Shown here: positions 1 through 64,000 of the stretch, in pieces
How positions within the stretch are numbered: the stretch's first letter is position 1
How the letters are laid out: each line of letters begins with the position of its first letter
Source: Candidatus Omnitrophota bacterium
GTDB taxonomy: Bacteria > Omnitrophota > Omnitrophia > Omnitrophales > Aquincolibacteriaceae
Direction: 5' to 3'
Assembly: GCA_016930235.1 (NCBI GenBank)
Contig: JAFGHI010000042.1
Span: 2,550 to 66,549, forward strand
DNA: 64,000 nucleotides
Translations under genes and position numbers: made by a program
The notes under the pieces: model-generated
Seen by the model: only the letters and a program-made list of their open reading frames with translations
Told to the model about the DNA's origin: nothing
Database searches by the model: none

Positions 1-292
1 AAAGGTATAAGATATCTTCGACTCGTTCGATAAAATCAGGATCACTCAAAGTGGCCGAGACTTTTCCGATACCCCATAAGGTTCCGTTCAGGACTTGTCG
101 GGGTGCCAATAAGGCGTGCGCCAAAACGACTTTTGGCCCGTCGGAAGGGTAAGCCTCTTCTTGCCCGGTATTCCTTAAATTGGGGCTTCCCTGAGTCAAA
201 GGAAGGCAAATGAGATTAATCACACACAAGAGAACCGTGATCAGCCCCACTTTTATTATAGAAATTCTATTGGAAGAAAAAACCAAGCTCAT
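1..292 (-). CDS. Partial (5' end only) hypothetical secreted/membrane-anchored protein; the gene continues beyond the window start
   Basis: Reverse-strand ATG at 290-292 opens a frame with no stop through position 1. The translation begins MSLVFSSNRISIIKVGLITVLLCVINLICLPLTQG, a hydrophobic signal-like N-terminus. No family recognised. Confidence 0.3.
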   Translation of the reverse strand, partial: MSLVFSSNRISIIKVGLITVLLCVINLICLPLTQGSPNLRNTGQEEAYPSDGPKVVLAHALLAPRQVLNGTLWGIGKVSATLSDPDFIERVEDILYL

Positions 293-439
293 GGATAAGC
301 CAATTTTAAGCATGATGAATAAAAAAGGCCAGAAAAAAAATTTTAACTATCGGTGAATAAAATCGATATATTAGGTAGAATAAGCGATAAAAATTTCAGC
401 CGTTTTTAAAATGCGGGGACAATAGGAAAGGGTTGGAAC

Positions 440-808
440 ATGCCGAAGAAAATATTGGCCATTGATGATGAGGAAGATCTGCTAAGCATCATTAAAACTT
501 GGCTTGAATCGAATGGCTTTCAAGTTGAAACGGCGAAGAATGGGGAGGAGGGGCTCCATAAGGCAAGAGCTATTAATCCGGATTTGATTATCCTGGATAT
601 TATGATGCCGAAGATGGATGGTTTTGAAGTTTTGTCGGATTTGCGTGGGCATAGGCAGACCAATACGATTCCGGTAGTGATGTTGACTTCCAAAGGAGAG
701 ACTGAAAATATCATGGAGTCAGAACGGTTATTAGCCCAGGATTTTTTAATCAAGCCTTTCGAAGCTCATGAGCTTCTCAATATGGTGCACCGGTACGTGC
801 GGCGTTAA
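440..808 (+). CDS. Stand-alone response regulator receiver domain (CheY-like)
   Basis: KILAIDDEEDL...DLIILDIMMPKMDG...LTSKGE gives the conserved Asp pocket, phospho-acceptor Asp and the T/K of REC domains. At 122 aa it has no output domain. Confidence 0.8.
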   Translation: MPKKILAIDDEEDLLSIIKTWLESNGFQVETAKNGEEGLHKARAINPDLIILDIMMPKMDGFEVLSDLRGHRQTNTIPVVMLTSKGETENIMESERLLAQDFLIKPFEAHELLNMVHRYVRR

Positions 809-827
809 TTCTTCCGGGGAATGATTT

Positions 828-1187
828 GTGGACCAACGTTATAAGAAGATGCTTATAAAAATGGCCGAGAAGGAAACCAAAGATGGGCCTTCCGACAAAG
901 AAAAAGATTGGTCTTTATATATTCTTCGGTGCTCGGATGGTTCTCTTTATACCGGGATTACCAATGATTTAAATCGACGGTTTAAAATGCACTCTGAAGG
1001 GAAGGCATCCCGCTATACAAGGACTCGCAGACCCGTGGAAATTCTTTACGAAGAAAAATGCGGGACGCGGACGCAGGCGATGGTGCGTGAATGCAAGGTG
1101 AAATCCTACCCTCGAATAAAAAAAGAAGAACTTTTTATTCAAAAATCGAGAATCAAAAGAAAGAAAAAGATCAGAGCTGTTATTTGA
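828..1187 (+). CDS. GIY-YIG nuclease superfamily protein (UPF0213-like)
   Basis: WSLYILRCSDGSLYTGITNDLNRRFKMH is a classic GIY-YIG motif. GTG start. Confidence 0.7.
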   Translation: MDQRYKKMLIKMAEKETKDGPSDKEKDWSLYILRCSDGSLYTGITNDLNRRFKMHSEGKASRYTRTRRPVEILYEEKCGTRTQAMVRECKVKSYPRIKKEELFIQKSRIKRKKKIRAVI

Positions 1188-1192
1188 GAATC

Positions 1193-2074
1193 ATGCGGTA
1201 TTTCTTCGAGTACTGTTTTTTTCTTATCTTAAAATTACTGATGGGGCTTCTTCCATTTAAGGCCGGATGCCGGTTAGCGCGTCAATTGGGAGAGATGGTC
1301 TTCTATTTATGGCCTTCGCGAAGGAAAATTGCTCTTCGAAATCTCGACCGTGCTTATCAGGATCGCTTATCGCAGACTCAAAAGAAGATGATTGCTCGGA
1401 AATCTTTCGGGCATGGTGCGATGTCTATTTATGAGTTATTTTCAATCTCCAAAATCTTGCCGAAGCTGGAAACATTTTTTCAGTTCAGAGGGTTTGAACA
1501 TATCGAAAAAGCCCAGTCAAAAGGAAAGGGTGTTATCCTGGTGATCTCGCATGTAGGGGCCTGGGAATATTTATCGTTTTTGACTAATTTGAAAGGGGTT
1601 AAAGGTGGGATGGTGGTCAAAAAGATCAAAAATCCATGGATTGATCGTGAGGTCTGGCGGTGCCGGTCTTTGACGCAGGCCACTCCTATTTTGAAAGATA
1701 ATTCGATGAAAACCGTGCTAGCACGTCTTAAGAAGAATCATGTCATTGCTGTTCTGATTGATCAATGGGACGGACCGGATGGGCTATGGGTGGATTTTTT
1801 CGGAGAGAAAACTTCAACGACATCTATTCCCTCAAGGCTGGCTAGGAAAACGGGGGCCTCGCTCCTTCCGGTATTTTGTGTCCGGCGGGGGATTGGAGAT
1901 TACGAGATTACAATACACGAAGAGGTTATCTTGCCGATGGGTGATAACTGGGAAACAGAAACCACAATTCGGCTAAACCGTATTCTTGAGGAGCAGATCC
2001 GGGAATGTCCTGATCAATGGAATTGGGGACACCGTCGTTGGAAACCGGAACCTTCTAGTTATCGCATGAAATAA
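1193..2074 (+). CDS. Lipid A biosynthesis (Kdo2-lipid IVA) acyltransferase, LpxL/HtrB family
   Basis: Has an N-terminal TM segment and the LPLAT-type ISHVGAWEY (H-x4-E) motif. The architecture is LpxL-like. Start moved to ATG 1193 to avoid overlapping the upstream ORF. An LpxL versus LpxM assignment is not possible. Confidence 0.65.
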   Translation: MRYFFEYCFFLILKLLMGLLPFKAGCRLARQLGEMVFYLWPSRRKIALRNLDRAYQDRLSQTQKKMIARKSFGHGAMSIYELFSISKILPKLETFFQFRGFEHIEKAQSKGKGVILVISHVGAWEYLSFLTNLKGVKGGMVVKKIKNPWIDREVWRCRSLTQATPILKDNSMKTVLARLKKNHVIAVLIDQWDGPDGLWVDFFGEKTSTTSIPSRLARKTGASLLPVFCVRRGIGDYEITIHEEVILPMGDNWETETTIRLNRILEEQIRECPDQWNWGHRRWKPEPSSYRMK

Positions 2075-2239
2075 CCTATCCTCGATGTCTTTAGAATTTT
2101 TAAAAGAAGATTAGAGACTTTTTTGGAATCTTTGATAGAATACGAAACATAATACTTGACCCCCAAAGTAGGATGCGTCTGTCTACAGATTAATCGTTTA
2201 ATAACTTATTGGTATTAAAAGAGTAAGGAAGAGTGAACC

Positions 2240-4384
2240 ATGGGCAGTAAGGCAGCTGTGTCAAAAGGGCAGAAGAAATTGAATGCGTTGTTTGAACCGG
2301 AAAGCATTGCGGTGATTGGGGCCTCCAGAAGAAAAGAAGCGGTCGGTTTTGCCATTCTTCATAATCTGATTGCAGCGGGGTACAAAGGAAAAATTTATCC
2401 GGTCAATCCTAAAGTTGATGAGTTGGAAGGAATGCGTTGCTACCATTCGGTTGATGAGATCCCAGCGGCTTTTGATCTGGCCGTCATTATTATCCCAAGT
2501 TCGGTTGTTCCGGAAATGCTGAGGCAATGCGGAGAAAAAGGTGCACAAGCGGCGATTGTCATTTCAGCCGGTTTTCGTGAGGTGAGCAAGGAAGGGGCAA
2601 AGCTTGAGCAGGAAGTTTCGAAGATTGCCGATGAATATGGGATGCCTGTTTTAGGGCCGAATTGTCTGGGCATGATCAATGCCAGTTCCAAAATGTCGAT
2701 GAATGCAAGTTTTTCTGCGACGATGCCCAAGGAAGGAAATATTGCTTTTTTATCTCAAAGTGGAGCCCTTTGTACAGCCATTCTTGATTATGCCAAAGGG
2801 GAGAATATAGGTTTTTCCAAGTTCATCAGCCTAGGCAACAAAGTTGATCTCAATGAAGTCGATATCCTCCGTTATCTTAAAGAAGACCCCGAGACAGACG
2901 TTGTCCTTATGTATATCGAAGATTTAGTGGATGGTCGTGCGTTCATCGATGTTGCGCGCGAAATGACAGGCGATCTTGAGAATGGCAAGCCGATATTGGC
3001 CATTAAAGCGGGGAGGACAGCTCAAGGCGCCAAAGCAGCGCAATCCCATACCGGATCTTTGATGGGATCAGACAAAGTTTATGATGCCATTTTTGCGCAG
3101 GCAGGAGTCTTGCGGTTAGATTCGGTTGCCGAGATGTTTGATTTAGGAATTGCCTTTGCGAATGAGCCCCTTCCTAAAAGCAATCGCGTCGCGATTGTGA
3201 CAAATGCTGGTGGCCCCGGGATTATGGCGACGGATGCTTGTGTGCGTTATGGTTTAGAAATGGCGGAACTCGAACAAACAACACGCGAAGCACTGGCAAA
3301 GGTACTCCCGCCCACGGCGAATTTGAATAATCCGGTTGATGTGATTGGTGATGCCCAACACGACCGGTATGAGCAAGCCTTGAAGATTGTGGCGCAAGAT
3401 CCTAACGTTGACGGAATTATCGTTATCCTGACGCCTCAAGCCATGACCGATATCAAGGAAATTGCCGACGTGGTCGTTCAAATCGATAAACAGACAGATA
3501 TTCCCCTTATTGCTTGTTTTATGGGCATTGTCGATGTTACTCCGGGAGTCAAGGTTCTCGAAGAAAATTTTGTGCCGCATTACCGGTTTCCTGAGGAAAC
3601 GGCTCGAGCTTTGGGGGCGATGTACCGTTACCAGCAGTGGATGAAGCGTCCCAGGACAGATGTTGTTCATTTCAAGGTCGAAAAGGATCGAGCGACAAAG
3701 ATTTTAAAACAGATGAAACAACCCGAACCGAGTGTTTTACCGATCCATGATGCGATGGCTATTTTTGAGGCTTATGGATTTCCTGTTTTGCCGTATGGTT
3801 TGGCGCATCATGAAGGAGAGGCCAGAGAGATCAGCCAGAAAGTTGGTTTCCCCATTGCCATGAAGATCGTCTCAAATCAGGTTGTCCATAAATTTGATGT
3901 CGGGGGTGTTCGCTTAAATATTAACAGTCCTGAGGAAGCGGCCAAGGCTTATTGTGAGATTGTCCAGATCGTTTCCAGCAAGTCCCCCGGGGCACTGATA
4001 GAAGGAGTTTTAATCCAAAGGATGGCACAAAAGGGGCGTGAAGTGATTCTAGGGATGAACCGCGATCCTCATTTTGGGCCGACCTTGATGTTTGGATTAG
4101 GAGGGATTTATGTTGAAGCGCTCAAGGATGTAACTTTCCGTTTGGCCCCGATCCGCGAATTGACGGCGCGGCATATGATTAAGATGATTCGTGCCTATCC
4201 GATTTTAAAGGGAATTCGCGGTGAGAAACCCGCCGATTTTGCAAAGATAGCCGAATGCTTGGAGCGGTTATCTCAACTTGTCTGTGAAAATCCTCAAATC
4301 AGCGAAGTAGATATCAACCCCCTGATGGTTTACGAAGTAGGGTTGGGTGCTGCGGTCGTGGATGCCAGGATTGTGATTGATTAG
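2240..4384 (+). CDS. Acetyl-CoA synthetase (ADP-forming), fused alpha/beta subunits (NDP-forming acyl-CoA synthetase)
   Basis: N-terminal CoA-binding domain (SIAVIGASRRKEAVG), a succinyl-CoA-synthetase-like flavodoxin domain and a C-terminal ATP-grasp domain. 714 aa. Confidence 0.85.
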   Translation: MGSKAAVSKGQKKLNALFEPESIAVIGASRRKEAVGFAILHNLIAAGYKGKIYPVNPKVDELEGMRCYHSVDEIPAAFDLAVIIIPSSVVPEMLRQCGEKGAQAAIVISAGFREVSKEGAKLEQEVSKIADEYGMPVLGPNCLGMINASSKMSMNASFSATMPKEGNIAFLSQSGALCTAILDYAKGENIGFSKFISLGNKVDLNEVDILRYLKEDPETDVVLMYIEDLVDGRAFIDVAREMTGDLENGKPILAIKAGRTAQGAKAAQSHTGSLMGSDKVYDAIFAQAGVLRLDSVAEMFDLGIAFANEPLPKSNRVAIVTNAGGPGIMATDACVRYGLEMAELEQTTREALAKVLPPTANLNNPVDVIGDAQHDRYEQALKIVAQDPNVDGIIVILTPQAMTDIKEIADVVVQIDKQTDIPLIACFMGIVDVTPGVKVLEENFVPHYRFPEETARALGAMYRYQQWMKRPRTDVVHFKVEKDRATKILKQMKQPEPSVLPIHDAMAIFEAYGFPVLPYGLAHHEGEAREISQKVGFPIAMKIVSNQVVHKFDVGGVRLNINSPEEAAKAYCEIVQIVSSKSPGALIEGVLIQRMAQKGREVILGMNRDPHFGPTLMFGLGGIYVEALKDVTFRLAPIRELTARHMIKMIRAYPILKGIRGEKPADFAKIAECLERLSQLVCENPQISEVDINPLMVYEVGLGAAVVDARIVID

Positions 4385-4474
4385 AGAATAATGTAATTCG
4401 TTTCTGCAATTTGGGTTAGCCATCAGATTTCGATTTTTTCCCTTCTTAAAATTCAATGCCTCCGATTTTTGAAG

Positions 4475-4530
4475 TTGAAAACTTCCTTTAAATTTGTAGA
4501 ATGACCCAAGAATTGTTCAGAAATTCACAA
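4475..4530 (+). promoter_or_regulatory. Sigma70-like promoter (TTGAAA-16-TAGAAT) with a Rex-operator-like palindrome TTGTTCAGAAATTCACAA at about +3
   Basis: TTGAAA at 4475-4480 and TAGAAT at 4497-4502. The 18-bp site at 4513-4530 resembles the Rex box consensus TTGTGAA-n4-TTCACAA and lies directly upstream of rex. Confidence 0.4.
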
Positions 4531-4543
4531 TTAAGAGGTTAAG

Positions 4544-5161
4544 TTGCGAAAAGTATCGCCTAAAACACTTACTCGGGCACTTTTTTATATCCGGACCTTA
4601 AACCGTCTGCTTCATTTAGGGGGATCGGTCGTTTCTTCTAAAGAGTTGGCGGATATTATGGGTTTCTCCGATGCTCAAGTCCGGAAAGATATTTCTAATT
4701 TTGGCAAGGTGGGGAAACCCCGTATCGGATATAAAGTCGCAGAGCTTAAACAAGTGCTGGAAGATTTCCTGGTTCAGGATGTGGTCCATGCGGCCCTTTT
4801 TGGAGTCGGGAATCTCGGGTCGGCCATCTTGAGATATTCCGGGTTTCATCAAAATAAAATCAAACTCGTGGCAGCTTTTGATATTGATAAGAATAAAATC
4901 GGAAAAACAATTAATGGAGTTCCTGTTTATGCGATGAAAGATATTCGTGAAATTGTGCGCAGGACGCATGTTGATATTGGTATCATCGCTGCCCCCGAAG
5001 AAGCAAGCCAGGACATTGCCGATTTAATCGTGGGTTCGGGCTTAAAGGGAATTGTTAATTTTGCGCCGACTTCCGTAAGTGTCCCCAAAGGAGTTTTTGT
5101 CAAGGACATTGATTTATCCATAGAATTTTTGTCACTTTTTTGCGACATGCAGCATTCATGA
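4544..5161 (+). CDS. rex: Redox-sensing transcriptional repressor Rex (paralog 1)
   Basis: N-terminal winged helix (SSKELADIMGFSDAQVRKDISNFGKVGKPRIGYKV) followed by a Rossmann NADH-binding domain (FGVGNLGSAIL). TTG start. Confidence 0.85.
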   Translation: MRKVSPKTLTRALFYIRTLNRLLHLGGSVVSSKELADIMGFSDAQVRKDISNFGKVGKPRIGYKVAELKQVLEDFLVQDVVHAALFGVGNLGSAILRYSGFHQNKIKLVAAFDIDKNKIGKTINGVPVYAMKDIREIVRRTHVDIGIIAAPEEASQDIADLIVGSGLKGIVNFAPTSVSVPKGVFVKDIDLSIEFLSLFCDMQHS

Positions 5162-5185
5162 TTTTTTCAGGGAGATTTCAAGAAC

Positions 5186-5557
5186 GTGCACGAGATGTCG
5201 ATTGCCCAAGGAATGATCGAGCAGATTGAGAAAATAGCTCAAGATTATGATGCGATACGAGTCACGAAAGTGGAAATCGAGACAGGTATTTTAAGGCAGG
5301 TCATCGCCGATGTGATGCAAACGGCGTTTCAAGCGGTGAGCGAGGGGACCCTTGCTGAAGGTTCGTTGCTTGAGCTGAGGGAAGTCCCGGCGCTTGCAGA
5401 ATGCCGGAAGTGTAAGATGTCATTTGAGCCGGAGATTGACAATTTTCTTTGTCCCCAATGCCATTTAGCGGATGTCAAAATCCTTCAGGGGGATGAAATC
5501 ATACTGAAATCGATGGAATGTGATTCCAAGGAGAAAAAAGAAACCCATGAAAATTAA
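5186..5557 (+). CDS. hypA: Hydrogenase nickel incorporation protein HypA
   Basis: N-terminal MHEMSIAQ and a C-terminal zinc ribbon CRKC...CPQC. Confidence 0.85.
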   Translation: MHEMSIAQGMIEQIEKIAQDYDAIRVTKVEIETGILRQVIADVMQTAFQAVSEGTLAEGSLLELREVPALAECRKCKMSFEPEIDNFLCPQCHLADVKILQGDEIILKSMECDSKEKKETHEN

Positions 5558-6230
5558 CGTTGTGAAACGTGTTCTCAATGCCAATGATTTGGTCGCGCAG
5601 GATAATCGTAAAAAGTTCAAGCAAGCGCAGGTCTTAGCTGTGAACTTCATCAGCTCGCCCGGGAGCGGGAAGACGACGCTTTTAGAGAAAACCATCCAGA
5701 AACTTTTGCCTGATGAAAAATCGATTGCGCTTGTTGGAGATCTTCAGACGACAAGAGATGCCGAAAGGCTTGCTCCGGGGGCTTTGCAGGCGACTCAAAT
5801 TAACACAGGGATGAGTTGTCATTTGTATGCGAATCAAGTGGCGGATGCGTTGAAGACACTCCCGCTTGCAAAGGCCGATTATCTTTTTATCGAAAATGTC
5901 GGCAATATGGTCTGTCCGGGTGAATTTGATTTGGGAGAAAATCTCAAAGTAGTGCTTCTGAGCATTCCGGAAGGGGATGACAAAGTTGCGAAATACCCGA
6001 CTATTTTTAGGGCGGCTGATCTCGTATTGATCACAAAGATCGATTTAATGGGTGCCTTGAGTTTCGATTTAAAAAGAATCCAGGATGATTTGGCAAAATT
6101 AAATGCCAACGTGCCTTTGATCCAATTATCCTCTTTGAAAGGGGACGGCATGGTGCCATGGATCCAGTGGTTGAAGGCCCAGCGTCGAAAAGGGATTGGG
6201 GCTCAAGCAAAATTTGTGACCGAGGAATAA
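5547..6230 (+). CDS. hypB: Hydrogenase nickel incorporation GTPase HypB
   Basis: P-loop GSGKTTLLEKT and a SIMIBI-class GTPase core. The start overlaps the hypA stop by 11 nt. Confidence 0.85.
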   Translation: MKINVVKRVLNANDLVAQDNRKKFKQAQVLAVNFISSPGSGKTTLLEKTIQKLLPDEKSIALVGDLQTTRDAERLAPGALQATQINTGMSCHLYANQVADALKTLPLAKADYLFIENVGNMVCPGEFDLGENLKVVLLSIPEGDDKVAKYPTIFRAADLVLITKIDLMGALSFDLKRIQDDLAKLNANVPLIQLSSLKGDGMVPWIQWLKAQRRKGIGAQAKFVTEE

Positions 6231-6268
6231 TATTTCCTCCAAAAAGATAGACAGTCTTTAATTATCTC

Positions 6269-6321
6269 TTGAAATAAATCTAAAAGTGAGTATAATAACT
6301 CAATTGTTACGAATTTCACGA
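6269..6321 (+). promoter_or_regulatory. Sigma70-like promoter (TTGAAA-16-TATAAT) with a Rex-like palindrome TTGTTACGAATTTCACGA at the predicted +1
   Basis: TTGAAA at 6269-6274 and TATAAT at 6291-6296, with the 18-bp imperfect Rex-box-like site at 6304-6321. It lies upstream of hoxF. Confidence 0.4.
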
Positions 6322-6426
6322 TTGAGTGGGATCGCGTACCTTCCTCGTCCTTTCCAGTAAAGGCCAAGAGGGCGTTTTTTTACATTGACCCCAAGAACCG
6401 ATAGAGAATGAATAAGGGTTATCTCC

Positions 6427-8238
6427 ATGAATAAGGATATCGAGAAGATTGTTAAGCAGGTTTGTGAATCGAATGGCCAGAACAAGACCAAGATGATGAA
6501 TATTGTGACCTCTCTGCAGGAGCGCTTGGGGGGGCTATCCGGTGACGTGATGGATCTCATTGCTAAGCAGACAAAAGTTCATCGGGTCGAGGTCGAAAGC
6601 ATTGTTTCCTTTTATTCCTTCCTCTCGAAAACCCCAAAAGGCAAGATTGTGATCAGACTTTGTAATGATATCGTTGATAAAATGCAGGGTGGGGAAGCTG
6701 TCCGGAAGGCTTTTTGCGACGAGTTAGGGGTCAAAATAGGCGGGACTACGCCTGATGGGAATATGACCTTGGAAGAAACACCGTGCATCGGTATGTGCGA
6801 CCAAGCTCCGGCAGCGTTAGTGAATGATGTTGTCTTCACTTATTTGTCGACCGATAAAGCGCGGGAGATTGTCCGCGAATTAAAAAAGCATGGTGACCCC
6901 AAAAAAATTCCGCATCGGCTCGGAGATGGCAATAACGCTCATGACTTGGTACGTTCCATGGTTCATAACGGCATTCGAAAGAAAGGGCCTGTTATTTTTT
7001 CGGATTATGAAGCTGAAAGCGGACTCAAAAAAGCGCTTGCCATGAGCCCTGTCGAAGTGATTCGGGAAGTCAAGATTGCGCGGCTTCGCGGACGAGGTGG
7101 CGCAGGATTCCCGACGGGGATGAAATGGGAATTTACGCGCGGTGCCGAAGGAACCCAAAAATTTGTTATCTGCAATGCGGATGAGGGGGAACCAGGGACC
7201 TTTAAAGACCGGGTTATCCTGACGGAAAAGTATGATCTGCTTTTTGAGGGAATGACAATCGGAGGATATGCGATTGGTTCAGATACGGGCATCCTGTATT
7301 TACGGGGTGAATACCTTTATTTGAAGGCTTTCCTCGAGGAAATGCTTGAGGACAGGCGCAAGAAAGGTTTGTTGGGTAAGGATATCCTTCATAAAAAGGG
7401 TTTTCACTTTGATATTCATATTCAAATAGGGGCGGGGGCCTACATTTGTGGTGAAGAAACATCACTGATCAGTTCTTGTGAGGGGCTGCGCGGAGATCCA
7501 AAAACACGGCCGCCATTTCCTGCTCAGAAGGGTTATTTAGGCTGTCCGACAACAGTCAATAACGTTGAAACATTTTGTTGTGTGGCGCGCATTATGGATC
7601 GTGGTGCCACTTGGTTTGCCGAGATTGGATCGAAAGGAAGTCCGAGTACAAAGTTGTTGAGCGTTTCAGGAGATTGTTCGGGGCCCGGTGTTTATGAGTT
7701 TCCTTTCGGGATCAAGGTCCGGGATTTACTCAAGGAGGTTGGAGCCGAGGATGTCCAAGCGGTTCTCATCGGTGGTCCGTCAGGTCAGATCATTGGCCCT
7801 TCGGATTTTGAGCGAACGATTTGCTACGATGATTTGCCGACGGGTGGATCAATCGTTATTTTCAATCAGGAAAGAAATATTCTGGAAGTCGTCAAAGAGT
7901 ATATGGATTTCTTTGTGGAGGAGAGTTGCGGCTATTGTACGCCTTGCCGTGTCGGTAATGTTTTGCTTCGAAATGGAATCGAGAACATCATCGAGGGCAA
8001 GGGGGAACCGAAAGATCTGGATTATTTGAAAGAATTGGGAGAATCCGTGAAAGTGACCAGCCGGTGCGGTTTGGGACAGACGTCTCCGAATCCGGTCCTC
8101 ACGACTTTAAAGAATTTCCGAGGAGTTTACGAAAAATTGGTCAAAAAAGACGAAAAGGGTTTTCAGCCGACTTTTGATGCAAAACGAGCGGTAGGCGATG
8201 CGGAGAAAGTGGCTGGGCGCGCATCCGTTCATTATTAA
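6427..8238 (+). CDS. hoxF: NAD(P)H-binding diaphorase subunit HoxF of bidirectional [NiFe] hydrogenase (NuoE-like domain fused to a NuoF-like domain)
   Basis: An N-terminal thioredoxin-like [2Fe-2S] module (C...CIGMCDQAP) precedes the NuoF signature GRGGAGFPTGMKWEF. FMN/NADH-binding glycines and the 4Fe-4S site ESCGYCTPCR...SRCGLGQ are present. Confidence 0.85.
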   Translation: MNKDIEKIVKQVCESNGQNKTKMMNIVTSLQERLGGLSGDVMDLIAKQTKVHRVEVESIVSFYSFLSKTPKGKIVIRLCNDIVDKMQGGEAVRKAFCDELGVKIGGTTPDGNMTLEETPCIGMCDQAPAALVNDVVFTYLSTDKAREIVRELKKHGDPKKIPHRLGDGNNAHDLVRSMVHNGIRKKGPVIFSDYEAESGLKKALAMSPVEVIREVKIARLRGRGGAGFPTGMKWEFTRGAEGTQKFVICNADEGEPGTFKDRVILTEKYDLLFEGMTIGGYAIGSDTGILYLRGEYLYLKAFLEEMLEDRRKKGLLGKDILHKKGFHFDIHIQIGAGAYICGEETSLISSCEGLRGDPKTRPPFPAQKGYLGCPTTVNNVETFCCVARIMDRGATWFAEIGSKGSPSTKLLSVSGDCSGPGVYEFPFGIKVRDLLKEVGAEDVQAVLIGGPSGQIIGPSDFERTICYDDLPTGGSIVIFNQERNILEVVKEYMDFFVEESCGYCTPCRVGNVLLRNGIENIIEGKGEPKDLDYLKELGESVKVTSRCGLGQTSPNPVLTTLKNFRGVYEKLVKKDEKGFQPTFDAKRAVGDAEKVAGRASVHY

Positions 8239-8262
8239 TCTATTTAACATAAGGGTTGAATT

Positions 8263-8985
8263 ATGGGGCAGACAATAAAATTTACGATTGATGGAACTGA
8301 AGTCAACGGACGTCCAGGCCAGACGATTATGGAAGCCGCCGATGAGGCAGGGGTTTATATCCCGCGTCTATGTTACCTGAAAGAATTAACGCCGCATGGC
8401 AGCTGCCGCGTTTGTACGGTCATCGTCAACGGCCGCCCGCAGACAGCTTGCACGCAGCCGATTGCTGACGGGATGACGGTTGAGAATAATACGCCGGAAC
8501 TGCTGGAGCATCGTAAGAACCTTGTTGATATGCTTTTTGTGGAGGGGAATCATTTTTGCATGTTCTGTGAAAAAAGCGGTAATTGTGAGCTTCAGGCGAT
8601 GGCTTACCGGTTGGGGATTCTGGCTCCTAAATATCCTTTTATGTTTCCGACTTGCGAGGTGGATGCTTCGCACCCCGACATCTTCATTGACCGCAACCGT
8701 TGTATCTTATGTGGACGATGTGTGCAGGCATCCAAAGATTTGGATGGCAAACACGTTTTTGATTTTGTCGGCCGCGGAGTTCATAAGAAGATCGCGGTGG
8801 ATGCAGAAGCAAAACTGGTGGATACGGATGCTGATGTGCGTGACAAAGCTGCGGAAGTTTGCCCCGTCGGGGCCATCTTAAAAAAGCACATAGGATTTTC
8901 AGTCCCTATTGGGAAACGTCTTTATGACCAAAAACCGATCGGATCGGAAATTGAAGAGAAAAAAATGACAAAGGTAAAAAGTTAA
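8263..8985 (+). CDS. hoxU: HoxU diaphorase iron-sulfur subunit (NuoG N-terminal-like)
   Basis: A 2Fe-2S ferredoxin fold (LCYLKELTPHGSCRVC) plus His/Cys-ligated 4Fe-4S motifs (HFCMFCEKSGNCELQ, CILCGRCVQ). Confidence 0.8.
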   Translation: MGQTIKFTIDGTEVNGRPGQTIMEAADEAGVYIPRLCYLKELTPHGSCRVCTVIVNGRPQTACTQPIADGMTVENNTPELLEHRKNLVDMLFVEGNHFCMFCEKSGNCELQAMAYRLGILAPKYPFMFPTCEVDASHPDIFIDRNRCILCGRCVQASKDLDGKHVFDFVGRGVHKKIAVDAEAKLVDTDADVRDKAAEVCPVGAILKKHIGFSVPIGKRLYDQKPIGSEIEEKKMTKVKS

Positions 8986-9003
8986 AGGTAGGGGAAGAAG
9001 AGT

Positions 9004-9549
9004 ATGGAGAAGCCAAAGGTTGCGACAGCGTCATTAGCAGGATGTTTTGGATGCCACATGTCAGTCCTTGATATCGATGAAAGGATCCTGAAGCTTGTGG
9101 AATTGATACGTTTCGATAAATCTCCCATTAACGATATCAAAGAGTTTACGGGCCGTTGTTTAGTAGGGTTGATCGAAGGGGGTTGCTGCAATGATGAGAA
9201 TGTCCATGTGCTTCGAAACTTCCGGGAGCATTGCGATATCCTTATTTCGTTGGGCGACTGTGCTGTCAATGGGGGTGTTCCTGCAATGCGTAACGGTATC
9301 CCTCTCCGGGAATGTTTAGAGGAAGCATACCTCAACGGCCCCACTGTTTATAATCCTAAAAAGATTATCCCCAACGACAAAGAAATTCCTCTTTGTCTGG
9401 ACAAGGTTTATCCTTGCCATCACGTTGTGAAGATCGATTATTTTCTTCCCGGATGCCCGCCTTCCGCGGACACGATTTGGGAAACCTTGGTTGCACTTTT
9501 AAATAATAAGCCGCTTGATTTGCCTTACGAATTGATCAAGTACGATTAA
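9004..9549 (+). CDS. hoxY: [NiFe] hydrogenase small subunit HoxY
   Basis: Proximal-cluster motif ASLAGCFGCHMS (NuoB/20-kDa-like), followed by distal Cys residues. Confidence 0.8.
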   Translation: MEKPKVATASLAGCFGCHMSVLDIDERILKLVELIRFDKSPINDIKEFTGRCLVGLIEGGCCNDENVHVLRNFREHCDILISLGDCAVNGGVPAMRNGIPLRECLEEAYLNGPTVYNPKKIIPNDKEIPLCLDKVYPCHHVVKIDYFLPGCPPSADTIWETLVALLNNKPLDLPYELIKYD

Positions 9550-9570
9550 TGACATTGGAGCTAGGAAAAC

Positions 9571-11013
9571 ATGAGTGATGAAAATCTGAAAAGAATTGTT
9601 ATTGAACCTGTTACGAGAGTTGAAGGGCACGGCAAAGTTTCGCTGTTGTTGGATGAGCAAAACTGCGTCAAACAGGCCCGTCTTCATATTGTTGAGTTCC
9701 GGGGTTTTGAACGCTTTATTCAAGGCCGTCCTTATTGGGAAATTCCGGTAACGGTCTCCCGCCTTTGCGGGATTTGTCCTGTGAGTCATCATCTAGCAGC
9801 AGCCAAGGCGATGGACCGCATTGTGGGCGGTGAAAAATTGACTCCTACCGCAGAAAAAGTCCGCCGGTTGATGCATTATGGGCAGATGTTTCAGTCTCAT
9901 GCGCTGCATTTCTTCCATCTTTGCTCACCGGATCTCCTCTTTGGTTTCGATGCAGACCCGGCCATCCGTAATGTTATCGGAGTTGCCGAGAGATTTCCGG
10001 AACTGGCCGTTCAAGCCGTCATGATGAGAAAATACGGGCAGGAGGCCATCCGTATCACGGCCGGGAAGAAAATTCATGGGACAGGTGCTATCCCCGGGGG
10101 CGTTAATAAAAACGTTTCCATTGAGGAAAGAGATTTTCTTTTAAAAGACCTGGATCAGATGATCAAATGGTCGCGTAGTGCTGTTCAGATTGCTAAAGAT
10201 TACACGGTTAAACATTTAAATGAGATCAAAGACTTTGGTTCGTTTGAGTCCAATCACTTGGGGTTTGTACGTGAGGACGGTGCCATGGACCTTTACCATG
10301 GCAATCTTCGGGCCTTGGATGCCGAGGGGAATGTCATTTTTGATCAGGTGGATTATCAGAATTATCTCGACTACATTGCCGAAGAAGTGAAACCGTGGTC
10401 GTACATGAAATTTCCTTTCATCAAATCAATCGGCCCGGAAAAAGGATGGTATCGCGTCGGTCCGCTTGCCCGGGTCAATATCTGCGATTTTATTGATACG
10501 CCGGAAGCGGAAAAGGAACGTAAGGAATTCAAGGCCCTTACGAAGGGCAAGCCCAATAATATTACGATGGCTTACCATTGGACTCGGATGATCGAAGTCT
10601 TGCATTCGATTGAGAAGATCAAAGAACTTCTGCATGACCGTGATTTGCAGGGAACGGATCTCGTTGTGAAGGGTAAGCGACGCGATGAGACGGTTGGCTT
10701 GATTGAGGCCCCGCGCGGGACTCTCTTTCATCATTACCGTGTCAATAAGGATGATCAGATCGAGATGGCTAATCTTATCGTTTCGACGACCAATAATAAT
10801 GAGCCGATGAATGCCGCGGTCAGAAAAGTTGCCCAAGACCACCTGAGCGGAAAACCGGAGATCACGGAAGGATTGCTGAATCACATTGAAGTGGCAATCC
10901 GGGCGTATGACCCTTGTCTTTCCTGTGCGACTCATGCCTTGGGGCAGATGCCGCTTGAAGTCAGTTTGTACGATCATGCAGGAAATCTTGTTGATCGGAA
11001 AGTTAAGTCTTGA
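9571..11013 (+). CDS. hoxH: [NiFe] hydrogenase large subunit HoxH (group 3d-like)
   Basis: N-terminal Ni-binding RLCGICPVSHH (RxCGxCxxxH) and C-terminal DPCLSCATHALG (DPCxxCxxH). The latter is followed by a short extension, consistent with cleavage by HoxW. Confidence 0.9.
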   Translation: MSDENLKRIVIEPVTRVEGHGKVSLLLDEQNCVKQARLHIVEFRGFERFIQGRPYWEIPVTVSRLCGICPVSHHLAAAKAMDRIVGGEKLTPTAEKVRRLMHYGQMFQSHALHFFHLCSPDLLFGFDADPAIRNVIGVAERFPELAVQAVMMRKYGQEAIRITAGKKIHGTGAIPGGVNKNVSIEERDFLLKDLDQMIKWSRSAVQIAKDYTVKHLNEIKDFGSFESNHLGFVREDGAMDLYHGNLRALDAEGNVIFDQVDYQNYLDYIAEEVKPWSYMKFPFIKSIGPEKGWYRVGPLARVNICDFIDTPEAEKERKEFKALTKGKPNNITMAYHWTRMIEVLHSIEKIKELLHDRDLQGTDLVVKGKRRDETVGLIEAPRGTLFHHYRVNKDDQIEMANLIVSTTNNNEPMNAAVRKVAQDHLSGKPEITEGLLNHIEVAIRAYDPCLSCATHALGQMPLEVSLYDHAGNLVDRKVKS

Positions 11014-11480
11014 ATGGAATCCCCAACAAAATTCTTTTGATTGGGTATGGCAATCCCGGACGGTTGGATGACGGGCTTGGTCCTGCGATCGCGGATGCCG
11101 TTGAAAAAATGGATTTGCCGGACGTTACAGTCGATTCTAATTATCAATTGACTGTGGAAGATGCCGCCAATCTGGCGACGCACGATGTCGTTATTTTTGC
11201 CGATGCGTCGGTGAAGGGGAAAGAACCGTTCTTTTTTAAAAAGATAGAACCCAAACCCGGCATGAATTTTAGTACGCATAGTATCGAGCCGGAAGGCGTT
11301 TTGGGATACGCCCATCAGCTGTTTGGGGCGAAAACGGTCGGATATACGTTAGGGATTCGGGGGTACCGTTTTAATGAGTTTGGTGAGGAGATTTCAGAGA
11401 AAGCGCTTAAAAATATGAAGCAGGCCCTGAAATTTCTCGAAGACGCAATCAAGGCAAAAGATTTTGTCGAGATCGAATAA
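11010..11480 (+). CDS. hoxW: Hydrogenase maturation endopeptidase (HoxW/HycI family)
   Basis: GYGNPGRLDDGLGPAIAD is characteristic of hydrogenase C-terminal maturation proteases. It overlaps the hoxH stop. Confidence 0.8.
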   Translation: MNGIPNKILLIGYGNPGRLDDGLGPAIADAVEKMDLPDVTVDSNYQLTVEDAANLATHDVVIFADASVKGKEPFFFKKIEPKPGMNFSTHSIEPEGVLGYAHQLFGAKTVGYTLGIRGYRFNEFGEEISEKALKNMKQALKFLEDAIKAKDFVEIE

Positions 11481-11518
11481 GATAATTTAAGAAGAGCATC
11501 GTTCAGAAGGAGTCAGAG

Positions 11519-11893
11519 ATGAAAGACGGCAAATATGTCATATTGACGATTGATGATGATCGGGAATTTCTTCAAACAGTCCGAATCGTTTTAGAAGCAA
11601 AAGGTTATGTCATTGAAGAGGCTCAAAGTGCTGAAGAAGGTTTAAAACGTTATAAAACAGTCCAGCCGGATCTTATCCTTGTGGATCTCATGATGGAAGA
11701 AGTTGACGCCGGTGCCAATTTTGTTAAGGAACTAAAATTGATGGGAAATAAGGCCCCGATTTATCTCCTCAGCGGGGCAGGTGACAGTATGTCATCGAGT
11801 ACCGATTACACGCAGCTAGGCTTTAGCGGTGTATTCCAAAAACCTATCAGTCCCGATAGACTTTTGGGAGTTATAAAGGCAAAACTTACATAA
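11519..11893 (+). CDS. Stand-alone response regulator receiver domain
   Basis: ILTIDDDREF...DLILVDLMMEE...YLLSGAG: a REC fold with no output domain. Confidence 0.75.
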   Translation: MKDGKYVILTIDDDREFLQTVRIVLEAKGYVIEEAQSAEEGLKRYKTVQPDLILVDLMMEEVDAGANFVKELKLMGNKAPIYLLSGAGDSMSSSTDYTQLGFSGVFQKPISPDRLLGVIKAKLT

Positions 11894-11989
11894 CCTAATT
11901 AGAATGAACAAGTTAGATTATAATAATTAGGTCCCTACCAGGATTATAAACAAGCCTATATATAGAAGAGAAATATTGCGGAGATATAA

Positions 11990-12069
11990 TGTGAATATAT
12001 TCACATATACTATTGATATATTCACAATAAATGCTATTATATTTATAGATAATGTGAAAGGAATCACAA
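11990..12069 (+). promoter_or_regulatory. Rex operator cluster upstream of rex paralog 2
   Basis: TGTGAATATATTCACA at 11990-12005 matches the Rex box core TGTGAA-n4-TTCACA. TTGATATATTCACAA at 12013-12027 is half-site-like, and TGTGAAAGGAATCACA lies at 12054-12069. A TTGATA-17-ATTATA promoter-like pair is embedded. Confidence 0.5.
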
Positions 12070-12070
12070 T

Positions 12071-12712
12071 ATGAAAAAGGCCAATAAAATCTTAGTGACG
12101 CGGCTTTACCGGTACCGGGATGCGATTTACCGCATGAAATATATGGGGCTTGTGAAGGTCTTTTCGGAAAACATTGCAGATGCCGTTGGCGTGACTTCTT
12201 CCCAAGTTCGGAAAGATTTTTCACTTTTTAAATTAAGTGGGAATAAGCGTGGCGGATACGTTATTGATGATTTGCTGAAAAAGATGAATGAGAGCCTTGG
12301 GAAAAACAGGACTCAGGATGTGATTATTGTGGGTTGCGGGCATATCGGAACGGCACTGAAGCTTTACAAGGGATTTGAGAAAAAGGGGATCAGGATTGTT
12401 GCCGGTTTTGACATCGATGAATCCAAAGTGACAAGAGACGCTAAGGTCCCGATCTTGCCATTTCAGGAGCTGAGTCAATTTATCAAGACGAAGAAAATAA
12501 AAATAGGTATTCTCGCTGTTCCCGAAACGGCCGCTCAACAAGTCTTAGATCAAATGGTTCAGGCGGGGATCGAAGGGATTTTGAATTTTGCGCCTATGCG
12601 GTTAAGCCATCAAGAGAATGTTGTTGTGAATAATGTGAATTTGGGTTTGGAGCTCGAGACGATCATATATTTCGTGGGCGAAATAGAAAAGAAGCAATAC
12701 GAGGAAAAGTGA
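12071..12712 (+). CDS. rex: Redox-sensing transcriptional repressor Rex (paralog 2)
   Basis: FSENIADAVGVTSSQVRKDFSLFKLSGNKRGGYVI winged helix, then a Rossmann domain IIVGCGHIGTAL. Confidence 0.8.
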   Translation: MKKANKILVTRLYRYRDAIYRMKYMGLVKVFSENIADAVGVTSSQVRKDFSLFKLSGNKRGGYVIDDLLKKMNESLGKNRTQDVIIVGCGHIGTALKLYKGFEKKGIRIVAGFDIDESKVTRDAKVPILPFQELSQFIKTKKIKIGILAVPETAAQQVLDQMVQAGIEGILNFAPMRLSHQENVVVNNVNLGLELETIIYFVGEIEKKQYEEK

Positions 12713-14553
12713 TGAAATTGAGTTCGAGGATCCTTATTTCATTTATGGCAACGATTGGTTTCTTGGGCGGCGCGACAGCTTTTTTCAGTTATCACCTGGT
12801 TGAGAAATATGTTGTCCAAAGAACCCAAGATCAAGTGATCGCGGATTTGAGGACGGTCGATGCTATGATCAAAAACCCGTTAGAAAGAATGGAAACGATG
12901 TTTCTCATGGTGCGGCCGGATGAAGACCTGGATCAATTCAAAAAAATGGCGGGTTTAGATTATCTCTATCTTGTGAAGGCTGAAGAACTCCCCCGGGTGA
13001 GGAGCGGAATAGTGAATAGAGTTATGCGGACAAAAACACAAACCGGAGGATACCGTCTGGTTGAAAAAGACGAGTTAATTGATTTCGGAAGTAAATATCA
13101 AGAACAGGCCTTGATTCCGGTTCGCATGACACCGAAAGCCACGAAGTCGGAAAAGACGGTTTTAGACAGTGCTATGAGCATGGAATATGCGAAGCCTTTT
13201 TTCAATGATTCGGGAGAAGTGGAATCCGTTTTATATGGTGGGAAAATCATGAATCGTTATTTCCAGTTTATTGATGATATCGTGGGTGCTGTTTTTGAAA
13301 ATAAACTTTATGATAATAAGCCTTTAGGGACGCTTACGATATTCTTGGACGATGTGCGTATTGCGACCAATGTTCTGGATGACCGCGGCCAGAGGGCTAT
13401 TGGGACAAGAGTTTCCAAAGAGGTTTATGAGCGCGTCGTGGTTCAAGGGGGGAGTTGGTTTGACCGCGCGTTTGTTGTGACGGACTGGTATTTAACGGCT
13501 TACGAGCCCATTCGGGATATAGACGGCCAGATCATCGGCATTTTGTATGTCGGTATTCTGGAGAAGCCCTTCAAGGATTTACAGGCACGCACCTTCTTTG
13601 CGTTTGCGATGATGATCCTTGCGGCTTCTGTGATGGCTATCTTCATTTCGTGGTTTCTCTCCCGGTCTTTGGCCAAACCGATGACCGAAATGGTCAAGAC
13701 GATTCGAAAGATCGAGAACGGAGAATTGGAGAGTCAAGTTGAGGTCAAGACAAGTTTGAAAGAAATCAATGAATTGACCCGTTCGTTCAATGAAATGGCG
13801 GGAAAGTTGGCGGAAAGGGAAAGGAGTTTGGCCGTCTCGAATGAAAAGCTTACGTCTTTAAATAAACGGTATCTTGACATGATTGGTTTTGTTTCGCATG
13901 AACTGTCAGGGATTTTGAATACGGCCGTCTTCAGTGTTTATTCACTGTCGCAGGAGATGTTAGGGGAAATTAATCTTAAGCAAAAACAAGTCCTGGACAC
14001 TCTGGCAAAGAGTTTGGACTATTTATCAACGATGGTCAGAAATTTCTTGAGTTTAAGCCGCGTAGAAAAGGGCGAATTAGCGCTCCAGAAAACCCCGGTC
14101 TATCTCAATGAAAATATTGTCGAGGAATCGCTTGCGGCGTTTAAAGCGCGTGTTTCTGAGCGGGGCATGAAAATCGTCAATCAGATTCCGGCTCAATTGC
14201 AAGTGCTTGCGGATCCGGACATGATCAAAATTGTTGTCAATAATCTCGTAACGAATGCCATCAAGTACGGGGTCGAAAAGGGTTCGATCATCATGAGTGC
14301 AAGGGTCCAGGAGGAGAGGGTCGAGGTGGAATTTTATAATGACGGTGAGCCCATCACCGATGATGAGCGCGAGAAATTATTCAAAAGGTTTTCGCGGTTG
14401 CAGAATGTCCAAGGCAAGGGCAAAGGAACGGGCTTGGGGCTTTTCATCACAAAAGAAATTATTGAAGCTCATCGGGGCCGGATATGGCTTGAAACCAAAC
14501 CATTTGGGAATGCCTTTGTTTTTACCTTGGAAAAAGGAAAGATGAATTCATGA
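12709..14553 (+). CDS. Sensor histidine kinase (N-terminal TM plus a large periplasmic sensor domain, HAMP, HisKA, HATPase_c)
   Basis: H-box FVSHELSGILN, N-box NLVTNAIKYG, G-boxes GTGLGLFI; two TM segments flank a roughly 270-aa extracytoplasmic domain. Confidence 0.8.
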   Translation: MMKLSSRILISFMATIGFLGGATAFFSYHLVEKYVVQRTQDQVIADLRTVDAMIKNPLERMETMFLMVRPDEDLDQFKKMAGLDYLYLVKAEELPRVRSGIVNRVMRTKTQTGGYRLVEKDELIDFGSKYQEQALIPVRMTPKATKSEKTVLDSAMSMEYAKPFFNDSGEVESVLYGGKIMNRYFQFIDDIVGAVFENKLYDNKPLGTLTIFLDDVRIATNVLDDRGQRAIGTRVSKEVYERVVVQGGSWFDRAFVVTDWYLTAYEPIRDIDGQIIGILYVGILEKPFKDLQARTFFAFAMMILAASVMAIFISWFLSRSLAKPMTEMVKTIRKIENGELESQVEVKTSLKEINELTRSFNEMAGKLAERERSLAVSNEKLTSLNKRYLDMIGFVSHELSGILNTAVFSVYSLSQEMLGEINLKQKQVLDTLAKSLDYLSTMVRNFLSLSRVEKGELALQKTPVYLNENIVEESLAAFKARVSERGMKIVNQIPAQLQVLADPDMIKIVVNNLVTNAIKYGVEKGSIIMSARVQEERVEVEFYNDGEPITDDEREKLFKRFSRLQNVQGKGKGTGLGLFITKEIIEAHRGRIWLETKPFGNAFVFTLEKGKMNS

Positions 14554-14583
14554 GTTAATATTGGATTTGAACGGAAAGGGGTT

Positions 14584-15099
14584 TTGTGGATGGAAACGGC
14601 AGAATTGAAGGAGACGGTCCAAAATATTGTCAATGAATGGAAGGATCGGGAGGGGAATTTAATCATGATTCTTCATCAGATCCAAAACCGATATGGGTAT
14701 GTCCCGCGGGAAGTTTCCCTTCAGCTTTCAGAACTTCTGGATATCCCGCTGGCGCGGATTTATGAAGTGCTCACGTTTTATCACTATTTCAAAATTGTGA
14801 AACCGGGAAAACACCGAGTGTCGGTCTGTATGGGGACGGCTTGTTATCTCAACGGTGCTCCCGGGCTCCTTAACGAGTTGGAACATTTACTTGGGGTTAG
14901 CGCCGGAGAAACGACCCAAGACGGTTTATTTCAAGTCGAGGTTGTGAGGTGTTTGGGGTGCTGCGGTCTAGCGCCCGTGATGACTGTTGACGGCAAGATT
15001 TTTAGCAGCGTCCAAAAAGATGATATCGCTAAAATATTATCCGATTACTCACATAAAGAACCCATTTTTTCGAGCGGTGATACGGGGAGTCAGGCATGA
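14584..15099 (+). CDS. hndA: [FeFe] hydrogenase NuoE-like [2Fe-2S] subunit (HndA/HydC)
   Basis: Thioredoxin-like ferredoxin Cys motifs CMGTACYLNG and VVRCLGCCGLAPV. Confidence 0.8.
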   Translation: MWMETAELKETVQNIVNEWKDREGNLIMILHQIQNRYGYVPREVSLQLSELLDIPLARIYEVLTFYHYFKIVKPGKHRVSVCMGTACYLNGAPGLLNELEHLLGVSAGETTQDGLFQVEVVRCLGCCGLAPVMTVDGKIFSSVQKDDIAKILSDYSHKEPIFSSGDTGSQA

Positions 15100-15452
15100 A
15101 AAAACTGAGCGTTGACGATTTGAGTGCGATGAGAAAGGAATTGAAGAAAAAGAAGGGCAGTTGGATACGTGTCGGCTGCAGCACGTGCGGCATTGCCGCA
15201 GGCGCCAAAGAAGTTTTCGATACTCTGAAAGAAGAAATTCAAAAGCGTGATTTGAAGAGTCTCGAGGTCAAACAATGCGGCTGTATTGGGATGTGCTATG
15301 CGGAGCCCTTGGTTGAAGTCATGATCGAAGGGATGCCTAAGGTCTTTTACGGCAAGGTCGACAAAGATGTGGCTTTAAAAATTGTTGAGAAACATGTTTG
15401 CGGGAAGATGTTGCTGAACGATCGTATTTATGATGCCAAGAGGAGCCGGTAG
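15096..15452 (+). CDS. hndB: Small thioredoxin-like [2Fe-2S] ferredoxin subunit (HndB-like)
   Basis: CSTCG...CGCIGMC Cys pattern in a 118-aa protein, placed between hndA and hndC as in Hnd-type NADP-reducing hydrogenases. Confidence 0.6.
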   Translation: MKKLSVDDLSAMRKELKKKKGSWIRVGCSTCGIAAGAKEVFDTLKEEIQKRDLKSLEVKQCGCIGMCYAEPLVEVMIEGMPKVFYGKVDKDVALKIVEKHVCGKMLLNDRIYDAKRSR

Positions 15453-15471
15453 AAAGGCCGGAAAGGGAATT

Positions 15472-17214
15472 ATGGAAAAGCGGGTTTTTATTAAAGATAC
15501 AAATCATGTCGGGAAAAAAGAGAGAACACGGGACTTCTACACGGCTTTTTTAGCGCAGTTAAGGGAAAGAAAGCTGGAAAATGACGTTCAGTTGATCCGT
15601 GTCGCGGACATCGGAGCGTACAACCAGGGTTTTGTGGTGCACATTTATCCCGATGATTTTCTTTACAGCAATGTTGAGATGCAAGATATCCCGAGAATGA
15701 TCGAGGAAAGTATCCTCGGAGGAAAGAAAATCGATGATCTTGTTTGTCATCACATTTCCAAGCAATTTCGTATTGTCTTACGGAACTGCGGCGTAATTGA
15801 TCCTAGAAATATTGATGAGTACATTGTCCATGACGGTTATCAGGCGATCGAGAAGATATTGTCAGGCTATACACCGGAGAAAGTGTTAGAGGAGTTGAAG
15901 ACAAGCGGTTTGCGCGGACGCGGCGGTGCGGGATATCCCACTTGGCTCAAATGGCAGTTTACCCGGAATGTTCCATCGGATCAGAAATATGTGATCTGTA
16001 ACGGGGATGAAGGAGATCCCGGGGCTTATATGGACCGAAGCGTTCTCGAAGGTGATCCCCATTCGGTGATCGAAGGGATGATGATCGCAGGCTATGTGAT
16101 CGGTGCCACGAAAGGGTATTTTTATATCCGGGCGGAATATCCTCTTGCAATCGAACGGGTCAAGAATGCCATCAGCCAGGCGTACCAATATGGACTTCTC
16201 GGAGAAAATATTTTGGGGACTGATTTTCGTTTTGATCTAGAGATCCGTTTGGGGGCGGGGGCCTTTGTTTGCGGTGAGGAAACCGCTTTGATCGCTTCCA
16301 TTGAGGGCAAGCGGGGTTATCCCAGGCCAAGACCTCCTTATCCTTCAGTCAAGGGGTTATGGGATAAACCAACCGTCATCAATAATGTGGAAACGCTGGC
16401 CAATATCCCGGTTGTCATTTTGCAGGGTGGTGCCTGGTTCTCGAATATCGGAACGGGTGCTTCAAAAGGGACCAAGGTGTTTGCTTTAACCGGAAAGGTC
16501 AAGAATTCGGGCCTGGTGGAAGTTCCGATGGGAACAACCTTAAGGGAGATTGTTTACGACATCGGTGGAGGATCAGCGAGTCAGGCGAAGGTCAAAGCCA
16601 TTCAAACGGGGGGACCTTCTGGAGGAGTGATCCCTGAGGATTTTCTGGATACGCCGGTGAGTTATGAGAGTCTTCAAAAATTAGGGTCCATTATGGGTTC
16701 AGGCGGGATGATTGTGATGGACGCAAACGATTGCATGGTGGATATCGCGAAATTTTATCTTCGGTTTTGCGTCGATGAGTCATGCGGAAAATGTACGCCT
16801 TGCCGGGTGGGAGGCACCCAAATGCTGAATTTGCTTGAACGTGCCTCCGAAGGGACGGGGAAGAGGGAGGATATCGAAAAACTGAAAAAAATATCGCTGG
16901 CGATGCAGAGAGCATCCTTATGCGGTCTGGGTCAAACCGCGCCGAATCCTGTTCTTTCAACGTTACGGTATTTTGAAGATGAATACCTCGCGCATATCGA
17001 GGAGAAAAAGTGTCCCGCATGCCGTTGCGGAGCGCTCTTCCGTTATTCAATTATTCAAGAGAAATGCAAGAACTGCGGATTATGCGCCAAGAATTGTCCG
17101 GCGGGGGCTATTTTGGGAGACCGGGAAAGCGGTTATACCCTTGATCAGGAAAAATGCACTCGCTGCGGACGTTGTTTTGAAGTTTGCCGTTTGGGGGCAA
17201 TTTTCCGAGGATAA
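15472..17214 (+). CDS. hndC: [FeFe] hydrogenase NAD(P)H-binding flavoprotein subunit (HndC/HydB, NuoF-like with C-terminal 2x[4Fe-4S] ferredoxin)
   Basis: GRGGAGYPTWLKWQF and ESCGKCTPCR...CGLGQ (NuoF). The C-terminal CPACRCG...CKNCGLCAKNCP...CTRCGRCFEVC is a two-cluster ferredoxin. Start chosen at ATG 15472, which has an AGGGA ribosome-binding site upstream. Upstream in-frame ATGs at 15430 and 15433 are possible. Confidence 0.85.
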   Translation: MEKRVFIKDTNHVGKKERTRDFYTAFLAQLRERKLENDVQLIRVADIGAYNQGFVVHIYPDDFLYSNVEMQDIPRMIEESILGGKKIDDLVCHHISKQFRIVLRNCGVIDPRNIDEYIVHDGYQAIEKILSGYTPEKVLEELKTSGLRGRGGAGYPTWLKWQFTRNVPSDQKYVICNGDEGDPGAYMDRSVLEGDPHSVIEGMMIAGYVIGATKGYFYIRAEYPLAIERVKNAISQAYQYGLLGENILGTDFRFDLEIRLGAGAFVCGEETALIASIEGKRGYPRPRPPYPSVKGLWDKPTVINNVETLANIPVVILQGGAWFSNIGTGASKGTKVFALTGKVKNSGLVEVPMGTTLREIVYDIGGGSASQAKVKAIQTGGPSGGVIPEDFLDTPVSYESLQKLGSIMGSGGMIVMDANDCMVDIAKFYLRFCVDESCGKCTPCRVGGTQMLNLLERASEGTGKREDIEKLKKISLAMQRASLCGLGQTAPNPVLSTLRYFEDEYLAHIEEKKCPACRCGALFRYSIIQEKCKNCGLCAKNCPAGAILGDRESGYTLDQEKCTRCGRCFEVCRLGAIFRG

Positions 17215-17260
17215 TGGGTCATTGAGATAAATAGAATAGGCATAAAAAGGAGTCCATACG

Positions 17261-19006
17261 ATGGTGAATGCGGTCATTAACGGGATGGCAGTGGAGGTCG
17301 AGAAAGGAACGACGATCCTTGATGCAGCCAAAAAAGTGCAGGTTAAAATTCCGACGCTTTGCAAGCATCCGGATCTGACGGCTTCGGCCGCTTGTGGTCT
17401 TTGTATCGTGCGGTTGACGGGGTCCAACAAAATGCTCCGTGCCTGCTCGACACCCCTTGAAGAGGGGATGGATATCGTCACTCATGATCCTGAAATTATT
17501 GATGTCCGCAGGACCATCGTCGAACTCATTTTGTCCAATCATCCGAATGATTGCCTGAAATGCGGCCGCAATGGCGATTGTGAATTGCAGACGTTAGTTG
17601 CCGAGTTTGGAATCCGCGAAGAAAGGTTCGAGAAAATTTTAAAGGACATCCCCAAGGATGATTCTACGGGAACGATGGTTTTGGAACCGCAGAAGTGTAT
17701 TAAGTGCGGCCGCTGCGTCGAAGTTTGCCAGGATATGCAGGATGTCTGGGCGCTCTCCTTTCTGGAGAGGGGATTTCACACAAGGATTTCACCGGCCGGG
17801 GATATTAAATTGGCCGATTCACCCTGTGTACGGTGCGGGCAATGTGCCGCGCACTGTCCGACGGGGGCCATCTTTGAAAAGGATGATGTCGAGAAGGTAT
17901 GGAAAGCGATCCAGGATCCGGAGAAATACTGTGTTGTTCAAATCGCACCAGCGGTCAGGGTGGCGATCGGAGAGGCTTTTGGTTTTAAACCCGGTACGAA
18001 TTTAACGCGCAAGCTCTATGCGTTACTCAAGAGGATAGGATTTAAGGCGGTTTTCGATACGAATTTCGGGGCGGATGTCACCATTATGGAAGAAGGCTCC
18101 GAGTTTGTTCAGCGGTTTGTCCATAAAAAGGGAAAGCTGCCGCTGATTACGACATGCTGCCCTTCGTGGGTCGATTTTATGGAAAAGTTCCACGGGGACA
18201 TGATCGACTATTTTTCGTCCTGCAAGTCGCCCCATGAAATCCTGGGAGTGTTGTCAAAAACTTATTATGCGCAGGAGAAAAAAATTGATCCGGCAAAAAT
18301 GGTTGTCGTTTCGATCATGCCGTGCACCTCGAAAAAATATGAGATTACGAGAACCAACGAAATGTTTGCTTCAGGGTATCAGGATGTCGACATTGTCCTC
18401 ACGACCCGGGAACTTGCGCGAATGGTTAAGCAGTCGGGCCTGGATTTTGCAGATCTTCCTGAAGAGGATCCTGACCATATGCTGGGGGATTACACGGGGG
18501 CCGGTGTTATCTTTGGTGCGACAGGCGGTGTGATGGAAGCGGCTTTGAGGACGGCTTATTTTATGGTGACTGAAGAAAAGCTCCCCAAGGTCCAGTTTAC
18601 AAGTGTCCGTGGGTTAAAGGGAATTAAGGAAACCGTGATCAGGATCGGAGAATCAGATATCCGGATTGCCGTGGCCCATGGTTTGGCCAATGTGGAATAC
18701 GTCCTCCAACGTGTCCGGGAGGCAATCCAAAGGAACGAAGAACCTCCTTATCACTTCATTGAGGTGATGGCTTGCTTAGGGGGGTGTGTCGGCGGGGGCG
18801 GACAGCCTTATGGTGTAACCGATGAACTCAGGAAGCTGAGGGCGCAAGGGCTTTATCATGACGATGAAAATCAAGAGATCCGTTGTTCTCATGACAATCC
18901 TTATGTCCAGAAACTGTATCACGAATTTTTAGGGAAACCTTTGGGAAAGAGGTCGCATGAGCTTCTGCATACGGAGTATCACCCGCGGCCTATTTACAGG
19001 AAATAA
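17261..19006 (+). CDS. hydA: [FeFe] hydrogenase catalytic subunit (HydA/HndD)
   Basis: H-cluster motifs TSCCPSW (L1), MPCTSKKYE (L2) and EVMACLGGCVGGGGQP (L3). Also an N-terminal 2Fe-2S ferredoxin domain and accessory 4Fe-4S motifs. Confidence 0.9.
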   Translation: MVNAVINGMAVEVEKGTTILDAAKKVQVKIPTLCKHPDLTASAACGLCIVRLTGSNKMLRACSTPLEEGMDIVTHDPEIIDVRRTIVELILSNHPNDCLKCGRNGDCELQTLVAEFGIREERFEKILKDIPKDDSTGTMVLEPQKCIKCGRCVEVCQDMQDVWALSFLERGFHTRISPAGDIKLADSPCVRCGQCAAHCPTGAIFEKDDVEKVWKAIQDPEKYCVVQIAPAVRVAIGEAFGFKPGTNLTRKLYALLKRIGFKAVFDTNFGADVTIMEEGSEFVQRFVHKKGKLPLITTCCPSWVDFMEKFHGDMIDYFSSCKSPHEILGVLSKTYYAQEKKIDPAKMVVVSIMPCTSKKYEITRTNEMFASGYQDVDIVLTTRELARMVKQSGLDFADLPEEDPDHMLGDYTGAGVIFGATGGVMEAALRTAYFMVTEEKLPKVQFTSVRGLKGIKETVIRIGESDIRIAVAHGLANVEYVLQRVREAIQRNEEPPYHFIEVMACLGGCVGGGGQPYGVTDELRKLRAQGLYHDDENQEIRCSHDNPYVQKLYHEFLGKPLGKRSHELLHTEYHPRPIYRK

Positions 19007-19094
19007 TCACTGCTCTTTTGTAAGTCATAGGAATGAACCTGCGGATGAGGGAACATCCTGAGGCCAAGGGAAAATGAGCTCAATCAAATCGAAG

Positions 19095-19128
19095 CAGCTC
19101 CGGAAACCTTGGGGCTGTTTTTTGTTTT
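19095..19128 (+). terminator. Putative rho-independent terminator after hydA
   Basis: Stem cagctcc/ggggctg (7 bp, one G-U pair) with a 9-nt loop, followed by the tract tttttgtttt. Confidence 0.35.
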
Positions 19129-19139
19129 AGGAGGGGAAA

Positions 19140-19394
19140 ATGGAAAGGCGAATCGGATTTGTCGGGATCTTAGTTGAAAGCAGGAAAAAGACGGCGGCCA
19201 TGATCAATCAGATTTTATCGGATTTTGCGGAAATTATTGTCGCCCGGGTCGGGGTTCCTTATAAGGAAAGAAATGTTTCCGTGATTACCCTGATTGTGGA
19301 TGCGACGAGTGATGAGATCGGAGCCCTGACCGGGAAATTGGGATCATTAGACGGGGTTTCGGTCAAGTCGGCGTTTGCGAAAAACGGCGGTTAG
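19140..19394 (+). CDS. Putative iron-only hydrogenase system regulator (TM1266-like, ACT/NikR-C-like small protein)
   Basis: 84 aa. The pattern GILVE.R......IN.IL..F...I..R.G.PY.E.N.S.I.L...T.DEIGALTGKLG...GV.VK matches the small family found next to hydEFG loci. Assignment is from memory of that family. Confidence 0.55.
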   Translation: MERRIGFVGILVESRKKTAAMINQILSDFAEIIVARVGVPYKERNVSVITLIVDATSDEIGALTGKLGSLDGVSVKSAFAKNGG

Positions 19395-19429
19395 TCCGGA
19401 CTATTCATTATTTTTAAAGGAGAAATGGG

Positions 19430-20698
19430 ATGTTGAAAACACCAAAATCGCTAAGGCTGCATCTTGGACTTTTCGGGCGGACCAATGTCGGGAAGTCCAG
19501 TTTCCTCAATATGGTGGCGGGGCAGGATGTGTCGATCACATCGCCCATGCCGGGAACGACAACGGACGTTGTTGAGAAGCCTATGGAACTACTCCCGATC
19601 GGACCGGTTGTTTTTTTGGATACCGGAGGGATTGATGATACGTCCGTTTTGGCAAGAAGACGGATTGATCGGACACAGAAGGTTTTTGATCGGTCCGACA
19701 TTATTATTCTAATCACGGAACCTGAACGCTGGTCCGATTTTGAAGAACGAATTGTTCATGAGGCCGCTCAGCGAAAGATTCCCTTTTTGGTGGCAGTGAA
19801 TAAAACCGATATCCGGGAACCGTCCGAGGGATTTATTCAGAAGATCAAAGCCAAGACAAAGTATCTCGTTTTTTGTTCAAGCTTAAACATAGGTAAGCGG
19901 GATGATTATGTTAATACCCTTAAAAGCCATCTCCTCGAAATCTGTCCTGACGATTTCATCAAACCGCCTCCTTTAATTGGAGATTTGCTGCCGCCGAAAA
20001 GCCTGGTGATCCTTATTGTGCCTATTGATCTGGAGGCCCCTAAAGGAAGATTGATCCTGCCGCAGGTCCAAACCATTCGGGACATTTTGGATCATCACGG
20101 AGGTTCTTTGACGGTCAAGGAAAGTGAATACGCCCAAATGCTGACAAGGCTAAAAACTCCGCCGGACCTTGTGGTTTGTGATTCACAGGTGGTAGACAGA
20201 ATGGTTCGAGAGACGCCTGAAGGGATTTGCTGCACCACGTTTTCGATTCTCTTTTCAAGATTGAAGGGGGATCTCGATCAAATGCTCAAGGGGGTCCGGG
20301 CTGTCGGAAAGTTGAAACCCAAAGATAAAGTCTTGATTGCTGAAGCCTGCAGCCATCATCCTCTGGAAGACGATATTGGGAGGATTAAAATCCCAAAGTG
20401 GCTTACAAGTTACGTAGGCGGAGATATTCAGTTTGATGTTTGTTCGGGCCGGGATTTCCCCGGCAACTTAAAAGAATACAAACTGATTATTCATTGTGGG
20501 GCCTGCATGTTCACGCGCCGAGAAATGCTTTCGCGAATTCAGAAAGCACAGGAAGCGGGGGTCCCGATCACCAATTACGGGATTTGTATTTCCTACCTGC
20601 AAGGCGTCTTGGAGAGGGTGCTTATTCCTTTTCCCGGCGCTTTGGAAACCTTTCAGCAAGGAAAGACCGATCGATTGGCGAGGAACGTTCTATGTTAA
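19430..20698 (+). CDS. hydF: [FeFe] hydrogenase H-cluster maturation GTPase HydF
   Basis: G1 motif GRTNVGKSS in an N-terminal GTPase domain; C-terminal Cys residues (CSHH, CGAC) are candidate FeS ligands. Confidence 0.85.
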   Translation: MLKTPKSLRLHLGLFGRTNVGKSSFLNMVAGQDVSITSPMPGTTTDVVEKPMELLPIGPVVFLDTGGIDDTSVLARRRIDRTQKVFDRSDIIILITEPERWSDFEERIVHEAAQRKIPFLVAVNKTDIREPSEGFIQKIKAKTKYLVFCSSLNIGKRDDYVNTLKSHLLEICPDDFIKPPPLIGDLLPPKSLVILIVPIDLEAPKGRLILPQVQTIRDILDHHGGSLTVKESEYAQMLTRLKTPPDLVVCDSQVVDRMVRETPEGICCTTFSILFSRLKGDLDQMLKGVRAVGKLKPKDKVLIAEACSHHPLEDDIGRIKIPKWLTSYVGGDIQFDVCSGRDFPGNLKEYKLIIHCGACMFTRREMLSRIQKAQEAGVPITNYGICISYLQGVLERVLIPFPGALETFQQGKTDRLARNVLC

Positions 20699-22185
20699 CG
20701 GAACCAGACCAGAGAAACGATTTTCAAAGCCGCATTCGGGAGGAGGAGATAGAAAAATATCTCGTCGACGGAAAGGATTTTATTCCCGAAGGGGAGATTG
20801 AGGAAAAGTTGGCAACTCACCGACATCCTGATTCCCAACATGTCCGGGATATCCTCGCGAAATCTTTATCCATTAAGACATTGGATCCCGATGAAACAGC
20901 AACCCTTCTTCATGTTTCAGATCCCGAGCTTCTTACCGAAATGCAGGAAACCGCGTTGAAAGTTAAAAAGAAAGTTTATGACAACCGGATTGTAACCTTT
21001 GCGCCTCTTTATCTTGGGAATTATTGTGTCAACAATTGTCTCTATTGCGGGTTCCGGCGGGATAACCGGGGTGCAAAACGTCATGTCCTGAGTCTTGATG
21101 AAATCCGCGAAGAAGTGAGAACCCTTGCCGGGGAAATCGGCCATAAACGTTTGATTGTCGTGTATGGCGAACATCCGCTGACAAATATCGATTACATGAC
21201 AAAGAGTATCCGCACTATTTATGAAGTGCGTGAAAAAACCAGAGGTGGCGTTGGTTGTATCCGGCGTGTCAATGTTAATGCGCCGCCGCTTAACGTGGAT
21301 GAGCTTAAACGACTTGCGGCGGTCGGGATCGGAACCTACCAGGTTTTTCAGGAGACCTATCACAAGAAAACTTATGATTATGTTCATCCCCAGGGGACTT
21401 ATAAGAATCATTACCGGTGGCGGCTCTATTGCATGCACCGCGCTCAAGAAGCGGGGATTGATGATGTCGGGATCGGCGCCCTTTTTGGCCTTTACGATTG
21501 GAGATTTGAAGTCATGGGGCTTCTTTATCATGCATGGGAATTGGAAAATCGTTTTGGGATAGGTCCTCATACCGTGTCTTTCCCACGGTTGGAACCGGCT
21601 TTTCATGCACCTTATATTCAGGATTCGCCTTATCGAGTTTCGGATGAAGATTTTAAGAAATTGATGGTCGTGATCAGGCTCTCGATTCCTTATACAGGGA
21701 TGATCATCACGGCCCGGGAGAATGCCGCGATGCGTCGGGAAGCCATTTCGCTGGGGATTACGCAAACAGATGCCTCATCCAGGATCGGGATTGGTTCCTA
21801 CAGCCATCCCGAAAGCGCCCAGCAGGAAGATAATCAGCAGTTTATCCTGGGAGATACCCGAAGCCTTGACGAGGTGATTCGGGAATATGCCCAGATGGGC
21901 TATATCAGTTCTTTCTGTACGGCCGGATATCGCTGCGGAAGAACCGGGAAATGCATCATGGATCTTCTTCGCAGCGGGCAGGAAGGGAAATTTTGCAAAT
22001 TGAATGCCGTCTTGACCTTTCGGGAATGGCTGGATGATTTCGCGGGAGAAGAAACAAAATTGGCAGGGGAAAAGATCCTTTGCGGGGAGATTGAAGAAAT
22101 CCGACGACAGATGCCAAAGGTCTTCCCGCGATTTGAGGAGTATTACGAAAGGGTCCGGAAAGGGGAACGCGATCTCTATTTTTAA
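20692..22185 (+). CDS. hydG: [FeFe] hydrogenase maturase HydG (radical SAM tyrosine lyase)
   Basis: Radical SAM motif CVNNCLYCGF and the ThiH-like core. The C-terminal CTAGYRCGRTGKC is the auxiliary cluster site. Start at ATG 20692 overlaps the hydF stop. The longer upstream ORF from 20440 is read-through from hydF. Confidence 0.85.
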   Translation: MLTEPDQRNDFQSRIREEEIEKYLVDGKDFIPEGEIEEKLATHRHPDSQHVRDILAKSLSIKTLDPDETATLLHVSDPELLTEMQETALKVKKKVYDNRIVTFAPLYLGNYCVNNCLYCGFRRDNRGAKRHVLSLDEIREEVRTLAGEIGHKRLIVVYGEHPLTNIDYMTKSIRTIYEVREKTRGGVGCIRRVNVNAPPLNVDELKRLAAVGIGTYQVFQETYHKKTYDYVHPQGTYKNHYRWRLYCMHRAQEAGIDDVGIGALFGLYDWRFEVMGLLYHAWELENRFGIGPHTVSFPRLEPAFHAPYIQDSPYRVSDEDFKKLMVVIRLSIPYTGMIITARENAAMRREAISLGITQTDASSRIGIGSYSHPESAQQEDNQQFILGDTRSLDEVIREYAQMGYISSFCTAGYRCGRTGKCIMDLLRSGQEGKFCKLNAVLTFREWLDDFAGEETKLAGEKILCGEIEEIRRQMPKVFPRFEEYYERVRKGERDLYF

Positions 22186-22204
22186 TTAAAATAGGGATGA
22201 GGTC

Positions 22205-23215
22205 TTGTTTATGGAGAAATCCGAAATCATCGAGATCTTGAGGTCTGGAGATGTTCAATCTTTGAGCCGTCAAGCCAATCTTATTAGGGAAACTGCTTGC
22301 GGTCGGAAAGTTTATTTTCGGGGGCTCATTGAGTTTTCAAATTATTGTGTCCGGGATTGCCTTTATTGCGGTCTTCGCAGGAGTAATCGGAAGCTTAAGC
22401 GGTACCGCCTGACGGTTGAGGAGATCATGGCTTGTTGCAGAGCCATTGCCGAATCAGGGATCAAAACCGTTGTCCTCCAATCGGGAGATGACTTCGGTTA
22501 TCAACAGGCCCAGTTGATCGACCTCATTAATCAGATTAAAACCGCCTATCCGGATATGGCCATAACGCTCTCTTTAGGAGAGAGAGATCGGGAAGATTAT
22601 CGGCTGTTCAGAGAGGCGGGAGCTGACCGGTATCTCTTAAAGCATGAGACAATACAACACTCCCTTTACCAGGAGTTTCATCCGGGGCAATCTTTAAGAT
22701 ATCGCTTGCGTATCCTCTTCTATTTAAAAGAGTTAGGATATCAGGTCGGGACTGGGATTATCGTAGGTTTGCCTTCTCAGACATTAGAAGATCTAGCTGA
22801 GGATCTTCTATTCCTTCAAGGCTTTAAACCTGATATGATAGGCATCGGTCCTTTTATCCCCCAGAAGGATACCCCTCTTGGAAGGAACCCGAGTCCCTCC
22901 CTGGAGTTGGTCTTAAAATGTTTAGGATTGATCAGAATTTTGACAAGAGATGCCCATCTCCCTGCAACGACAGCAGTGGCAACGCTCGGAGGCTTGGAAG
23001 CACAACGCAAAGCTTGTGAAGCAGGATGTAACGTCATTATGATCAATTTTACCCCGCCTAGCCACCATCAAGATTATAGGGTTTACGATGATAAGTTCAG
23101 GGTGGATCTGAGAAGCGCCATGGAGGTTGTTTCTGCTGCGGGAATGATCCCATCCCTGGAGCGCGGCGATTCATTGCAATTAAAGGAGATGGACTCAGCA
23201 AAGGGGAATATTTAA
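22205..23215 (+). CDS. hydE: [FeFe] hydrogenase maturase HydE (radical SAM, BioB-like)
   Basis: Radical SAM motif CVRDCLYCGLRRSN. The roughly 336-aa biotin-synthase-like fold is typical of HydE. Confidence 0.85.
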   Translation: MFMEKSEIIEILRSGDVQSLSRQANLIRETACGRKVYFRGLIEFSNYCVRDCLYCGLRRSNRKLKRYRLTVEEIMACCRAIAESGIKTVVLQSGDDFGYQQAQLIDLINQIKTAYPDMAITLSLGERDREDYRLFREAGADRYLLKHETIQHSLYQEFHPGQSLRYRLRILFYLKELGYQVGTGIIVGLPSQTLEDLAEDLLFLQGFKPDMIGIGPFIPQKDTPLGRNPSPSLELVLKCLGLIRILTRDAHLPATTAVATLGGLEAQRKACEAGCNVIMINFTPPSHHQDYRVYDDKFRVDLRSAMEVVSAAGMIPSLERGDSLQLKEMDSAKGNI

Positions 23216-23239
23216 AATTGCTGTCTGAGAAAACAAGGG

Positions 23240-25615
23240 ATGAAGTCAACGGAGCGAGATAAATTGGACAGTCAGTTACAAGGTAAAGAAAGATTAAGAA
23301 TCAAGGTTGCCGGAGTCATCCAGGGGGTTGGCTTTCGTCCGTTTATTCATCGTCTTGCACAGGAACTTCATTTGACCGGATGGGTCTGTAATACGGTTGA
23401 GGGAGTTGTTATTGAAGTCGAAGCGGACACTGCAACGTTACGGTCGTTTCTTGAGAAAGTTCATTCAGAAAAACCGCCTCATGCCCATATTCAGAGCCTT
23501 GAATCAACCTACCTGGATCCTTGCGGTTACTCCAATTTTGAGATTCGGGAAAGTCATGAAGCGGGTGAGAAAACGGCCGCTATCCTTCCGGACATTGCCA
23601 CTTGCCCGGACTGTTTAGCCGAAATATCGGATCCCCAAAACCGGCGGTATCGATATCCTTTTACAAATTGCACTTATTGCGGACCGCGTTATACCATTAT
23701 GGAAGTACTGCCCTATGATCGGTCCAAGACGTCCATGAGACATTTTCAAATGTGCTCTGACTGTCAAGCCGAATACGAGAACCCCGAAGACCGGCGTTTT
23801 CACGCTCAGCCCAATGCTTGCCCCCAATGCGGTCCGCGCTTGGAGTGGTGGGATACCCAAGGGAACGCTTCCGCGGTGCGTGAAGAAGCGCTCCAAAAAG
23901 CCTGCGAAGCCCTTCGTGAAGGCAAAATCGTTGCGGTCAAGGGACTGGGCGGTTTTCATTTGATGGTCGATGCACGCAACGAAGAATCGATCAACCGATT
24001 GAGGGACCGGAAAGGGCGCGAAGAGAAACCTTTTGCGGTCATGTTTCCGGATTCAGAGAGTGTTAAAAACGAATGCCAAGTAAGCCCTGAAGAAGAATGG
24101 ATCTTGAAATCTCCGGAAGCCCCGATTGTTTTACTCCGCAAACTCGGGGAAAATTCATCCCTGGCTCCATCGATAGCCCCTCATAATCCTTATTTGGGTG
24201 TTTTGCTTCCTTATACACCTCTTCACCATTTAATCATGAAAGAGCTTGGTTTTCCCCTCATTGCCACAAGCGGCAATCTTTCGGATGAAACAATTTGCAT
24301 TGATGAAAGGGAAGCGGTGGAAAGGCTGGCTGGGATTACGGACGGTTACCTTGTCCATGACCGTATTATTATCCGGCATGTGGATGATTCGATTGTCCGC
24401 ATGATGGGCGGACGAGAGATGGTGCTTCGCCGGGCCCGCGGTTTTGCTCCGATGCCGGTCTTTCTGAAGAAAAATGGATGCTCCGTTTTAGCGGTCGGGG
24501 CTCATTTAAAGAATACAGTCGCAATTTGCCGCGCTGGGCAAGCGATTGTGAGCCAGCATATCGGGGACCTTGAGACAACTCAAAGTTATGATGCCTTCCT
24601 CAATGTCGTCTCGAGTTTTAAATGGCTTTATGGCTTCTCTCCGGAAGTAGTTGCCTGTGACCTTCATCCTGATTTTCTTTCAAGCCGTTTTGCCAAGTTA
24701 TCCGGGTTTCCCGTTATTCCTGTTCAGCATCATGTGGCGCATGTCCTTTCCTGTATGGCGGAAAACGAGATTGAAGGTCCTGTCTTGGGAATCTCATGGG
24801 ATGGGACGGGATATGGCCCCGATCAAACGATCTGGGGAGGGGAATTCATATTGGTTGACGGGAATTCTTACCGCAGGGTAGCTCATTTCAGGCCCTTCTC
24901 GCTTCCGGGCAATGAAAAGGGAGTGAAAGAACCGAGAAGGTCGGCCCTTGGTTTGCTTTATGAGATCTTTGGCGAGCAGCTTTTTTCTAAAAAGGGGATT
25001 ATTCCTTTAATGACTTTCTCCAAGCGAGAACTTAAGTTGATTCAGGATATGTTAAAGAAGAAGCTGAATTCCCCACAGACCACCAGTGCGGGCAGACTTT
25101 TTGACGCGGTGGCTTCCCTTTTGGGGCTATGTCATCTCAATCGTTATGAAGGGCAAGCGCCGATGATGCTGGAGTTTGCTGCCGAGGCCGAAAAAACGGA
25201 GGAAAGTTACCCGTGTCCCGTTGTCGGGATACCTCAAGGGAAGGCGGAGAAGCCCAAAAAAAGAAAGAAAAAGAAAGAGGATGACTTTCAAGAAGCCGAG
25301 TTCCTGGTCGATTGGGAACCCATGATTTGGGAAATAATCAAAGACGTGCGTTCGGGTCTTTCTCACGGTATAATATCCGCCAAATTTCATCATAGTCTGG
25401 CCGAAGCAATCGTTACCCTGGCGGAACGTGTGGCACGCGAGAAAGTGGTTCTCACCGGAGGCTGCTTCCAGAATAGGTTCTTGACCGAACGGGTCATTGA
25501 GCGGCTTCGAAATAAGGGGTTTCGCCCCTATTGGCATCAACGCATCCCTCCCAATGATGGCGGTATTGCTCTTGGGCAGTTAGTGGCTGTTTTAGGAAAG
25601 GGAGGGCGTGTTTGA
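23240..25615 (+). CDS. hypF: [NiFe] hydrogenase maturation carbamoyltransferase HypF
   Basis: Acylphosphatase domain VAGVIQGVGFRPF and two Zn-finger pairs (CPDC...CTYCGPRYT, CSDC...CPQCGPRL), followed by YrdC-like and Kae1/carbamoyltransferase domains. Confidence 0.9.
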   Translation: MKSTERDKLDSQLQGKERLRIKVAGVIQGVGFRPFIHRLAQELHLTGWVCNTVEGVVIEVEADTATLRSFLEKVHSEKPPHAHIQSLESTYLDPCGYSNFEIRESHEAGEKTAAILPDIATCPDCLAEISDPQNRRYRYPFTNCTYCGPRYTIMEVLPYDRSKTSMRHFQMCSDCQAEYENPEDRRFHAQPNACPQCGPRLEWWDTQGNASAVREEALQKACEALREGKIVAVKGLGGFHLMVDARNEESINRLRDRKGREEKPFAVMFPDSESVKNECQVSPEEEWILKSPEAPIVLLRKLGENSSLAPSIAPHNPYLGVLLPYTPLHHLIMKELGFPLIATSGNLSDETICIDEREAVERLAGITDGYLVHDRIIIRHVDDSIVRMMGGREMVLRRARGFAPMPVFLKKNGCSVLAVGAHLKNTVAICRAGQAIVSQHIGDLETTQSYDAFLNVVSSFKWLYGFSPEVVACDLHPDFLSSRFAKLSGFPVIPVQHHVAHVLSCMAENEIEGPVLGISWDGTGYGPDQTIWGGEFILVDGNSYRRVAHFRPFSLPGNEKGVKEPRRSALGLLYEIFGEQLFSKKGIIPLMTFSKRELKLIQDMLKKKLNSPQTTSAGRLFDAVASLLGLCHLNRYEGQAPMMLEFAAEAEKTEESYPCPVVGIPQGKAEKPKKRKKKKEDDFQEAEFLVDWEPMIWEIIKDVRSGLSHGIISAKFHHSLAEAIVTLAERVAREKVVLTGGCFQNRFLTERVIERLRNKGFRPYWHQRIPPNDGGIALGQLVAVLGKGGRV

Positions 25616-25886
25616 GATGTGTTTGGCCGTGCCGGGTAAGATTATAAGCATTACAAATGAAGGGACTCTTGAACGGAAGGGAAAAGTCAGTTTCGGGGGT
25701 GTGATGCGGGATGTCAATCTTGCTTACGTGCCCGAGGCCCAAATCGGAAATTATGTCGTTGTTCATGTTGGAGTTGCCATTAACATATTAGATGAAAGTG
25801 AGGCTATGAAAGTGTTTGATTATCTTAAAGAAATAAACGAACTCAATGAACTTGAAAACAAGGAAGGGGGCGAGAGCCATGAGTAA
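25608..25886 (+). CDS. hypC: [NiFe] hydrogenase maturation chaperone HypC
   Basis: The N-terminal MCLAVPGKI is the conserved HypC/HupF start. Confidence 0.85.
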   Translation: MFEMCLAVPGKIISITNEGTLERKGKVSFGGVMRDVNLAYVPEAQIGNYVVVHVGVAINILDESEAMKVFDYLKEINELNELENKEGGESHE

Positions 25887-28800
25887 GAATTGTATTACGA
25901 TGGATGGAAATGAAGCAGTGGCTCATGTTGCCTACCGGATTAACGAGGTGATTGCGATTTATCCGATTACACCCTCCTCAGCCATGGGGGAATGGGCCGA
26001 TGCCTGGATGTCGGAAGGCAAACCCAATGTGTGGGGAACGATCCCTTCAGTGGTCGAGATGCAAAGCGAAGGCGGTGCTGCGGGTGCGATTCACGGTTCT
26101 TTGCAGACAGGCGCTTTATCGACGACGTTTACGGCTTCGCAAGGTCTTCTTCTGATGATTCCGAACATGTTTAAGATTGCAGGGGAACTGACGGCCGGTG
26201 TTATCCACGTTGCGGCGCGTTCGATTGCAGCTCAGGCCCTTTCTATTTTTGGGGACCACAGCGATGTAATGGCGGCCCGCAGTACCGGCTTTGCCATGCT
26301 TTGCTCGGGGTCTGTCCAGGAAGCCATGGATTTCGCCCTTATTTCTCAAGCGGCTTCGCTTGAGGCTAAAATCCCCTTTGTGCACTTTTTTGAAGGTTTC
26401 CGTACTTCCCACGAGGTCCAGAAGATCGAGTTACTCTCTGATGATGATATCCGCTCGATGATGGACGACAACCTGGTTTCAGAACACCGCGCACGTGCCT
26501 TGTCGCCGGATCATCCGGTTTTAAGGGGAACCGCTCAAAATCCCGATGTCTACTTTCAAGGCCGGGAGACGGTCAATCCGTATTACCAGAAGGCGCCTGG
26601 GATTGTCCAAAAGGTGATGGATAAGTTTGCCAAACTGACAGGCCGTCAGTACCGTTTGTTTGAGTATTTTGGTGCACCGGATGCAAAACAGGTGGTCGTC
26701 ATTATGGGTTCGGGCAATGAACCTGTCCATGCAACAGTGGATGCTATGCATGAGGCGGGGGACAAAGTAGGTGTCTTAAAACTTCGGCTTTACCGGCCCT
26801 TTGATATTCAAGCCTTTGTCAGTGCGTTGCCTAAAACCGTTGAAGCGATCGCTGTTCTCGACAGGTGCAAAGAACCCGGAAGTATGGGGGAGCCTCTTTA
26901 TTTGGATTGTGTCTCGGCGTTAAACGAAGCCGTCGAGAATGGGACCGCGCCTTTTTCTAAAATGCCGAAGATCGTTGGTGGGCGATACGGACTATCATCC
27001 AAGGAATTTACGCCGGCGATGGCCAAAGGTGTTTTTGATAATCTCAAATCCGGGAAACCCAAGAATCACTTTACGATCGGGATTCAGGACGATGTTTCCG
27101 GGACAAGCCTTCCTTATGACCCTGAATTTTCGACTGAACAAAAAGATGCGTTCCGGGCCCTTTTCTACGGTCTCGGGTCGGACGGGACGGTCGGCGCCAA
27201 CAAGAATACGATCAAAATTATTGGTGAAAACACTTCCAATTATGCCCAGGGGTATTTCGTTTATGACTCCAAAAAATCCGGAGCGGTGACGGTTTCTCAT
27301 CTGCGTTTTGGCCCCAAAGAAATCAAAGCACCTTATCTTATTACGAAGGCAAACTTTGTGGGTTGCCACCAGTATATTTTTATTGAAAAGTTTGATGACA
27401 TGCTGGACCGGCTTGTCCCGGGCGGAACGTTTCTTCTGAATTCACCTTATGATTCTGAAAAAACATGGGATGAGCTTCCCAGGGTCTTCCAGGAGAAGAT
27501 GATTCAGAAAAAGATAAAATTTTTCGTGATTGATGCTGTGAAAGTCGCTAAAGATTCGGGGCTTGGCCAGCGCATTAATACCGTGATGCAGGTATGCTTC
27601 TTCGGTATTTCCGGTGTCCTCCCGCGCGAAGAAGCTATCAACGCGATCAAGAAGTCCATCCAGAAAACTTACGGGAAAAAGGGAAATGAGATTGTGCAGA
27701 TGAATTTGAAAGCGGTTGACATGTCTCTGGAACATCTTCATGAGGTTAAGGTTTCGGCGAAAGCAACAAGCCAGAAAGAAATGCCAGCCTTGGTTTCTAG
27801 CACAGCGCCTGATTTTGTCCGTGATGTTTTAGGAAAAATTGTTGCCTGCCACGGCGATGAGCTTCCGGTCAGTGCGATGCCGGCGGACGGAACCTATCCC
27901 ACAGGGACCGCCTGCTGGGTGAAGCAGAATCTCGCTCTTGAAATCCCGGTTTGGGATCCGGAGGTTTGTATCCAATGCGGAAAATGCGCGATGGTGTGTC
28001 CGCATGCGGTGATCCGGATTAAGGCCTATGATCCGAAGTGTTTGGAGAAGGCGCCCAAGACGTTTAAGTCCAAGGAAATGAAGGATCCGACGTTGAAGGG
28101 ATTAAGCTATACGATTCAGGTTTCACCGGAAGACTGCACGGGTTGTGCCTTGTGTGTGGATGTTTGTCCTGCGAAGAATAAATCGCAGACGCGCTTAAAG
28201 GCCATCAATATGGAACCCCAGCCGCCTTTGAGGGAACAAGAGAAAGAAAACTGGGAGTTTTTTCTTTCCTTACCGGAAATTGACCGGAAGATCCTTAAAC
28301 TCAATATGGTGCGTCACCAGCAGCTTCAGCAGCCGCTGTTTGAATTTTCCGGGGCCTGTGCGGGCTGCGGGGAAACACCCTATGTGAAGTTGGCGAGCCA
28401 GCTTTTCGGCGACCGGATGATTGTTGCGAACGCAACGGGTTGCTCGTCCATTTACGGGGGCAATTTGCCGACGACGCCGTGGACGAAGAACAAGGAAGGG
28501 CGCGGTCCGGCATGGTCCAATTCGCTTTTTGAGGACAATGCGGAATTCGGTTTGGGTTTCCGGTTGGCCGTTGACAAACAGAAAGAGTTTGCCTTGGAAC
28601 TTTTAAAGAAGATAGCGTCCGAGGTCGGAACGGACCTGGCCGACGGAATCCTCAAGGCGGCACAAAAAACAGAGGCTGAGATTTTTGAGCAGCGGGAACG
28701 TGTGGAAGCCTTGAAAAAGAAATTGAATGGTTTGAGTTCTCAGGATGCCAAACGCCTGCTTGCGGTTGCCGACATGCTCGTTAAGAAAAGTGTGTGGATT

Positions 28801-29493
28801 ATGGGCGGTGACGGATGGGCCTACGACATTGGATTCGGAGGCCTGGATCATGTCCTTTCGATGGGGCGTGATGTCAACCTTCTTGTCTTGGATACGGAGG
28901 TTTATTCCAATACCGGCGGGCAGATGTCGAAATCGACACCGCGCGGGGCTGTTGCTAAATTTGCGGCGGGCGGCAAGCCGGCGGCGAAAAAGGATCTGGG
29001 GATCATTGCGATGACCTATGGCAATGTGTATGTGGCGAAAGTGGCCATGGGAGCGCGTGATGAGCATACGATCCGGGCATTTCTTGAGGCCGAGGCTTAT
29101 GAAGGCCCGTCTCTTATTATTGCCTACAGCCATTGCATTGCTCATGGGATCCGAATGTCAACGGCCATGCAAAATCAGAAGGTCGCCGTTGAAACGGGAC
29201 AGTGGCCGCTTTACCGTTTTCATCCGGACAAGGCCCGCGAAGGTCAGAATCCTTTTCAGTTGGATTCCCGCGCTCCGCAGGCGGCCGTCGATAAATTTCT
29301 GATGATGGAGAACCGGTTTAAAATGTTGACGAAGAGCCGTCCTGAAGAGGCCAAGGGGCTTTTTAAACTTGCTCAAAAGGATGTCAATACGCGTTGGAAG
29401 CTTTACGAATATTTAGCCGCCCGGCAGCCGGAAGGCGCAACGGGGGCTAAGGAAGAGAAACCAACTTTACAAAATTCAGGGAAATCATCCTAA
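25879..29493 (+). CDS. nifJ: Pyruvate:ferredoxin (flavodoxin) oxidoreductase, single-polypeptide PFOR (NifJ/Por)
   Basis: The start MSKNCITMDGNEAVAHVAY is typical of PFOR. Also present are a two-cluster ferredoxin domain (CIQCGKCAMVCP...CTGCALCVDVCP) and the TPP domain GDGWAYDIGFGGLDH. Start at ATG 25879 overlaps hypC by 8 nt. Confidence 0.9.
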   Translation: MSKNCITMDGNEAVAHVAYRINEVIAIYPITPSSAMGEWADAWMSEGKPNVWGTIPSVVEMQSEGGAAGAIHGSLQTGALSTTFTASQGLLLMIPNMFKIAGELTAGVIHVAARSIAAQALSIFGDHSDVMAARSTGFAMLCSGSVQEAMDFALISQAASLEAKIPFVHFFEGFRTSHEVQKIELLSDDDIRSMMDDNLVSEHRARALSPDHPVLRGTAQNPDVYFQGRETVNPYYQKAPGIVQKVMDKFAKLTGRQYRLFEYFGAPDAKQVVVIMGSGNEPVHATVDAMHEAGDKVGVLKLRLYRPFDIQAFVSALPKTVEAIAVLDRCKEPGSMGEPLYLDCVSALNEAVENGTAPFSKMPKIVGGRYGLSSKEFTPAMAKGVFDNLKSGKPKNHFTIGIQDDVSGTSLPYDPEFSTEQKDAFRALFYGLGSDGTVGANKNTIKIIGENTSNYAQGYFVYDSKKSGAVTVSHLRFGPKEIKAPYLITKANFVGCHQYIFIEKFDDMLDRLVPGGTFLLNSPYDSEKTWDELPRVFQEKMIQKKIKFFVIDAVKVAKDSGLGQRINTVMQVCFFGISGVLPREEAINAIKKSIQKTYGKKGNEIVQMNLKAVDMSLEHLHEVKVSAKATSQKEMPALVSSTAPDFVRDVLGKIVACHGDELPVSAMPADGTYPTGTACWVKQNLALEIPVWDPEVCIQCGKCAMVCPHAVIRIKAYDPKCLEKAPKTFKSKEMKDPTLKGLSYTIQVSPEDCTGCALCVDVCPAKNKSQTRLKAINMEPQPPLREQEKENWEFFLSLPEIDRKILKLNMVRHQQLQQPLFEFSGACAGCGETPYVKLASQLFGDRMIVANATGCSSIYGGNLPTTPWTKNKEGRGPAWSNSLFEDNAEFGLGFRLAVDKQKEFALELLKKIASEVGTDLADGILKAAQKTEAEIFEQRERVEALKKKLNGLSSQDAKRLLAVADMLVKKSVWIMGGDGWAYDIGFGGLDHVLSMGRDVNLLVLDTEVYSNTGGQMSKSTPRGAVAKFAAGGKPAAKKDLGIIAMTYGNVYVAKVAMGARDEHTIRAFLEAEAYEGPSLIIAYSHCIAHGIRMSTAMQNQKVAVETGQWPLYRFHPDKAREGQNPFQLDSRAPQAAVDKFLMMENRFKMLTKSRPEEAKGLFKLAQKDVNTRWKLYEYLAARQPEGATGAKEEKPTLQNSGKSS

Positions 29494-29530
29494 ATCGTGC
29501 AGCGCAGGTTGAGCCAGGAGGAGTAAAACA

Positions 29531-30547
29531 ATGGATTTAACGACTGATTATATGGGAATGACTCTTAAAAATCCCTTAGTGCCGTCGGCTTCGCCGTTAT
29601 CGGAATCGATCGGTAATATTAAGAGAATGGAGGACTCGGGTGCAGCGGCCGTTGTTCTTCACTCTCTTTTTGAAGAGCAGTTGCGTCTTGAGCAACAGGA
29701 GCTTCATCACCATTTGACCGAGCACACCGACAGCTTTGCGGAAGCCTTGTCTTTTTTCCCGGAGCCGAGTGAATTTTCGGTGGGTCCGGAGGAATATCTG
29801 AATCATATCCGGAAAGCGAAAGCGGCGGTGAGTATCCCTGTGATCGCGTCGTTAAACGGTGCGACTCCCGGGGGCTGGACGGATTATGCCAAGAAGATGG
29901 AACAGGCAGGCGCGGATGCCATCGAACTGAACATCTACAATATCCCGATGGATATGGATCAAAGCCCTAATGATATTGAGAAAGTTTATGTTGAGATCCT
30001 GAAGGCCGTGAAAAAAACAGTGAATATCCCTGTGGCTTTAAAGATCGGCGGTTTTTTCACCAATCCCTCTTATTCCATCAAAAAGTTTGCGGATGCCGGG
30101 GCCGATGCGATGGTCCTCTTCAACCGGTTCTACCAGCCGGATATCGATCTGGAGACCTTAGAGATCAAATCTGATGTAGTTTTGAGCACGATCCATTCGA
30201 TGCGGCTTCCTTTAAGATGGATCGCGATGCTTTACGGGAGGGTCAAATGTGATTTTGCGGCCACCCGTGGGATTCATACAGCGGAAGATGCGATCAAGAT
30301 GATTATGGTCGGCGCAAACGTAACGATGCTGTGCTCGGTTCTGATGAAGCAGGGGATCGGCCAGATCAAAAAGATCGAGGAAGAGATGAAGGCCTGGATG
30401 GAAGAACATGAGTATGAGTCCGTGGGTCAAATGCGGGGAAGTATGAGCCAGCTTTACTGCGATAATCCTTCGGTCTATGAGCGCTCGCAGTATATTCGCG
30501 TTCTGAAGAGTTACAAGCCGGAATTTCAGACGCCTTATGGGGCTTAA
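29531..30547 (+). CDS. Dihydroorotate dehydrogenase-like / dihydropyrimidine-dehydrogenase-like FMN TIM-barrel oxidoreductase
   Basis: DHOD family-1-like pattern (PLVPSASPLSES, IASLNG, NIPVALKIGG, GADAMVLFNRF, ATRGIHTAEDAIKMIMVGANV). The exact function is uncertain. Confidence 0.5.
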   Translation: MDLTTDYMGMTLKNPLVPSASPLSESIGNIKRMEDSGAAAVVLHSLFEEQLRLEQQELHHHLTEHTDSFAEALSFFPEPSEFSVGPEEYLNHIRKAKAAVSIPVIASLNGATPGGWTDYAKKMEQAGADAIELNIYNIPMDMDQSPNDIEKVYVEILKAVKKTVNIPVALKIGGFFTNPSYSIKKFADAGADAMVLFNRFYQPDIDLETLEIKSDVVLSTIHSMRLPLRWIAMLYGRVKCDFAATRGIHTAEDAIKMIMVGANVTMLCSVLMKQGIGQIKKIEEEMKAWMEEHEYESVGQMRGSMSQLYCDNPSVYERSQYIRVLKSYKPEFQTPYGA

Positions 30548-30581
30548 GATTCAAACGTTGCTTGATTAAGGATCACGGGGG

Positions 30582-30614
30582 AGCGCAGGCTTTAAAACCT
30601 GCGCTTCTTTTTTT
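30582..30614 (+). terminator. Rho-independent terminator
   Basis: agcgcagg-ctttaaaa-cctgcgct stem-loop followed by tcttttttt. Confidence 0.55.
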
Positions 30615-30640
30615 AAGGGCAGGATGATTCTACGAGGTTT

Positions 30641-31732
30641 ATGATGAAATACGTTGATGAATACCGGGACGGAAAATTGGCCGGACAGTTTGCGGATGCC
30701 ATCAAGCGGACCGTCACAAAACCCTGGACGGTGATGGAAGTTTGCGGTGGGCAGACGCATGCGATTGTCCGGTTTGGCTTGGATGAACTCCTGCCGTCTT
30801 CACTCAATCTGATTCACGGTCCCGGATGTCCCGTTTGCGTAACGCCGCTCGAATTGATTGATCAAGCCGTTGAAATTGCGTCACTCGAGAATGTGATTTT
30901 CTGTTCCTTCGGGGACATGCTGCGGGTACCGGGTTCACGCAGGGATCTCTTTTCCGTCAAGGCAAGCGGGGGAGATGTCCGTATCCTTTATTCGCCCTTG
31001 GATGCTTTAGCGATTGCATCTGAGAACCCGCGTAAAGAGGTTGTCTTCTTTGCGGTCGGATTTGAAACGACGGCGCCTGCCCACGCGATGGCGGTGAAAC
31101 AAGCTTGGGAGCGGGGCATTCGAAATTTCAGCATTCTTGTTTCACACGTTTTGGTCCCGCCTGCGATGGAGGCGATTCTCGCTTCTCCCCATAACCGTGT
31201 TCAGGGTTTTTTGGCGGCCGGACACGTTTGTACCGTTATGGGCTATACGGAATACGAACCTCTTGCTCGGAAGTATAAGGTCCCGATTGTGGTCACGGGT
31301 TTTGAGCCGAGCGATATCCTGCAGGGACTTTTCATGTGTGTCAAACAGTTGGAAGAAGGACGAACGGAAGTCGAAAATCAATATGCCCGTTCTGTCAAGC
31401 GTGAAGGCAATCGGAAGGCGCGGGAAACGGTGCGTGAAGTTTTTCAAGTGATTCCCCGAAAATGGCGGGGGATAGGAGAGATCCCCAAAAGCGGACTCGG
31501 CCTTCGGGAGAAATATGCGGTCATGGATGCGGCGAAGAGATTTAATTTGACGAGTTACGAAGCAGAAGAGTCCCCCGATTGCATCAGCGGATTGATTTTG
31601 CAGGGGCTGAAGAAACCTGACGAGTGTCCCGCTTTCGGAAAAAAATGCACGCCCGAACATCCTTTGGGGGCGACGATGGTTTCCTCCGAGGGTGCTTGCG
31701 CCGCTTATTACCGCTATCGGGGTTCACGATGA
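30641..31732 (+). CDS. hypD: [NiFe] hydrogenase maturation protein HypD
   Basis: MKYVDEYRD start, [19 protein letters not shown], and the C-terminal CxxH motif region. Confidence 0.9.
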
Positions 31733-31738
31733 ACCGCT

Positions 31739-31830
31739 GGCGCCCACCGCGTAGGTGGCCTTTTCAATCATTCCTAACGTTAGGTTTGTTCGAAATTCCC
31801 ACCTACGCGGTGGGCGAAGCGGTGGGCGAG
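31739..31830. repeat. Nested-palindrome intergenic repeat element, copy 1 (REP-like)
   Basis: cgcccaccgcgtaggtgg...ccacctacgcggtgggcg form an 18-bp inverted repeat around a loop containing the cctaacgttagg palindrome. The first 50 bp are identical to copy 2 at 51484-51533. Confidence 0.7.
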
Positions 31831-31856
31831 CCCCGTCCAACGGAGCGAGGAGCGAA

Positions 31857-32909
31857 ATGACAAAAAAAGAATTTAGCATGCAATGTCCGTTACCGGTTCG
31901 GGATTATCCGCGTGTGCTTTTGGCCCACGGCGGAGGCGGGAAGCTGATGCATCAGATGATCGAAAAGATTTTTGCCTCGAGTTTTCAAAATGAGATCCTC
32001 AAGAAGAGGCACGATAGCGCTATCTTGTCTTTACCCTCCTCAAAAATCGCGATGACAACGGATTCTTATGTGGTGCGGCCTCTTTTCTTCCCCGGCGGAG
32101 ATATCGGGAGCATGTCGGTTTATGGGACGGTCAATGATCTGGCGATGGCAGGCGCCAGGCCTAAATATTTGAGTGCGGGGTTTATCCTTGAAGAAGGTCT
32201 TGAGATGGAGACCTTGTGGAAAGTTGTCCAGTCAATGGCTGACGCGGCGAAGGAATGCGGGATTGAACTTGTGACCGGAGATACCAAGGTGGTCGACAAA
32301 GGCAAAGGCGATGGCATTTTTATCAATACGACAGGAATAGGTGTCTTCGAGCATTCCCAGGCGATTGAGCCGCAAAGCATCCGGACGGGAGATAAAATTA
32401 TCCTGAACGGAGACCTGGGACGTCACGGGATTGCCGTGATGATTGCCCGAGAGGGACTTTCCTTAGAAAGCCAGATCGAGAGTGACTCGGCGTCTTTAGC
32501 GGATCTTGTCATGAAATTGTTGGACCTGAAGGTTGAGATCCATTGTCTGCGGGACCTCACACGCGGCGGTCTTTCGAGTGCCTTGAATGAACTTGCCGAA
32601 ACGCGCGGTGTTCAAATCCGTGTCGAAGAAAAATCTATCCCGGTCCGCGAAGATGTTCACGGCGCTTGCGAGATTCTGGGATTGGACCCGCTTTATGTCG
32701 CGAATGAAGGCAGGTTCCTTGTTTTTGTCAAAGCAGGGGATGCCGATAAGGTTTTGAAGGTCATCAAATCACATCCTCTGGGTGAAGCCGCCTCCGTGAT
32801 CGGAGAAGTAACAAAAGAGAAAGATCCTCGAGTGACTTTGGTCAATCAAGTCGGGACAAGCCGGATCCTTGACATGCTCTCCGGAGAACAGCTCCCGCGC
32901 ATTTGTTGA
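31857..32909 (+). CDS. hypE: [NiFe] hydrogenase maturation protein HypE
   Basis: PurM/AIR-synthase-related fold ending in the conserved C-terminal PRIC, whose Cys is carbamoylated/cyanated. Start at ATG 31857. The longer ORF from 31755 would run through the repeat element. Confidence 0.85.
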
Positions 32910-33228
32910 TGTCGGTCGTCACCGTCGCCCGCAACACCAATGAAATTTTTCTCACCCTTTTTACTTGAGATATCACCTCTATCTATTTCCTAACTTTATA
33001 AGCAAAGGGACCATTTATAGGCAAATTATCCTATCCGTAACTTCTTTGAAATCAATTGGATATCGTTGGCTTTCAATAAATAACTATTTAGAGCTATTTG
33101 ACTATTTACAATATAAGTGTTAGCTTTCTAAGGATGTTTATTAAGTATGATTTTTGCATTTAGTTAAAGCTTCCGAAGAAATCGGAGTGGATCTTCAAAG
33201 CCGGTTCACGAGAAAGAGGTAAACTGCC

Positions 33229-34293
33229 ATGGAGAAAAAACGAAATGAAGAAAAAAGAAACAAGAAATTATTTATCGAGGATTTAGAAATTAGGAGAAGC
33301 ACATCGCCATTATTTTTTGCGGCTTTTACAGCTGATATCCAAAATGACGGTACTGAACCGACGAATCCGGAAAAACCTGTGGATGCGCAACCGGACAGCC
33401 AGTCAGCCCAAGAAATTCAGGTTCATCCCGTCACGAATTTACATGAGCCAAATACGATTGTTCCTGCTCGGGTAACTCCAGATGAAATGTGGACTTCGGA
33501 TTTCACTCGAATGGGCGAAGATATGGTTATTTCAACGATGGCAGTGGGCGAAGAAGGTGCTTCGGAGTATAATCCCATTCGATTTGTTTCATCTTCGTCC
33601 TCGCCTGCACCGGTGCCGACGCCCGCGCCTTCTCCGTCGCCTTCGATTGAAGCCAGCCCAACTCCGCATGCGAGTCCGTCGCCGGCTTACAATCCGGCAG
33701 GCATTTCTCCGGGGGAAACGGCGGGGAATGAAACAATGCCTGTTTCGAATGTGCACGGTCCAAGTCCTGAAGCCGCTTCCGAGCCGGTGCTGAGTCAAGA
33801 AATTCAGGTTAATTCCGTACCGGCCACGCCTGAAACGAGCACGGCTGTTCCAACGCGGGTTACTCCCGAAGAAACGTGGACATCGGATTTCACTCGAATG
33901 GGCGAAGAGATGGTTATTTCAACGATGATGGTCGGTGAAGAAGGTACTTCGGAGCTACACCCCATTCGATATTTTTCCAGTCCGTCTTCACCTGCGCCGG
34001 TGCCGACGCCTGCGCCTTCGCCGTCACCTTCGCTGGAAGCGAGTCCTGCTCCTCATCCAAGTCCTGAAGCCGCTTCCGAACCGGTGCCAAGTCAAGAGAT
34101 TCAGGTTAATCCCGTCGCGCCTGCGCCGGTGCCGACGCCTGCGCCTTCGCCGTCACCGAATCCAAGTCCTAGCCCCCTGTCATCGTCTGCTTATGTATCA
34201 CCAGGACAGTTGACGACCATGATGCTGGGTGAAGAAGCTGAGATTGAACTTACGACCATGATGTTAGGGGAAGAAGGCGAAACGGTCGTTTAA
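33229..34293 (+). CDS. Putative multi-core graspetide (microviridin-like) precursor peptide/protein with Pro/Ser-rich spacers
   Basis: Leader-like SPLFFAAF (nt 33307-33327) resembles the microviridin PFFARFL motif. Two near-identical roughly 120-aa modules contain WTSDFTRMGE(D/E)MVISTM(A/M)VGEEG. The C-terminus has tandem TTMMLGEEAEIEL and TTMMLGEEGETVV units. PAPVPTPAPSPSPS linkers are repeated three times at both DNA and protein level. Confidence 0.5.
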   Translation: MEKKRNEEKRNKKLFIEDLEIRRSTSPLFFAAFTADIQNDGTEPTNPEKPVDAQPDSQSAQEIQVHPVTNLHEPNTIVPARVTPDEMWTSDFTRMGEDMVISTMAVGEEGASEYNPIRFVSSSSSPAPVPTPAPSPSPSIEASPTPHASPSPAYNPAGISPGETAGNETMPVSNVHGPSPEAASEPVLSQEIQVNSVPATPETSTAVPTRVTPEETWTSDFTRMGEEMVISTMMVGEEGTSELHPIRYFSSPSSPAPVPTPAPSPSPSLEASPAPHPSPEAASEPVPSQEIQVNPVAPAPVPTPAPSPSPNPSPSPLSSSAYVSPGQLTTMMLGEEAEIELTTMMLGEEGETVV

Positions 34294-34357
34294 TTTGTGT
34301 GGATTTTAGACTATCTATCAATCTTAGGTGACATCTGACCGTTAATTTAAACAGATT

Positions 34358-35308
34358 ATGACGAATTCGAAACCTAAGATCCTCATTGTCGGTGCTCCAA
34401 ACGAACGCCATAGCCATTACATGGCGCAGCGTATTGCGCAAAAAGGCGGTTCTCCCCTAATTTTGGATACACTCAATTTTCCCGCCAAGGTCAAACTTTC
34501 GCTTAGGAATGAAAAGATATTTTATCAAGGGGAACCGCTTGATGAAATAGCAGGGTGTTATCTGAGAACCGTGGTTTTTTTTCTGCCGCCTTATGATTTG
34601 GAAGATAAAAGAAATGCCGAAGGAAAACTCGAAACCGACAATTGGTACCGGGATTACAGGGCCGAACGGGAACGCCAATCGCATTTGGGATCTTTGCTGC
34701 GAGTACTCTTTTTTCGGAATATCCCGGTGGTGAATCCCGTGTCGGCGTTTACGCTTCATTATTTAAAACCCCTGCAGCTTGAGATGTTGAGGAGAGAAGG
34801 GATCCGGGTTCCCGAAACGCTTGTAACGAACGATCCCAAAAAACTTCTGGAATTCAAACAAGAAGTCGGAAAGGTTATTTTTAAACCGGTGGCTGGAGGG
34901 GCCGAATGCCGGGAACTTACCGAAGAGCATTTGAAACCTGAGAAACTCGAAAGATTGCAGAACGCACCGGTTCTCTTTCAGGAGCTCATACCGGGTGAAA
35001 ATGTCCGCGTTTATATTTTGGAGTCGAGAATCCTTGTTGCTGTCATCATCAAATCCGAGACCCTCGATTATCGGGGGCATGAGCAGGGATTCCAAATCAT
35101 CAATCTTCCTCCTGAGGTTGCCCAAATATGCATCAAGGCGATGAGAATTTGCGGGCTTAAGTTTACGGGGATGGATCTTCGTTTGACTCCCGGCGGGGAA
35201 TTCGTGGTCATCGAATGCAATCCTTCGGCGATGTTTATGGGGATCGAGGAAATCCTAAAAGTCGATATCAGCGGGGCCCTTGCCGATTTCCTTATGGGAC
35301 GCTCATGA
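34358..35308 (+). CDS. ATP-grasp peptide maturase (MdnC/RimK-like, graspetide ligase)
   Basis: The N-terminal pre-ATP-grasp region ILIVGAPNERHSH...LDTLNFPAKVKLSL mirrors the MdnC N-terminus. The ATP-grasp core ends in VVIECNPSAMFMGIEE. It lies directly downstream of the precursor-like ORF. Confidence 0.7.
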   Translation: MTNSKPKILIVGAPNERHSHYMAQRIAQKGGSPLILDTLNFPAKVKLSLRNEKIFYQGEPLDEIAGCYLRTVVFFLPPYDLEDKRNAEGKLETDNWYRDYRAERERQSHLGSLLRVLFFRNIPVVNPVSAFTLHYLKPLQLEMLRREGIRVPETLVTNDPKKLLEFKQEVGKVIFKPVAGGAECRELTEEHLKPEKLERLQNAPVLFQELIPGENVRVYILESRILVAVIIKSETLDYRGHEQGFQIINLPPEVAQICIKAMRICGLKFTGMDLRLTPGGEFVVIECNPSAMFMGIEEILKVDISGALADFLMGRS

Positions 35309-36201
35309 ATCCTCTTGCCTTCCAGTATGGGCGCTTGGGGCGGGGCAAATTGTGGGTTGAAGGGCCGGACAGGCGTTTTACGCAAATCGATGATAAAACG
35401 CTGCATATCATCCTTGATCTCAATGATCGTTTTGACTGGGAGCTGATTCAAAAAAGGCACGGTATTTCAAAACAGGAATTGGAAGATCTTGAAAAATGGA
35501 TACGATCCAAAGATTTGGAAGCTGCGGAACCAAAGCATGGCAGGATAGAACGTCTCGACCGATTCCGAACCCCTTTGGATTTAAGCGGTTTCCTTTATTT
35601 TTTAGCTTTGATGATCGTGATTCAAGCCTTGTATTGGGAAGCTTTGGCGCGACATGTTTCGCTTACAGCCCCCTCCCAAATTTTTGTTATTTTTCCAATT
35701 GCCTGTGCCGGCATCATCTTTCATGAGCTGGGGCATTTTTTGGCTTTAAGGCCCTATACTCGGCCAAGGCTCGGCATGACATGGATTTTTTTTCTGCCGG
35801 CTGTCTTTGTGCAGTCGGATGTTCTCTGGAAATTATCCCGTTCGAGGCGCGTATTGGTGAACTTGATGGGAATTTTTGCCGATTCCATTTTCAACTGTCT
35901 AGCCATTTTGTGGGTTTTCCTCAATCCGTCCTTCGAGCCTTGGGTCACACCACTTTTGGTGACCCAGTACATCCGGTGGCTGATTGTTTTGAATCCTTTG
36001 TTTCAAGGCGACGGCTACTGGCTTTTCTCGGATTTGTTCGGGGTGGTAAATTTAAAAACCGAGGGCAGCCGAGATTTTAAACGAAGAAAGGTTAATGTTT
36101 TTTTCTTTTACCATCTGGCTCGAATGGTTTTTACGATTGTGATCCTTTTGAGTCTTGCACTTATGATTTATCATCTCTTAGAGGAGGTTCTATTCCGATG
36201 A
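35305..36201 (+). CDS. M50/site-2-protease-family intramembrane zinc metalloprotease (putative leader peptidase)
   Basis: HELGH sits in a TM helix and NPLFQGDG (NPxxxxDG) further on, the two signature S2P motifs. A roughly 90-aa soluble N-terminal domain is present. Start ATG overlaps the ATP-grasp stop (ATGA). Confidence 0.55.
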   Translation: MNPLAFQYGRLGRGKLWVEGPDRRFTQIDDKTLHIILDLNDRFDWELIQKRHGISKQELEDLEKWIRSKDLEAAEPKHGRIERLDRFRTPLDLSGFLYFLALMIVIQALYWEALARHVSLTAPSQIFVIFPIACAGIIFHELGHFLALRPYTRPRLGMTWIFFLPAVFVQSDVLWKLSRSRRVLVNLMGIFADSIFNCLAILWVFLNPSFEPWVTPLLVTQYIRWLIVLNPLFQGDGYWLFSDLFGVVNLKTEGSRDFKRRKVNVFFFYHLARMVFTIVILLSLALMIYHLLEEVLFR

Positions 36202-36725
36202 ACTATCTATTCGGTTTAACAACGGCTCTGAAAATTGTTTTTGCGATGAGTCTTTTGTCCATGCTAACGGCCCTTTTTGTCCGGCTGGTTTATGAATTTG
36301 AAAGAGGGGTTTTATTCCAAAACGGAAAATTTAAGAAGGTTGTCGATCCCGGGATCGTTTTTTTGGTTCCACTCCTTAATCAACTGGACAAAGTGGATAT
36401 GAGGGAATTTGAGATTGAAATACCAAGGATCTATGTGGTCATGAAGGACGCAAAGCTTCTGGCGGTTGAGATTCATGCGAGCTTTCAGGTGAGTGATGCC
36501 GCCAAGGCGGTTATTGAAACGCAAGATTACTATGAGACTGCGAAGATGGATACCGTAATGATTGTCTCGGATTATCTGTCACAAATTACGATGGACGACA
36601 TGGTGAAAGATTTGCCAGCAATCAAGCAGAAGCTAAGAGAATTTGCAGGTCGTAAGCTGTCATTTTGCGGATTGAGGGTTGTGGGGCTGGAAATCAATCC
36701 GGTTATCACACATCGTTCAGAGTAA
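36198..36725 (+). CDS. SPFH/band-7 domain protein (stomatin/HflC-like), short form
   Basis: N-terminal TM helix, then YEFERGVLFQNGKF...DPGIVFLVPL, which is typical of the SPFH domain start. Confidence 0.6.
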   Translation: MNYLFGLTTALKIVFAMSLLSMLTALFVRLVYEFERGVLFQNGKFKKVVDPGIVFLVPLLNQLDKVDMREFEIEIPRIYVVMKDAKLLAVEIHASFQVSDAAKAVIETQDYYETAKMDTVMIVSDYLSQITMDDMVKDLPAIKQKLREFAGRKLSFCGLRVVGLEINPVITHRSE

Positions 36726-36860
36726 TAACCTTCTACTCCGTGTCCAGCTTCAATTGTTTGTTGATGTGCCCCTTCCCGGAATGAGATGATAAGAAGCGAA
36801 ATAACGCTTCCTTTTAATCGCGTTTTTTAATAAACTTTTCCTGAAGAAGGAGAATTCAAC

Positions 36861-37055
36861 ATGTCGATGGAACGTTGGATCCGTTTGATTGCCGGCAGTT
36901 TTATCCTGATCAGCCTGGCCCTGGCGTATGGGGTGAGTAAGTGGTGGCTCCTTTTTACCGCATTTGTCGGAGTCAATCTGATTCAGTCAGCCTTGACCCG
37001 ATGGTGTTTGATGGAGAAGATTCTCAAGAAGCTGGGCGTCAAACAAAGTTGTTGA
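36861..37055 (+). CDS. Small inner-membrane protein (DUF2892/YgaP-like)
   Basis: 64 aa, two TM helices, R-x2-R...G...L pattern; a weak family call. Confidence 0.35.
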   Translation: MSMERWIRLIAGSFILISLALAYGVSKWWLLFTAFVGVNLIQSALTRWCLMEKILKKLGVKQSC

Positions 37056-37124
37056 GAGTCGAGACGTAACATCACTTGATCGTGAACATGCCGTTGGAAG
37101 CTAACGAAACCGCGTAAAGGAGCA

Positions 37125-38474
37125 ATGGACGTCGTTTTACTTTCCAGGATTCAGTTTGCGCTAACGATCGGTTTTCATTATATCTTTCCTCCCGTCAGTA
37201 TCGGGCTTGCCCTTGTCCTTGTGATTATGGAAGGCCTTTTTCTGAAGACCCAGAACCCCCTTTACCGGCAGATGGTCCATTTCTGGGTTCGCATCTTTGC
37301 GCTTATTTTTTCACTCGGTGTTGCCAGCGGCATTGTGATGGAATTTGAGTTCGGGACGAATTGGGCCAATTATTCCCGGTTCGTGGGGGATGTTTTCGGA
37401 AGCCCCCTGGCGGCTGAAGGGATGTTTGCCTTCTTTCTTGAATCGACATTCTTAGGTATTCTTCTTTTCGGATGGAATCGAGTGGGACCCAAAATGCATT
37501 TCTTCTCAACTCTAATGGTCGCTCTGGGTTCGACGATGAGCGCCTTTTGGATCATTGTCGCCAATTCCTGGATGCAGACCCCGGCCGGTTATCATGTGGT
37601 CACAGAAGGGTCCCATCGGCGCGCCGAAATCACGGATTTCTGGGCGATGGTCTTTAATCCTTCGAGTATGGACCGTTTTACCCATACGATGGTCGGTGCC
37701 TGGCAGGCCGGGGCATGGCTTGTGGTCAGTGTCGGCGCTTATTATCTTTTAAGGAAACGCCACGAAGCATTTTCCAAAGCGTCCATCAAGATCGGACTTG
37801 TGATCGCCCTTGTTTCATCGGTCCTTCAGCTGACGACGGGGCACACGAGCGCGATCGGGGTCAGCAAAAATCAACCGGCGAAATTGGCGGCGTTTGAAGG
37901 GCATTATGAAAAAAAGGCCCCCGCGCCGCTTTATCTTTTCGGCTGGGTCGATGAGGCGAATGAACGCGTCCGTTTCGGTTTGGGGTTTCCCGGTATGCTG
38001 GGTGTCCTTATTTCGGGAGATCCCAAGATGCAGATTCAAGGCCTCAGGGCATTTCCCCAAGAAGACCGGCCCCCGGTTCAAATCGTTTTTCAGACCTATC
38101 ACTTGATGGTCATGATTGGAATGGGCTTGATTGGTCTCAGCCTTCTTGGGGTTTTTCTTTGGTGGCGAGGAGCCCTCTTCCAATCGAAGTGGATGCTTTA
38201 TCTTTTGACAATTGCCTTCCTGGGCCCCCAAATCGCGAATCAGGTCGGCTGGGTTGCCGCTGAAGTCGGCCGGCAGCCTTGGATTGTTTACGGCCTCCTG
38301 AGAACTTACGAAGGGGTTTCCCCCGTGGTCTCGAGTGCTGAGGTTCTGGCCTCAATCCTGATGTTCAGTTTTATTTATCTCATTCTCTTCGTTTTATTTA
38401 TCTATCTCATGATTCGCAAAATCGAAAAAGGTCCTGAAGAAGCAATGCGGGAAGGTGTCCCGGCTTCTTATTAA
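37125..38474 (+). CDS. cydA: Cytochrome bd ubiquinol oxidase subunit I
   Basis: IQFALTIGFHYIFPPVSIGL N-terminus; Q-loop GWVAAEVGRQPW. Confidence 0.9.
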   Translation: MDVVLLSRIQFALTIGFHYIFPPVSIGLALVLVIMEGLFLKTQNPLYRQMVHFWVRIFALIFSLGVASGIVMEFEFGTNWANYSRFVGDVFGSPLAAEGMFAFFLESTFLGILLFGWNRVGPKMHFFSTLMVALGSTMSAFWIIVANSWMQTPAGYHVVTEGSHRRAEITDFWAMVFNPSSMDRFTHTMVGAWQAGAWLVVSVGAYYLLRKRHEAFSKASIKIGLVIALVSSVLQLTTGHTSAIGVSKNQPAKLAAFEGHYEKKAPAPLYLFGWVDEANERVRFGLGFPGMLGVLISGDPKMQIQGLRAFPQEDRPPVQIVFQTYHLMVMIGMGLIGLSLLGVFLWWRGALFQSKWMLYLLTIAFLGPQIANQVGWVAAEVGRQPWIVYGLLRTYEGVSPVVSSAEVLASILMFSFIYLILFVLFIYLMIRKIEKGPEEAMREGVPASY

Positions 38475-38489
38475 TGGAAAGGGCACGGT

Positions 38490-39518
38490 ATGGATTTACC
38501 GGTAAGCTTCAATGAGATCTGGTTTCTTTTAATCGGGGTTCTATTGACAGGCTATGCCTGCCTAGACGGATTTGATTTGGGTGTCGGATCTCTCCACCTC
38601 TTAACGAAATCAGACCGTGACCGACGAATTTTTCTGAATGCAATCGGCCCGGTCTGGGACGGGAATGAAGTCTGGCTGGTGGTAGGCGGCGGAGCCCTTT
38701 TTGCGGCTTTTCCCAAGGTTTATGCCAGTGTCTTCTCGGGATTTTATATCGCGTTTATGCTGTTCTTGCTGGCCTTGATCTCGCGAGCAGCGTCTATTGA
38801 ATTCAGGAGTAAGGAACCGATGGGTTGGTGGAGACAGCTTTGGGATATAGTCTTTAGCCTCTCGAGTATCCTGGCCAGTATCCTTTTAGGCGTCGCTCTC
38901 GGGAATCTGGCGTGGGGGATTCCGCTTACCGCAGAAGGGGATTTCGCTATTGGATTTTTGGGGCTGCTTCATCCTTATAGTTTACTGGTAGGTCTTACAA
39001 CGCTGGCCCTTTTCATGCTTCACGGGAATATTTACCTTCTTGTGAAAACAGAAGGGGACCTCCAGACGGAAGTGCGCCGCTGGTTTCCTTCGGTGATGAT
39101 TTTCTTTTTGATTTGTTTTGTCGTGACGACCCTCATGACTTTAGCGAAGGTGCCCCGGATGACGGCTCTTATTCGCGAATATCCCGTCCTCGGTATCTTT
39201 TCCATCCTCAATCTCTTGGCGATTGTGAATCTCGTGCGGGAAGTTTACCGGGAACGGTTCGCGCAGGCATTCTTTTCTTCCTGTATGACGATTGTAACCC
39301 TGCTTATTTTATTCGCGTTGGGGACCTATCCTAATTTTGTTTATTCTGCGGGAAGCCCGGAATACAGCCTTACTATTTTTAATGCGTCCTCATCAGATAA
39401 AACGTTAACAGTGATGCTCGTGATTGTGGCCATCACACTTCCTTTTGTTTTGGCTTATACCGCTTATGTTCACTGGGTTTTTAGGGGAAAGGTTAGAATG
39501 GAACCGATAGGAAAGTAA
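38490..39518 (+). CDS. cydB: Cytochrome bd ubiquinol oxidase subunit II
   Basis: IWFLLIGVLLTGYACLDGFDLGVG is the canonical CydB N-terminus; polytopic. Confidence 0.85.
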   Translation: MDLPVSFNEIWFLLIGVLLTGYACLDGFDLGVGSLHLLTKSDRDRRIFLNAIGPVWDGNEVWLVVGGGALFAAFPKVYASVFSGFYIAFMLFLLALISRAASIEFRSKEPMGWWRQLWDIVFSLSSILASILLGVALGNLAWGIPLTAEGDFAIGFLGLLHPYSLLVGLTTLALFMLHGNIYLLVKTEGDLQTEVRRWFPSVMIFFLICFVVTTLMTLAKVPRMTALIREYPVLGIFSILNLLAIVNLVREVYRERFAQAFFSSCMTIVTLLILFALGTYPNFVYSAGSPEYSLTIFNASSSDKTLTVMLVIVAITLPFVLAYTAYVHWVFRGKVRMEPIGK

Positions 39519-39702
39519 TGGCAGGTGCGACTTCTGGTCATTCTGAGGAGCCCCAACGGGGTGACGAAGAATCTAAATACGGACAGAGTTCCCCGGATTT
39601 GTCCGGGTGGAAGCTGCTTCTTAAGATCCTTCGGTCGTCCTACGGACTCCCTCAGGATGACGATGAGTTACAGAAGGCATAAGAAAATAGGGTTGTTGTC
39701 TC

Positions 39703-41445
39703 ATGGCTGATCCGTCTTTTTTTACAGATTTCCTGATTGTCCTCATCGCCGCGTCGCTTGTGGCGATTGCCTTTGAACGCATTCGCCTTCCGGCTATTTT
39801 AGGCTTCCTCCTTGCCGGTGTCGCGGTCGGGCCCGGAGGCTTCGGGATCCTTTCCGATGTCGACCGCATCCATCAATTAGCGGAACTGGGTGTGGTCCTT
39901 CTCATGCTCACGATCGGTCTGGAGTTTTCCTTCGACCGCCTCAAGGGATTAAGACGGGTCGCAATTTTGGGCGGCTCCCTTCAGATTCTATTGTCACTGG
40001 GAATTTCGGTCCTTTTTTCAATCTTCCGGGGTTGGACCCTTTATGAGGGGATCTTTTTAGGTTCCGTGATTGCATTAAGTTCAACGGCCATTGTTTTTAA
40101 ATACCTCCTGGATCGAGGGGAAGTCGACACCCAATACGGCCGTATCGCGATCTCGATCCTTCTTTTCCAGGATTTGGCCGTGGTCCCGCTCCTTATCTTC
40201 ATCTCCAGTATGGGGCAGTCTGCCGGTTCGGTTCTTGCGACCTTTGGCTTGGCGCTGCTTAAAACCGTTGCTTTTATTGCGGGTGTTTTCCTTTTCGGCC
40301 GGTATGTTTTCCCGCATCTTTTGAGGCAGATTGCGATGACGAGAAACCGTGAAATCTTTTTCCTGACGGCGGTGGTGATTTGCCTGGGGATTGCCTGGAT
40401 CGGCGGCGAGCTTGGGTTGTCGCTTGCCATCGGGGCCTTTCTGGCAGGCCTGATGTTTGCCAACTCCGATTATGGGCATCAATTGATCGGAGAGATTGCG
40501 CCCTTCCGGCATGTCTTCGTCAGCATCTTTTTTGTCTCGATCGGCCTTCTCTTTGAAGTGCAGTTTACCTTTGATAATTTCTTTCTGATCCTGACGGTCG
40601 TCGGTTTGATTCTTCTGATCAATTCCGTGATCATGACAGTCTTGCTAGTGGCTTTCCAGTATCCGCTGCATATCGCGCTTGCCGCGGGACTCATCCTTTC
40701 GCAGATCGGTGAGTTTTCATTCCTGCTCCTGGAAGCGGGGAGGACTCACGGGGGGATTGATTTTTATATTTATCACGTCCTTCTTTCGGTGGCCTTCTTG
40801 ACCATGCTGTTCACGCCGGCTTTGTTTGCGTTGGTGCCCATCCTTTTGCGATTTGCCGAAAATATGCCGATGTTGGGGGTCCCCAAGAAGTGGAGAGAGG
40901 GGGAGGAGCGGGCTTCGCTGGTCAGCAATCACGTGATCCTTTGCGGTTATGGCCCTTCCGGCAGAGACTTGGCGGTGACTTTTAAGCAGGAGAATATCTC
41001 CTTTGTCATGATCGATATGAATCCGAAGAATATTCAAGATGCGCGCAAGAAAGGTTTTATCGGCATTTACGGGGACGTCGGAAATGCCGAGGTTTTAAAC
41101 AAAGCGGGGATCCGCCGCGCAAGGGCTGTGGTCGTGAGTTTCGGGGACCCCATCGGGATGGCCCAGGTCATACGGGTTGTGCAGCGGCTTAACCCGGATG
41201 TTGTCCTTGTTGTCAGGAGCCGGGCTGAACGGGACGCCCCGGCACTTTATGAGTTAGGCGCCGATATGGTCGTGATGGAAGAATGGGAAGCCAGTTATGA
41301 ACTGAACCGTATTATCCTCGAAGAATTCAAGATCCCTGAAGACCGCGTGAAAAAGAACCTGGAAAGGATTCGGGAACGAAAAGAGCTGATTATCGAAGAA
41401 GCCATCCTCAAAAAGGCCCCGCCTGTCGAAGACCCGGAGAGCTAG
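39703..41445 (+). CDS. Kef-type K+/H+ antiporter (CPA2) with C-terminal RCK/TrkA-N domain
   Basis: Na/H-exchanger-like TM core with a C-terminal Rossmann VILCGYGPSGRDLA and RCK features. Confidence 0.8.
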   Translation: MADPSFFTDFLIVLIAASLVAIAFERIRLPAILGFLLAGVAVGPGGFGILSDVDRIHQLAELGVVLLMLTIGLEFSFDRLKGLRRVAILGGSLQILLSLGISVLFSIFRGWTLYEGIFLGSVIALSSTAIVFKYLLDRGEVDTQYGRIAISILLFQDLAVVPLLIFISSMGQSAGSVLATFGLALLKTVAFIAGVFLFGRYVFPHLLRQIAMTRNREIFFLTAVVICLGIAWIGGELGLSLAIGAFLAGLMFANSDYGHQLIGEIAPFRHVFVSIFFVSIGLLFEVQFTFDNFFLILTVVGLILLINSVIMTVLLVAFQYPLHIALAAGLILSQIGEFSFLLLEAGRTHGGIDFYIYHVLLSVAFLTMLFTPALFALVPILLRFAENMPMLGVPKKWREGEERASLVSNHVILCGYGPSGRDLAVTFKQENISFVMIDMNPKNIQDARKKGFIGIYGDVGNAEVLNKAGIRRARAVVVSFGDPIGMAQVIRVVQRLNPDVVLVVRSRAERDAPALYELGADMVVMEEWEASYELNRIILEEFKIPEDRVKKNLERIRERKELIIEEAILKKAPPVEDPES

Positions 41446-41654
41446 TAGAAGTTACCAGCCACTTGATTAATGCGATTACCTCAAATGCAAAGCCGTAAAG
41501 ATGATCGCTGGCTATTCCATATGATCGCGATTGATCGCATATGCTTTCGGATACTAAGAGATCATCGTTTTCGCCTCGACGAATAGCAGCTTGCCGAGAT
41601 AAGTAACATAAACCACATCAAAGCACTTATTTAATATATTTAGTAATTAGCATC

Positions 41655-41683
41655 TTGACAATATGTATGGATTTGTGTACTTT
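41655..41683 (+). promoter_or_regulatory. Sigma70-like promoter candidate (TTGACA-17-TACTTT) upstream of the giant gene
   Basis: A perfect -35 hexamer TTGACA at 41655-41660 followed 17 nt later by TACTTT, in an AT-rich leader. Confidence 0.3.
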
Positions 41684-41739
41684 TAATATACTGTTATTAA
41701 GTATTAAAAATTTAAGGATTTTAAAGGAGACGCCGGGCC

Positions 41740-44700
41740 ATGAAAATTGACAATCTAACGAATCGAGCGACAAGTATCTTAACGATACTTGTTTTTTTAT
41801 TTTCGCAGGTGATAGTTTTTCCCACGCAGTCGATCGCTGCTGATCCCGTTCAGCAAATCCAGGATCGACAGGCGGAAGTTTCTTTGGAAGTCAAAGAAAC
41901 AGATCATTCCGATATTAATCCTGAAGAAAGATATCTCGATAGGAGTCTGGCCACTTTCTTTGAGCCTGTTGCCATTACAAAAGTAGCGGCGGTACGAACG
42001 CCGGCGTCACCTAAACCCCACGCATCGCCGGTACCTAATGCGTCTCCGAGCCCAACGAGTTATGCGTCACCAAGCCCAAGAAGTTCTTCGTCCCCGTCGC
42101 CGGTTCAAGTGCAAAGCGTTTTTAGCGGAGTCCTCGTAAAAGTTCCTGATGATCAGCCGAGTTTTCTGATGCGGTCGGTCTACCGTTTGCAAATTGACGC
42201 GAACCGTTCGATTTTGGTGGATGGCGCCGATGAAGTGGGTCAAAAATTACTGCCTCTCTATGAAGGCCAAGAAGTTGAATTACGCGGTGAATTTTTCGAA
42301 CTGGAAGGGATGCAGATTTTAAAGGTCACCCATATTAACGGGGAACCTGTCGAAGATTTACTCAATGAACTGCCTGATCCCACGAAGTATCCCACGGAAT
42401 CTGAGATGGAGGCGATACAGGGGCTTGGATCGGATATCGTTAAATTTGACAAAGCGACGGTTCGTGAGGACGGGATGAGGGAATATCAATTTTCTTCGTC
42501 ACCCAATGCGGCCGGAAGATTCCTTCAAATCGAAGTGACTTATGATCCTTGCGGCGGGATGCTTAAATGCCTGGCGCCGATCAGGATCAAGACCTTTCAA
42601 ATTGTTTTTGATCCGGGGCCGGTTTCGAGCGGAGAAATAATCCAGCTGCCGCCTCACGCGTTTCTTGATGTTTCTAAAGTTGAAGGTGTTATTCATCTTC
42701 CCGCGGGCGCGAAGTTCACGCTGGGGTTCCCCAGTGACAACTGGCTCCTATTTGATCTGGAGACGCAGATTACCGAACAGCCCGTCCGCGAAGTCGTTAT
42801 CCAGGATTTAGTCCAGACTTTTGGATTGGATGAATCCGGGATTCGATCGATGCTGGAACGGGGGGATATGAGTATCACGGTGGATCTAGAAAATCAAAAA
42901 GTTAAAGTCCATATGCCCGGTCATTTTAATTATACGCCCGTGGCGGCGGTGCCTTTCGGCGGGGTTTACCAGCCTAATCTTTTAGGTGATGAATACATCA
43001 GCTCTGAGATTACCTATCAATATGAAACGACGACGTCTGAGGATAAGATTCATCTTGTTGCGGCGGAGTTTCGACATAGCGGCAAGGTCTTCCGGTTAAG
43101 TTATGCGACCCCAGCGACCTCTCCGGCATCCGCAGTTCTCAATAACAAATTGTATTCAGTGACCGTTTCCGAAGAGGTTGAGACGCCATGTCTTATGGCG
43201 CCGTGTCCCGTTCAGGAGAAGTTGATTAAGCGGGTGCGATATATTTACTATGCGGATTCTGTGAACCCTGCTATGGCCGGGATCCAATATCTAGGTGAGA
43301 GCAGTGTGGCGTACCGGACGGTGACTTTTGTGGAACGCGAGACGGGTTTATTTGTGGATACCGTTGCGGATTTTGATTCCCAGGATAATTTGATCGCTGC
43401 GAATAAATTTTATTATACGGAGAATGCGGTTTGTGAGGCGATTTCGCCCTGCCACATCGAAAAGATTGAGCGCACGAAACCCCAAGGTGAGAGCAAAACC
43501 CAACGTGTGCTTGTTTCCGTCATTTCGGATTTTGAATATATCTTGTTGATAGGCGGGAAGTTTCCGATGGTGGCGACGATCACGCGCGCGGACGGTGTTT
43601 CTAAAGAGGTGAGATTCGGAAGCGCGGTTGAAGGAATTTTGGAGGAGGCCCTCGAATTCGAAAGCGAATATGATCCAGAACGCGCTGCATTAGAAGAATT
43701 TATTGCGGAATGGAGCCGGTTAAAAGCTGCCTACATGGATTACTTGCTGGAGCAGTTAGAGCCGATTCGGGATATGGGAGCGGCTATGACGGAGACAGAA
43801 CTCGAAGTTTTGCTTGAGGCATCGGATTTAAATGAAGCCCAAAGGGAGCGGTTGAGGCGGTTACATTTTGCTTTGACTTATATGCTTCATACGGTGGATT
43901 GGGTGTTTGATCAGTCATTAACACTTGTAGAACTGCCGGATTGGTATGCTGAATTTGCGGAGGCGGAAGGTTTTTCTTCCGTCGGGCTATATGTTTTCGG
44001 GGATATCGATACCTCCGGCATGTCCTTGGAGGAATTGCGTGAGACGGTCAATGAGATTAGGGATTATACGGCAGGCGAAGATTTGGAGTCATTCTTTGCC
44101 GGAATAGCAGCCGGGGTACCGGAATCCGCTGCGAGTATTATAGCGAGAACGAATCAGATCAACGCCGAGCTGGAAGCGCTGCGGGCGAATGAAAGAATTA
44201 GCCTTCTTAAAGAAAGGGCGCAGGCGCTCTTGGCGAGTAAGACGGAGGAAGTTAATAATTACATTCAGACGCTTCAAGAGCGTATTGATGTTCTCGAGGG
44301 GCTATTAAGCGAGGCGGATGAAGCCAATCTTCAGATGGAAGAATTGTATGCGCTTTTGATGGAGGAACGTGAGCGGCTTGTCAATTTATCAATGCAATAT
44401 CCGGAGGTTGATTTGAGTGATTTGGGCGGGAGCAATGAGATCATTCTCGAGGGGCTGAACGGATCGGGTGTCCAGGACCGGGATTATTACACGGCGTGGA
44501 CGATTTGGCGCGAGAACGTAGCTCGGCTTATCAGCCGTTATGAAGAGGGTATCGCAGTAAATCAAGAGGGCCTGGCTGAATTGGAAGCGCTTGCCAGTCA
44601 AATTTCGGCGTCTAATGATCCATCCGAAATCAAGCGCCTCTTGGATGAGATGATGGACAAGGCCGAAGACTTGCCGGTACCGATGGTTTTTCATCCCATC

Positions 44701-47700
44701 AATGTTTCCGAACCGGACGCCCAGATTGTCCTTAACCGCATGAACGGCATGCTGAACGCGATGCGGCGTAATTATCAAATTGCCAATCAAAGGATTGCCC
44801 AGGCCGACAGGCAGGCGCTCATCAGCTATCTTTCAGGAGTTGTCTCTGAACAGGCGGAGTTTATCCGTGAGGCCTTGGAAAAATATAAGGACGTCCAGGG
44901 GATTGAGATTGCGCTGAGTGCGGATGATTTGACGGCACTTATCGAGAAACTTGGTCTATCGGAAGAAGAGGCCGCGCGGCTTATGAATTTGTATAAGTAT
45001 TTTCTTGTGATGCTGGGTGTTCGTGCGGATGCGGTCCCATCGCCCTCATCTTCATCGAGCCCGAGTCCGGCTGCATATGTTTCAGCCAGCCCGCAGCCCT
45101 ATGCTTCGCCATCACCTTCTCCAGCCTCGTGGTCAATCAATAACCTCGTGACCGACGGAATCTTCCTGCCTCCGAATGCGAACCTTAATTCGAGGACCAT
45201 TGCCGCTCTGAAGGATTTTATTGCTTCCGAAGAGCTTTTAGGGTTTCTCCTGATGAAGAGGATCAATATACCGCCGGTCCAATCGTTATCTTTGGACGTT
45301 TTAAAGGACGCAGTTGAAAAAGTTAAGGAACTTATAGGCGATGACCCTGCCCAGTTTTTCGAGGAGGCCATGGAAGCTGTGGATCAGTACGTCGAAGGCG
45401 CCAAAGCCGATCTTGCCAAGATCAATACGGAATTTGAATCGCTTGAGGTTGATCCTGAACAGCAACAGTGGGAAACCAAGTGGACGGAGATTGAGGAGGC
45501 ACGTGTCGATCATATGACCGAGGTTTCCGAAGCCTTTGATGTTTATTTAAGGGAGTATCTTGATTCGATTGACGGCATGATTGATTCAGTACAAGGAATC
45601 TTGATAAATCTTCAAGACCAGGACTACACCGGTTTGGGTTTGGAGGATCTTGCCTTGTTTTTGAAATCGTACCAAAGCGCAGTGTCTTCTTTAGGTGTGG
45701 ATTTAAACTCTTTTCTCAGAAATGAAAGCATTCCAAACCTTCAGGAATTTTTCGAAGGTTTGAGGGAACAGTTCCTCAGTGATATGGATGCGGCTTTAGG
45801 CGAGGTTGATCAATTCATTAGCATATTCAGGGAAAGAGATCCAAGTCCCGAGGTCCTCGAAAGGATCGAGAGTCTTGAGAAGGTTAAGAAGTGGCTGCTC
45901 GAATTAAAGCCGGTTTATGTGAAGATGCTCGATGATTCCATCCAAATGGGGGTTGTTTTCGAAAATCAGCTGGGGAACCTGAATGGTATTTTGGGCCGCA
46001 TCGAAGAAGGGCGCCAGCAGTTGCTCCAAGAATTTGATGCTATTGATGAGCAATATGAAAGAGCGGTTCAAAATTTGGCGATGGAGCATTGCGGCCAAAC
46101 AGAGGACCCGGCTTCGGATGCGACGTGTGTATTCGAAAACCAGTATGCCTATTCTCAATGGAGGTATGGGATTTCGCCTGTGCGGTATGAGGAATGGAAA
46201 ACTTGCTGGAAGGATACCTGGGAAAGTGGCGTGACGAATTCCTCGGATATTGCAGCTGTATGTGGAGAATACGCAAAAGAGGAGGCGTGGGAAGCTGTCT
46301 ATGATGGGCCAGCAGGTTCAACGAGCGGATCGCTCGAACCGGGGCATTACCCTGCAGCAACCGATAGTTTTTTTGAAGTGCCTTATGCAGTCGCTTTGCG
46401 TGATTTGGAGATTGAGCGTGATCTTCAAAAGAAAAAAGCGAAAGAGGTTTTTTATGCGCTTGCCGAAGTTGAGATCATGAAATTAAAAGGGATCCGCGCT
46501 GCTGTTATAGGACAGATGGATGATTTATTGTCCATGCGTGTTGAGGTCATGAATGAATACCACCGGATTTGGCAGGAGGCAAGATCTCTGTCCGGCGGCA
46601 TTTTTAATTATCGCAATGAAGATGGTTTGGATTTTTATTCAAGATCAATAAGGGAAGTTTTAGGTGAAGGCACATGGTATTACAAAGTTTTTGATGACGA
46701 TGCAGTGTCGGGTAAAGTCAGAGGTGCGCTTAAGAACTCTTTGGATGCAGTTAAACGAGCAGCTGAAGAGGCCGGAGGAACTTTCTTTTCGGAATTGAGT
46801 CATGTCCAATTTGGCTTAAGGGATGCTTTAAAGAAGAAGGTTGAGATTGAATACCAATGGGCAGTGCGTGACGCACGCGAAGAGTATTATGGATCTTTCA
46901 AGGATGTTATGGCGATTGCTAAACCCATTGTTGAGGACTGGTACAACTATTGCCATGTGCCTACATCTTCAGATTGGCAGCAGCCCGCAGAATGTGGGGC
47001 CAATATGTTAGCGTCTTCTCAATATGGAATTGAACCCTCAAGAGAAGCATGGTTAAACCACCTTGTGTCGGCGAGTCGATTTCAGATGGTGCCAGTCGAA
47101 TATCAGGAGATATGCGACACGAATTTGAATGGTGAAGAATATTGTTACGAGACTGTAGCACGGTATGAAGCCATGGACCTCCAATCTCAGAATGAGGCCA
47201 TCTTAGATGAAGTTAGATGGTGGCATTCTACGGGATCCCCAGATGGTTATGAGGAATACAAAAATCTGTATGAAAAGTGGTATGCCGGTGTCGCTTCTTC
47301 TGATCTTTTTTATCGGCAACAAGTGGCAGAAGCTCTGTTGAAATTAGGGGAGTTTGATGAATTTGAAGCGAATATTTCTGAATTTTGCAGTCAAATTGGC
47401 GGTGGATATCAAGTCCTCGCATTTACGAATTGCGCGGATTTTGGCTACGGAGACGATTTTGTCGGCAGTCTTCAAGAAGAACGTGATCAAGCCTTGGCTC
47501 TAATTGATGAACAGTTTAGCGATCTTGGTATAGCGGTCTCAATTAATCCCAGTGACGCTCCTTTCATTATATTGGGCCCTAATCATTATATTGGTCATGC
47601 CGTGCTTGGCGGTGAGGAACTCGAGCGTCGTTGGGAAGAACTTTTTGGCGCTATGGATGAGGCATGGGATTCATTTGAAAAATCAAAGCAAGCTTCTGAT

Positions 47701-47736
47701 GAGAAATTTTATCAAATGTACGAAGGGCTGATCTAA
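41740..47736 (+). CDS. Giant (1998 aa) secreted protein with N-terminal signal peptide, Pro/Ser-rich linkers, long coiled-coil middle region and Cys/Trp-rich C-terminal domain; function unknown
   Basis: Uninterrupted 5997-nt ORF. Signal peptide MKIDNLTNRATSILTILVFLFSQVIVFPTQSIA|ADP. Linkers PASPKPHASPVPNASPSPTSYASPSP and PSPSSSSSPSPAAYVSASPQPYASPSPSP. Heptad-rich segments run from about 43.6 to 46.1 kb. Confidence 0.75.
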   Translation: MKIDNLTNRATSILTILVFLFSQVIVFPTQSIAADPVQQIQDRQAEVSLEVKETDHSDINPEERYLDRSLATFFEPVAITKVAAVRTPASPKPHASPVPNASPSPTSYASPSPRSSSSPSPVQVQSVFSGVLVKVPDDQPSFLMRSVYRLQIDANRSILVDGADEVGQKLLPLYEGQEVELRGEFFELEGMQILKVTHINGEPVEDLLNELPDPTKYPTESEMEAIQGLGSDIVKFDKATVREDGMREYQFSSSPNAAGRFLQIEVTYDPCGGMLKCLAPIRIKTFQIVFDPGPVSSGEIIQLPPHAFLDVSKVEGVIHLPAGAKFTLGFPSDNWLLFDLETQITEQPVREVVIQDLVQTFGLDESGIRSMLERGDMSITVDLENQKVKVHMPGHFNYTPVAAVPFGGVYQPNLLGDEYISSEITYQYETTTSEDKIHLVAAEFRHSGKVFRLSYATPATSPASAVLNNKLYSVTVSEEVETPCLMAPCPVQEKLIKRVRYIYYADSVNPAMAGIQYLGESSVAYRTVTFVERETGLFVDTVADFDSQDNLIAANKFYYTENAVCEAISPCHIEKIERTKPQGESKTQRVLVSVISDFEYILLIGGKFPMVATITRADGVSKEVRFGSAVEGILEEALEFESEYDPERAALEEFIAEWSRLKAAYMDYLLEQLEPIRDMGAAMTETELEVLLEASDLNEAQRERLRRLHFALTYMLHTVDWVFDQSLTLVELPDWYAEFAEAEGFSSVGLYVFGDIDTSGMSLEELRETVNEIRDYTAGEDLESFFAGIAAGVPESAASIIARTNQINAELEALRANERISLLKERAQALLASKTEEVNNYIQTLQERIDVLEGLLSEADEANLQMEELYALLMEERERLVNLSMQYPEVDLSDLGGSNEIILEGLNGSGVQDRDYYTAWTIWRENVARLISRYEEGIAVNQEGLAELEALASQISASNDPSEIKRLLDEMMDKAEDLPVPMVFHPINVSEPDAQIVLNRMNGMLNAMRRNYQIANQRIAQADRQALISYLSGVVSEQAEFIREALEKYKDVQGIEIALSADDLTALIEKLGLSEEEAARLMNLYKYFLVMLGVRADAVPSPSSSSSPSPAAYVSASPQPYASPSPSPASWSINNLVTDGIFLPPNANLNSRTIAALKDFIASEELLGFLLMKRINIPPVQSLSLDVLKDAVEKVKELIGDDPAQFFEEAMEAVDQYVEGAKADLAKINTEFESLEVDPEQQQWETKWTEIEEARVDHMTEVSEAFDVYLREYLDSIDGMIDSVQGILINLQDQDYTGLGLEDLALFLKSYQSAVSSLGVDLNSFLRNESIPNLQEFFEGLREQFLSDMDAALGEVDQFISIFRERDPSPEVLERIESLEKVKKWLLELKPVYVKMLDDSIQMGVVFENQLGNLNGILGRIEEGRQQLLQEFDAIDEQYERAVQNLAMEHCGQTEDPASDATCVFENQYAYSQWRYGISPVRYEEWKTCWKDTWESGVTNSSDIAAVCGEYAKEEAWEAVYDGPAGSTSGSLEPGHYPAATDSFFEVPYAVALRDLEIERDLQKKKAKEVFYALAEVEIMKLKGIRAAVIGQMDDLLSMRVEVMNEYHRIWQEARSLSGGIFNYRNEDGLDFYSRSIREVLGEGTWYYKVFDDDAVSGKVRGALKNSLDAVKRAAEEAGGTFFSELSHVQFGLRDALKKKVEIEYQWAVRDAREEYYGSFKDVMAIAKPIVEDWYNYCHVPTSSDWQQPAECGANMLASSQYGIEPSREAWLNHLVSASRFQMVPVEYQEICDTNLNGEEYCYETVARYEAMDLQSQNEAILDEVRWWHSTGSPDGYEEYKNLYEKWYAGVASSDLFYRQQVAEALLKLGEFDEFEANISEFCSQIGGGYQVLAFTNCADFGYGDDFVGSLQEERDQALALIDEQFSDLGIAVSINPSDAPFIILGPNHYIGHAVLGGEELERRWEELFGAMDEAWDSFEKSKQASDEKFYQMYEGLI

Positions 47737-47827
47737 AGCGAACGATAACGGAGCTATTAAGGCAGCGTTATTCGAATTAATTGAATTAACAATTTTGAAT
47801 AATTATTTTACAGATTCCAAACCCCAA

Positions 47828-48650
47828 CCCCCGGAATCGGTGTGAATTTGAGTTATAACCGATTCCGGGGTTCCCTCCTTTATTTAGACTACAGACCGCA
47901 GACTAACACCGAATCCCAATGATTCGGTGCGACTTCACTGATATTGATATATCAGTACCGCTCGTGGAAACCTTGATGGTTTCCTACGATCTTGCGGCAG
48001 AACCTGGACGGTTCTGTCCGAGTCGAGACCAGAGAACAGAAGCTAGATTCTGGATGCTGGATACTAGATAGAAGTGATGAATTTATAGTGCGTTTTATAA
48101 ATCCAACTTCGGGAATCTTACGCGGAGTCCTCACATTCTATATTTCCAAACGTTTGGAGATATGCACCCGTTCTGAATTGTCCCCACGTGGGGACAATTT
48201 ACGCAGACAAATTTGAGGTGATGCAAATCGCTTCGAATTTATTCGGTGCCGAATAAATCTGATAATTCAAATTGGTCCGGCGCCGGACCAATTGGCGTAA
48301 ATTGAATTTTCCCCGCGTGGGGAAAATTGGTGAGAACCGAGTTTTCCCACCGGTGGGAAAACTCACCAGGCTTGAATTCTGCCGACGTCGGCAGAATTTA
48401 ACGATTTTAAGTTTTCCGAACGTTCGGAAAACTCAGTGGTTATAACTAGCCGAAGCTGGATACTGGATGCTAGATGTTCGCCCCCTCACCCTGCCCTCTC
48501 CCCACTGGGGAGAGGGTTGGGGTGAGGGGTTGTTGTTTCAGTTTACCCGCCTGCGTGGCAGGCGGGGATGAGGGGGAAATATTCTTATAACACCCTCAAC
48601 CTAGCCCCTGCCCGACTGCATGGCAGGCGGGCTCTCCCTTTCAGGGAGAG
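47828..48650. repeat. Array of 18 or more distinct palindromic hairpin units (REP/BIME-like cluster) in a coding-free 1.2-kb region
   Basis: Perfect 24-bp palindromes include aattgtccccacgtggggacaatt (48177-48200), aattggtccggcgccggaccaatt (48270-48293), aattctgccgacgtcggcagaatt (48375-48398) and agttttccgaacgttcggaaaact (48410-48433). A 26-bp palindrome is gagttttcccaccggtgggaaaactc (48339-48364). Further hairpins lie at 47828-47870, 47907-47929, 47937-47956, 47966-47984, 47998-48016, 48140-48163, 48237-48258 and 48305-48328. GC-rich hairpins lie at 48482-48529, 48546-48566, 48611-48631 and 48632-48650. Confidence 0.8.
48043..48070. repeat. Direct repeat ctggatRctggatRctagat, copy 1, flanking the hairpin array
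   Basis: ctagattctggatgctggatactagata is repeated as ctagccgaagctggatactggatgctagatg at 48447-48477 and as a degenerate inverted copy at 48733-48775. Confidence 0.55.
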
Positions 48651-48913
48651 GGAAATACAACGGTTAATTATCAACGCCACTCGTTAATGGTGCATTATGT
48701 TTTTGACTTGCTGCCTGGAGCCTGCAGCTTTGATCTAGCTTCCAGCCTCTAGCCTCAGCTTTTATCCAGCATCTGATTTACGTGATCACTAATGCTATCT
48801 ATTGCTATATAGAGAATTTATTTTATAGCAGGTATTGAAAAATGATCGAACGGCGGGTATGGTTTAAGAAGATAGTTTAGGGAACGTTTTGATTCACTAA
48901 TTAGTTCATATGA

Positions 48914-49267
48914 ATGGAGATAGGACTTATGAAAAGAGATAGATTAGTCAGTTGGCTTCATTGTGTGGGTTTTGTTTTGTTTTTTGCCATTGCCCAATGG
49001 TTTTTTGTCCTGCCGGTGATCTCGGCAGTCAATCCCGCGGAAAGTGTCTACGCGACGAACCGTCTTTCGAAGGATAATACCGCCGGTATGAAAGACAACA
49101 TTTCGGTGCCTGTCGTGCAGCCGGTCGAGAAGCTTGAGATCGGCGGGTTCATTGCCGGTGAGGGAATGGGTTTTGGTGCAGTCTCCTATAAGGCGCAGGA
49201 TCTTGTCGGCGGGCATTTGGCCTCGAGCCGGAATCCCGAAGAAATCCTGGAACTTGCCGGAACATAA
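48914..49267 (+). CDS. Hypothetical small membrane-anchored protein
   Basis: One N-terminal TM helix and no recognisable family. The start is uncertain, with an alternative ATG at 48929. Confidence 0.3.
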   Translation: MEIGLMKRDRLVSWLHCVGFVLFFAIAQWFFVLPVISAVNPAESVYATNRLSKDNTAGMKDNISVPVVQPVEKLEIGGFIAGEGMGFGAVSYKAQDLVGGHLASSRNPEEILELAGT

Positions 49268-49319
49268 AAGGGATAAACCGTTCCCGTGTTTTGTGTTGAT
49301 CTAATTCTTCCATTAGGTT

Positions 49320-49580
49320 TTGCCGATAATCCATAACCGGATGAAAACTCTTATTTTCAACACAATCGGTTTTTTTTCGGCCCTGAGCTTGATCATGGTC
49401 CTGGTTTATTTCGGGCCGGACTTAATCCAAGGAGATCTCACTTCGATGAAGGATTTCCTCGAAAAATACCGGGGCATCGAACCCTTCGTCATATTTATTG
49501 TCCCTGTCGTTATCATTGTGGGGAGTGCCTGGATCTGGAAGATGGCCGTCCATTTAACCCGTAAGAACCCTTCATCCTAA
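49320..49580 (+). CDS. Hypothetical small two-TM membrane protein
   Basis: 86-aa ORF with two hydrophobic helices and no recognisable family. Confidence 0.3.
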   Translation: MPIIHNRMKTLIFNTIGFFSALSLIMVLVYFGPDLIQGDLTSMKDFLEKYRGIEPFVIFIVPVVIIVGSAWIWKMAVHLTRKNPSS

Positions 49581-49592
49581 AAGGAGCTAACC

Positions 49593-51455
49593 ATGGACTT
49601 ACTCAATGACAAGAACGCAAGCAAGGGGAAACTCAAGGCCTTGGAATTGGCCGAGGATTCACGCGAGGCAGAATGGAAGCTGCCGAGTTTTGCGGCGGAG
49701 CTTTTCCAAGGCCAGACGCGCTGGGAACTTATCTTACCTTTTCCGTCTCAGAGTGATGAGGATAAAAAGGAAGGCGATTTATTCCTGGCAAAACTCGAAA
49801 AGGTCCTCAAAAAAACTATCGATCCGAACGAAGTTGATCGAAGCGGGGATGTTCCTAAGGAGGCGCTTCAGGCCCTGGCGGAGATCGGGTGTTTTGCGAT
49901 TAAGATCCCGAAGGAATACGGCGGGCTGGGTTTATCGCAGGTCAATTACAACCGCGCGATCCATCTTACGGCGAGTCATTGCTCTTCGACGGCCGTGTAC
50001 CTTTCGGCGCATCAATCGATCGGGGTGCCGCAGCCTCTCATCAATTTTGGGACGGAGGAACAAAAGAAAAAATATTTTCCGCAATTTGCGAAGGGGAAGA
50101 TCTCGGCCTTTGCGTTGACGGAACCGGATGTGGGCAGTGATCCGGCCAAGATGAAGACGACGGCGGTGCCGATGGAGGGCGGGAAATATTATCTCTTAAA
50201 CGGTGAAAAGCTTTGGTGTACGAACGGGACGGTGGCGGAAATTATCGCGGTGATGGCTCAAACGCCCCCCAAGATTGTGCGGGGTAAAGAGCGGCAGCAA
50301 ATCACGGCCTTTATTGTTGAAAAGAGTATGCCGGGCGTTGAGGTGGCTCACCGCTGTACTTTTATGGGCCTTAAAGGGATCTCGAACGCGCTCATCCGGT
50401 TTAAAGACGTGAAGGTCCCGGCGGAGAATATCATTATCGGAGAAGGCAAGGGGCTGAAGCTGGCCCTTTCGACCTTGAATATCGGACGTTTGACGATGCC
50501 GGCGGCGGTCACAGCCGGTGCGAAATGGTGCATTCGTGTGATGCGCGATTGGGCGAATAACCGTGTGCAGTGGGGCGCGCCGGTGGGAAAGCACGAAGCG
50601 GTGGCCGCTAAGATTGCGGGGATGTCGTCCACGGTCTTTGCAATGGATGCGATTGCGAATATGGCGGCGGCGATGGTGGACCAGAAGAAAACCGATATTC
50701 GTTTGGAAGCGGCGCTCGCGAAACTCTTTTGTACGGAGGCCAGCTGGCGTATTGTCGACGGGGCGATGCAGGTCCGCGGCGGACGGGGCTATGAGACCGT
50801 GGAGTCTTTAAAAGGACGCGGCGATCAACCTTATGCGGTCGAACGCCTCATGCGCGATATGCGGATCAACACGATCATTGAAGGGACGAGCCAGATCATG
50901 AGGCTATTTATTGCGCGTGAGGCCATGGATATTCATGTCCGCCATATTATGCCGATCCTGGCGAAGCGCACAAAGTTTCTGGACCGGATCAAACTTGCGT
51001 TTCAGTCCTTCTTCTTTTATGCGTTTTGGTACCCTCAGCAATTCTTGTTTTTGACTTCGATGCCAAAAGGCGTGAAGATCCCGAAGCGGCTCGGGGGACA
51101 TATGAAATATGTTTCGAAGACCGCACATCGCTTGGCACGTAATCTCTTTCATGCCATGATGCTTTATCAACAAGGGCTTGAGAAGAAGCAGATGCTGATG
51201 ACGAGGCTTGTCAATATCGGGACCGATCTTTTTGCGATTGCCGTGAGTTGTTCGAAGGCCATCAAGATGGTGACGGAGAATCCGGGAGACAAAGGGCCCA
51301 TCGATGTCGCAGACCTTTTTTGCCGGCAGGCAAAGGGACGGATTGAAGGGCAATTCCGGGGTCTTTTCCATAACTTTGACGGATTTGCTTACAAGGTAGC
51401 GCAGGATACCTTGAAGGACAAACACCTTTGGCTCGAATCGGACCTTGTTTCGTAA
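49593..51455 (+). CDS. Acyl-CoA dehydrogenase family protein with C-terminal extension (FadE-like)
   Basis: ACAD N-terminal, middle and C-terminal domains (EIGCFAIKIPKEYGGLGL, FALTEPDVGSDP, catalytic region QVRGGRGYE), plus a roughly 200-aa C-terminal extension. Confidence 0.8.
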   Translation: MDLLNDKNASKGKLKALELAEDSREAEWKLPSFAAELFQGQTRWELILPFPSQSDEDKKEGDLFLAKLEKVLKKTIDPNEVDRSGDVPKEALQALAEIGCFAIKIPKEYGGLGLSQVNYNRAIHLTASHCSSTAVYLSAHQSIGVPQPLINFGTEEQKKKYFPQFAKGKISAFALTEPDVGSDPAKMKTTAVPMEGGKYYLLNGEKLWCTNGTVAEIIAVMAQTPPKIVRGKERQQITAFIVEKSMPGVEVAHRCTFMGLKGISNALIRFKDVKVPAENIIIGEGKGLKLALSTLNIGRLTMPAAVTAGAKWCIRVMRDWANNRVQWGAPVGKHEAVAAKIAGMSSTVFAMDAIANMAAAMVDQKKTDIRLEAALAKLFCTEASWRIVDGAMQVRGGRGYETVESLKGRGDQPYAVERLMRDMRINTIIEGTSQIMRLFIAREAMDIHVRHIMPILAKRTKFLDRIKLAFQSFFFYAFWYPQQFLFLTSMPKGVKIPKRLGGHMKYVSKTAHRLARNLFHAMMLYQQGLEKKQMLMTRLVNIGTDLFAIAVSCSKAIKMVTENPGDKGPIDVADLFCRQAKGRIEGQFRGLFHNFDGFAYKVAQDTLKDKHLWLESDLVS

Positions 51456-51480
51456 GCACCGACGCCTCCGGCGTTTGACC

Positions 51481-51565
51481 GCTAGCGCCCACCGCGTAGG
51501 TGGCCTTTTCAATCATTCCTAACGTTAGGTTTGTCGGAAAAGGCCACCTACGCGGTGGGCGCTAG
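51481..51565. repeat. Nested-palindrome intergenic repeat element, copy 2 (perfect 29-bp arms)
   Basis: gctagcgcccaccgcgtaggtggcctttt (51481-51509) pairs perfectly with aaaaggccacctacgcggtgggcgctagc (51537-51565). The loop contains cctaacgttagg. It lies immediately 3' of the acyl-CoA dehydrogenase gene. Confidence 0.8.
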
Positions 51566-51686
51566 CGGCGGCGGCCAGTGGCGGTCGAGGGCTGGACGGT
51601 ACCCAACCCGCGTGGTATGATACTCCGAAGTCAATAATCCAAGATTAATTCCCTTTCGAGTGGAGGCGCTTTTTAGCGATCAAACG

Positions 51687-52247
51687 ATGACAGACGAGAA
51701 TATCCAGATTGAAACCGAATTTACGCCGAACCCCAAATCACTGAAATTCAATGCCAACAGAGTGATCATCGAGAAGGGGACTTTCTCTTATTCGAAATCG
51801 GCGGAGGCCGAGAAATCGATTTTGGCCAAGAAGTTGTTCCAAGTGAAAGGTGTTGAAGGGGTCTTGATCGGCAAAGATTTTGTGACCATTACGCGAGGCG
51901 CGAATGTCGGGACGTGGGCGGCCATTATCCCGGCGGTCAGCGATACCTTGAAGGATCACCTGTTATCGGGAGAGCCGGCCGTGTTCTCGGAAGCTTCGAA
52001 TCAAGCGAGCGGCAGCGAATCGGAAGTAGAAAAAAGGATCCAACAGTTTTTGGATGAAAAAATAAGGCCGGCTTTGGCCCGTGATGGCGGGGATGTGACT
52101 TTCGAGAGTTACAAAGACGGAGTCGTCGCGCTTCAGTTGCGGGGGGCGTGTTCTCATTGTCCCAGTGCGACCATGACGCTCAAAATGGGGGTTGAAAGAC
52201 TTTTACGCGAAGCCATTCCCGAAGTCAAAGAGGTCGTGCAGGTTTAA
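51687..52247 (+). CDS. nfu: Fe-S cluster scaffold/carrier protein Nfu (Nfu_N plus NifU C-terminal domain)
   Basis: Nfu_N region IETEFTPNPKSLKF...VTITR and NifU-like GACSHCPSATMT (CxxC). Start at ATG 51687; the ORF track's 51660 is an upstream in-frame Met. Confidence 0.8.
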   Translation: MTDENIQIETEFTPNPKSLKFNANRVIIEKGTFSYSKSAEAEKSILAKKLFQVKGVEGVLIGKDFVTITRGANVGTWAAIIPAVSDTLKDHLLSGEPAVFSEASNQASGSESEVEKRIQQFLDEKIRPALARDGGDVTFESYKDGVVALQLRGACSHCPSATMTLKMGVERLLREAIPEVKEVVQV

Positions 52248-52258
52248 AAATCCAAGAA

Positions 52259-52762
52259 ATGTTCTTTTTTTCAAGTATGAGATCTAAACGCATAAGAGTT
52301 TTGAAGCGGGTTCCGATCGGGATCATTTTTTTGGGGCTTAGCCTGAATCTTTTCATATTGCCTCATCTTGTTACGGCACAAACCGCACCTGTCCTTTATC
52401 CGGGATTTGCTCCGATCGAAGAAAGCAAGGCTTACCTCAAATTTTTGGAGAGCCCCAAGTCCGATTACGCCAAGATTCTTTTTTTGATCGACAGGTTTGG
52501 AGAAGCCGATGCCGAAATCATCTATGAGGGATATGTTTTTTCGACGACTTTTGCCGCGCATTTTGCCAGACAATTTTTGTCACGGCAATACCGGGGGGAA
52601 ACACCGGAAAAGTGGATTATGCGGTGGTGCAATACCTCGGTGATCAAAGGGGAGCTCATCTGGGTCCGGCTCCCCAATCAGAAATATAAATTATCACGTG
52701 AAGTCCTGCTGGAAGAAGTCAAAGTCCTTGAAGAGTGCCTCAAAGGGAAACCGGTTTCCTGA
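52259..52762 (+). CDS. Hypothetical secreted protein (signal peptide)
   Basis: N-terminal RSKRIRVLKRVPIGIIFLGLSLNLFILPHLVTAQT signal-like sequence. The protein is otherwise unassigned, with weak resemblance to DUF5329-type proteins. Confidence 0.45.
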   Translation: MFFFSSMRSKRIRVLKRVPIGIIFLGLSLNLFILPHLVTAQTAPVLYPGFAPIEESKAYLKFLESPKSDYAKILFLIDRFGEADAEIIYEGYVFSTTFAAHFARQFLSRQYRGETPEKWIMRWCNTSVIKGELIWVRLPNQKYKLSREVLLEEVKVLEECLKGKPVS

Positions 52763-52829
52763 TTTTGCCGCTCAAGATCTTTTTTTAATCAAACCGTTGA
52801 CGGGTCCTGCCGATATTTGAAGAGATAGC

Positions 52830-53057
52830 ATGCTGGCATTTATCACGGAGGCAACTATGGCGACGAAGAAGAAACTGAAGAAACTTTCATCGGGGAAAGT
52901 GAGTATCTTTAAGATCGAGAATCGACGGGGGTATGCGGCGGTTTGCATGAAAAACCTGACAGAAGGGCGAAGCCCGGTTCAGGCCTTCTATCGAATGGTG
53001 AAAGCAGTCAAACGATCAGGATTTGAGTTGAGCGGGAGAGTCCCGAAGGCCCGCTAG
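52830..53057 (+). CDS. Hypothetical small basic protein
   Basis: 75-aa Lys-rich ORF with a possible start at ATG 52857. No family recognised. Confidence 0.3.
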   Translation: MLAFITEATMATKKKLKKLSSGKVSIFKIENRRGYAAVCMKNLTEGRSPVQAFYRMVKAVKRSGFELSGRVPKAR

Positions 53058-53083
53058 AGACCCGTTACGCTTGCCACCGCGGC

Positions 53084-53140
53084 GGCCTTTTCTCTACTCT
53101 TTAAGAGGAGTTAGGTCAAAAGGCCGTTGCTTGGCGGGTG
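53084..53140. repeat. Degenerate third copy of the nested-palindrome element
   Basis: gccaccgcggcggcctttt ... aaaaggccgttgcttggcgggtggtg retains the ggcctttt/aaaaggcc arms and the ccaccgcg/gcgggtgg remnants. Confidence 0.4.
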
Positions 53141-53260
53141 GTGAGCGGTCATTTCACCCCAAAAACACCTAGGATATCTTCGATGCACCTTCATTGACAG
53201 AGGACGAAGGGTGCTGTAAAATTCGACAAAATCAAAGGTTACGGAGATTACGGAACTCTT

Positions 53261-54244
53261 ATGTCATCTCGAGTTTTAAGTGGTACACGCCCCACAGGTT
53301 GCCTGCATCTGGGGAATTTGATGGGAGCGCTTGAAAATTTCAAAAAACTGCAAGGAGAAGATTCCTTTTTCATGATTGCCGATCTTCATGCCTTGACCAC
53401 GGAATATGAGGAAAAGGCTTCGTTAAGGGAACGCGTCATGGAAGTTGTGATCGATTACCTGGCAAGCGGATTGGACCCGGATCAATGTACGATCTTCGTC
53501 CAAAGCGAGATTTCCGCTCACGCCGAAATGGCGCTTCTGTTATCGATGATAACACCGTTGGGTTGGCTTGAGCGGAACCCTACTTACAAAGATCAATTGC
53601 GCGAACTTCAAGGCCGTGAGCTTCATACGCACGGCTTTCTGGGGTATCCGGTCCTTCAAACGGCCGATATTGTGCTCTACAAGGCCGAAAAGGTTCCGGT
53701 GGGGGAAGATCAACTGCCTCACTTGGAATTAGCGCGTGAAATCGTCAGACGTTTTCATTATTTGTACAAAGAGGAAATTTTCCCCGAGCCGCAAGCGGTC
53801 TTGACTCAGGTTCCCCGGATTCCGGGTTTGGACGGAAGGAAGATGAGCAAGAGTTATGATAATTGTATTTATTTGTCAGACAGTGCTGAGGTCGTCAAGA
53901 AGAAAGCGAAGACCATGATTACGGATCCTGCCCGTAAGAAGCGGGAGGATAAAGGACATCCGGAAGTTTGTCCGGTTTTTCTGTTCCATCAGCTGTTTAA
54001 TGCGTCCGAAAAAGAGAAGGTGGCGCAGGAGTGCCGGGAAGCGATGCGCGGATGCGTTGACTGTAAGATGGAAATGATCGAAAAATTGAATGATTTTCTT
54101 GAACCGATTCGCAAGAGGCGTGAACAATGGATGAAGAAAAAAGATCAAGTGGAGAAAATCCTGAACCACGGCCGCCGGAAAGCGAGCCAAGTCGCCAACC
54201 AGACACTTCTGGAAGCGATGCGGGCGATGGGACTCCGGGATTAG
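53261..54244 (+). CDS. trpS: Tryptophan--tRNA ligase
   Basis: TGCLHLGNLMGA (HIGH-type) and KMSKS motifs, at TrpS length. Confidence 0.9.
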   Translation: MSSRVLSGTRPTGCLHLGNLMGALENFKKLQGEDSFFMIADLHALTTEYEEKASLRERVMEVVIDYLASGLDPDQCTIFVQSEISAHAEMALLLSMITPLGWLERNPTYKDQLRELQGRELHTHGFLGYPVLQTADIVLYKAEKVPVGEDQLPHLELAREIVRRFHYLYKEEIFPEPQAVLTQVPRIPGLDGRKMSKSYDNCIYLSDSAEVVKKKAKTMITDPARKKREDKGHPEVCPVFLFHQLFNASEKEKVAQECREAMRGCVDCKMEMIEKLNDFLEPIRKRREQWMKKKDQVEKILNHGRRKASQVANQTLLEAMRAMGLRD

Positions 54245-55056
54245 ATTCCCGAACACAAACTCCGGTTCGGCAGGAAGGAACTGAGAGCAAAGAGGAAAGT
54301 CCGCTTGCGGGTGACCCCACCCTGAAAGAGAGAAATCCTCTGCATGTGTCGCTTGCCGTCTACGACGGTCCGCTTGACCTCTTATTGGACCTTATTAGAA
54401 AAAATGAGATGAACATTTATGACATTCCCATTGCGGAGATTACGAAAAAATATCTGGAGTATCTGGCGGAGATGAAAAAATTCGATCTCGATATTGCCGG
54501 CGACTTCTTGGTCATGGCGGCAACGCTTGTCTATATCAAATCCAGGATGCTTCTGCCGCAGGAAAAGGACGAAGAGGAAGATGAGTCCGGCGGCGACCCG
54601 AGGGCCGAGCTTGTCCGTAAGCTTTTGGAGTACCAGGCCTTCAAAGAGGCAGCCAAGGAATTGGGGATCATGGAGGATGAGCAGGGAAAGGTTTTTACGC
54701 GTCAGGTGACGGATTACTATTTGGCGGATTTGGATGCCGAAGACGTCGAAATCGACAACTTCAGCGCCAATCTGTACGATCTTCTTTCGGCATTCCAGGT
54801 CGTGCTGGCCAAGGCCGGCCGCAAGGACATGCATGAGATTTATGAAGAGCAGGTCAGCATCGAGGAGCGGGTCCGCGATATCCAGATTATGCTGACCCAA
54901 AAAAAGACGATCCTTTTTTCGGAGCTTTTTCCGGAGACGTGGACGAGAAATTATTTAATCGCGACATTTTTGGCGCTGTTGGAAATTGTCAGGACCAAAT
55001 ATGCCAAGGTGAGACAAAAAGAAAAATACGGAGAAATTACGCTCGAGAAAAGGTAA
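54127..55056 (+). CDS. scpA: Segregation and condensation protein A
   Basis: AVYDGPLDLLLDLIRKNEMNIYDIPIAEIT is the conserved ScpA N-terminal region. The ORF as given begins inside trpS with a low-complexity acidic extension. The true start may be an internal GTG near 54346. Confidence 0.75.
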   Translation: MDEEKRSSGENPEPRPPESEPSRQPDTSGSDAGDGTPGLDSRTQTPVRQEGTESKEESPLAGDPTLKERNPLHVSLAVYDGPLDLLLDLIRKNEMNIYDIPIAEITKKYLEYLAEMKKFDLDIAGDFLVMAATLVYIKSRMLLPQEKDEEEDESGGDPRAELVRKLLEYQAFKEAAKELGIMEDEQGKVFTRQVTDYYLADLDAEDVEIDNFSANLYDLLSAFQVVLAKAGRKDMHEIYEEQVSIEERVRDIQIMLTQKKTILFSELFPETWTRNYLIATFLALLEIVRTKYAKVRQKEKYGEITLEKR

Positions 55057-55062
55057 CTTTTC

Positions 55063-55959
55063 TTGGGTGTTTTGACGGGAAAGGATAGTAAGCAAGTGAA
55101 CGAAAAAGATCGGGAAAGAGAACGAGCGGAGAAAATGAAGGCCTTGAGGCGGGAACTCGAGGAGAAACTTGAAGATCAGCTTCCCGCCGAAATGTTGGAA
55201 GGTAAGCCTGAAGTGGAGGTGCGGAAGATCCGGGAAGGAGAGGAACTCGAGCCGGGGAAGGCGAAGCGGATTATCGAGGCCCTTCTTTTTGCCTCGACCA
55301 AACCCATCACGGTTAATGAGATCCGTAAAGTGATGAAAGCTTTGTCGCCCAAAGACATATCCAATACCATTCTTGAACTCAAACAGGAATACGAACGGGA
55401 GCCAAGAAGCTTCGAAGTCGTTGAGATCGCAAACGGATTCGAGGTGCGGACGAAAAAAGATTATGCGCCCTGGATCATGAAGATTGAGCTCCAGAAAAAA
55501 GTAAGGCAGGTGACCCAGTCGGCGTTAGAAACCTTGGCCATTTTAGCTTACAAACAACCCATCACGCGTCCGGAAATCGAAGAACTCAGAGGGGTCGATG
55601 TCAGCGGGGTCTTGACGACCTTAATGGAGCGGGGCCTTGTCAAAATCGTCGGAAAGAAAGAGGTTGCGGGAAGACCCTTCCTTTACGGAACAACGGATAA
55701 GTTTTTGGAACATTTCGGTCTTAATCGGATCGAGGATCTTCCTCCCATAGAAGAGATTAAGAATTTGGTGGAGAACTCGGTCAACAAAGATGAATTGCTC
55801 GGGACCACTAAGATTTTGGACATACCGAATGAAGAAAATACTGCATCCGAGAGCGGCGAAGCTTCTCCCCAAGGAGAATCTCTCGGTCCGCAGGAAGAAG
55901 ATGCAACAGTCTGCGAGGGGCAAAATGAATCTGAGCCAGATACGCAAGAAGATCGATGA
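55063..55959 (+). CDS. scpB: Segregation and condensation protein B
   Basis: IIEALLFASTKPITVNEI and the winged-helix ScpB core, with a C-terminal acidic extension. Either the TTG at 55063 or the ATG at 55135 could be the start. Confidence 0.75.
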   Translation: MGVLTGKDSKQVNEKDRERERAEKMKALRRELEEKLEDQLPAEMLEGKPEVEVRKIREGEELEPGKAKRIIEALLFASTKPITVNEIRKVMKALSPKDISNTILELKQEYEREPRSFEVVEIANGFEVRTKKDYAPWIMKIELQKKVRQVTQSALETLAILAYKQPITRPEIEELRGVDVSGVLTTLMERGLVKIVGKKEVAGRPFLYGTTDKFLEHFGLNRIEDLPPIEEIKNLVENSVNKDELLGTTKILDIPNEENTASESGEASPQGESLGPQEEDATVCEGQNESEPDTQEDR

Positions 55960-56998
55960 ACTCGATCAAAAAATTATGCAGCTTCTTAACGACAGGACGG
56001 AGCTTGCGCTTCAGGTCGGCAAGGTAAAGACAGAAAGCGGTAAGGAGATTTACGCTCCGGACCGTGAAAGCGAAATTTATCAAATGATTGATAAGGAAGC
56101 GAAGGGGCCTTTACCTAAGAATGCTCTCAAATCCATTTACCGTGAGATCATGTCGGCTTCTTTGGCCTTGGAAAAACCTTTAACGATTGCCTATCTGGGG
56201 CCGGAAGCGACATTCACCCACTTGGCGACCCTCTCCAAGTTCGGTTCGAGCGTGAATTATGCGGCGGCCTCCAGTATCAATGAGGTCTTTCAGGAGGTCG
56301 AGCAAAAACGTGCGGATTACGGGGTGATCCCAATCGAGAATTCGATTGAAGGGGCGGTCAGCCATACCTTGGATATGTTCATGGACTCCGATCTTAAGAT
56401 TTGTTCCGAGATCCTTTTTTCGATCTCCCATAATCTGATGGCCAGTTGCGGTATGGAAAATATCAAGCGGGTCTATTCGAAATTCGAGGTCTTCGGTCAA
56501 TGCCGGGCGTGGCTGGAATCCCATCTGCCGCGGGTTGAATTGATCGAGACGGCCAGCACGACCACAGCTGCTCAAAGGGCTCAGCGCGAAGAGGGCGCCG
56601 CGGCCATTGCTTCTAAACTTGCGGCGACACTTTACAATTTGCCTATCCTGGCCCAAGGGATCCAGGATTTTTCGCAGAACGTGACCCGTTTCCTGGTCAT
56701 TTCCCGACAGATTCCGGCTCCGACCAAAAAGGACAAGACGTCGATGCTGGTCTCGATTAAGGACAAGGTCGGTGCGCTTTACGACATGTTGATCCCGATC
56801 AAGAGAAACAAGATCAATATGACGAAGATTGAATCGCGGCCTTCGAAAAAAAAGGCGTGGGATTATTATTTCTTCATCGATTTCGAAGGGCATGTGGAAA
56901 ATCCTTCCGTGAAACGAATGCTCAATGAAATGGAAGGGAAGGTTAAATTTTTGAAGGTGCTGGGGTCCTATCCCGCTTCCAATCTGAAGGAGACCTGA
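55925..56998 (+). CDS. pheA: Bifunctional chorismate mutase / prephenate dehydratase (P-protein)
   Basis: Chorismate mutase N-terminus MNLSQIRKKIDELDQKIMQLLNDR; PDT domain LTIAYLGPEATFTH; C-terminal ACT domain. Start at ATG 55925. The longer ORF from 55790 overlaps scpB. Confidence 0.85.
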   Translation: MNLSQIRKKIDELDQKIMQLLNDRTELALQVGKVKTESGKEIYAPDRESEIYQMIDKEAKGPLPKNALKSIYREIMSASLALEKPLTIAYLGPEATFTHLATLSKFGSSVNYAAASSINEVFQEVEQKRADYGVIPIENSIEGAVSHTLDMFMDSDLKICSEILFSISHNLMASCGMENIKRVYSKFEVFGQCRAWLESHLPRVELIETASTTTAAQRAQREEGAAAIASKLAATLYNLPILAQGIQDFSQNVTRFLVISRQIPAPTKKDKTSMLVSIKDKVGALYDMLIPIKRNKINMTKIESRPSKKKAWDYYFFIDFEGHVENPSVKRMLNEMEGKVKFLKVLGSYPASNLKET

Positions 56999-57011
56999 TT
57001 TTCAAGCCGTC

Positions 57012-58130
57012 ATGAAAAAGGATATTTTCAAATCTTACATTGAGACCGTTAAGCCGTACGAACCGGGAAAGCCTGTCAAAGAATCAGAACGGGAGCTCGG
57101 CTTGCGGCATGTGGTCAAATTGGCCTCCAATGAGAACCCGCTGGGTCCTTCCAGGAAGGCCTTGCGGGCGATGAGGAAAGCGCTTCAAGAGGCCCATTAT
57201 TATCCGGAGAGTAAATGTTTCTATCTGGTGAAGCGGTTGGTGCAGGAATTGGGAGTTACGGAAGATCAAATCATTATCGGGAACGGGTCCAATGAAATTA
57301 TTGAATTGATCGCGCGTGGATTTTTAAAGGAGGGCGATCAGGTCCTTTCTTCGGCGACCTCCTTTCTTGTTTATCCCATCTTATCCCAAGTTTGCGGGGC
57401 CGATTATGTTTCTGTGCCGATGAAGGATTTCCGCTATGACCTCCGAGGGCTTTTGGGAGCCGTGACCGAGAAGACCAAGGTCATTTTTATCGCGAATCCG
57501 AACAATCCGACGGGGACTTATGTTTCGACAAGCGAGGTTGAGGACTTTTTGTCCAAGGTGCCGAAGGATGTCCTGGTTTGTTTTGACGAGGCTTATTTTG
57601 ATTTTGTGGATGTCCCTGATTTTCCGCACACCTTATTTCATGTTAAATCAGGGAAACCGAATGTTGTTGTGATGCGGACCTTTTCGAAGTCCTATGGGTT
57701 GGCCGGCTTGAGAATCGGCTATGCGGTCGGAAGTCCGCAGGTGATCGGCTACCTTCACAAGATCCGGCAGCCTTTTAACGTGAATGCGATTGCCCAGGCG
57801 GGCGCGACAGCGGCCTTGGATGACCGCTTCTTTTTATGGAGGACGAAGCATTTAGTCAGGTGGGGCCGCCGCTATCTTTACCGGCGTTTTGATCAGTTGA
57901 AGCTGCGGTATTTGCCGAGCCAGGCGAATTTTATTTTAGTGGATTGCGGTGTGGATGCGGAGGAAGTCTTTCAGGCGCTTCTCCGTCAAGGGATCATCGT
58001 CCGCTCGATGAAAAGTTATGGGCTTAACACCTGGATCCGCGTGACCATAGGCAGGCGAAGCCAGAATGCCCTTTTTTATCGGGCCTTAAAACATTTTTTA
58101 AAAAAACGCGTGAAGGTAAAAGGAGTGTAA
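57012..58130 (+). CDS. hisC: Histidinol-phosphate aminotransferase
   Basis: LASNENPLGPS, NPNNPTG and KSYGLAGLRIGY (PLP lysine) motifs. Confidence 0.85.
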   Translation: MKKDIFKSYIETVKPYEPGKPVKESERELGLRHVVKLASNENPLGPSRKALRAMRKALQEAHYYPESKCFYLVKRLVQELGVTEDQIIIGNGSNEIIELIARGFLKEGDQVLSSATSFLVYPILSQVCGADYVSVPMKDFRYDLRGLLGAVTEKTKVIFIANPNNPTGTYVSTSEVEDFLSKVPKDVLVCFDEAYFDFVDVPDFPHTLFHVKSGKPNVVVMRTFSKSYGLAGLRIGYAVGSPQVIGYLHKIRQPFNVNAIAQAGATAALDDRFFLWRTKHLVRWGRRYLYRRFDQLKLRYLPSQANFILVDCGVDAEEVFQALLRQGIIVRSMKSYGLNTWIRVTIGRRSQNALFYRALKHFLKKRVKVKGV

Positions 58131-58136
58131 ATTGTC

Positions 58137-59153
58137 ATGATTATTGTGATGCGTCAGAATGCGACGCCGGATGAGATCAATCACCTTTGTGAAAAAGTCA
58201 AAGAGATGGGTTTGACGCCGCAAGTTTCCAGGGGGGTCGAACGGACCGTCATCGGCGTGATCGGGGAAGAAGACAAGATCCGGATCAAGCCTCTGGAGGC
58301 TTTTCCGGGAGTCGAATCGGTCATGGAAATCCTGAGGCCGTATAAATTGGCAAGCCGGGATTTTCAAGCTGAACCCACCGAATTTGAAATGCCGCACGGC
58401 GTTAAGGTTGGCGGTAAGAAAATTGTTGTGATGGCGGGTCCGTGTACGGTTGAGAGCCGTGAAAGTCTTTTGAATACGGCCGCTGTGGTCAAAAAAGAAG
58501 GCGCTTCTTTTTTGCGGGGAGGGGCTTTTAAACCCCGGACTTCACCCTATTCTTTCCAAGGATTGGGTGAGGAAGGTTTGAAGTACTTGCGTGAAGCTGC
58601 GGACCAATATCATTTGTGTGTCGTGACGGAGGTGATGGATACGCGAATGGTTGAAATGGTCGCGAAGTACGCTGATATGCTTCAAGTCGGAGCCCGCAAT
58701 ATGCAGAATTATGATTTATTGAAGGAATGCGGGATATCCAAAAAACCGATTCTCTTAAAAAGAGGGATGAGCGCAACGATTAAGGAATTGTTGCTTTCAG
58801 CGGAATATATTTTGTCGAAGGGGAATTTTAAGGTGATGGTTTGCGAGCGGGGAATCCGCACCTTTGAAACGGCAACGCGTAACACTCTCGATATCAATGC
58901 CGTACCGGTGATTAAAAAGGAAACGCATCTGCCGGTTTTGGTGGATCCTTCCCACGGAACGGGAAAATGGGAGTATGTGACGGCGATTGCTCGGGCGGGA
59001 GTCGCCGCGGGATGTGACGGTATTATGGTGGAAGTCCATCTCAACCCTGAGGATGCCGTCAGTGACGGAGAGCAGTCGCTCATCCCCAGGCAATTTGAAT
59101 CCATGATGGGGCAGCTGAAAGCGATCGCTCATGCGATCGGCCGTGAAGTTTAA
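58137..59153 (+). CDS. aroF: 3-deoxy-7-phosphoheptulonate (DAHP) synthase, class I-beta with N-terminal ferredoxin-like regulatory domain
   Basis: Roughly 90-aa N-terminal regulatory domain, then the KDO8PS-like barrel GPCTVESRE...[17 protein letters not shown]. Confidence 0.85.
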
Positions 59154-60015
59154 TCGTAAGGGAGAGATAAGGTTGAAACCGAAGACAATTGCCATTGTCG
59201 GACTTGGACTTATGGGTGGGTCCTTGGCTGCCATTTGCCGGAAAAGATTTCCGAAAGCCCGCGTCATTGGAGTTAGCCGAAACCGGAAGGCTTTAAAATA
59301 TGCTCATCATAAGCGGTGGATTCATCAGGGGATACAGAGGCTTGAGCAAGGGGTCACCCACGCTGATCTTATCATCTTATGTACGCCGGTGGGGGTGATC
59401 CGGGAATATCTCAAAAGGATTGACCGAGTAGCGAAGCCGGGTGCTTTGGTGACGGATGTCGGAAGTGTCAAATCGGAAATTGTCAGATGGGTTGATCGTC
59501 AAAGATTCTCAAGGATTTGTTTTGTGGGGGCTCATCCCATGGTGGGTTCTCATTTGAGAGGGATAACCGTTGCTCAGGACCGTTTGTTTGAACAAGGATA
59601 TACTTTTCTGACAAAGTCCCCGAAAACGGATAGACAGGCCTGTCGTCAGATTATGCAATTTTGGAAAAAAGTTTCTCTCAGGATCGTTGAAATCTCGCCG
59701 GAGAAACATGACCGCATTGTTGCCTTCATTAGTCACTTGCCTCATGTGGTTGCTGCTTGTCTGGTGTTGAGTGTCCCGAAAAAAATGTTAGGGTTTGCTT
59801 CAACGGGATTTAAAGAAACAACACGTGTGGCTCAAGGGCATCCCTCGATTTGGCTTCCTATTTTCCAAGAGAACACGAAATCTATCCTGAAGGCCCTTTC
59901 TTTTTTTGAAACGGAGTTGATAAAATTTCGAAGGGCATTACGTTCCACCAAGCCGAAAGCCTTGCAGCGCATGATTTCCCGAGGGCGTCAGAAGCGTTCC
60001 CAAATTTCCCTTTGA
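59131..60015 (+). CDS. tyrA: Prephenate dehydrogenase
   Basis: Rossmann motif [14 protein letters not shown] and a TyrA catalytic domain. The start may instead be the TTG at 59173, which is preceded by a GGAGAG ribosome-binding site. Confidence 0.8.
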
Positions 60016-60162
60016 AATTTAGATCTTTGTGTTAGAATACCCCCCTTGATTCTTTCAGTAAACCTTTCAGCTGTCTCGAGGTGCGATAAGGCAGCGAGTA
60101 AGAAGCCCTCACAGGTTTGAGAAGGAATCTATTCTATTTCTCTCAAGGAGGATGAAGTCTTT

Positions 60163-61734
60163 ATGAGTTCCCAATTTTCAGATCTATACGAAAAATCTAT
60201 GCAGAATTTTAAGGAGGGTGAGGTCGTCAAAGGGACGATCATTGCGATCCAGGGCCGTGATGCCATTGTGGATATCGGTTATAAAGCCGAAGGGGTTGTC
60301 CACCTTGATGAATTCACGGATTCGTCGGAGATTAAGGTCGGCGGGGAGATTGATGTTTTGTTTGAGACGTTTTCCGATGAAGACGGCCTTGTGATCCTGT
60401 CGAAAAGGAAGGCGGACCGCCATCGCGTCTGGACGGATCTCCTTGAGAATGCAGAAGAAGGAACGATTGTTGAAGGCAAGATTTATAAAGCTGTCCGGGG
60501 CGGATTCATGGTGGATATCGGAATGGATGCCTTCTTGCCCGCTTCATTAGTCGATTTAAAACCGACCCGGAACCCCAATCAGTTTTTGGGCGTTTCCAGC
60601 AAGTTTATCATCATGAAAATTAATCACAAGCGTAAGAACGTGGTCGTTTCCCGCAAAGATTATCTCTCCAGAGAAAAAGAAGAAGCCCGCCAGGAAAAGA
60701 TTCAAAGTATGGAAGAAGGACAAGTCATCCGCGGACGCGTCAAAAACATCACGGACTTCGGTGTTTTTATGGATTTGGGAGAACTGGATGGGTTGATCCA
60801 TATTACGGATTTAAGCTGGGGGCGTTTGTCTCATCCTTCCGAGATTGTGAAGATGGGGGAAGAACTGGATGTGGTCGTGATCGGCATTGATCGCGAGACG
60901 AGAAAGGTTTCCCTGGGATTGAAGCAAAAGACATCCAATCCCTGGGATCAAGTCGAGGATAAATATGCTGTCGGCACGCAGGTTCAAGGCAAAGTTGTCA
61001 ATATCCTGCCGTATGGGGCTTTTGTCGAATTGGAACCGGGCGTCGAAGGGTTGGTTCATATCAGTGAACTTTCGTGGACGAAAAGGGTGAATCACCCTTC
61101 CGAGATCTTGAATATTGGCGATCAGGTGGAAGTGGTGGTGCTCAATATTGACCGCGACGGAAAGAAAATTTCCCTGGGGATCAAACAGGCTCAGGAAAAT
61201 CCTTGGTCCAAAGTCCCTGAGAAATATCAAGTGGGTGACCGGGTCAAGGGGACGGTCCGTAATTTAACCGATTACGGTGCTTTTATCGAACTCGAACCCG
61301 GCGTGGATGGCCTTGTCCATGTTTCGGACATTTCCTGGACGCACAAGGTCATGAAACCTTCCGATATCTTATCAAAAGGCCAGGAAGTTGAACTGATGGT
61401 CCTGGGGGTTGAGTCAGAGTCCCAAAAAATTTCCTTGGGGATGAAGCAATTAACCGAGGATCCTTGGGATCAATTGACAAGCCATCTGATGACGGGTCTT
61501 CAGATAACGGGGAAGATTACGCGAATTGTGAATTTTGGCTTATTTGTCGAACTTGAAAATGGGCTGGAGGGGTTAGTCCATATTTCCGAAATTCCGGGAG
61601 CCAATGCAGCGAACTTGGAAAAGAATTATCACGCGGGAGACGCGATTCAGGTGAGCGTTCTTCATATTGATCACGATGCCCGCAAGATTGCATTGACTCG
61701 TAAGGACGAACCGGTTCCTACAGATTCTCGCTAA
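60163..61734 (+). CDS. rpsA: 30S ribosomal protein S1 (six S1 domains)
   Basis: Six tandem S1 repeats (GxV.G.V......G.FV....G..GL.H.S). Confidence 0.9.
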   Translation: MSSQFSDLYEKSMQNFKEGEVVKGTIIAIQGRDAIVDIGYKAEGVVHLDEFTDSSEIKVGGEIDVLFETFSDEDGLVILSKRKADRHRVWTDLLENAEEGTIVEGKIYKAVRGGFMVDIGMDAFLPASLVDLKPTRNPNQFLGVSSKFIIMKINHKRKNVVVSRKDYLSREKEEARQEKIQSMEEGQVIRGRVKNITDFGVFMDLGELDGLIHITDLSWGRLSHPSEIVKMGEELDVVVIGIDRETRKVSLGLKQKTSNPWDQVEDKYAVGTQVQGKVVNILPYGAFVELEPGVEGLVHISELSWTKRVNHPSEILNIGDQVEVVVLNIDRDGKKISLGIKQAQENPWSKVPEKYQVGDRVKGTVRNLTDYGAFIELEPGVDGLVHVSDISWTHKVMKPSDILSKGQEVELMVLGVESESQKISLGMKQLTEDPWDQLTSHLMTGLQITGKITRIVNFGLFVELENGLEGLVHISEIPGANAANLEKNYHAGDAIQVSVLHIDHDARKIALTRKDEPVPTDSR

Positions 61735-61740
61735 ATACTT

Positions 61741-62994
61741 GTGACCAGCGTTCATTCCAAAAAGAGAAGAGTTGTTGTTACGGGGCTCGGGGTTATTTCT
61801 CCGATCGGGATAGGCAAGGCCGATTTCTGGCAAGCTTTGCGCCAAGGAAAATCCGGGATCTCACACATCACTGCCTTTGACCCCAGTGAATTCACGACTC
61901 AGTTTGCAGGTGAAATCCGCAACTTTGATCCCCACCAGGCGATCGAGCCAAAACGATTAAAACGGATGGATCGAACTTCCCAGTTTGCTGTGGCCTCAGC
62001 CAAGATGGCTGTCCAAGATGCAGGGCTGACTTTTACCGAGAGGAATAAGAGCAGGACAGGTGTCATTATCGGAACAGCCATGGCGGGGCATGGCTATATT
62101 TTAAATCAGCACACGACCTTGATGCAGAAGGGGCCTATGCGGATCAATCCTTTTACCGCCTTGGCGTCTTTCCCCGACGCATGTGCCAGTAATGTTTCGA
62201 TTGAACTCGGGGTGACGGGACCCAGTTTTTCCATTGCGACAGCCTGTTCATCGGCATCGGATGCAGTCGGCTATGCCTTCGAAGCGATTCGAAGCGGGGC
62301 CCTTGATTTCCTCATCATGGGAGGCGCGGAAGCTTCTATTTATCCGGGTATTCTGGCGGCCTTTTGTGTGGCACGTGCACTCTCGACGCGGAATGATGCT
62401 CCGACTAAAGCATCCCGCCCCTTTAGCCGGGATCGCGACGGGTTTGTGTTAGGGGAAGGTGCGGGGATGCTTGTCCTTGAAGAATATTCTCATGCGAAAC
62501 TACGGGGGGCTCATATTTATGGGGAAATCCTCGGACATGGTATGACTTGTGATGCTTATCATATGACAGCCCCGGATCCCGAAGGGAATGAAGCATCACG
62601 CGCGGTTCAGGTTGCCATGAAAAATGCCGGAGTCAAGATTAAAGACATTCAATATATCAATGCTCACGGGACGTCGACACCGCTCAATGATAAAACAGAG
62701 ACGTTAATTATCAAGAAAGTCTTTGGCGGTCAAGCTTATAAAATTCCTATCAGCTCGACCAAATCGATGGTGGGCCACCTTATCGGAGCAGCCGGGAGCG
62801 TTGAATTGATTGCCACCATTCTTGCCATGGAAAACGAAGAAATTCCTCCGACGATTAATTATAGTGTTCCGGATCCGGAATGCGATTTAGATTACGTTCC
62901 GAACGAATCCCGCAAAGCGAAAATTGAAATTGCCATGAAAAATTCCTTTGGTTTCGGCGGAAAGAATTCGATCCTGATTCTCGGCAAAGTTTGA
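61741..62994 (+). CDS. fabF: 3-oxoacyl-[ACP] synthase II
   Basis: RRVVVTGLGVISPIG N-terminus, active-site ATACSSA, and conserved His-His/Lys regions. GTG start. Confidence 0.9.
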   Translation: MTSVHSKKRRVVVTGLGVISPIGIGKADFWQALRQGKSGISHITAFDPSEFTTQFAGEIRNFDPHQAIEPKRLKRMDRTSQFAVASAKMAVQDAGLTFTERNKSRTGVIIGTAMAGHGYILNQHTTLMQKGPMRINPFTALASFPDACASNVSIELGVTGPSFSIATACSSASDAVGYAFEAIRSGALDFLIMGGAEASIYPGILAAFCVARALSTRNDAPTKASRPFSRDRDGFVLGEGAGMLVLEEYSHAKLRGAHIYGEILGHGMTCDAYHMTAPDPEGNEASRAVQVAMKNAGVKIKDIQYINAHGTSTPLNDKTETLIIKKVFGGQAYKIPISSTKSMVGHLIGAAGSVELIATILAMENEEIPPTINYSVPDPECDLDYVPNESRKAKIEIAMKNSFGFGGKNSILILGKV

Positions 62995-63027
62995 ATTCTT
63001 GATTCGGGGGATTTTTTTAGGGGAACA

Positions 63028-63873
63028 TTAAGTCAGAGAGGCGGAAATCTTTTTTATCTTTGATTTTCTGGGTTTCAAGGTCTCTTCTTCTTCGCCTGAC
63101 GCACCATCCAAAATGCCGCGCTCGGAAGCTTCAATAAAAGAAATCAAGTGTTTGACTTCGGCACATTTCAAGTTTTTTTTCATTTCTTCGACGGCTTGCG
63201 TCACATTAAGTCCTGAACGGTAGAGCAGTTTGTAAGCTTGCTTGATTTCGTCACGGATAGGGGGCGGAAAACCTGCCCGTCTTAGACCCACGACATTCAT
63301 CCCAAGAACGACACCGGGCCGCCCGCCGCAGGTCAAGAAAGGAGGAATGTCTTTATTGCAGGCTGAAAGCGCACTGACCATTGAAAGCCGGCCTATGCGT
63401 GTGAATTGGTGAAATCCGGTCATGCCTGAAAGGAAGGCACTGTCCTCGACCATGCAGTGTCCGGTCAGAGAAGCTTGATTGACCATGATGATATTGTTGC
63501 CAAGCGTACAGTTGTGGGCAACATGGCAATAAGCCATTAAGAAATTCGAATCCCCTAAAACGGTGGATGTTCCGGGTTTGGTTCCCCGATGGATCGTGAC
63601 AAATTCCCGTATTTTATTGTGATGGCCGATCTTGGTATAAGTGGGTTCTCCCTTATAGGCCGTATCTTGGGGCGTATGGCCGATCACGGTTCTCATGTGG
63701 ATCTCATTGTAGTTGCCGATTTCCGTGCCGACGCAAATATAAGCCCCGGCCATAATTGTGTTATGGGAGCCGATCTTGACCCCGTCTTCGATGATGACAT
63801 AAGGGCCAATTTTATTGTTGACGCCCAGCTCGGCATTTTTTCCGATAATTGCTGTAGGATGAATCTCTGACAT
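63028..63873 (-). CDS. lpxA: Acyl-[ACP]--UDP-N-acetylglucosamine O-acyltransferase
   Basis: MSEIHPTAIIG start, left-handed beta-helix hexapeptide repeats and a C-terminal helical domain. Confidence 0.85.
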   Translation of the reverse strand: MSEIHPTAIIGKNAELGVNNKIGPYVIIEDGVKIGSHNTIMAGAYICVGTEIGNYNEIHMRTVIGHTPQDTAYKGEPTYTKIGHHNKIREFVTIHRGTKPGTSTVLGDSNFLMAYCHVAHNCTLGNNIIMVNQASLTGHCMVEDSAFLSGMTGFHQFTRIGRLSMVSALSACNKDIPPFLTCGGRPGVVLGMNVVGLRRAGFPPPIRDEIKQAYKLLYRSGLNVTQAVEEMKKNLKCAEVKHLISFIEASERGILDGASGEEEETLKPRKSKIKKISASLT

Positions 63874-64000
63874 GGCGTGAATTGTAACATATTCCTTAGG
63901 CTGATGCTATGGGCGCTTTCGCCCGAGCGGGTCTTAATTTGACTCCCTATTTATTCCCTGTTAGAATGACACCCTTTATTGAAGTAACTTATTGCAAGAA

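Follow-up and report, generated by a model that had tools for sequence, protein, structure and literature searches.

Closest described systems

Omnitrophota are uncultured bacteria that are often dependent on a host. Large proteins that they export are suspected to act in attachment or predation and are almost entirely unannotated. In the literature on this phylum, "giant" denotes genes of more than 20 kb or proteins of 10,000-30,000 aa and above, and large, poorly annotated exported proteins, some of them bearing dockerins, have been proposed to be adhesins (PMC10066038; bioRxiv 10.1101/2023.11.21.568195). Omnitrophota have also been proposed to live as predators or parasites (PMC10066038). 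The 1998-aa protein described here is encoded at 41740..47736 on the forward strand of the window (the whole 64-kb stretch of DNA that was analysed). It comes from the same phylum as the giant proteins of West-Roberts et al. (2023) and Seymour et al. (2023), and resembles them as an exported, poorly annotated and lineage-specific mosaic with a proposed role in adhesion; in addition, one of its relatives, P0003, carries dockerin type I repeats. However, these giants are 10 to 40 times longer, and a 6-kb gene encoding 1998 aa is merely large by Omnitrophota usage (>20 kb, or at least 10,000-30,000 aa), which corrects a sequence-only reading of this DNA that had called the protein giant. Unlike the giants, it also lacks transmembrane helices past the signal peptide as well as SecA, C39, TSP3, discoidin and dockerin domains, and T2SS genes do not occur near its gene in the 64-kb window. 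As it has neither their length nor their transmembrane helices, SecA and dockerin domains, it does not belong to the Archaeovorin or dockerin-type giant classes.

Cellulosome-style scaffoldins and dockerin-bearing enzymes, which are joined by Pro/Thr/Ser linkers, offer a second comparison. Shared with them are a signal peptide, P/S-rich linkers connecting independently folding modules, and modules that are shuffled among relatives together with dockerins, Fn3 and an esterase-like domain. In contrast to cellulosomal proteins, no cohesin, dockerin, CBM or catalytic module was detected, and the shared modules, here named B and M, lie outside described families. Polymorphic toxin/Rhs proteins provide a third comparison, in that the shared internal modules precede a C-terminal region that is unique and has a nucleotide composition of its own. 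Y-x-Y...G patterns in domain B recall YD repeats, a likeness that is visual only, whereas an RHS/YD Pfam match, a recognised toxin domain and an adjacent immunity gene are all absent.

Gene integrity

The gene is a single complete open reading frame that starts with ATG and encodes 1998 aa followed by a stop codon, free of internal stops. Its product has the same sequence as NCBI entry MBN1688638.1 (JW893_06020), which is annotated as hypothetical and derives from a metagenome-assembled genome (MAG) of a Candidatus Omnitrophota bacterium, in agreement with the earlier remark that surface proteins of this type are characteristic of some candidate phyla. An AT-rich intergenic region of 294 nt (41446-41739) precedes the frame and contains a Shine-Dalgarno-like sequence; a promoter scan of the forward strand of this region found no strong sigma-70 consensus, and an Rfam search returned nothing real within the gene or around it.

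An artefact, that is, a spurious reading frame, a pseudogene or a chimeric assembly, is extremely unlikely. The source is a MAG, the codon-usage fit of the frame lies at the low end among the reading frames of the window, and third-position GC content (GC3) changes inside the gene. Against this, 1998 open codons at 48% GC are not attainable by chance, and the codon signal is frame-specific (0.041, versus -0.023 and -0.097 in the other two frames) and accompanied by both a ribosome-binding site and a signal peptide. Moreover, two internal modules are significantly homologous to independent metagenomic proteins, the frame stays open through the GC3 step, and the genes flanking it on either side have equally high GC3. 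DNA tandem repeats are negligible, the sole one (24 nt x 2.3, at 42038-42092) lying within linker 1. The sequence-only reading of a single, unsplit 6-kb frame thus holds, and the 1998-residue protein is real and intact.

Domain organization

The features of the locus are as follows:

41723..41729, forward strand: Shine-Dalgarno-like AAAGGAG, 10 nt 5' of the ATG (read directly)
41740..41838, forward strand: Sec-type signal peptide, aa 1-33 (motif read by eye; hydrophobicity computed)
41998..42102, forward strand: P/S-rich linker 1, aa 87-121, TPASPKPHASPVPNASPSPTSYASPSPRSSSSPSP (sequence read)
42118..42783, forward strand: predicted mixed beta/alpha domain N1, aa 127-348, with Cys271/Cys277 (low-confidence model)
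42784..43674, forward strand: predicted beta-rich domain B, aa 349-645, with Cys 484/489 and 565/571 (BLASTP, phmmer)
43675..44208, forward strand: predicted helical module M, copy A, aa 646-823 (BLASTP, HMM mapping, alignment A1)
44209..44784, forward strand: predicted helical segment X_A, aa 824-1015 (no relatives outside its own protein)
44785..45486, forward strand: module M, copy B, aa 1016-1249 (BLASTP, HMM match)
45016-45177, forward strand: P/S-rich linker 2, aa ~1093-1146, inserted in a variable loop of M copy B
45487..46074, forward strand: predicted helical segment X_B, aa 1250-1445 (Smith-Waterman, alignment A5)
46075..47733, forward strand: C-terminal domain, aa 1446-1998, predicted to be all-helical
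47737..48913, no strand: non-coding, hairpin-rich block that adjoins the gene (a link in function would be hypothetical)

The protein is a mosaic in the order signal peptide, linker 1, N1, B, two M+X units and C-terminal domain. An N-terminal region of roughly 800 aa with scattered Cys pairs had been proposed earlier; the Cys pairs are present, and the non-helical part is shorter, at about 645 aa. The beta strands of N1 appear in a low-confidence AlphaFold model, and an iterated HMM search against the three relatives described below detected no counterpart of this domain. Two candidate repeats were rejected against shuffled controls: the three N-terminal Cys motifs as internal repeats (z <= 0.4) and N1 as a repeat of the second half of the N-terminal region (z = 0.1).

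The whole protein matches no family in Pfam (E <= 0.1) or NCBIfam and nothing meaningful in a PDB sequence search, and the only PADLOC signal, in the helical region, was LmuB noise below the threshold. An HExxH motif is absent. The Pfam, NCBIfam, PADLOC and motif searches, which found no enzyme family, bear out the earlier statement that no enzymatic motif is recognisable; N1 or the C-terminal domain could still conceal a cryptic enzyme. Likewise, no match to a known adhesin or S-layer family, which had been named as evidence against a protein of undescribed type, was found in Pfam, NCBIfam or PDB. Dockerin type I (PF00404), cohesin, CBM and catalytic modules were not detected by Pfam (E <= 0.1), the protein contains only two loose D-x-[DN]-x-[DNS]-G strings (at 755 and 1793), and no recognised binding domain is present. 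No RHS_repeat match was obtained from Pfam, either for the whole protein (E <= 0.1) or for the members of domain B (E <= 10). AlphaFold models built from the single sequence were of poor quality (pLDDT 42 and 40), and Foldseek against PDB yielded no match at E <= 0.001; the generic long-helix and F-BAR-like matches obtained from the poor model were set aside.

Export and cellular location

The signal peptide comprises the n-region MKIDNLTNR, then ATSILTILVFLFSQVIVFP, then TQSIA↓AD, with cleavage predicted after residue 33. Its hydrophobic core is long (~20 residues) and is the only segment of the whole protein whose 19-residue Kyte-Doolittle average exceeds 1.6, and the signal peptide has no lipobox Cys; the cleavage motif and this sole hydrophobic segment substantiate the clear signal peptide noted previously. 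All 16 Cys residues fall in eight close pairs (271/277, 484/489, 565/571, 1451/1463, 1489/1508, 1738/1752, 1792/1802 and 1883/1898). Linkers of the P/S type are typical of multidomain proteins outside the cell, and together with the signal peptide and the pairing of the Cys residues they make export of the protein almost certain. It is also strongly acidic (338 D+E vs 166 K+R; pI 4.41). Because the DE/KR ratio is about 1 in most other reading frames of the window, and most neighbours have an approximately neutral pI, this acidity is particular to the protein and not proteome-wide. Overall, a Sec-exported, disulfide-bonded and strongly acidic protein is predicted.

The final destination is less evident. 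A Pfam search found no SLH, LPXTG, PEP-CTERM, T9SS CTD or autotransporter barrel, RTX nonapeptides gave no match in Pfam or NCBIfam, and the C-terminus, which is predicted to be helical and ends in ...QMYEGLI, has no hydrophobic tail. The host is a diderm, since it makes lipid A, as indicated by LpxL-like (1091-2074) and LpxA-like (63028-63873) genes in the window. As secretion-system genes, including those of T2SS, are lacking within the 64-kb window, the periplasm would be the default location. A periplasmic or envelope-spanning structural protein is accordingly an alternative to be weighed, although an unlikely one. After Sec export, such a protein would stay in the periplasm or be tethered through an uncleaved signal anchor, its Pro/Ser-rich stretch serving as a TonB-like spacer and its helical units as an envelope strut. 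The diderm envelope, the failure to find a signal for outer-membrane translocation or a secretion system nearby, the long hydrophobic core and the equal suitability of the periplasm for disulfide formation are all compatible with this reading. However, an AxA-type cleavage site is present, the dockerin, Fn3 and esterase-like modules of the relatives are typical of extracellular proteins, and a length of 1998 aa with two long flexible linkers would be unusual for a periplasmic resident. A location at the cell surface remains an inference.

The helical middle

Residues 620-1500 had been described as one very long heptad-rich segment, a description that is not borne out in that form. The region consists of two diverged tandem units, each composed of a module M (~190 aa) followed by an X segment. 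Smith-Waterman comparison of the two units gives z = 4.8 against shuffles, with X_B weakly similar to X_A (22% identity, alignment A5). The second unit is interrupted by linker 2, where the HMM match to M copy B is split into 1012-1092 and 1147-1249. Heptad periodicity exceeds the 99th percentile of shuffled controls at only 2.8% of positions, in short runs, and is somewhat over background at 600-1000 and 1200-1450. Long helices of up to ~80 residues are predicted by the low-confidence AlphaFold models. As judged from these patterns, the protein does not appear to be a continuous coiled coil.

Reading the protein as a long coiled-coil fibre of the canonical kind, or as a surface protein of the S-layer type, would account for the helices of ~80 residues and for the slight excess of heptad periodicity in the two intervals, and S-layer proteins commonly have an acidic pI. 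This explanation is nonetheless decidedly improbable: so few positions, in short runs only, pass the 99th-percentile test, a P/S linker breaks a region that is built of M and X modules, Pfam yielded neither an SLH nor an S-layer match, and Foldseek on the poor model returned only weak antiparallel-bundle (F-BAR-like) matches.

Relatives sharing modules B and M

Several broad searches returned no relatives. With the whole protein as query, a word-indexed homology search recovered only the protein itself; sub-searches with aa 127-640 and aa 1421-1998 gave no match, not even to the parent protein, and are thus weak negatives. GTDB species-representative genomes contained no relatives detectable with the protein or the A2 profile, viral contigs contained none, and an initial scan of metagenomes, again with the full-length query, was negative. 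Module-level comparisons revealed B and/or M in only three other large metagenomic proteins with signal peptides, namely P0003, P0002/P0004 and a 2412-aa protein encoded in L006 (the L006 protein). The hits of an exhaustive metagenomic search came from the M copy B region. At E <= 1e-3, this search missed the L006 protein even though it is in the collection, so more relatives probably exist.

Domain B has homologues in two stretches of the L006 protein (BLASTP E = 3e-15 over 340 columns; phmmer 1.2e-11 and 1.6e-4), and both of its Cys pairs are conserved in copy 1 of that protein (alignment A3). It has no Pfam match (members, E <= 10) and no PDB match. Module M, a trait of the family, is present in two copies here (BLASTP 7e-13 to 2e-7): copy A matches P0002 (8e-12), P0003 (1e-8) and the L006 protein (1e-7), copy B matches P0002 (7e-13) and the L006 protein (4e-12), and the BLASTP values of M against P0003 are 1e-8 and 2e-7. 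The M profile has no meaningful PDB sequence match. M is a newly recognised, predicted helical module of ~190 aa, and neither B nor M belongs to a described family.

All relatives begin with a signal-peptide-like segment followed by a Pro-rich stretch, and these secreted mosaics, the present protein included, are ~2-5 kaa long. Their accompanying domains are diverse: five dockerin-I stretches in P0003 (Pfam 3e-20); an EF-hand, six PAP_N/Fn3 domains and two HExxH motifs in P0004; and esterase/PHB-depolymerase-like matches (alpha/beta-hydrolase) with a GLSNG motif in the L006 protein. A 188-aa helical repeat, H, occurs in six copies in the L006 protein and two in P0004, and its profile has no meaningful PDB sequence match. 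X_A and X_B were considered as copies of H in the 1998-aa protein and rejected (hhalign probability 0.4%; no significant hmmsearch match), and neither of these two segments has detectable relatives outside the protein. Module order differs among the relatives, and no conserved gene neighbourhood was found. Judged by these homologies, B and M are portable modules common to three other large, putatively secreted mosaics, and the 1998-aa protein is not a complete orphan.

C-terminal domain

The C-terminal 553 aa contain 10 Cys (five pairs), 16 Trp and 34 Tyr residues and carry a net charge of -51. The motifs reported there earlier, CGQTEDPASDATC (1451-1463), WKTCW (1486-1490) and CHVPTSSDWQQPAEC (1738-1752), were all located. 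Exhaustive and iterated HMM searches detected no relatives of this domain, even among the proteins sharing B and M. GC3 falls from 0.51 to 0.38 at about codon 1502 (C-terminal domain vs rest, chi-square P = 5e-6), and this compositional break suggests that the domain was swapped in through recombination. Two C-x11-13-C...YGI-P modules were tried as internal repeats, and their score against shuffles (z = 2.3) was not significant. The 1.2-kb noncoding block that follows the gene is hairpin-rich, as previously described, holding 10 of the 15 perfect hairpins (stems >= 9 bp) of the whole window.

These properties bear on another reading, that of a polymorphic-effector-like protein in which B and M form a delivery scaffold and an exchangeable C-terminal effector or toxin, gained through recombination, targets other cells. 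The lack of relatives for the C-terminal 553 aa even in B/M-sharing proteins, the sharp GC3 step, two small membrane-protein reading frames downstream (48914-49267 and 49320-49580) and the predatory or parasitic habits proposed for Omnitrophota would fit such a protein. However, searches revealed neither a toxin nor an RHS or peptidase family, and no pre-toxin motif was recognised; a large, acidic, helical domain with five disulfide pairs is unlike typical toxins acting in the cytoplasm, and the candidate "immunity" reading frames lie 1.2 kb away, past the hairpin block. This reading is quite unlikely, if slightly less so than a coiled-coil fibre or S-layer protein.

Proposed role and significance

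The preferred reading, held tentatively and at somewhat below even confidence, is that the protein is exported and serves, without catalytic activity, as a modular scaffold or adhesin at the cell surface or in the extracellular matrix. In all proteins of the family, B and M would be the structural, non-catalytic part, a function deduced solely from the accompanying domains in the relatives. Together they may act as a long spacer or as a scaffold for assembly that lies beyond the cytoplasmic membrane and keeps a variable "business" domain at a distance from the cell. Here, the variable part would be the aromatic-rich, disulfide-stapled C-terminal domain, for which ligand binding, for instance to a polysaccharide or to the surface of another cell, is the most plausible activity. 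A bolder proposal, which we regard as speculative and rather unlikely, is that M and B constitute an undescribed, rare family of portable extracellular modules, with M acting as a docking unit alongside dockerin-like Ca-binding repeats and the C-terminal domain as a recently swapped-in binding tip. That tip would then be lineage-specific and ligand- or host-binding, and would serve contact with other cells or polymers.

Candidate phyla abound in secreted proteins with almost no family assignment, and the immediate significance of the finding is modest. Dividing a tractable 2-kaa protein into defined modules, among them a unique and possibly exchanged C-terminal tip, nevertheless provides concrete starting points for solving structures and for binding assays.

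The Large Gene and Its Product

The ORF list of the window gives the large gene as a single, uninterrupted ORF (41740..47736, + strand) with an ATG start and a product of 1998 aa, no comparable ORF on the opposite strand and no internal stop in the translation. An AAAGGAG motif lies 10 nt 5' of the ATG, preceded by an AT-rich spacer of 294 nt. Synonymous-codon fit to the window's other genes is frame-specific (0.041 in frame 0, -0.023 in +1 and -0.097 in +2), with the frame 0 value at the low end of the window gene range (0.03-0.13), and DNA tandem repeats are negligible. The unsplit 6-kb ORF described in the sequence-only reading is thereby upheld. The product matches NCBI MBN1688638.1 at every residue ('MAG: hypothetical protein JW893_06020 [Candidatus Omnitrophica bacterium]', from a contig of 100 kb); given this identity and the ORF and codon evidence, the gene is real and already deposited, without annotation. 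It is genuine, its function opaque, and the probability that it is an artefact is very small indeed.

The N-terminus (MKIDNLTNR / ATSILTILVFLFSQVIVFP / TQSIA|AD) is the sole hydrophobic segment of the protein and has the layout of a predicted Sec-type signal peptide without a lipobox, in agreement with the signal peptide first proposed. All 16 Cys residues fall into eight short-range pairs, three within the first 571 residues and five beyond residue 1450, and the Cys motifs quoted in the sequence-only reading were found where it had placed them. Acidic residues (D+E, 338) are set against 166 K+R (pI 4.4), and this acidity is spread across all domains; since the DE/KR ratio is near 1 in most other proteins of the window, it is a property of this protein, not of the proteome. 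Searches of Pfam, NCBIfam and PADLOC returned no family and HExxH is absent, consistent with the earlier statement that no enzymatic motif is recognisable.

The segment at ~620-1500 had also been called heptad-rich, a claim that receives weak support. A register-scan heptad test against shuffles flagged 2.8% of positions, in short runs only, and single-sequence AlphaFold predicted long helices throughout aa 640-1998 at pLDDT ~40, models that are unusable as structures and on which fold searches were uninformative. A literal coiled-coil or S-layer fibre is quite improbable. The original description was largely accurate; its label of giant coiled-coil surface protein was right only in part.

Relatives and Module Architecture

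In a word-indexed search across 5.8 billion proteins, the 1998-aa protein matched only itself. When aa 800-1998 were scanned exhaustively with HMMER against 1.84 billion cluster representatives, two weak matches emerged (E ~1e-4), the metagenomic proteins P0002 (2085 aa) and P0003 (1935 aa), both shown to be genuine by pairwise comparison. P0002 is a fragment of P0004 (4667 aa; locus L003, 10001-24004), and a profile-guided metagenome scan identified a fourth family protein (2412 aa; locus L006, 7001-14239). Because the L006 protein, although in the searched collection, fell below the library-wide threshold of the exhaustive scan (aa 800-1998), the family probably has more members than these four proteins.

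Modules of the 1998-aa protein
N1, aa 127-348: no detectable relatives, including within proteins sharing B or M
Domain B, aa 349-645: beta-rich, ~300 aa, common to the L006 protein (E = 3e-15)
Module M, aa 646-823 and aa 1016-1249: helical, ~190 aa, pairwise matches to P0002 and P0003
X_A, aa 824-1015, and X_B, aa 1250-1445: helical, one after each M, no detectable relatives, including B/M proteins
C-terminal domain, last 553 residues: no detectable relatives, including B/M proteins

Module M is present twice in both the 1998-aa protein and P0003 and once in P0002 (pairwise E 7e-13 to 2e-7); it is also shared with the L006 protein (E = 4e-12), in which two Cys pairs of domain B are kept. In M copy B, the second P/S-rich linker forms an insertion in a variable loop of the module. 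The two diverged tandem units A and B, each an M followed by an X segment, resemble each other with z = 4.8, X_A and X_B being weakly alike. A separate helical repeat of 188 aa, H, likewise undescribed, has six copies in the L006 protein and two in P0004 (21-39% identical to the first); comparison rejected X_A and X_B as copies of it. Modules M, B and H have no match in Pfam or PDB.

All three relatives begin with a signal-peptide-like start followed by a Pro-rich stretch. P0003 carries dockerin type I repeats (Pfam 3e-20), P0004 carries EF-hand/dockerin-like loops, six Fn3/PAP_N domains and two HExxH motifs, and the L006 protein contains an esterase/PHB-depolymerase-like alpha/beta-hydrolase segment with GLSNG, at Pfam scores under gathering thresholds. 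Since module order varies across the four proteins, they are shuffled mosaics. No conserved gene neighbourhood was found among the B/M proteins, each of which stands alone amid housekeeping genes.

Compositional Break

GC3 is 0.51 in codons 1-1502 and 0.38 beyond, compared with 0.53-0.64 in the flanking genes, and the C-terminal domain differs in composition from the rest of the gene (P = 5e-6). The reading frame continues through the break without a stop, an argument against a chimeric assembly. The position of the break roughly matches the beginning of the orphan C-terminal domain, which fits gain of this domain by recombination. A polymorphic-effector-like protein whose C-terminal tip has been swapped is improbable.

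Genomic Neighbourhood

The large gene likewise lies among housekeeping genes, flanked by cydAB, a Kef-type antiporter, acyl-CoA dehydrogenase and NifU, and elsewhere the window carries genes for hydrogenases, PFOR, Hyp/Hyd maturases, aromatic amino-acid synthesis and lipid A acyltransferases. No secretion-system genes were found in the 64-kb window. The presence of lipid A genes points to a diderm host. A strut in the periplasm or envelope, with which the failure to find an outer-membrane export signal accords, is rather unlikely.

Several further features of the window were recorded.

Other features of the window
4544-5161 and 12071-12712: paralogous pair of Rex-like regulators (Put_DNA-bind_N + CoA_binding), next to the gene sets of NADH-linked [NiFe]- and [FeFe]-hydrogenases
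33229-34293: candidate graspetide precursor, 354 aa, pI 4.3, start MEKKRNEEKRNKKLFIEDLE
34358-35308: RimK-like ATP-grasp gene
35215-36201: polytopic membrane protein with HELGH motif
47737-48913: hairpin block (hairpins 47907-48566)
48176, 48237, 48270, 48305, 48339, 48375, 48410: block palindromes
48482-48529 and 48546-48566: GC-rich hairpins after the palindromes
48914-49267 (117 aa) and 49320-49580 (86 aa): small ORFs with hydrophobic N-terminal segments and no family matches, located after the hairpin block and before the acyl-CoA dehydrogenase gene
51660-52247: NifU

With HydEFG, HypDEF maturases and PFOR further downstream, the Rex/hydrogenase region is an anaerobic H2-cycling core, cytochrome bd being encoded too. 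The mechanical NifU ORF (GTG start) has 195 aa compared with 186 aa in NCBI (MBN1688641.1, same MAG), a minor start-codon annotation difference.

The region 33229-36201 is likely a plesiocin-type (Group 2) graspetide gene cluster. Its first ORF, without a Pfam match, carries at residues 14-19 the sequence LFIEDL, an exact copy of the conserved plesiocin leader motif, and has four core motifs of the form (S/T)TxxxxEE (STMAVGEE, STMMVGEE and, twice at the C-terminus, TTMMLGEE); this candidate precursor is of unusual length and contains P/S-rich spacers as well as an internal duplication.

The hairpin block holds 10 of the window's 15 perfect hairpins (stem at least 9 bp; shuffles yield 0-4 per window). 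Its six or seven perfect 22-26-nt palindromes, ~35 nt apart, all differ in sequence, yet each is fully self-complementary, its outer arms AT-rich and its inner arms GC-rich. Neither an Rfam family nor a CRISPR-like constant repeat was found in the block.

Comparison with Known Systems and Interpretation

Giant ORFs reported in Omnitrophota exceed 20 kb (at least 10,000-30,000 aa), and their products, with proposed roles in adhesion or cell-wall degradation, typically contain numerous TM helices together with domains of the SecA-like, C39, dockerin or TSP3 type. The 1998-aa protein lacks every defining feature of these classes and is therefore not a member of them. Its closest functional parallel is probably with modular extracellular proteins of the cellulosome style, with which it shares a signal peptide, P/S linkers and shuffled modules, but no cohesin, dockerin, CBM or catalytic module was detected in it.

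The protein is acidic, Cys-paired and predicted to be exported, has no recognisable enzyme domain and carries two portable modules common to other secreted mosaics. B and M would be structural or assembly modules. An extended extracytoplasmic scaffold or adhesin is tentatively favoured, at somewhat below even probability, and its specificity would reside in the unique aromatic-rich C-terminal domain. The 1998-aa protein is best described as a large modular exported protein made of undescribed modules.

What the first reader, a model, noticed from the sequence alone, without database searches (positions are those of the whole stretch)
48140..48433. Periodic run of seven 24-26 bp palindromes built on one template but all different, showing compensatory-change-like covariation
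The units are atatttccaaacgtttggagatat, aattgtccccacgtggggacaatt, atttattcggtgccgaataaat, aattggtccggcgccggaccaatt, aattttccccgcgtggggaaaatt, gagttttcccaccggtgggaaaactc, aattctgccgacgtcggcagaatt and agttttccgaacgttcggaaaact. Each has an AT-rich outer stem (aatt/agtt), a 4-5 bp GC inner stem and a 4-nt centre (ACGT/GCGT/CCGG/GCGC/GTGC). The last five are spaced by 10-11 bp, giving a period near 35 bp. The sequences differ at many positions, yet nearly every unit remains a perfect palindrome. This implies selection on hairpin structure or a dyad protein site, not sequence identity. It is not a CRISPR array, since units are non-identical and spacers are too short. It most resembles REP/BIME clusters, but with unusually perfect and diverse units.
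Basis: seen in the sequence. Interest (0 to 1): 0.8.

Follow-up and report, generated by a model that had tools for sequence, protein, structure and literature searches.

The report
Tandem array of diverse perfect DNA palindromes
A non-coding gap in the genome of an uncultured Omnitrophota bacterium holds nine evenly spaced, all-different but almost perfectly self-complementary 24-bp units. They belong to a sparse, undescribed family of hairpin-forming intergenic repeats that resembles the REP elements of better-known bacteria but is not demonstrably one of them.

Summary
Seven perfect palindromes and one with a single G.T lie at 48140-48433, mostly 35 bp apart. I add a ninth, degenerate unit at 48210-48239. 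The whole 64-kb window has 9 palindromes with arms of 10 or more, against 0.47 in shuffles.

The array sits in a 1177-bp hairpin-rich gap after a 1998-aa gene of an Omnitrophota MAG. The same template, YG|AATT-N16-AATT|GR, stepped by 20 or 35 bp, occurs in six other Omnitrophota contigs. It also occurs in single Verrucomicrobiota, Alphaproteobacteria and Saprospirales genomes, often beside toxin-antitoxin or defence genes.

Over 36 units, 95.6% of positions pair and 10 of 12 pairs show double changes. Symmetry extends even to the two central bases, which cannot pair. Flanks are asymmetric, and every imperfect pair in the window is G.T on the + strand.

Best reading: a REP/BIME-like hairpin repeat family, amplified here in 35-bp steps. 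It is not CRISPR, not an intrinsic terminator and not attC. REP membership is unproven: there is no GTAG, copy number looks low and no RAYT was seen. Function is inferred, not shown.

The parts
48140..48163 (+). Unit 0: ATATTTCCAAACGTTTGGAGATAT. Near-perfect palindrome with one T.G at positions 5/20 and ATAT instead of AATT ends.
48176..48199 (+). Unit 1: AATTGTCCCCACGTGGGGACAATT. Perfect 24-bp palindrome.
48210..48239 (+). Degenerate 30-nt unit, AATT-TGAGGTGAT-GCAA-ATCGCTTCG-AATT. Three G.T pairs and a GNRA-type loop on the + strand. It folds only on the + strand, and its 3' AATT overlaps the first bases of unit 2.
48237..48258 (+). Unit 2: ATTTATTCGGTGCCGAATAAAT. 22-bp palindrome with a TG centre.
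48270..48293 (+). Unit 3: AATTGGTCCGGCGCCGGACCAATT. Perfect palindrome. One mismatch from a unit in the related contig L004 (18156), which is not significant by column shuffles (P about 0.2).
48305..48328 (+). Unit 4: AATTTTCCCCGCGTGGGGAAAATT. Arms of 10 and a GCGT centre (G.T).
48339..48364 (+). Unit 5: GAGTTTTCCCACCGGTGGGAAAACTC. Perfect 26-bp palindrome with AGTT..AACT ends.
48375..48398 (+). Unit 6: AATTCTGCCGACGTCGGCAGAATT. Perfect palindrome.
48410..48433 (+). Unit 7: AGTTTTCCGAACGTTCGGAAAACT. Perfect palindrome.
48043..48069 (+). Heptad repeats (CTRGATN) x4 on the left of the array.
48455..48476 (+). Heptad repeats (GCTGGAT-type, period 7) on the right of the array. These are a direct repeat of the left block, so the array lies between two heptad blocks.
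47737..48913 (.). The 1177-bp hairpin-rich intergenic region that holds the array, between the 1998-aa ORF (41740-47736, +) and a 117-aa ORF (48914-49267, +).
47828..47885 (+). 13-bp GC-rich stem (cccccggaatcggt..accgattccgggg) followed by ttccctcctttattt. This is a terminator-like structure between the giant gene and the array.
   Evidence: my reading of the sequence; the scanner does not accept its 16-nt loop
48483..48650 (.). A second set of unrelated G/C-rich hairpins. CCCCTCACCC..GGGGTGAGGGG lies at about 48483-48529. Two copies of CCCG[C/A]CTGC-NNN-GCAGGCGGG lie at 48546-48566 and 48611-48631. CTCTCCCTTTCAGGGAGAG lies at 48632-48650.

Best explanation
The feature is a genuine non-coding tandem array of nine oriented, hairpin-forming palindromic units.

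It is a local amplification of a sparse, lineage-restricted family of extragenic palindromic repeats. The family unit is YG|AATT - 16-nt palindrome - AATT|GR. Units are stepped by 20 bp when neighbours share an AATT, or by 35 bp with an 11-nt linker.

It works like REP/BIME elements. Each unit forms a stem-loop when the + strand is single-stranded. That state could be the lagging-strand template DNA, the sense RNA, or both.

Shown:
- the palindromes, their spacing and their orientation;
- covariation across 36 units from ten loci;
- + strand-only wobble pairs;
- absence of coding, CRISPR, terminator and attC signatures.

Inferred:
- The array grew by tandem duplication in 35-bp steps, long enough ago for the linkers to randomise.
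- The two arms stay complementary through selection on the + strand hairpin. Copying of one arm from the other (quasi-palindrome template switching) probably also contributes. Template switching would also explain why symmetry runs through the centre, which cannot pair.
- The likely role is structural punctuation between transcription units. This could mean hairpins that stall 3' exonucleases or read-through, or that recruit structure-specific proteins, as described for REP/BIME.
For: - Reality and statistics.
- Not coding: the array is intergenic and carries only short overlapping ORFs.
- Organism: an Omnitrophota MAG.
- Same template elsewhere: L004 has 4 units at 3 intergenic sites, including a 35-bp pair. 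All 5 Omnitrophota hits of the genome scan carry it, as do L034, L043 and L052.
- Conservation: four orthologous loci keep a 3-unit module whose AATT boundaries and linker are invariant, while the cores change symmetrically.
- Covariation over 36 units: 95.6% paired, 10 of 12 pairs with double changes, score 0.713 against 0.173 in shuffles and 0.12 or less with slid partners.
- Stepwise compensation: two otherwise identical copies of about 48 bp in L004 differ only by G..C versus C..G at positions 5/20. A third unit carries the G.G intermediate.
- Orientation: -1 is G in 27 of 36 units, +1 is G in 20 of 36, and the (G,G) flank pair occurs in 16.
- Strand bias: all 5 non-Watson-Crick stem positions in the window are G.T on the + strand. 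Unit 1b folds only on +. The + strand folds at -143.3 kcal/mol against -125.3 for the - strand. The + strand is the leading, gene-sense strand, with GC skew +0.14.
- Published REP behaviour: classes differ by compensatory stem changes, several classes occur per genome, and evenly spaced tandem arrays exist. IHF, gyrase and Pol I are reported to interact with REPs/BIMEs (PMC3686654, PMC3116915).
- Template switching is a documented way to make and keep hairpins perfect (PMC7202029, PMC8794818).
Against: - No GT[AG]G tetranucleotide is present.
- Copy number is low. There is one cluster in 64 kb. Four further Omnitrophota loci (about 87 kb) have none, and the covariance model finds no further units in the window or in the six other ACAD loci among the about 300 kb searched.
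- No Y1/RAYT gene appears in any held locus. Whole genomes could not be searched.
- Spacing stays fixed at 35 bp although linkers are only 27-32% identical. This suggests a constraint on phasing, which fits bound proteins better than selfish repeats.
- The central dinucleotide is self-complementary in 29 of 36 units (CG 21, TA 8). Hairpin selection cannot explain that.
- A terminator-like hairpin at 47828-47885 may end the giant gene's transcript before the array, which weakens a 3'-UTR role.
- Unit orientation is antisense to the flanking genes in L043. It disagrees with GC skew in L019, where orientation was assigned from the linker only.
Confidence: 0.5

Rival explanations
1. A dedicated structured RNA. 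The array is transcribed from the + strand as a multi-hairpin element, either a 3' UTR or a stand-alone non-coding RNA. Its stems are the functional unit, for example a barrier to 3'-5' exonucleases or a protein sponge.
For: - All imperfect stem positions in the window are G.U-compatible on the + strand only, and unit 1b has a GCAA (GNRA) loop.
- The + strand folds 18 kcal/mol better than the - strand.
- Units lie in gene-sense orientation in the window, L004, the L056 group and L052.
Against: - No Rfam family matches.
- No promoter-like or terminator-like sites exceed chance.
- A terminator-like hairpin lies upstream of the array.
- Loops are mostly self-complementary tetranucleotides (24 of 36), not typical stable RNA loops.
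- Orientation is antisense to the neighbouring genes in L043.
- Symmetry of the central dinucleotide has no meaning at RNA level.
Confidence: 0.2
2. A phased array of duplex-DNA binding sites for a symmetric (dimeric) protein. The protein would read the AATT boundaries and the C8/G17 and Y12-R13 positions. The 35-bp register would allow cooperative or helical assembly, as at a centromere, nucleoid-organising or gyrase-type site.
For: - Spacing is strictly kept although linker sequence is random.
- AATT, C8:G17 and a central Y-R step are conserved.
- Symmetry runs through the dyad centre.
- BIMEs are reported to interact with IHF, gyrase and Pol I (PMC3686654).
Against: - A dimer does not require the uncontacted positions of the two half-sites to match, yet all twelve positions covary.
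- Flanks are asymmetric, with G on both sides.
- Unit 1b is not a duplex palindrome but is a + strand hairpin.
- No candidate binding protein is encoded next to the array. Neighbouring ORFs have no family match.
Confidence: 0.12
3. Recombination or insertion sites that border accessory gene cassettes, like integron attC or Xer/pdif modules. The window array would be a stack of empty sites.
For: - In L004, single or paired units follow each of three consecutive small toxin-antitoxin/defence operons.
- A toxin cassette (AbiEii-like where present, zeta toxin, small ORF) is present in L036, L056 and L069 but absent in L063, exactly at the edge of the 3-unit module.
- In L052 the module lies about 90 bp upstream of a split tyrosine recombinase gene.
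Against: - No integrase or transposase lies near the window array, nor in L004.
- There is no GTTRRRY core, and only two RYYYAAC matches that do not coincide with units.
- At 24 bp the units are far shorter than attC sites.
- The arms are too variable to be binding arms for one recombinase.
- The module persists where the cassette is absent.
Confidence: 0.08
4. A chance cluster or an assembly artefact, such as fold-back chimeras.
For: No independent assembly covers the array itself. The Logan contig stops in a hairpin downstream.
Against: - Shuffles give 0.47 palindromes against 9 observed.
- Eight different palindromes at a fixed register cannot come from one fold-back event.
- The same template is present in MAGs from unrelated projects.
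Confidence: 0.01

Closest known systems
REP / BIME / REPIN elements of Proteobacteria (RAYT-associated repetitive extragenic palindromes)
   Same: - Short extragenic palindromes of 20-26 nt with a conserved boundary tetranucleotide and variable stems that change by compensatory substitutions.
- Several sequence classes per genome.
- They occur singly, in pairs or in evenly spaced tandem arrays.
- They are oriented, and they cluster with other repeat families in the same intergenic spots (PMC3686654, PMC3116915).
   Different: - The boundary is AATT (YG|AATT), present on both sides, not a 5' GT[AG]G.
- Units are perfect dyads through the centre, whereas the published REP loops I saw, such as CTTG or CCATG, are not self-complementary.
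- All units in an array have the same orientation, rather than forming inverted doublets.
- Every unit in the array is different, whereas published REP clusters are described as nearly identical repeats.
- Apparent copy number is low.
- No RAYT has been identified.
Small dispersed repeats (SDR) of Nostoc and related cyanobacteria (Elhai et al. 2008, recalled from memory; mentioned in PMC3116915)
   Same: - Elements of 21-27 nt whose families share a predicted hairpin rather than a sequence.
- That hairpin is supported by compensatory changes.
- They are often embedded in tandem heptameric repeats. The window array also lies between two heptad-repeat blocks.
   Different: - The phylum and the sequence are different.
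- SDRs are high-copy and nest within themselves.
- I could not read the original paper here, so this comparison is a lead, not a test.
CRISPR arrays
   Same: Regular alternation of a partly palindromic element and a short variable segment.
   Different: - The 'repeats' are all different, and Tandem Repeats Finder detects no unit.
- The 'spacers' are only 10-12 nt.
- No cas gene is among the window neighbours that were annotated.
Intrinsic (Rho-independent) terminators
   Same: GC-rich stem-loops located after genes.
   Different: - The polarity is reversed, with the T-run 5' and the A-run 3' of the GC core, and there is no U-tail.
- Relatives use canonical terminators such as AAAAGGGGCCaGGCCCCTTTT (L002) and AAAGAGGCCCGATTTGGCCTCTTTTTTT (L160).

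Membership tests
REP/BIME (RAYT-associated) | Extragenic imperfect palindrome of about 20-40 nt able to form a stem-loop | tested here: met
   The units are intergenic, 22-30 nt long, with stems of 9-13 pairs.
REP/BIME (RAYT-associated) | Conserved 5' tetranucleotide GT[AG]G next to the palindrome | tested here: not met
   The 5' flank is YG followed by AATT, and no GTAG or GTGG is present. The REP class list in PMC3686654 was used for comparison.
REP/BIME (RAYT-associated) | Tens to hundreds of dispersed copies per genome | tested here: inconclusive
   Only 64 kb of the source genome is held, and it contains one cluster. Among unbiased ACAD loci of eight Omnitrophota (about 217 kb), two carry units. 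Whole genomes could not be scanned.
REP/BIME (RAYT-associated) | A RAYT (Y1/HUH transposase, PF01797) gene flanked by cognate units | not testable with these tools
   No PF01797 appears in the precomputed Pfam of the loci. tblastn with recalled RayT and IS200 sequences gave no hit (a weak test). The genome is not available.
REPIN | [quoted passage not shown] | tested here: not met
   All units of the array share one orientation by their asymmetric flanks, and the linkers are 10-12 nt.
CRISPR array | Near-identical direct repeats of 23-50 nt separated by unique spacers of similar length | tested here: not met
   No repeat unit is detected by TRF. Inner arms are 57% identical and spacers are 10-12 nt.
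Intrinsic terminator | GC-rich stem-loop directly followed by a U-tract on the transcribed strand | tested here: not met
   The scan gives 2 weak sites against 3.1 expected. The units carry A-runs, not T-runs, on their 3' side.
Integron attC | R'' RYYYAAC and R' GTTRRRY cores bracketing a 55-140 nt imperfect hairpin, with an integron integrase nearby | tested here: not met
   There is no GTTRRRY and only two RYYYAAC matches that do not coincide with units. Units are 24 bp. None of the nearest neighbour ORFs scanned (30.6-52.8 kb) hits an integrase family; the rest of the window was not scanned.
Described RNA families (Rfam 15) | Match at or above a family's gathering score | tested here: not met
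   In the window there are only sub-threshold microRNA and TD-2 matches. No match falls on the modules in ten related loci.

The most novel reading that the evidence does not exclude
The units could be a previously undescribed class of oriented, AATT-bounded dyad elements. In this reading their symmetry is actively regenerated at the DNA level, with one arm copied from the other through the dyad centre. Their fixed 20/35-bp register would reflect a dedicated protein or mobilisation machinery.

They would mark the borders of accessory (toxin-antitoxin or defence) cassettes in Omnitrophota and co-occurring phyla. That would make them a new kind of structure-defined, sequence-free genomic punctuation or insertion site, rather than decayed REP-like repeats.
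Probability: 0.2. Interest if true: 0.7.

Novelty: new variant of a known kind. Interest (0 to 1): 0.45.

Why it matters
Extragenic palindromic repeats have been studied almost only in Proteobacteria and cyanobacteria. This gives a first description of such a family in Omnitrophota, an uncultured phylum.

The family has unusually clean properties: perfect dyads, all units different, a fixed register, and orientation readable from the flanks. It is therefore a compact natural test case for how stems stay paired while their sequences drift. The competing explanations are selection on hairpins and template-switch copying.

The link to cassette borders may also help to delimit accessory islands in metagenome-assembled genomes. 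If the family proves to be ordinary REP-like DNA, the practical value is mainly as an annotation class and as an explanation for assembly breaks.

Tried and rejected
- **CRISPR, intrinsic terminator, attC and Rfam families.** All were tested and not met.
- **Origin or terminus of replication.** Rejected. GC skew is +0.07 to +0.19 throughout with no switch, there is no DnaA-box-like site at 47.0-49.6 kb, and all genes lie on one strand.
- **A limited vocabulary of specific palindromes shared across phyla (horizontal transfer of particular units).** Rejected. Cross-locus arm matches (13 pairs with at least 6 of 8 identical) are no more frequent than in column shuffles (mean 23.7). The single identical arm, window unit 3 against L004, has P about 0.2.
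- **Phage or plasmid origin.** Two pattern scans of viral contigs returned only (AATTT)n microsatellites, ordinary tandem repeats or non-palindromic chance matches. blastn of the array against plasmids and phages gave no match.
- **Similar long arrays in metagenomes.** The 3-unit pattern returned 12 loci, all with near-identical tandem repeats. Only L141 is palindromic, with a 33-bp period and five near-identical units. Arrays of three or more different units are therefore rare.
- **Conservation at the orthologous site.** The nearest ACAD homologues are only about 70% identical, and their upstream gaps are short and carry no such array.
- **A wasted look-up.** P0001 returned only the same 2.9-kb Logan contig.
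- **Y1 transposase search.** tblastn with recalled RayT and IS200 sequences found nothing.
- **Neighbouring small ORFs and the 1998-aa ORF.** None has a Pfam or NCBIfam match.
Full report
**1. Observation**

An exact palindrome scan of the whole window found 9 sites with arms of at least 10 and a loop of at most 4. Seven of them lie between 48176 and 48433. Thirty dinucleotide-preserving shuffles gave a mean of 0.47. Five units are palindromic with no loop at all.

In the seven 24-mers, 82 of 84 arm positions are Watson-Crick and the other two are G.T.

Centres are spaced 36, 60, 34, 35, 35, 35 and 35 bp. The 60-bp gap holds a ninth, degenerate unit at 48210-48239: AATT-TGAGGTGAT-GCAA-ATCGCTTCG-AATT. 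It forms a 13-pair hairpin with three G.T pairs on the + strand and does not fold on the - strand. Its last AATT overlaps the first bases of unit 2.

Tandem Repeats Finder sees no repeat here. Linkers are only 27-32% identical to one another and inner arms 57%.

**2. Setting**

The array lies in an 1177-bp gap (47737-48913). Upstream is a 1998-aa ORF with no Pfam or NCBIfam match. Downstream are a 117-aa ORF and then an acyl-CoA dehydrogenase and a NifU-like gene.

All large ORFs but one (63028-63873) lie on the + strand. GC skew is positive throughout (+0.14 overall), so this is neither an origin nor a terminus, and the + strand is the leading, gene-sense strand.

The neighbours are housekeeping genes: HypD, an AIR-synthase-family protein, cytochrome bd and a Na/H exchanger. 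Among those that were annotated there is no transposase, integrase or cas gene.

The dehydrogenase is identical to a protein of a Candidatus Omnitrophica MAG. Its next relatives are about 70% identical.

The gap is packed with other hairpins on both strands, with fold z-scores from -5 to -7. These include:
- a terminator-like stem with a T-rich tail at 47828-47885, upstream of the array;
- a separate set of G/C-rich hairpins at 48483-48650;
- heptad repeats (CTRGATN) directly on both sides of the array.

None of these families recurs elsewhere in the 64 kb.

An independent Logan assembly matches 48638-51503 exactly but starts inside a hairpin, so it does not cover the array.

**3. Related sequences**

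A related Omnitrophota contig (L004, which equals L003) carries the same template at three intergenic sites. These sites lie between small same-strand operons encoding HEPN_AbiU2, DUF5674, PhdYeFM/ParE and DUF6290. One site holds a pair of units 35 bp apart.

A two-unit pattern scan of 185,579 species genomes returned 69 loci. Most hits are not palindromic and so are chance matches. All five Omnitrophota hits are true palindrome pairs. So are single Saprospirales, Verrucomicrobiota and Alphaproteobacteria loci. A Salinivirgaceae hit (L050) also holds two near-identical AATT-bounded palindromes, but they lie inside a long predicted ORF, so I set it aside.

Units there are either 35 bp apart or abut and share one AATT, giving a 20-bp step.

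L036, L056, L063 and L069 are orthologous loci of four close species. The gene order is ketosynthase, ACP, cyclase, [toxin cassette], module, SRPBCC, MFS, SDR. Their three-unit module keeps the AATT boundaries and the linker GGCCGGGGCTG, while the palindrome cores change symmetrically.

The family is sparse:
- Four further Omnitrophota dehydrogenase loci (about 87 kb) have no unit.
- A covariance model built from 36 units finds no units outside the known clusters in about 300 kb. It finds none at all in the rest of the window or in the six other ACAD loci, and the only units outside the training set are the L050 pair found by the genome scan.
- Three-unit arrays of different palindromes were not found in the JGI metagenome collection. 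Only ordinary tandem repeats came back, among them L141 with five near-identical AATT-bounded palindromes at 33 bp.
- Nothing was found in viral contigs, plasmids or phages.

**4. Anatomy of the family**

I aligned 36 units with 6-nt flanks. Thirty were oriented by the sense of the flanking genes. Six, from L019 and L052, were oriented by the G-rich linker.

Results:
- AATT is nearly invariant on both sides.
- C8:G17 is present in 31 of 36 units.
- 95.6% of the 432 pair cells are standard pairs.
- 10 of 12 pairs show changes on both sides.
- The covariation score is 0.713, against 0.173 for shuffled partners (0 of 500 shuffles reach it) and 0.12 or less for slid partners.

Two results go beyond a simple hairpin.

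First, symmetry runs through the centre. The central tetranucleotide is self-complementary in 24 of 36 units, with seven different tetranucleotides, where chance gives 1 in 16. The central dinucleotide, whose two bases are adjacent and cannot pair with each other, is CG in 21, TA in 8, CA in 3, TG in 2, GG in 1 and GT in 1. It is never GC or AT.

In the orthologous modules, 11 of 12 central columns vary against 9 of 36 arm columns. Even so, 7 of 12 centres are self-complementary (my count).

Series such as GCGC, GCAC, GTAC and ACGT, ACAT, ATAT suggest paired C-to-T transitions at a central CpG. The rarity of the half-changed states suggests that the two changes are not independent. The numbers are small and some units are related by descent.

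Second, the units are oriented. The base before AATT is G in 27 of 36 units and the one before that is T or C in 34. The base after the unit is G in 20 and the next is G or A in 31. A symmetric site would show G..C, but the flank pair is G..G in 16.

**5. Strand**

In the window, every non-Watson-Crick stem position is G.T on the + strand. There is one in unit 0, three in unit 1b and one in unit 4. If transitions fall on either arm at random, this has probability about 0.03.

The + strand of the array folds to -143.3 kcal/mol and the - strand to -125.3.

In other loci the bias is weaker. By my reading there are three events compatible with the sense strand, two with the antisense strand and three transversions.

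The + strand is both the sense strand and the lagging-strand template, so RNA and single-stranded DNA cannot be separated here. Unit orientation agrees with GC skew in five of six informative loci and with gene sense in five of six. The exceptions differ: L019 for skew and L043 for gene sense.

**6. How arms stay matched**

Two copies of about 48 bp in L004 are otherwise identical. They differ only by G..C versus C..G at paired positions 5 and 20. A third unit there shows the G.G intermediate.

This shows stepwise change followed by restoration of pairing. It fits selection on a hairpin, copying of one arm from the other, or both.

Quasi-palindrome template switching is a documented mutational process that makes imperfect inverted repeats perfect (PMC7202029). 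It has been proposed to create and maintain hairpins with apparent compensatory changes in a single event (PMC8794818).

It is the only mechanism I can name that also symmetrises the centre, which cannot pair. This step is inference.

**7. What it is not**

- **Not CRISPR.** No repeat unit is detected, the spacers are 10-12 nt, and no cas gene is among the annotated neighbours.
- **Not an intrinsic terminator.** The T-run is 5' and the A-run is 3' of the GC core, and the scan gives no excess of sites. Relatives use canonical terminators.
- **Not attC.** The cores are absent.
- **Not a described RNA family**.
- **Not a set of specific palindromes spread between phyla.** Shared arms are no commoner than column composition predicts.

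**8. Comparison with known families**

The closest known kind is REP/BIME. Published REP classes share a boundary tetranucleotide and differ by compensatory stem changes. Several classes coexist in one genome. Evenly spaced tandem REP arrays exist, and compensatory changes are described as common. IHF, gyrase and DNA polymerase I are reported to interact with REPs or BIMEs (PMC3686654, PMC3116915).

The present family works like that but fails or cannot be tested on the defining features. There is no GT[AG]G, there are no inverted doublets, copy number is apparently low, and no RAYT is seen in the limited sequence held.

I therefore file it as a new variant of the extragenic-palindrome kind, not as a REP member.

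**9. Context elsewhere and the cassette idea**

Outside the window, the units often adjoin accessory genes:
- VapBC in L043;
- AbiEii-like and zeta-toxin genes in the L056 group;
- an nSTAND1-LRR NTPase in L034;
- a split tyrosine recombinase in L052.

A toxin cassette is present in three of the four orthologous loci and absent from L063, with one junction at the module edge.

This keeps alive a reading in which the units mark insertion or recombination sites. Against it, no recombinase accompanies the window array or L004, and the arms are too variable for one recombinase to bind.

**10. Verdict**

The finding is real and unusual in its detail. It is best explained as a tandem amplification of an oriented, hairpin-forming extragenic palindromic repeat of an Omnitrophota lineage (confidence about 0.5).

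The rivals are a dedicated RNA element, a phased duplex protein-binding array, and cassette-border sites. Function is not shown.

The fixed register, the diversity of the units and the symmetry through the dyad centre remain incompletely explained. They are the parts worth following up.

Noticed in passing
window 41740-47736 (+); L002 1-9834; L003/L004 1-2498; L159 1-4615: There is a 1998-aa ORF with no Pfam or NCBIfam match directly upstream of the gap. Relatives carry giant ORFs of 14,332, 3,271 and 3,767 aa in the same neighbourhood upstream of the acyl-CoA dehydrogenase gene.
   Followed up: partly
window 48043-48069, 48455-48476 (+) and about 48725-48775 (- strand sense): Three blocks of heptad repeats (CTRGATN / GCTGGAT) are present. 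Two of them, as direct repeats, bracket the palindrome array. This recalls the cyanobacterial small dispersed repeats that sit inside heptamer arrays (recalled from memory).
   Followed up: partly
window 48483-48650: A second, unrelated set of G/C-rich hairpins lies here. It includes two direct copies of CCCG[C/A]CTGC-NNN-GCAGGCGGG (48546, 48611) and a long CCCCTCACCC..GGGGTGAGGGG stem. None recurs elsewhere in the window.
   Followed up: partly
L001 (= window 48638-51503): An independent Logan assembly of run SRR13394437 is identical to the window. It begins exactly in the loop of the hairpin CTCTCCCTTTCAGGGAGAG, so this hairpin-rich gap breaks short-read assemblies.
   Followed up: yes
L002 9944-9965 and 21510-21533; L004 9946-9969: A 22-24-bp palindrome, GAAGGATCTC-NNNN-GAGATCCTTC, lies 35-55 bp upstream of the acyl-CoA dehydrogenase start in two relatives, and once more in L002. 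It may be an operator. It is absent from the window (0 hits with up to 3 mismatches).
   Followed up: partly
L056 6199-7501, L069 3502-4290, L036 3757-4551 versus L063 5204-5257: A toxin cassette shows presence/absence polymorphism between orthologous loci. It comprises a zeta toxin and a 66-78-aa ORF in L036, L056 and L069, and an AbiEii-like ORF was identified only in L056. One junction lies at the edge of the palindrome module and the other in the centre of another hairpin (CAGTGGCAATTATTTAATTGCCACTG).
   Followed up: partly
L052 1703-2343 (-) and 2435-2512: In an Alphaproteobacteria MAG, a three-unit AATT module lies about 90 bp upstream of a tyrosine recombinase gene that is split into two ORFs (both match Phage_integrase).
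   Followed up: partly
L141 10566-10720: Five near-identical AATT-bounded 24-bp palindromes (GAATTGCACTTTTGAAAGTGCAATT) are spaced at a 33-bp period, between a gene whose product I did not identify and the start of another ORF. The design is the same as in the window, but the units are young and nearly identical.
   Followed up: partly
L005 9923-9949, 16346-16382; L006 3361-3387; L004 18066-18078: Another Omnitrophota hairpin repeat family (GGTGCCAGGCACC-type) recurs in intergenic gaps. In L004 it sits next to the AATT units.
   Followed up: no
L034 5369-5479: All three units of the Saprospirales locus have the core AGACGTCT or AGACGTTT. They lie just upstream of an nSTAND1-LRR NTPase gene.
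   Followed up: no

Follow-up and report, generated by a model that had tools for sequence, protein, structure and literature searches.

REPs are short extragenic palindromic units of 20-50 nt that form a stem-loop and normally occur in tens to hundreds of copies per genome. They carry a tetranucleotide tag, usually GTAG, or CGTC, which stays unpaired and lies no more than about 2 nt from the 5' foot of the palindrome (PMC3733652, PMC8266576). Homodimers of REPs, with structured spacers of 20-100 bp, are found after unidirectionally transcribed ORFs across phyla (PMC3733652). REPINs are described as two inverted REPs, each of them an imperfect palindrome, joined by a spacer that itself forms a hairpin, so that the whole unit of 89 bp folds into an almost perfect hairpin (PMC3337134). 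Elements of this kind go with a cognate RAYT (a Y1 HUH transposase), whose single-copy gene lies in the same genome and usually has REPs on its flanks. Omnitrophota are not among the phyla surveyed in the REP papers cited here. Bacterial MITEs with long inverted repeats are another described group, which includes the Correia elements of Neisseria. These are about 100-150 nt long, have inverted repeats of about 26 bp or more, a TA target duplication and functional promoter and IHF sites, occur in hundreds of copies, and alter mRNA processing and the expression of neighboring genes.

The element described here was found in a window of 64,000 nt (the whole stretch of DNA analyzed) from Candidatus Omnitrophota, a group that is uncultivated and known nearly entirely from metagenome-assembled genomes. 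The window has a G+C content of 47.8% and holds hydrogenase, hyp, PFOR, cytochrome bd, trpS, scpAB, and aromatic amino-acid genes. Two copies of the element were found in it, both intergenic. The REPIN-like architecture, the presence of copies in unrelated contexts, the absence from the relatives examined, and the signs of further copies make it likely that the element is mobile: a palindromic repeat, non-autonomous, of the REP-doublet (REPIN) or MITE kind. The sequence family is new, since none of the collections searched gave a match; the kind of element is well known.

The more regular of the two is copy 2 (Table 1), whose stem is perfect over 32 bp in an exact scan. A reading of the same DNA made from the letters alone, hereafter the sequence-only reading, had placed a perfect inverted repeat correctly at this site, but had given it arms of 29 bp. 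With mismatches allowed, an inverted-repeat finder extends the arms to 45 nt at 89% complementarity. As had also been noticed, each arm holds the hairpin CCACC-GCGTA-GGTGG, followed by CCTTTT or, in the opposite arm, preceded by AAAAGG, and the loop between the arms contains the palindrome CCTAACGTTAGG. The core mini-hairpin of an arm has a stem of 5 bp (-7.5 kcal/mol as RNA); as RNA, the left arm can alternatively adopt an imperfect hairpin of about nine pairs, G-U pairs included, at -12.2 kcal/mol. In the predicted fold, the spacer hairpin consists of the same palindrome extended by flanking CA..TG pairs. The spacer is asymmetric, and copy 2 therefore has an orientation. Only inverted pairs are present, with no array, and a CRISPR was discarded as an explanation.

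Table 1. Coordinates of the palindromic element, its parts, and the neighboring features in the window.
Feature	Position	Strand	Description
Copy 2, 91-nt palindromic unit	51478..51568	.	ACCGCTAGCGCCCACCGCGTAGGTGGCCTTTTC, 26-nt spacer, GAAAAGGCCACCTACGCGGTGGGCGCTAGCGG
Left arm of copy 2, 32 nt, REP-like	51479..51510	+	core mini-hairpin 51489-51503, then CCTTTTC
Spacer of copy 2, asymmetric, 26 nt	51511..51536	+	contains the perfect palindrome CCTAACGTTAGG (51518-51529)
Right arm of copy 2	51537..51568	-	perfect reverse complement of left arm; core mini-hairpin 51544-51558
Stretch around copy 2 that should recur elsewhere in the sample	51474..51573	.	Logan breaks 51503 and 51544, each 30 nt inside
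Copy 1 (subtype 1), 92-nt unit	31732..31823	.	palindrome 31733-31823; abuts hypD stop codon, junction between TG and A
Imperfect 84-nt hairpin ("copy 3")	53066..53149	+	8 nt past the stop of a conserved 66-aa ORF (52857-53057)
hypD	30641..31732	+	tail beyond conserved AAYYRYR is GSR and stop only; stop formed at element junction
hypE	31857..32909	+	ATG 33 nt past copy 1; ribosome-binding region GGAGCGAGGAG outside the element

Chance does not account for the repeat. A 25-mer of the arm matches the window three times, whereas shuffled sequences predict 0.00 matches, and the folds of the two copies reach z-scores of -12 (copy 2) and -7.5. The 111-nt stretch 51470-51580, which includes copy 2, folds as RNA at -88.8 kcal/mol on the plus strand (z = -12.0) and at -81.7 kcal/mol on the minus strand (z = -13.2); with DNA parameters, the copy 2 element alone gives -49.4 kcal/mol. 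Copy 2 begins 22 nt past the stop codon (51453-51455) of an acyl-CoA dehydrogenase (ACAD) gene whose product is 100% identical to MBN1688640.1. At 25 nt downstream of the element lies a sigma70-like promoter match for nifU (TGGACG-17-TATGAT, 51593-51621).

Copy 1 lies 19.7 kb away, and the two copies share 93% identity over 84 nt. The 50 consecutive identical bases that the sequence-only reading had reported are confirmed (31740-31789 = 51485-51534), while the span of 31739-31830 given there gives way to the palindrome limits listed in Table 1; the ends of the unit were inferred from breaks of Logan contigs at 31761 and 31794. The likeness between the copies stops where the palindrome ends, and the spacer is the same in both. 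Arms of copy 1 are perfect over only 18 bp (31741-31758 / 31799-31816), with core hairpins at 31744-31758 and 31799-31813 and the central palindrome at 31773-31784. Its right arm carries a AAATTCCC variant and a 1-nt indel: five clustered positions differ from copy 2 (TTCGAAATTCCC versus TCGGAAAAGGCC), and the indel lies near the outer end. The stem of copy 1 is imperfect, its mismatches having no compensating changes in the left arm. From the window and the assemblies, at least two subtypes can be told apart, one with a perfect stem (copy 2) and one with an imperfect stem (copy 1).

A third, degenerate copy had been proposed ahead of trpS, making three in all. A hairpin does exist there, after a stop codon and upstream of trpS as described, but its membership of the family is unsupported by either BLAST or a covariance model, which leaves two copies. 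The hairpin at 53066-53149 folds at -46.9 kcal/mol (z = -4.8) on the plus strand only, and ends 45 nt ahead of a trpS promoter match (TTGACA-17-TAAAAT, 53194-53222). All that it has in common with copies 1 and 2 is CCACCGC..GGCCTTTTC, GTTAGGT, and AAAAGGCC. BLAST against both copies found no similarity. Local alignment yields at best a gapped motif of 22 nt (CCACCGC, a three-position gap, and GGNGGCCTTTTC; shuffle p of about 0.001-0.003), which scores 24 as compared with 21 for the best unrelated windows. Scored with the covariance model made from the two copies, it reaches 18.7 bits (E of about 0.08), the same as an unrelated hairpin at 48481-48530 (18.4 bits). It is possibly a relative of the repeat, or merely convergent. 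Logan contig L114 passes through it unbroken, and so it is unique at k=31. The gap ahead of trpS measures 203 nt here and 62 nt in the relative L109, where the same promoter-like TTGACA..TAAGAT is found; the extra sequence holds the hairpin. A T-box or other trpS leader was also considered for this hairpin and rejected, because the promoter match lies downstream of it and Rfam gives no match.

It had also been pointed out that the element stands immediately 3' of plus-strand genes. This is true but uninformative, since about 50 of the 53 ORFs of the window are on the plus strand. Some predicted ORFs extend into the element (31755-32909, starting at GTG, and 50904-51512 and 51262-51516 on the minus strand); they were dismissed as artefacts of the ORF finder, and the recorded start of hypE is 31857.

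The proposed insertion of copy 1 can be followed at the genes hypD and hypE, between which the sequence-only reading had rightly located it: the hypD stop codon occupies 31730-31732, and copy 1 lies between it and the hypE ATG. HypD is 100% identical to MBN1688627.1. The gap between the two genes is 124 nt, 91-92 nt of which are the element, as compared with 6 nt (L112) and 54 nt (L113) in relatives. After the conserved AAYYRYR, the tail of HypD is the shortest of the three compared, the two relatives having 7 and 15 residues. When 31732-31823 is removed in silico, the hypD ORF reads on and its TGA overlaps the hypE ATG as ATGA; other excision boundaries give no such overlap. An ATGA stop/start overlap is a classic coupled arrangement. 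This restoration is supportive but not decisive, because chance alone gives about 1 in 5 (~0.2). It would make the current hypD stop codon a hybrid of a host TG and the first A of the element. The insertion would apparently have gone into the last codons of hypD, supplying a new stop and removing a non-conserved tail of 12 residues, and the predicted empty site reads CACGATG directly joined to GGGCGAGCCCC, with the hypD/hypE overlap intact.

The closest relatives are about 70% (ACAD) and 78% (HypD) identical at the protein level and, for this reason, provide no strict empty site. Five loci with ACAD orthologues (L107-L111), of about 21 kb or less each, were compared; they represent three related Omnitrophota genomes, since L107/L108 and L110/L111 are duplicates. 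No copy of the element is present in any of the five loci. The region between ACAD and trpS varies among these relatives, with nifU here and NIR_SIR or aldolase genes there.

Further copies are suggested by an independent assembly of the same organism, the Logan k=31 contigs of run SRR13394437. Four of these contigs match the window at 100% (30118-31761, 31794-34020, 48638-51503, and 51544-53867), and reproduce both junctions of the element exactly, which excludes an assembler artefact. A contig made of 31-mers should enter a repeat by exactly 30 nt and then stop. The only other exact repeat of at least 31 nt in the window (33991-34028 = 34120-34157, 38 nt) served as a control, and there contig L105 ends at 34020, that is, at 33991 + 29, as the rule predicts. 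From the 31-mer repeats of the window itself, breaks would be expected at 31769, 31760, 51508, and 51539; those observed are at 31761, 31794, 51503, and 51544. As the copies in the window cannot explain them, the ends of both subtypes, over 30 nt or more, should recur at other loci. In particular, the breaks require at least 31 nt, starting from 31732, ending at 31823, starting from 51474, and ending at 51573, to be shared elsewhere in the sample next to different flanks. At least one more copy of each subtype would therefore be expected elsewhere, although its host could be a different genome in the metagenome. Two further contig ends fall within conserved coding motifs, such as KMSKS of trpS.

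The limits set by the breaks at copy 1 match the ends of the palindrome plus one A, and the 30-mers shared there contain its specific G variant and the AAATTCCC/CGAAGCGGT variant, which argues that the imperfect subtype has itself propagated. The spread of an imperfect subtype is predicted by copying and not by private decay. At copy 2, the shared stretch overruns the palindrome by 4-5 nt on each side (TTTG / CGGCG).

Searches outside the window returned no relatives of the element. An Rfam scan, which the sequence-only reading had proposed as a check, found no family at the gathering threshold anywhere in the window; the best match below it, to mir-493 at 40.7 bits (threshold 68), is that of a generic miRNA-type hairpin. 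JGI metagenome contigs contained no match to a 22-mer of the arm or to the two-arm pattern, IMG/VR had no match to the element, and neither did plasmids and phages in blastn. Six-frame peptides of the element gave nothing at E <= 10 among 5.8 billion proteins. A scan of a genome collection with the GC-rich 18-mer CGCCCACCGCGTAGGTGG gave more than 100 single chance matches in high-GC genomes, and none of the matches listed extended past 18-22 nt. No transposase, RAYT, or integrase was detected among 48 ORFs of the window scanned against Pfam, from which it follows that, within the window, the element is non-autonomous. A literature search combining Omnitrophica and palindromic repeats found nothing relevant.

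When compared with described systems, the element probably works like a REPIN, and is probably a REPIN or a close cousin of one, in which the architecture agrees and the canonical tag does not. The arms of 32 nt fall within the size of REP units and are 100% complementary, the spacer of 26 nt forms a hairpin, and the complete unit of 91 nt corresponds to the published description (PMC3337134). The resemblance is closest to the REPINs of Pseudomonas fluorescens SBW25, such as the GI REPIN (89 bp), which are mobilized by a RAYT (PMC3337134, PMC3116915). In both cases two inverted REP-like units with palindromes of their own flank a hairpin spacer, and the unit, about 90 nt in all, forms a long and nearly perfect hairpin; both are extragenic and mostly found after genes, and have subfamilies that vary in stem perfection. 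REPINs insert without a target-site duplication; copy 1 has none, and copy 2 has a possible CGGCG direct repeat that depends on the boundary chosen. Unlike the SBW25 elements, the one described here has an unrelated sequence, no RAYT in the window, and no unpaired GTAG at the 5' end of the core, and its spacer is identical between copies, whereas the SBW25 spacers are all different. GTAG does occur in every arm, but as part of the core hairpin, where it covers the loop and the 3' stem (CCACCGC-GTAG-GTGG). At 3 nt upstream of the core, both arms of copy 2 have the tetranucleotide CTAG and the left arm of copy 1 has CTGG; in the right arm of copy 1, a different, indel-bearing sequence stands there. 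Against the copy numbers usual for REPs, there are two copies in 64 kb and a putative two or more beyond them.

The GTAG- and CGTC-tagged REP dimers (HH/TT), among them the BIMEs of Escherichia coli and the SMAGs of Stenotrophomonas, are likewise inverted homodimers of short stem-loops, with spacers in the same range of 20-100 bp that have complementary ends, and are also located downstream of unidirectionally transcribed ORFs (PMC3733652, PMC8266576). Some known REP cores, as in Thauera and Marinomonas Mb, have 5-bp stems too (PMC3733652, PMC8266576). The terminal tag, in contrast to those dimers, is absent or misplaced here, and the arms reach well past the core, with perfect complementarity over 32 nt; perfect homodimers of such length are prone to removal by SbcCD (PMC3733652, PMC8266576). 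With the Correia elements, the Omnitrophota element shares a comparable length, long inverted repeats, and a position close to gene ends, and it would share co-transcribed hairpins that affect the neighboring genes; the TA duplication, the promoter and IHF sites, and the hundreds of copies set the Correia elements apart.

Several other explanations were weighed against a mobile repeat. The element could be an RNA hairpin evolved by the host to act in cis, either as a terminator or attenuator or as a stabilizer of the mRNA 3' end, that was duplicated once or a few times and kept for its function. This is unlikely, even though all three hairpins begin 0-22 nt past stop codons, those at 51478-51568 and 53066-53149 lie just upstream of the promoter match of the next gene, and the RNA folds are extremely stable. 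Canonical terminators, made of a hairpin and a T-run, are not enriched in the region (32 versus 25.4 +/- 4.6 in shuffles), so non-canonical hairpins might serve in their place, and a partial termination effect of the element is possible. Like intrinsic terminators, the element is a GC-rich hairpin just downstream of genes, and its inner 5-bp hairpin followed by CCTTTTC was flagged as terminator-like. That weak inner hairpin was the only part flagged, short of what defines an intrinsic terminator. The full 32-bp stem is far longer than that of a typical terminator and no T-run follows it on either strand (flanks CGGCGGCC / GGGCGAGC on the plus strand and TCAAACGCC / TTCATCGTG on the minus strand), and one copy sits inside the operon-like pair hypD-hypE, where relatives have the short gaps given above. 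The proposal that it is primarily a bidirectional terminator is not borne out. Moreover, termination requires no identical spacers and arms at unrelated loci, the imperfect subtype appears to have propagated itself, stem mismatches are left uncompensated, and the related genomes examined have no equivalent. Near-identical copies in unrelated contexts and their absence from the orthologous junctions of relatives agree instead with the other suggestion of the sequence-only reading, a REP-like element. Its further suggestion of a small structured RNA found no support. That the element is a gene for a small RNA or riboregulator, acting in trans or as a cis-regulatory element, is highly improbable: the fold is very stable on both strands and G-U pairs would let the left arm, as RNA only, fold in the alternative way, yet the sub-threshold Rfam matches are generic long hairpins (miRNA precursors), no promoter match lies upstream of the element, covariation is absent, and there is no conservation in the relatives examined.

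The nearest rival among mobile elements is a classical MITE, that is, a deletion derivative of an IS with a DDE transposase, moved through the 32-bp terminal inverted repeats and leaving a target-site duplication. The long perfect terminal inverted repeats of the element suit this, and its size is that of the smallest MITEs. Around the insertion point, the two copies have similar flanks (TG^SGGCG; GATG^GGGCG in copy 1 and TTTG^CGGCG in copy 2), and, if the unit of copy 2 is taken as 51474-51568, CGGCG at 51469-51473 and 51569-51573 would form a 5-bp direct repeat around it. These features could reflect a preferred target or, at copy 2, a duplication of 5 bp. Around copy 1, on the other hand, there is no direct repeat or target-site duplication under any boundary tried, the arms hold internal hairpins and account for about 70% of the element, as is more usual in REP doublets, and neither a parent IS nor a DDE transposase is encoded within the window, so that a classical MITE is decidedly unlikely. 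Almost no chance is left to an integron attC site marking gene cassettes, with the hairpins at 51478-51568 and 53066-53149 flanking a block of nifU and a hypothetical gene. The variable gene content between ACAD and trpS and the agreement of GTTAGGT with the GTTRRRY core motif would fit such a site, but the anatomy of the element effectively refutes it: the AAC/GTT motifs are adjacent at its center and not at its outer ends, where an attC site has its R''/R' core sites (RYYYAAC ... GTTRRRY), and the stem is perfect, without extrahelical bases. In addition, the window has no integrase, copy 1 sits within the hyp cluster, and in relatives the 161/167-aa gene is a conserved neighbor, as is the small ORF ahead of trpS, so that neither is a cassette.

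As a mobile repeat of the REPIN kind, the element would fold into a long hairpin when single-stranded as DNA, and would most likely be mobilized in trans by an enzyme encoded elsewhere in the genome. The first candidate for this role would be a RAYT/IS200-IS605-type HUH tyrosine transposase, and the second a DDE transposase working on the terminal inverted repeats. Once inserted, the element would be co-transcribed with the upstream gene and, judging from established REP biology, form a very stable RNA hairpin that should shield the upstream mRNA against 3'-exonucleases and may in part attenuate read-through. In E. coli, REPs stabilize upstream mRNA, and those less than 16 nt from a stop codon lower the translation of the upstream gene (PMC12306157). 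Copy 1 (0-1 nt) and the hairpin at 53066-53149 (8 nt) are within this distance, and copy 2 (22 nt) is outside it. A hairpin abutting the hypD stop may hinder ribosome termination and uncouple hypD from hypE.

The locus offers a concrete case in which a small palindromic insertion apparently truncated the tail of a gene and uncoupled two hydrogenase-maturation genes. The repeat family also accounts for the breaks at these sites in short-read assemblies of this organism, and the repeat can be used as a marker for strain typing and for judging the contiguity of metagenome-assembled genomes. In a broader and doubtful reading, what is seen here would be a small part of a family of palindromic transposons that is active in Omnitrophota; its members would lack the canonical GTAG tag, insert at TG^SGGCG-like sites near gene ends, and remodel operons. 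The absence of that tag would then call for a divergent HUH enzyme, or a different one, as the mover, and operons would be remodeled by supplied stop codons and broken translational coupling, as reconstructed for hypD-hypE. Otherwise, it is an ordinary member of a class of elements described for 40 years, and would raise a new question only if its mobilizing enzyme proved unusual.

Other REP-type families are present at related Omnitrophota loci. Directly after the ACAD orthologue there is a GTAG...CTAC doublet in L110, which holds six GTAGGGGC/GCCCCTAC motifs in 21 kb, and L109 contains a long hairpin with a CGTC head. In L107 there are 24-nt AATT-palindromes, similar to those at 48.2-48.4 kb of the window.

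Downstream of a 1998-aa ORF without a Pfam domain (window 41740-47736), whose equivalent position upstream of the acyl-CoA dehydrogenase (ACAD) gene is occupied in related genomes by giant ORFs of 3271 and 14332 residues, lies a 1.2-kb non-coding gap (47737-48913) into which no fewer than 10 different perfect palindromes, all short, are crowded. Several of them share the format AATT-N8/N8'-AATT. The first base of Logan contig L001, at 48638, falls 30 nt within one of the palindromes in this gap, which indicates that this palindrome has further copies elsewhere.

Among toxin-antitoxin genes in a related Omnitrophota MAG (locus L107) there are three 24-nt perfect palindromes, with the same format as the window AATT-palindromes at 48.2-48.3 kb. 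This common format suggests a family conserved across the lineage, either of palindromes or of protein-binding sites.

Palindromes, hairpins and genes of the split hyp region in the window and in related MAGs
Feature	Locus	Coordinates	Sequence
hypF-hypC	window	23240-25886	
PFOR gene	window	25846-29493	
DHODH-like gene	window	29531-30547	
AATT-N8/N8'-AATT palindrome	window	48176-48199	
AATT-N8/N8'-AATT palindrome	window	48270-48293	
AATT-N8/N8'-AATT palindrome	window	48305-48328	
palindrome	window	48339-48364	GAGTTTTCCCACC / GGTGGGAAAACTC
palindrome	window	within gap 47737-48913	GAATTCTGCCGAC / GTCGGCAGAATT
palindrome	window	within gap 47737-48913	AGTTTTCCGAAC / GTTCGGAAAACT
GC-rich nested hairpin	window	48482-48529	
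GC-rich nested hairpin	window	48546-48566	
GC-rich nested hairpin	window	about 48610-48660	
palindrome	L107	18121-18144	AATTCGTCGGCC / GGCCGACGAATT
palindrome	L107	18976-18999	AATTGGTCGGCC / GGCCGACCAATT
palindrome	L107	19706-19729	AATTCATCGGCG / GGCCGATGAATT
nested doublet	L110	11950-12014	GTAGGGGCGAAC..GTTCGCCC ... GGGCCGAC..GTCGGCCCCTAC
CGTC-headed hairpin	L109	12838-12903	CGTCATCCTGAGG...CCTCAGGATGACG

Immediately 3' of the ACAD orthologue of another related MAG (L110) there is a nested doublet that differs from the window element and is a textbook head-to-head REP dimer headed by GTAG; GTAGGGGC/GCCCCTAC occurs six times in the 21 kb of this locus. The 66-nt hairpin of a third relative (L109) falls inside the interval annotated as an aldolase/SDR fusion gene (a called gene of 696 aa), and may be a REP-type insertion inside a gene. 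In the window itself, a small hairpin (ACGCC-TCC-GGCGT, then TTG; 51458-51477) lies between the ACAD stop codon and copy 2 of the element; it may represent either the weak terminator that was there originally or the target of the insertion.

The gene content between the ACAD gene and trpS (window 51660-53057) differs among L107, L109, L110 and the window, which carries nifU where the relatives hold a NIR_SIR-type sulfite/nitrite reductase, in some cases together with an aldolase-SDR gene. Two genes stay beside trpS: a 161/167-aa hypothetical (41-49% identical), and a small ORF of 60-66 aa without a Pfam match (window 52857-53057; 75% identity to the L109 copy).

The window hyp cluster (23240-32909) is interrupted, with the PFOR and DHODH-like genes separating hypF-hypC from hypD-[element]-hypE, whereas the hypD-hypE loci of two relatives (L112 and L113) show the uninterrupted order hypF-hypC-hypD-hypE.

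Large internal repeats are found in a 354-aa ORF without a Pfam match (33229-34293). They comprise two 289-nt copies that are 76% identical, and Pro/Ala/Ser-rich units of 38 nt, of which those at 33991 and 34120 do not differ; these repeats break the short-read assembly.
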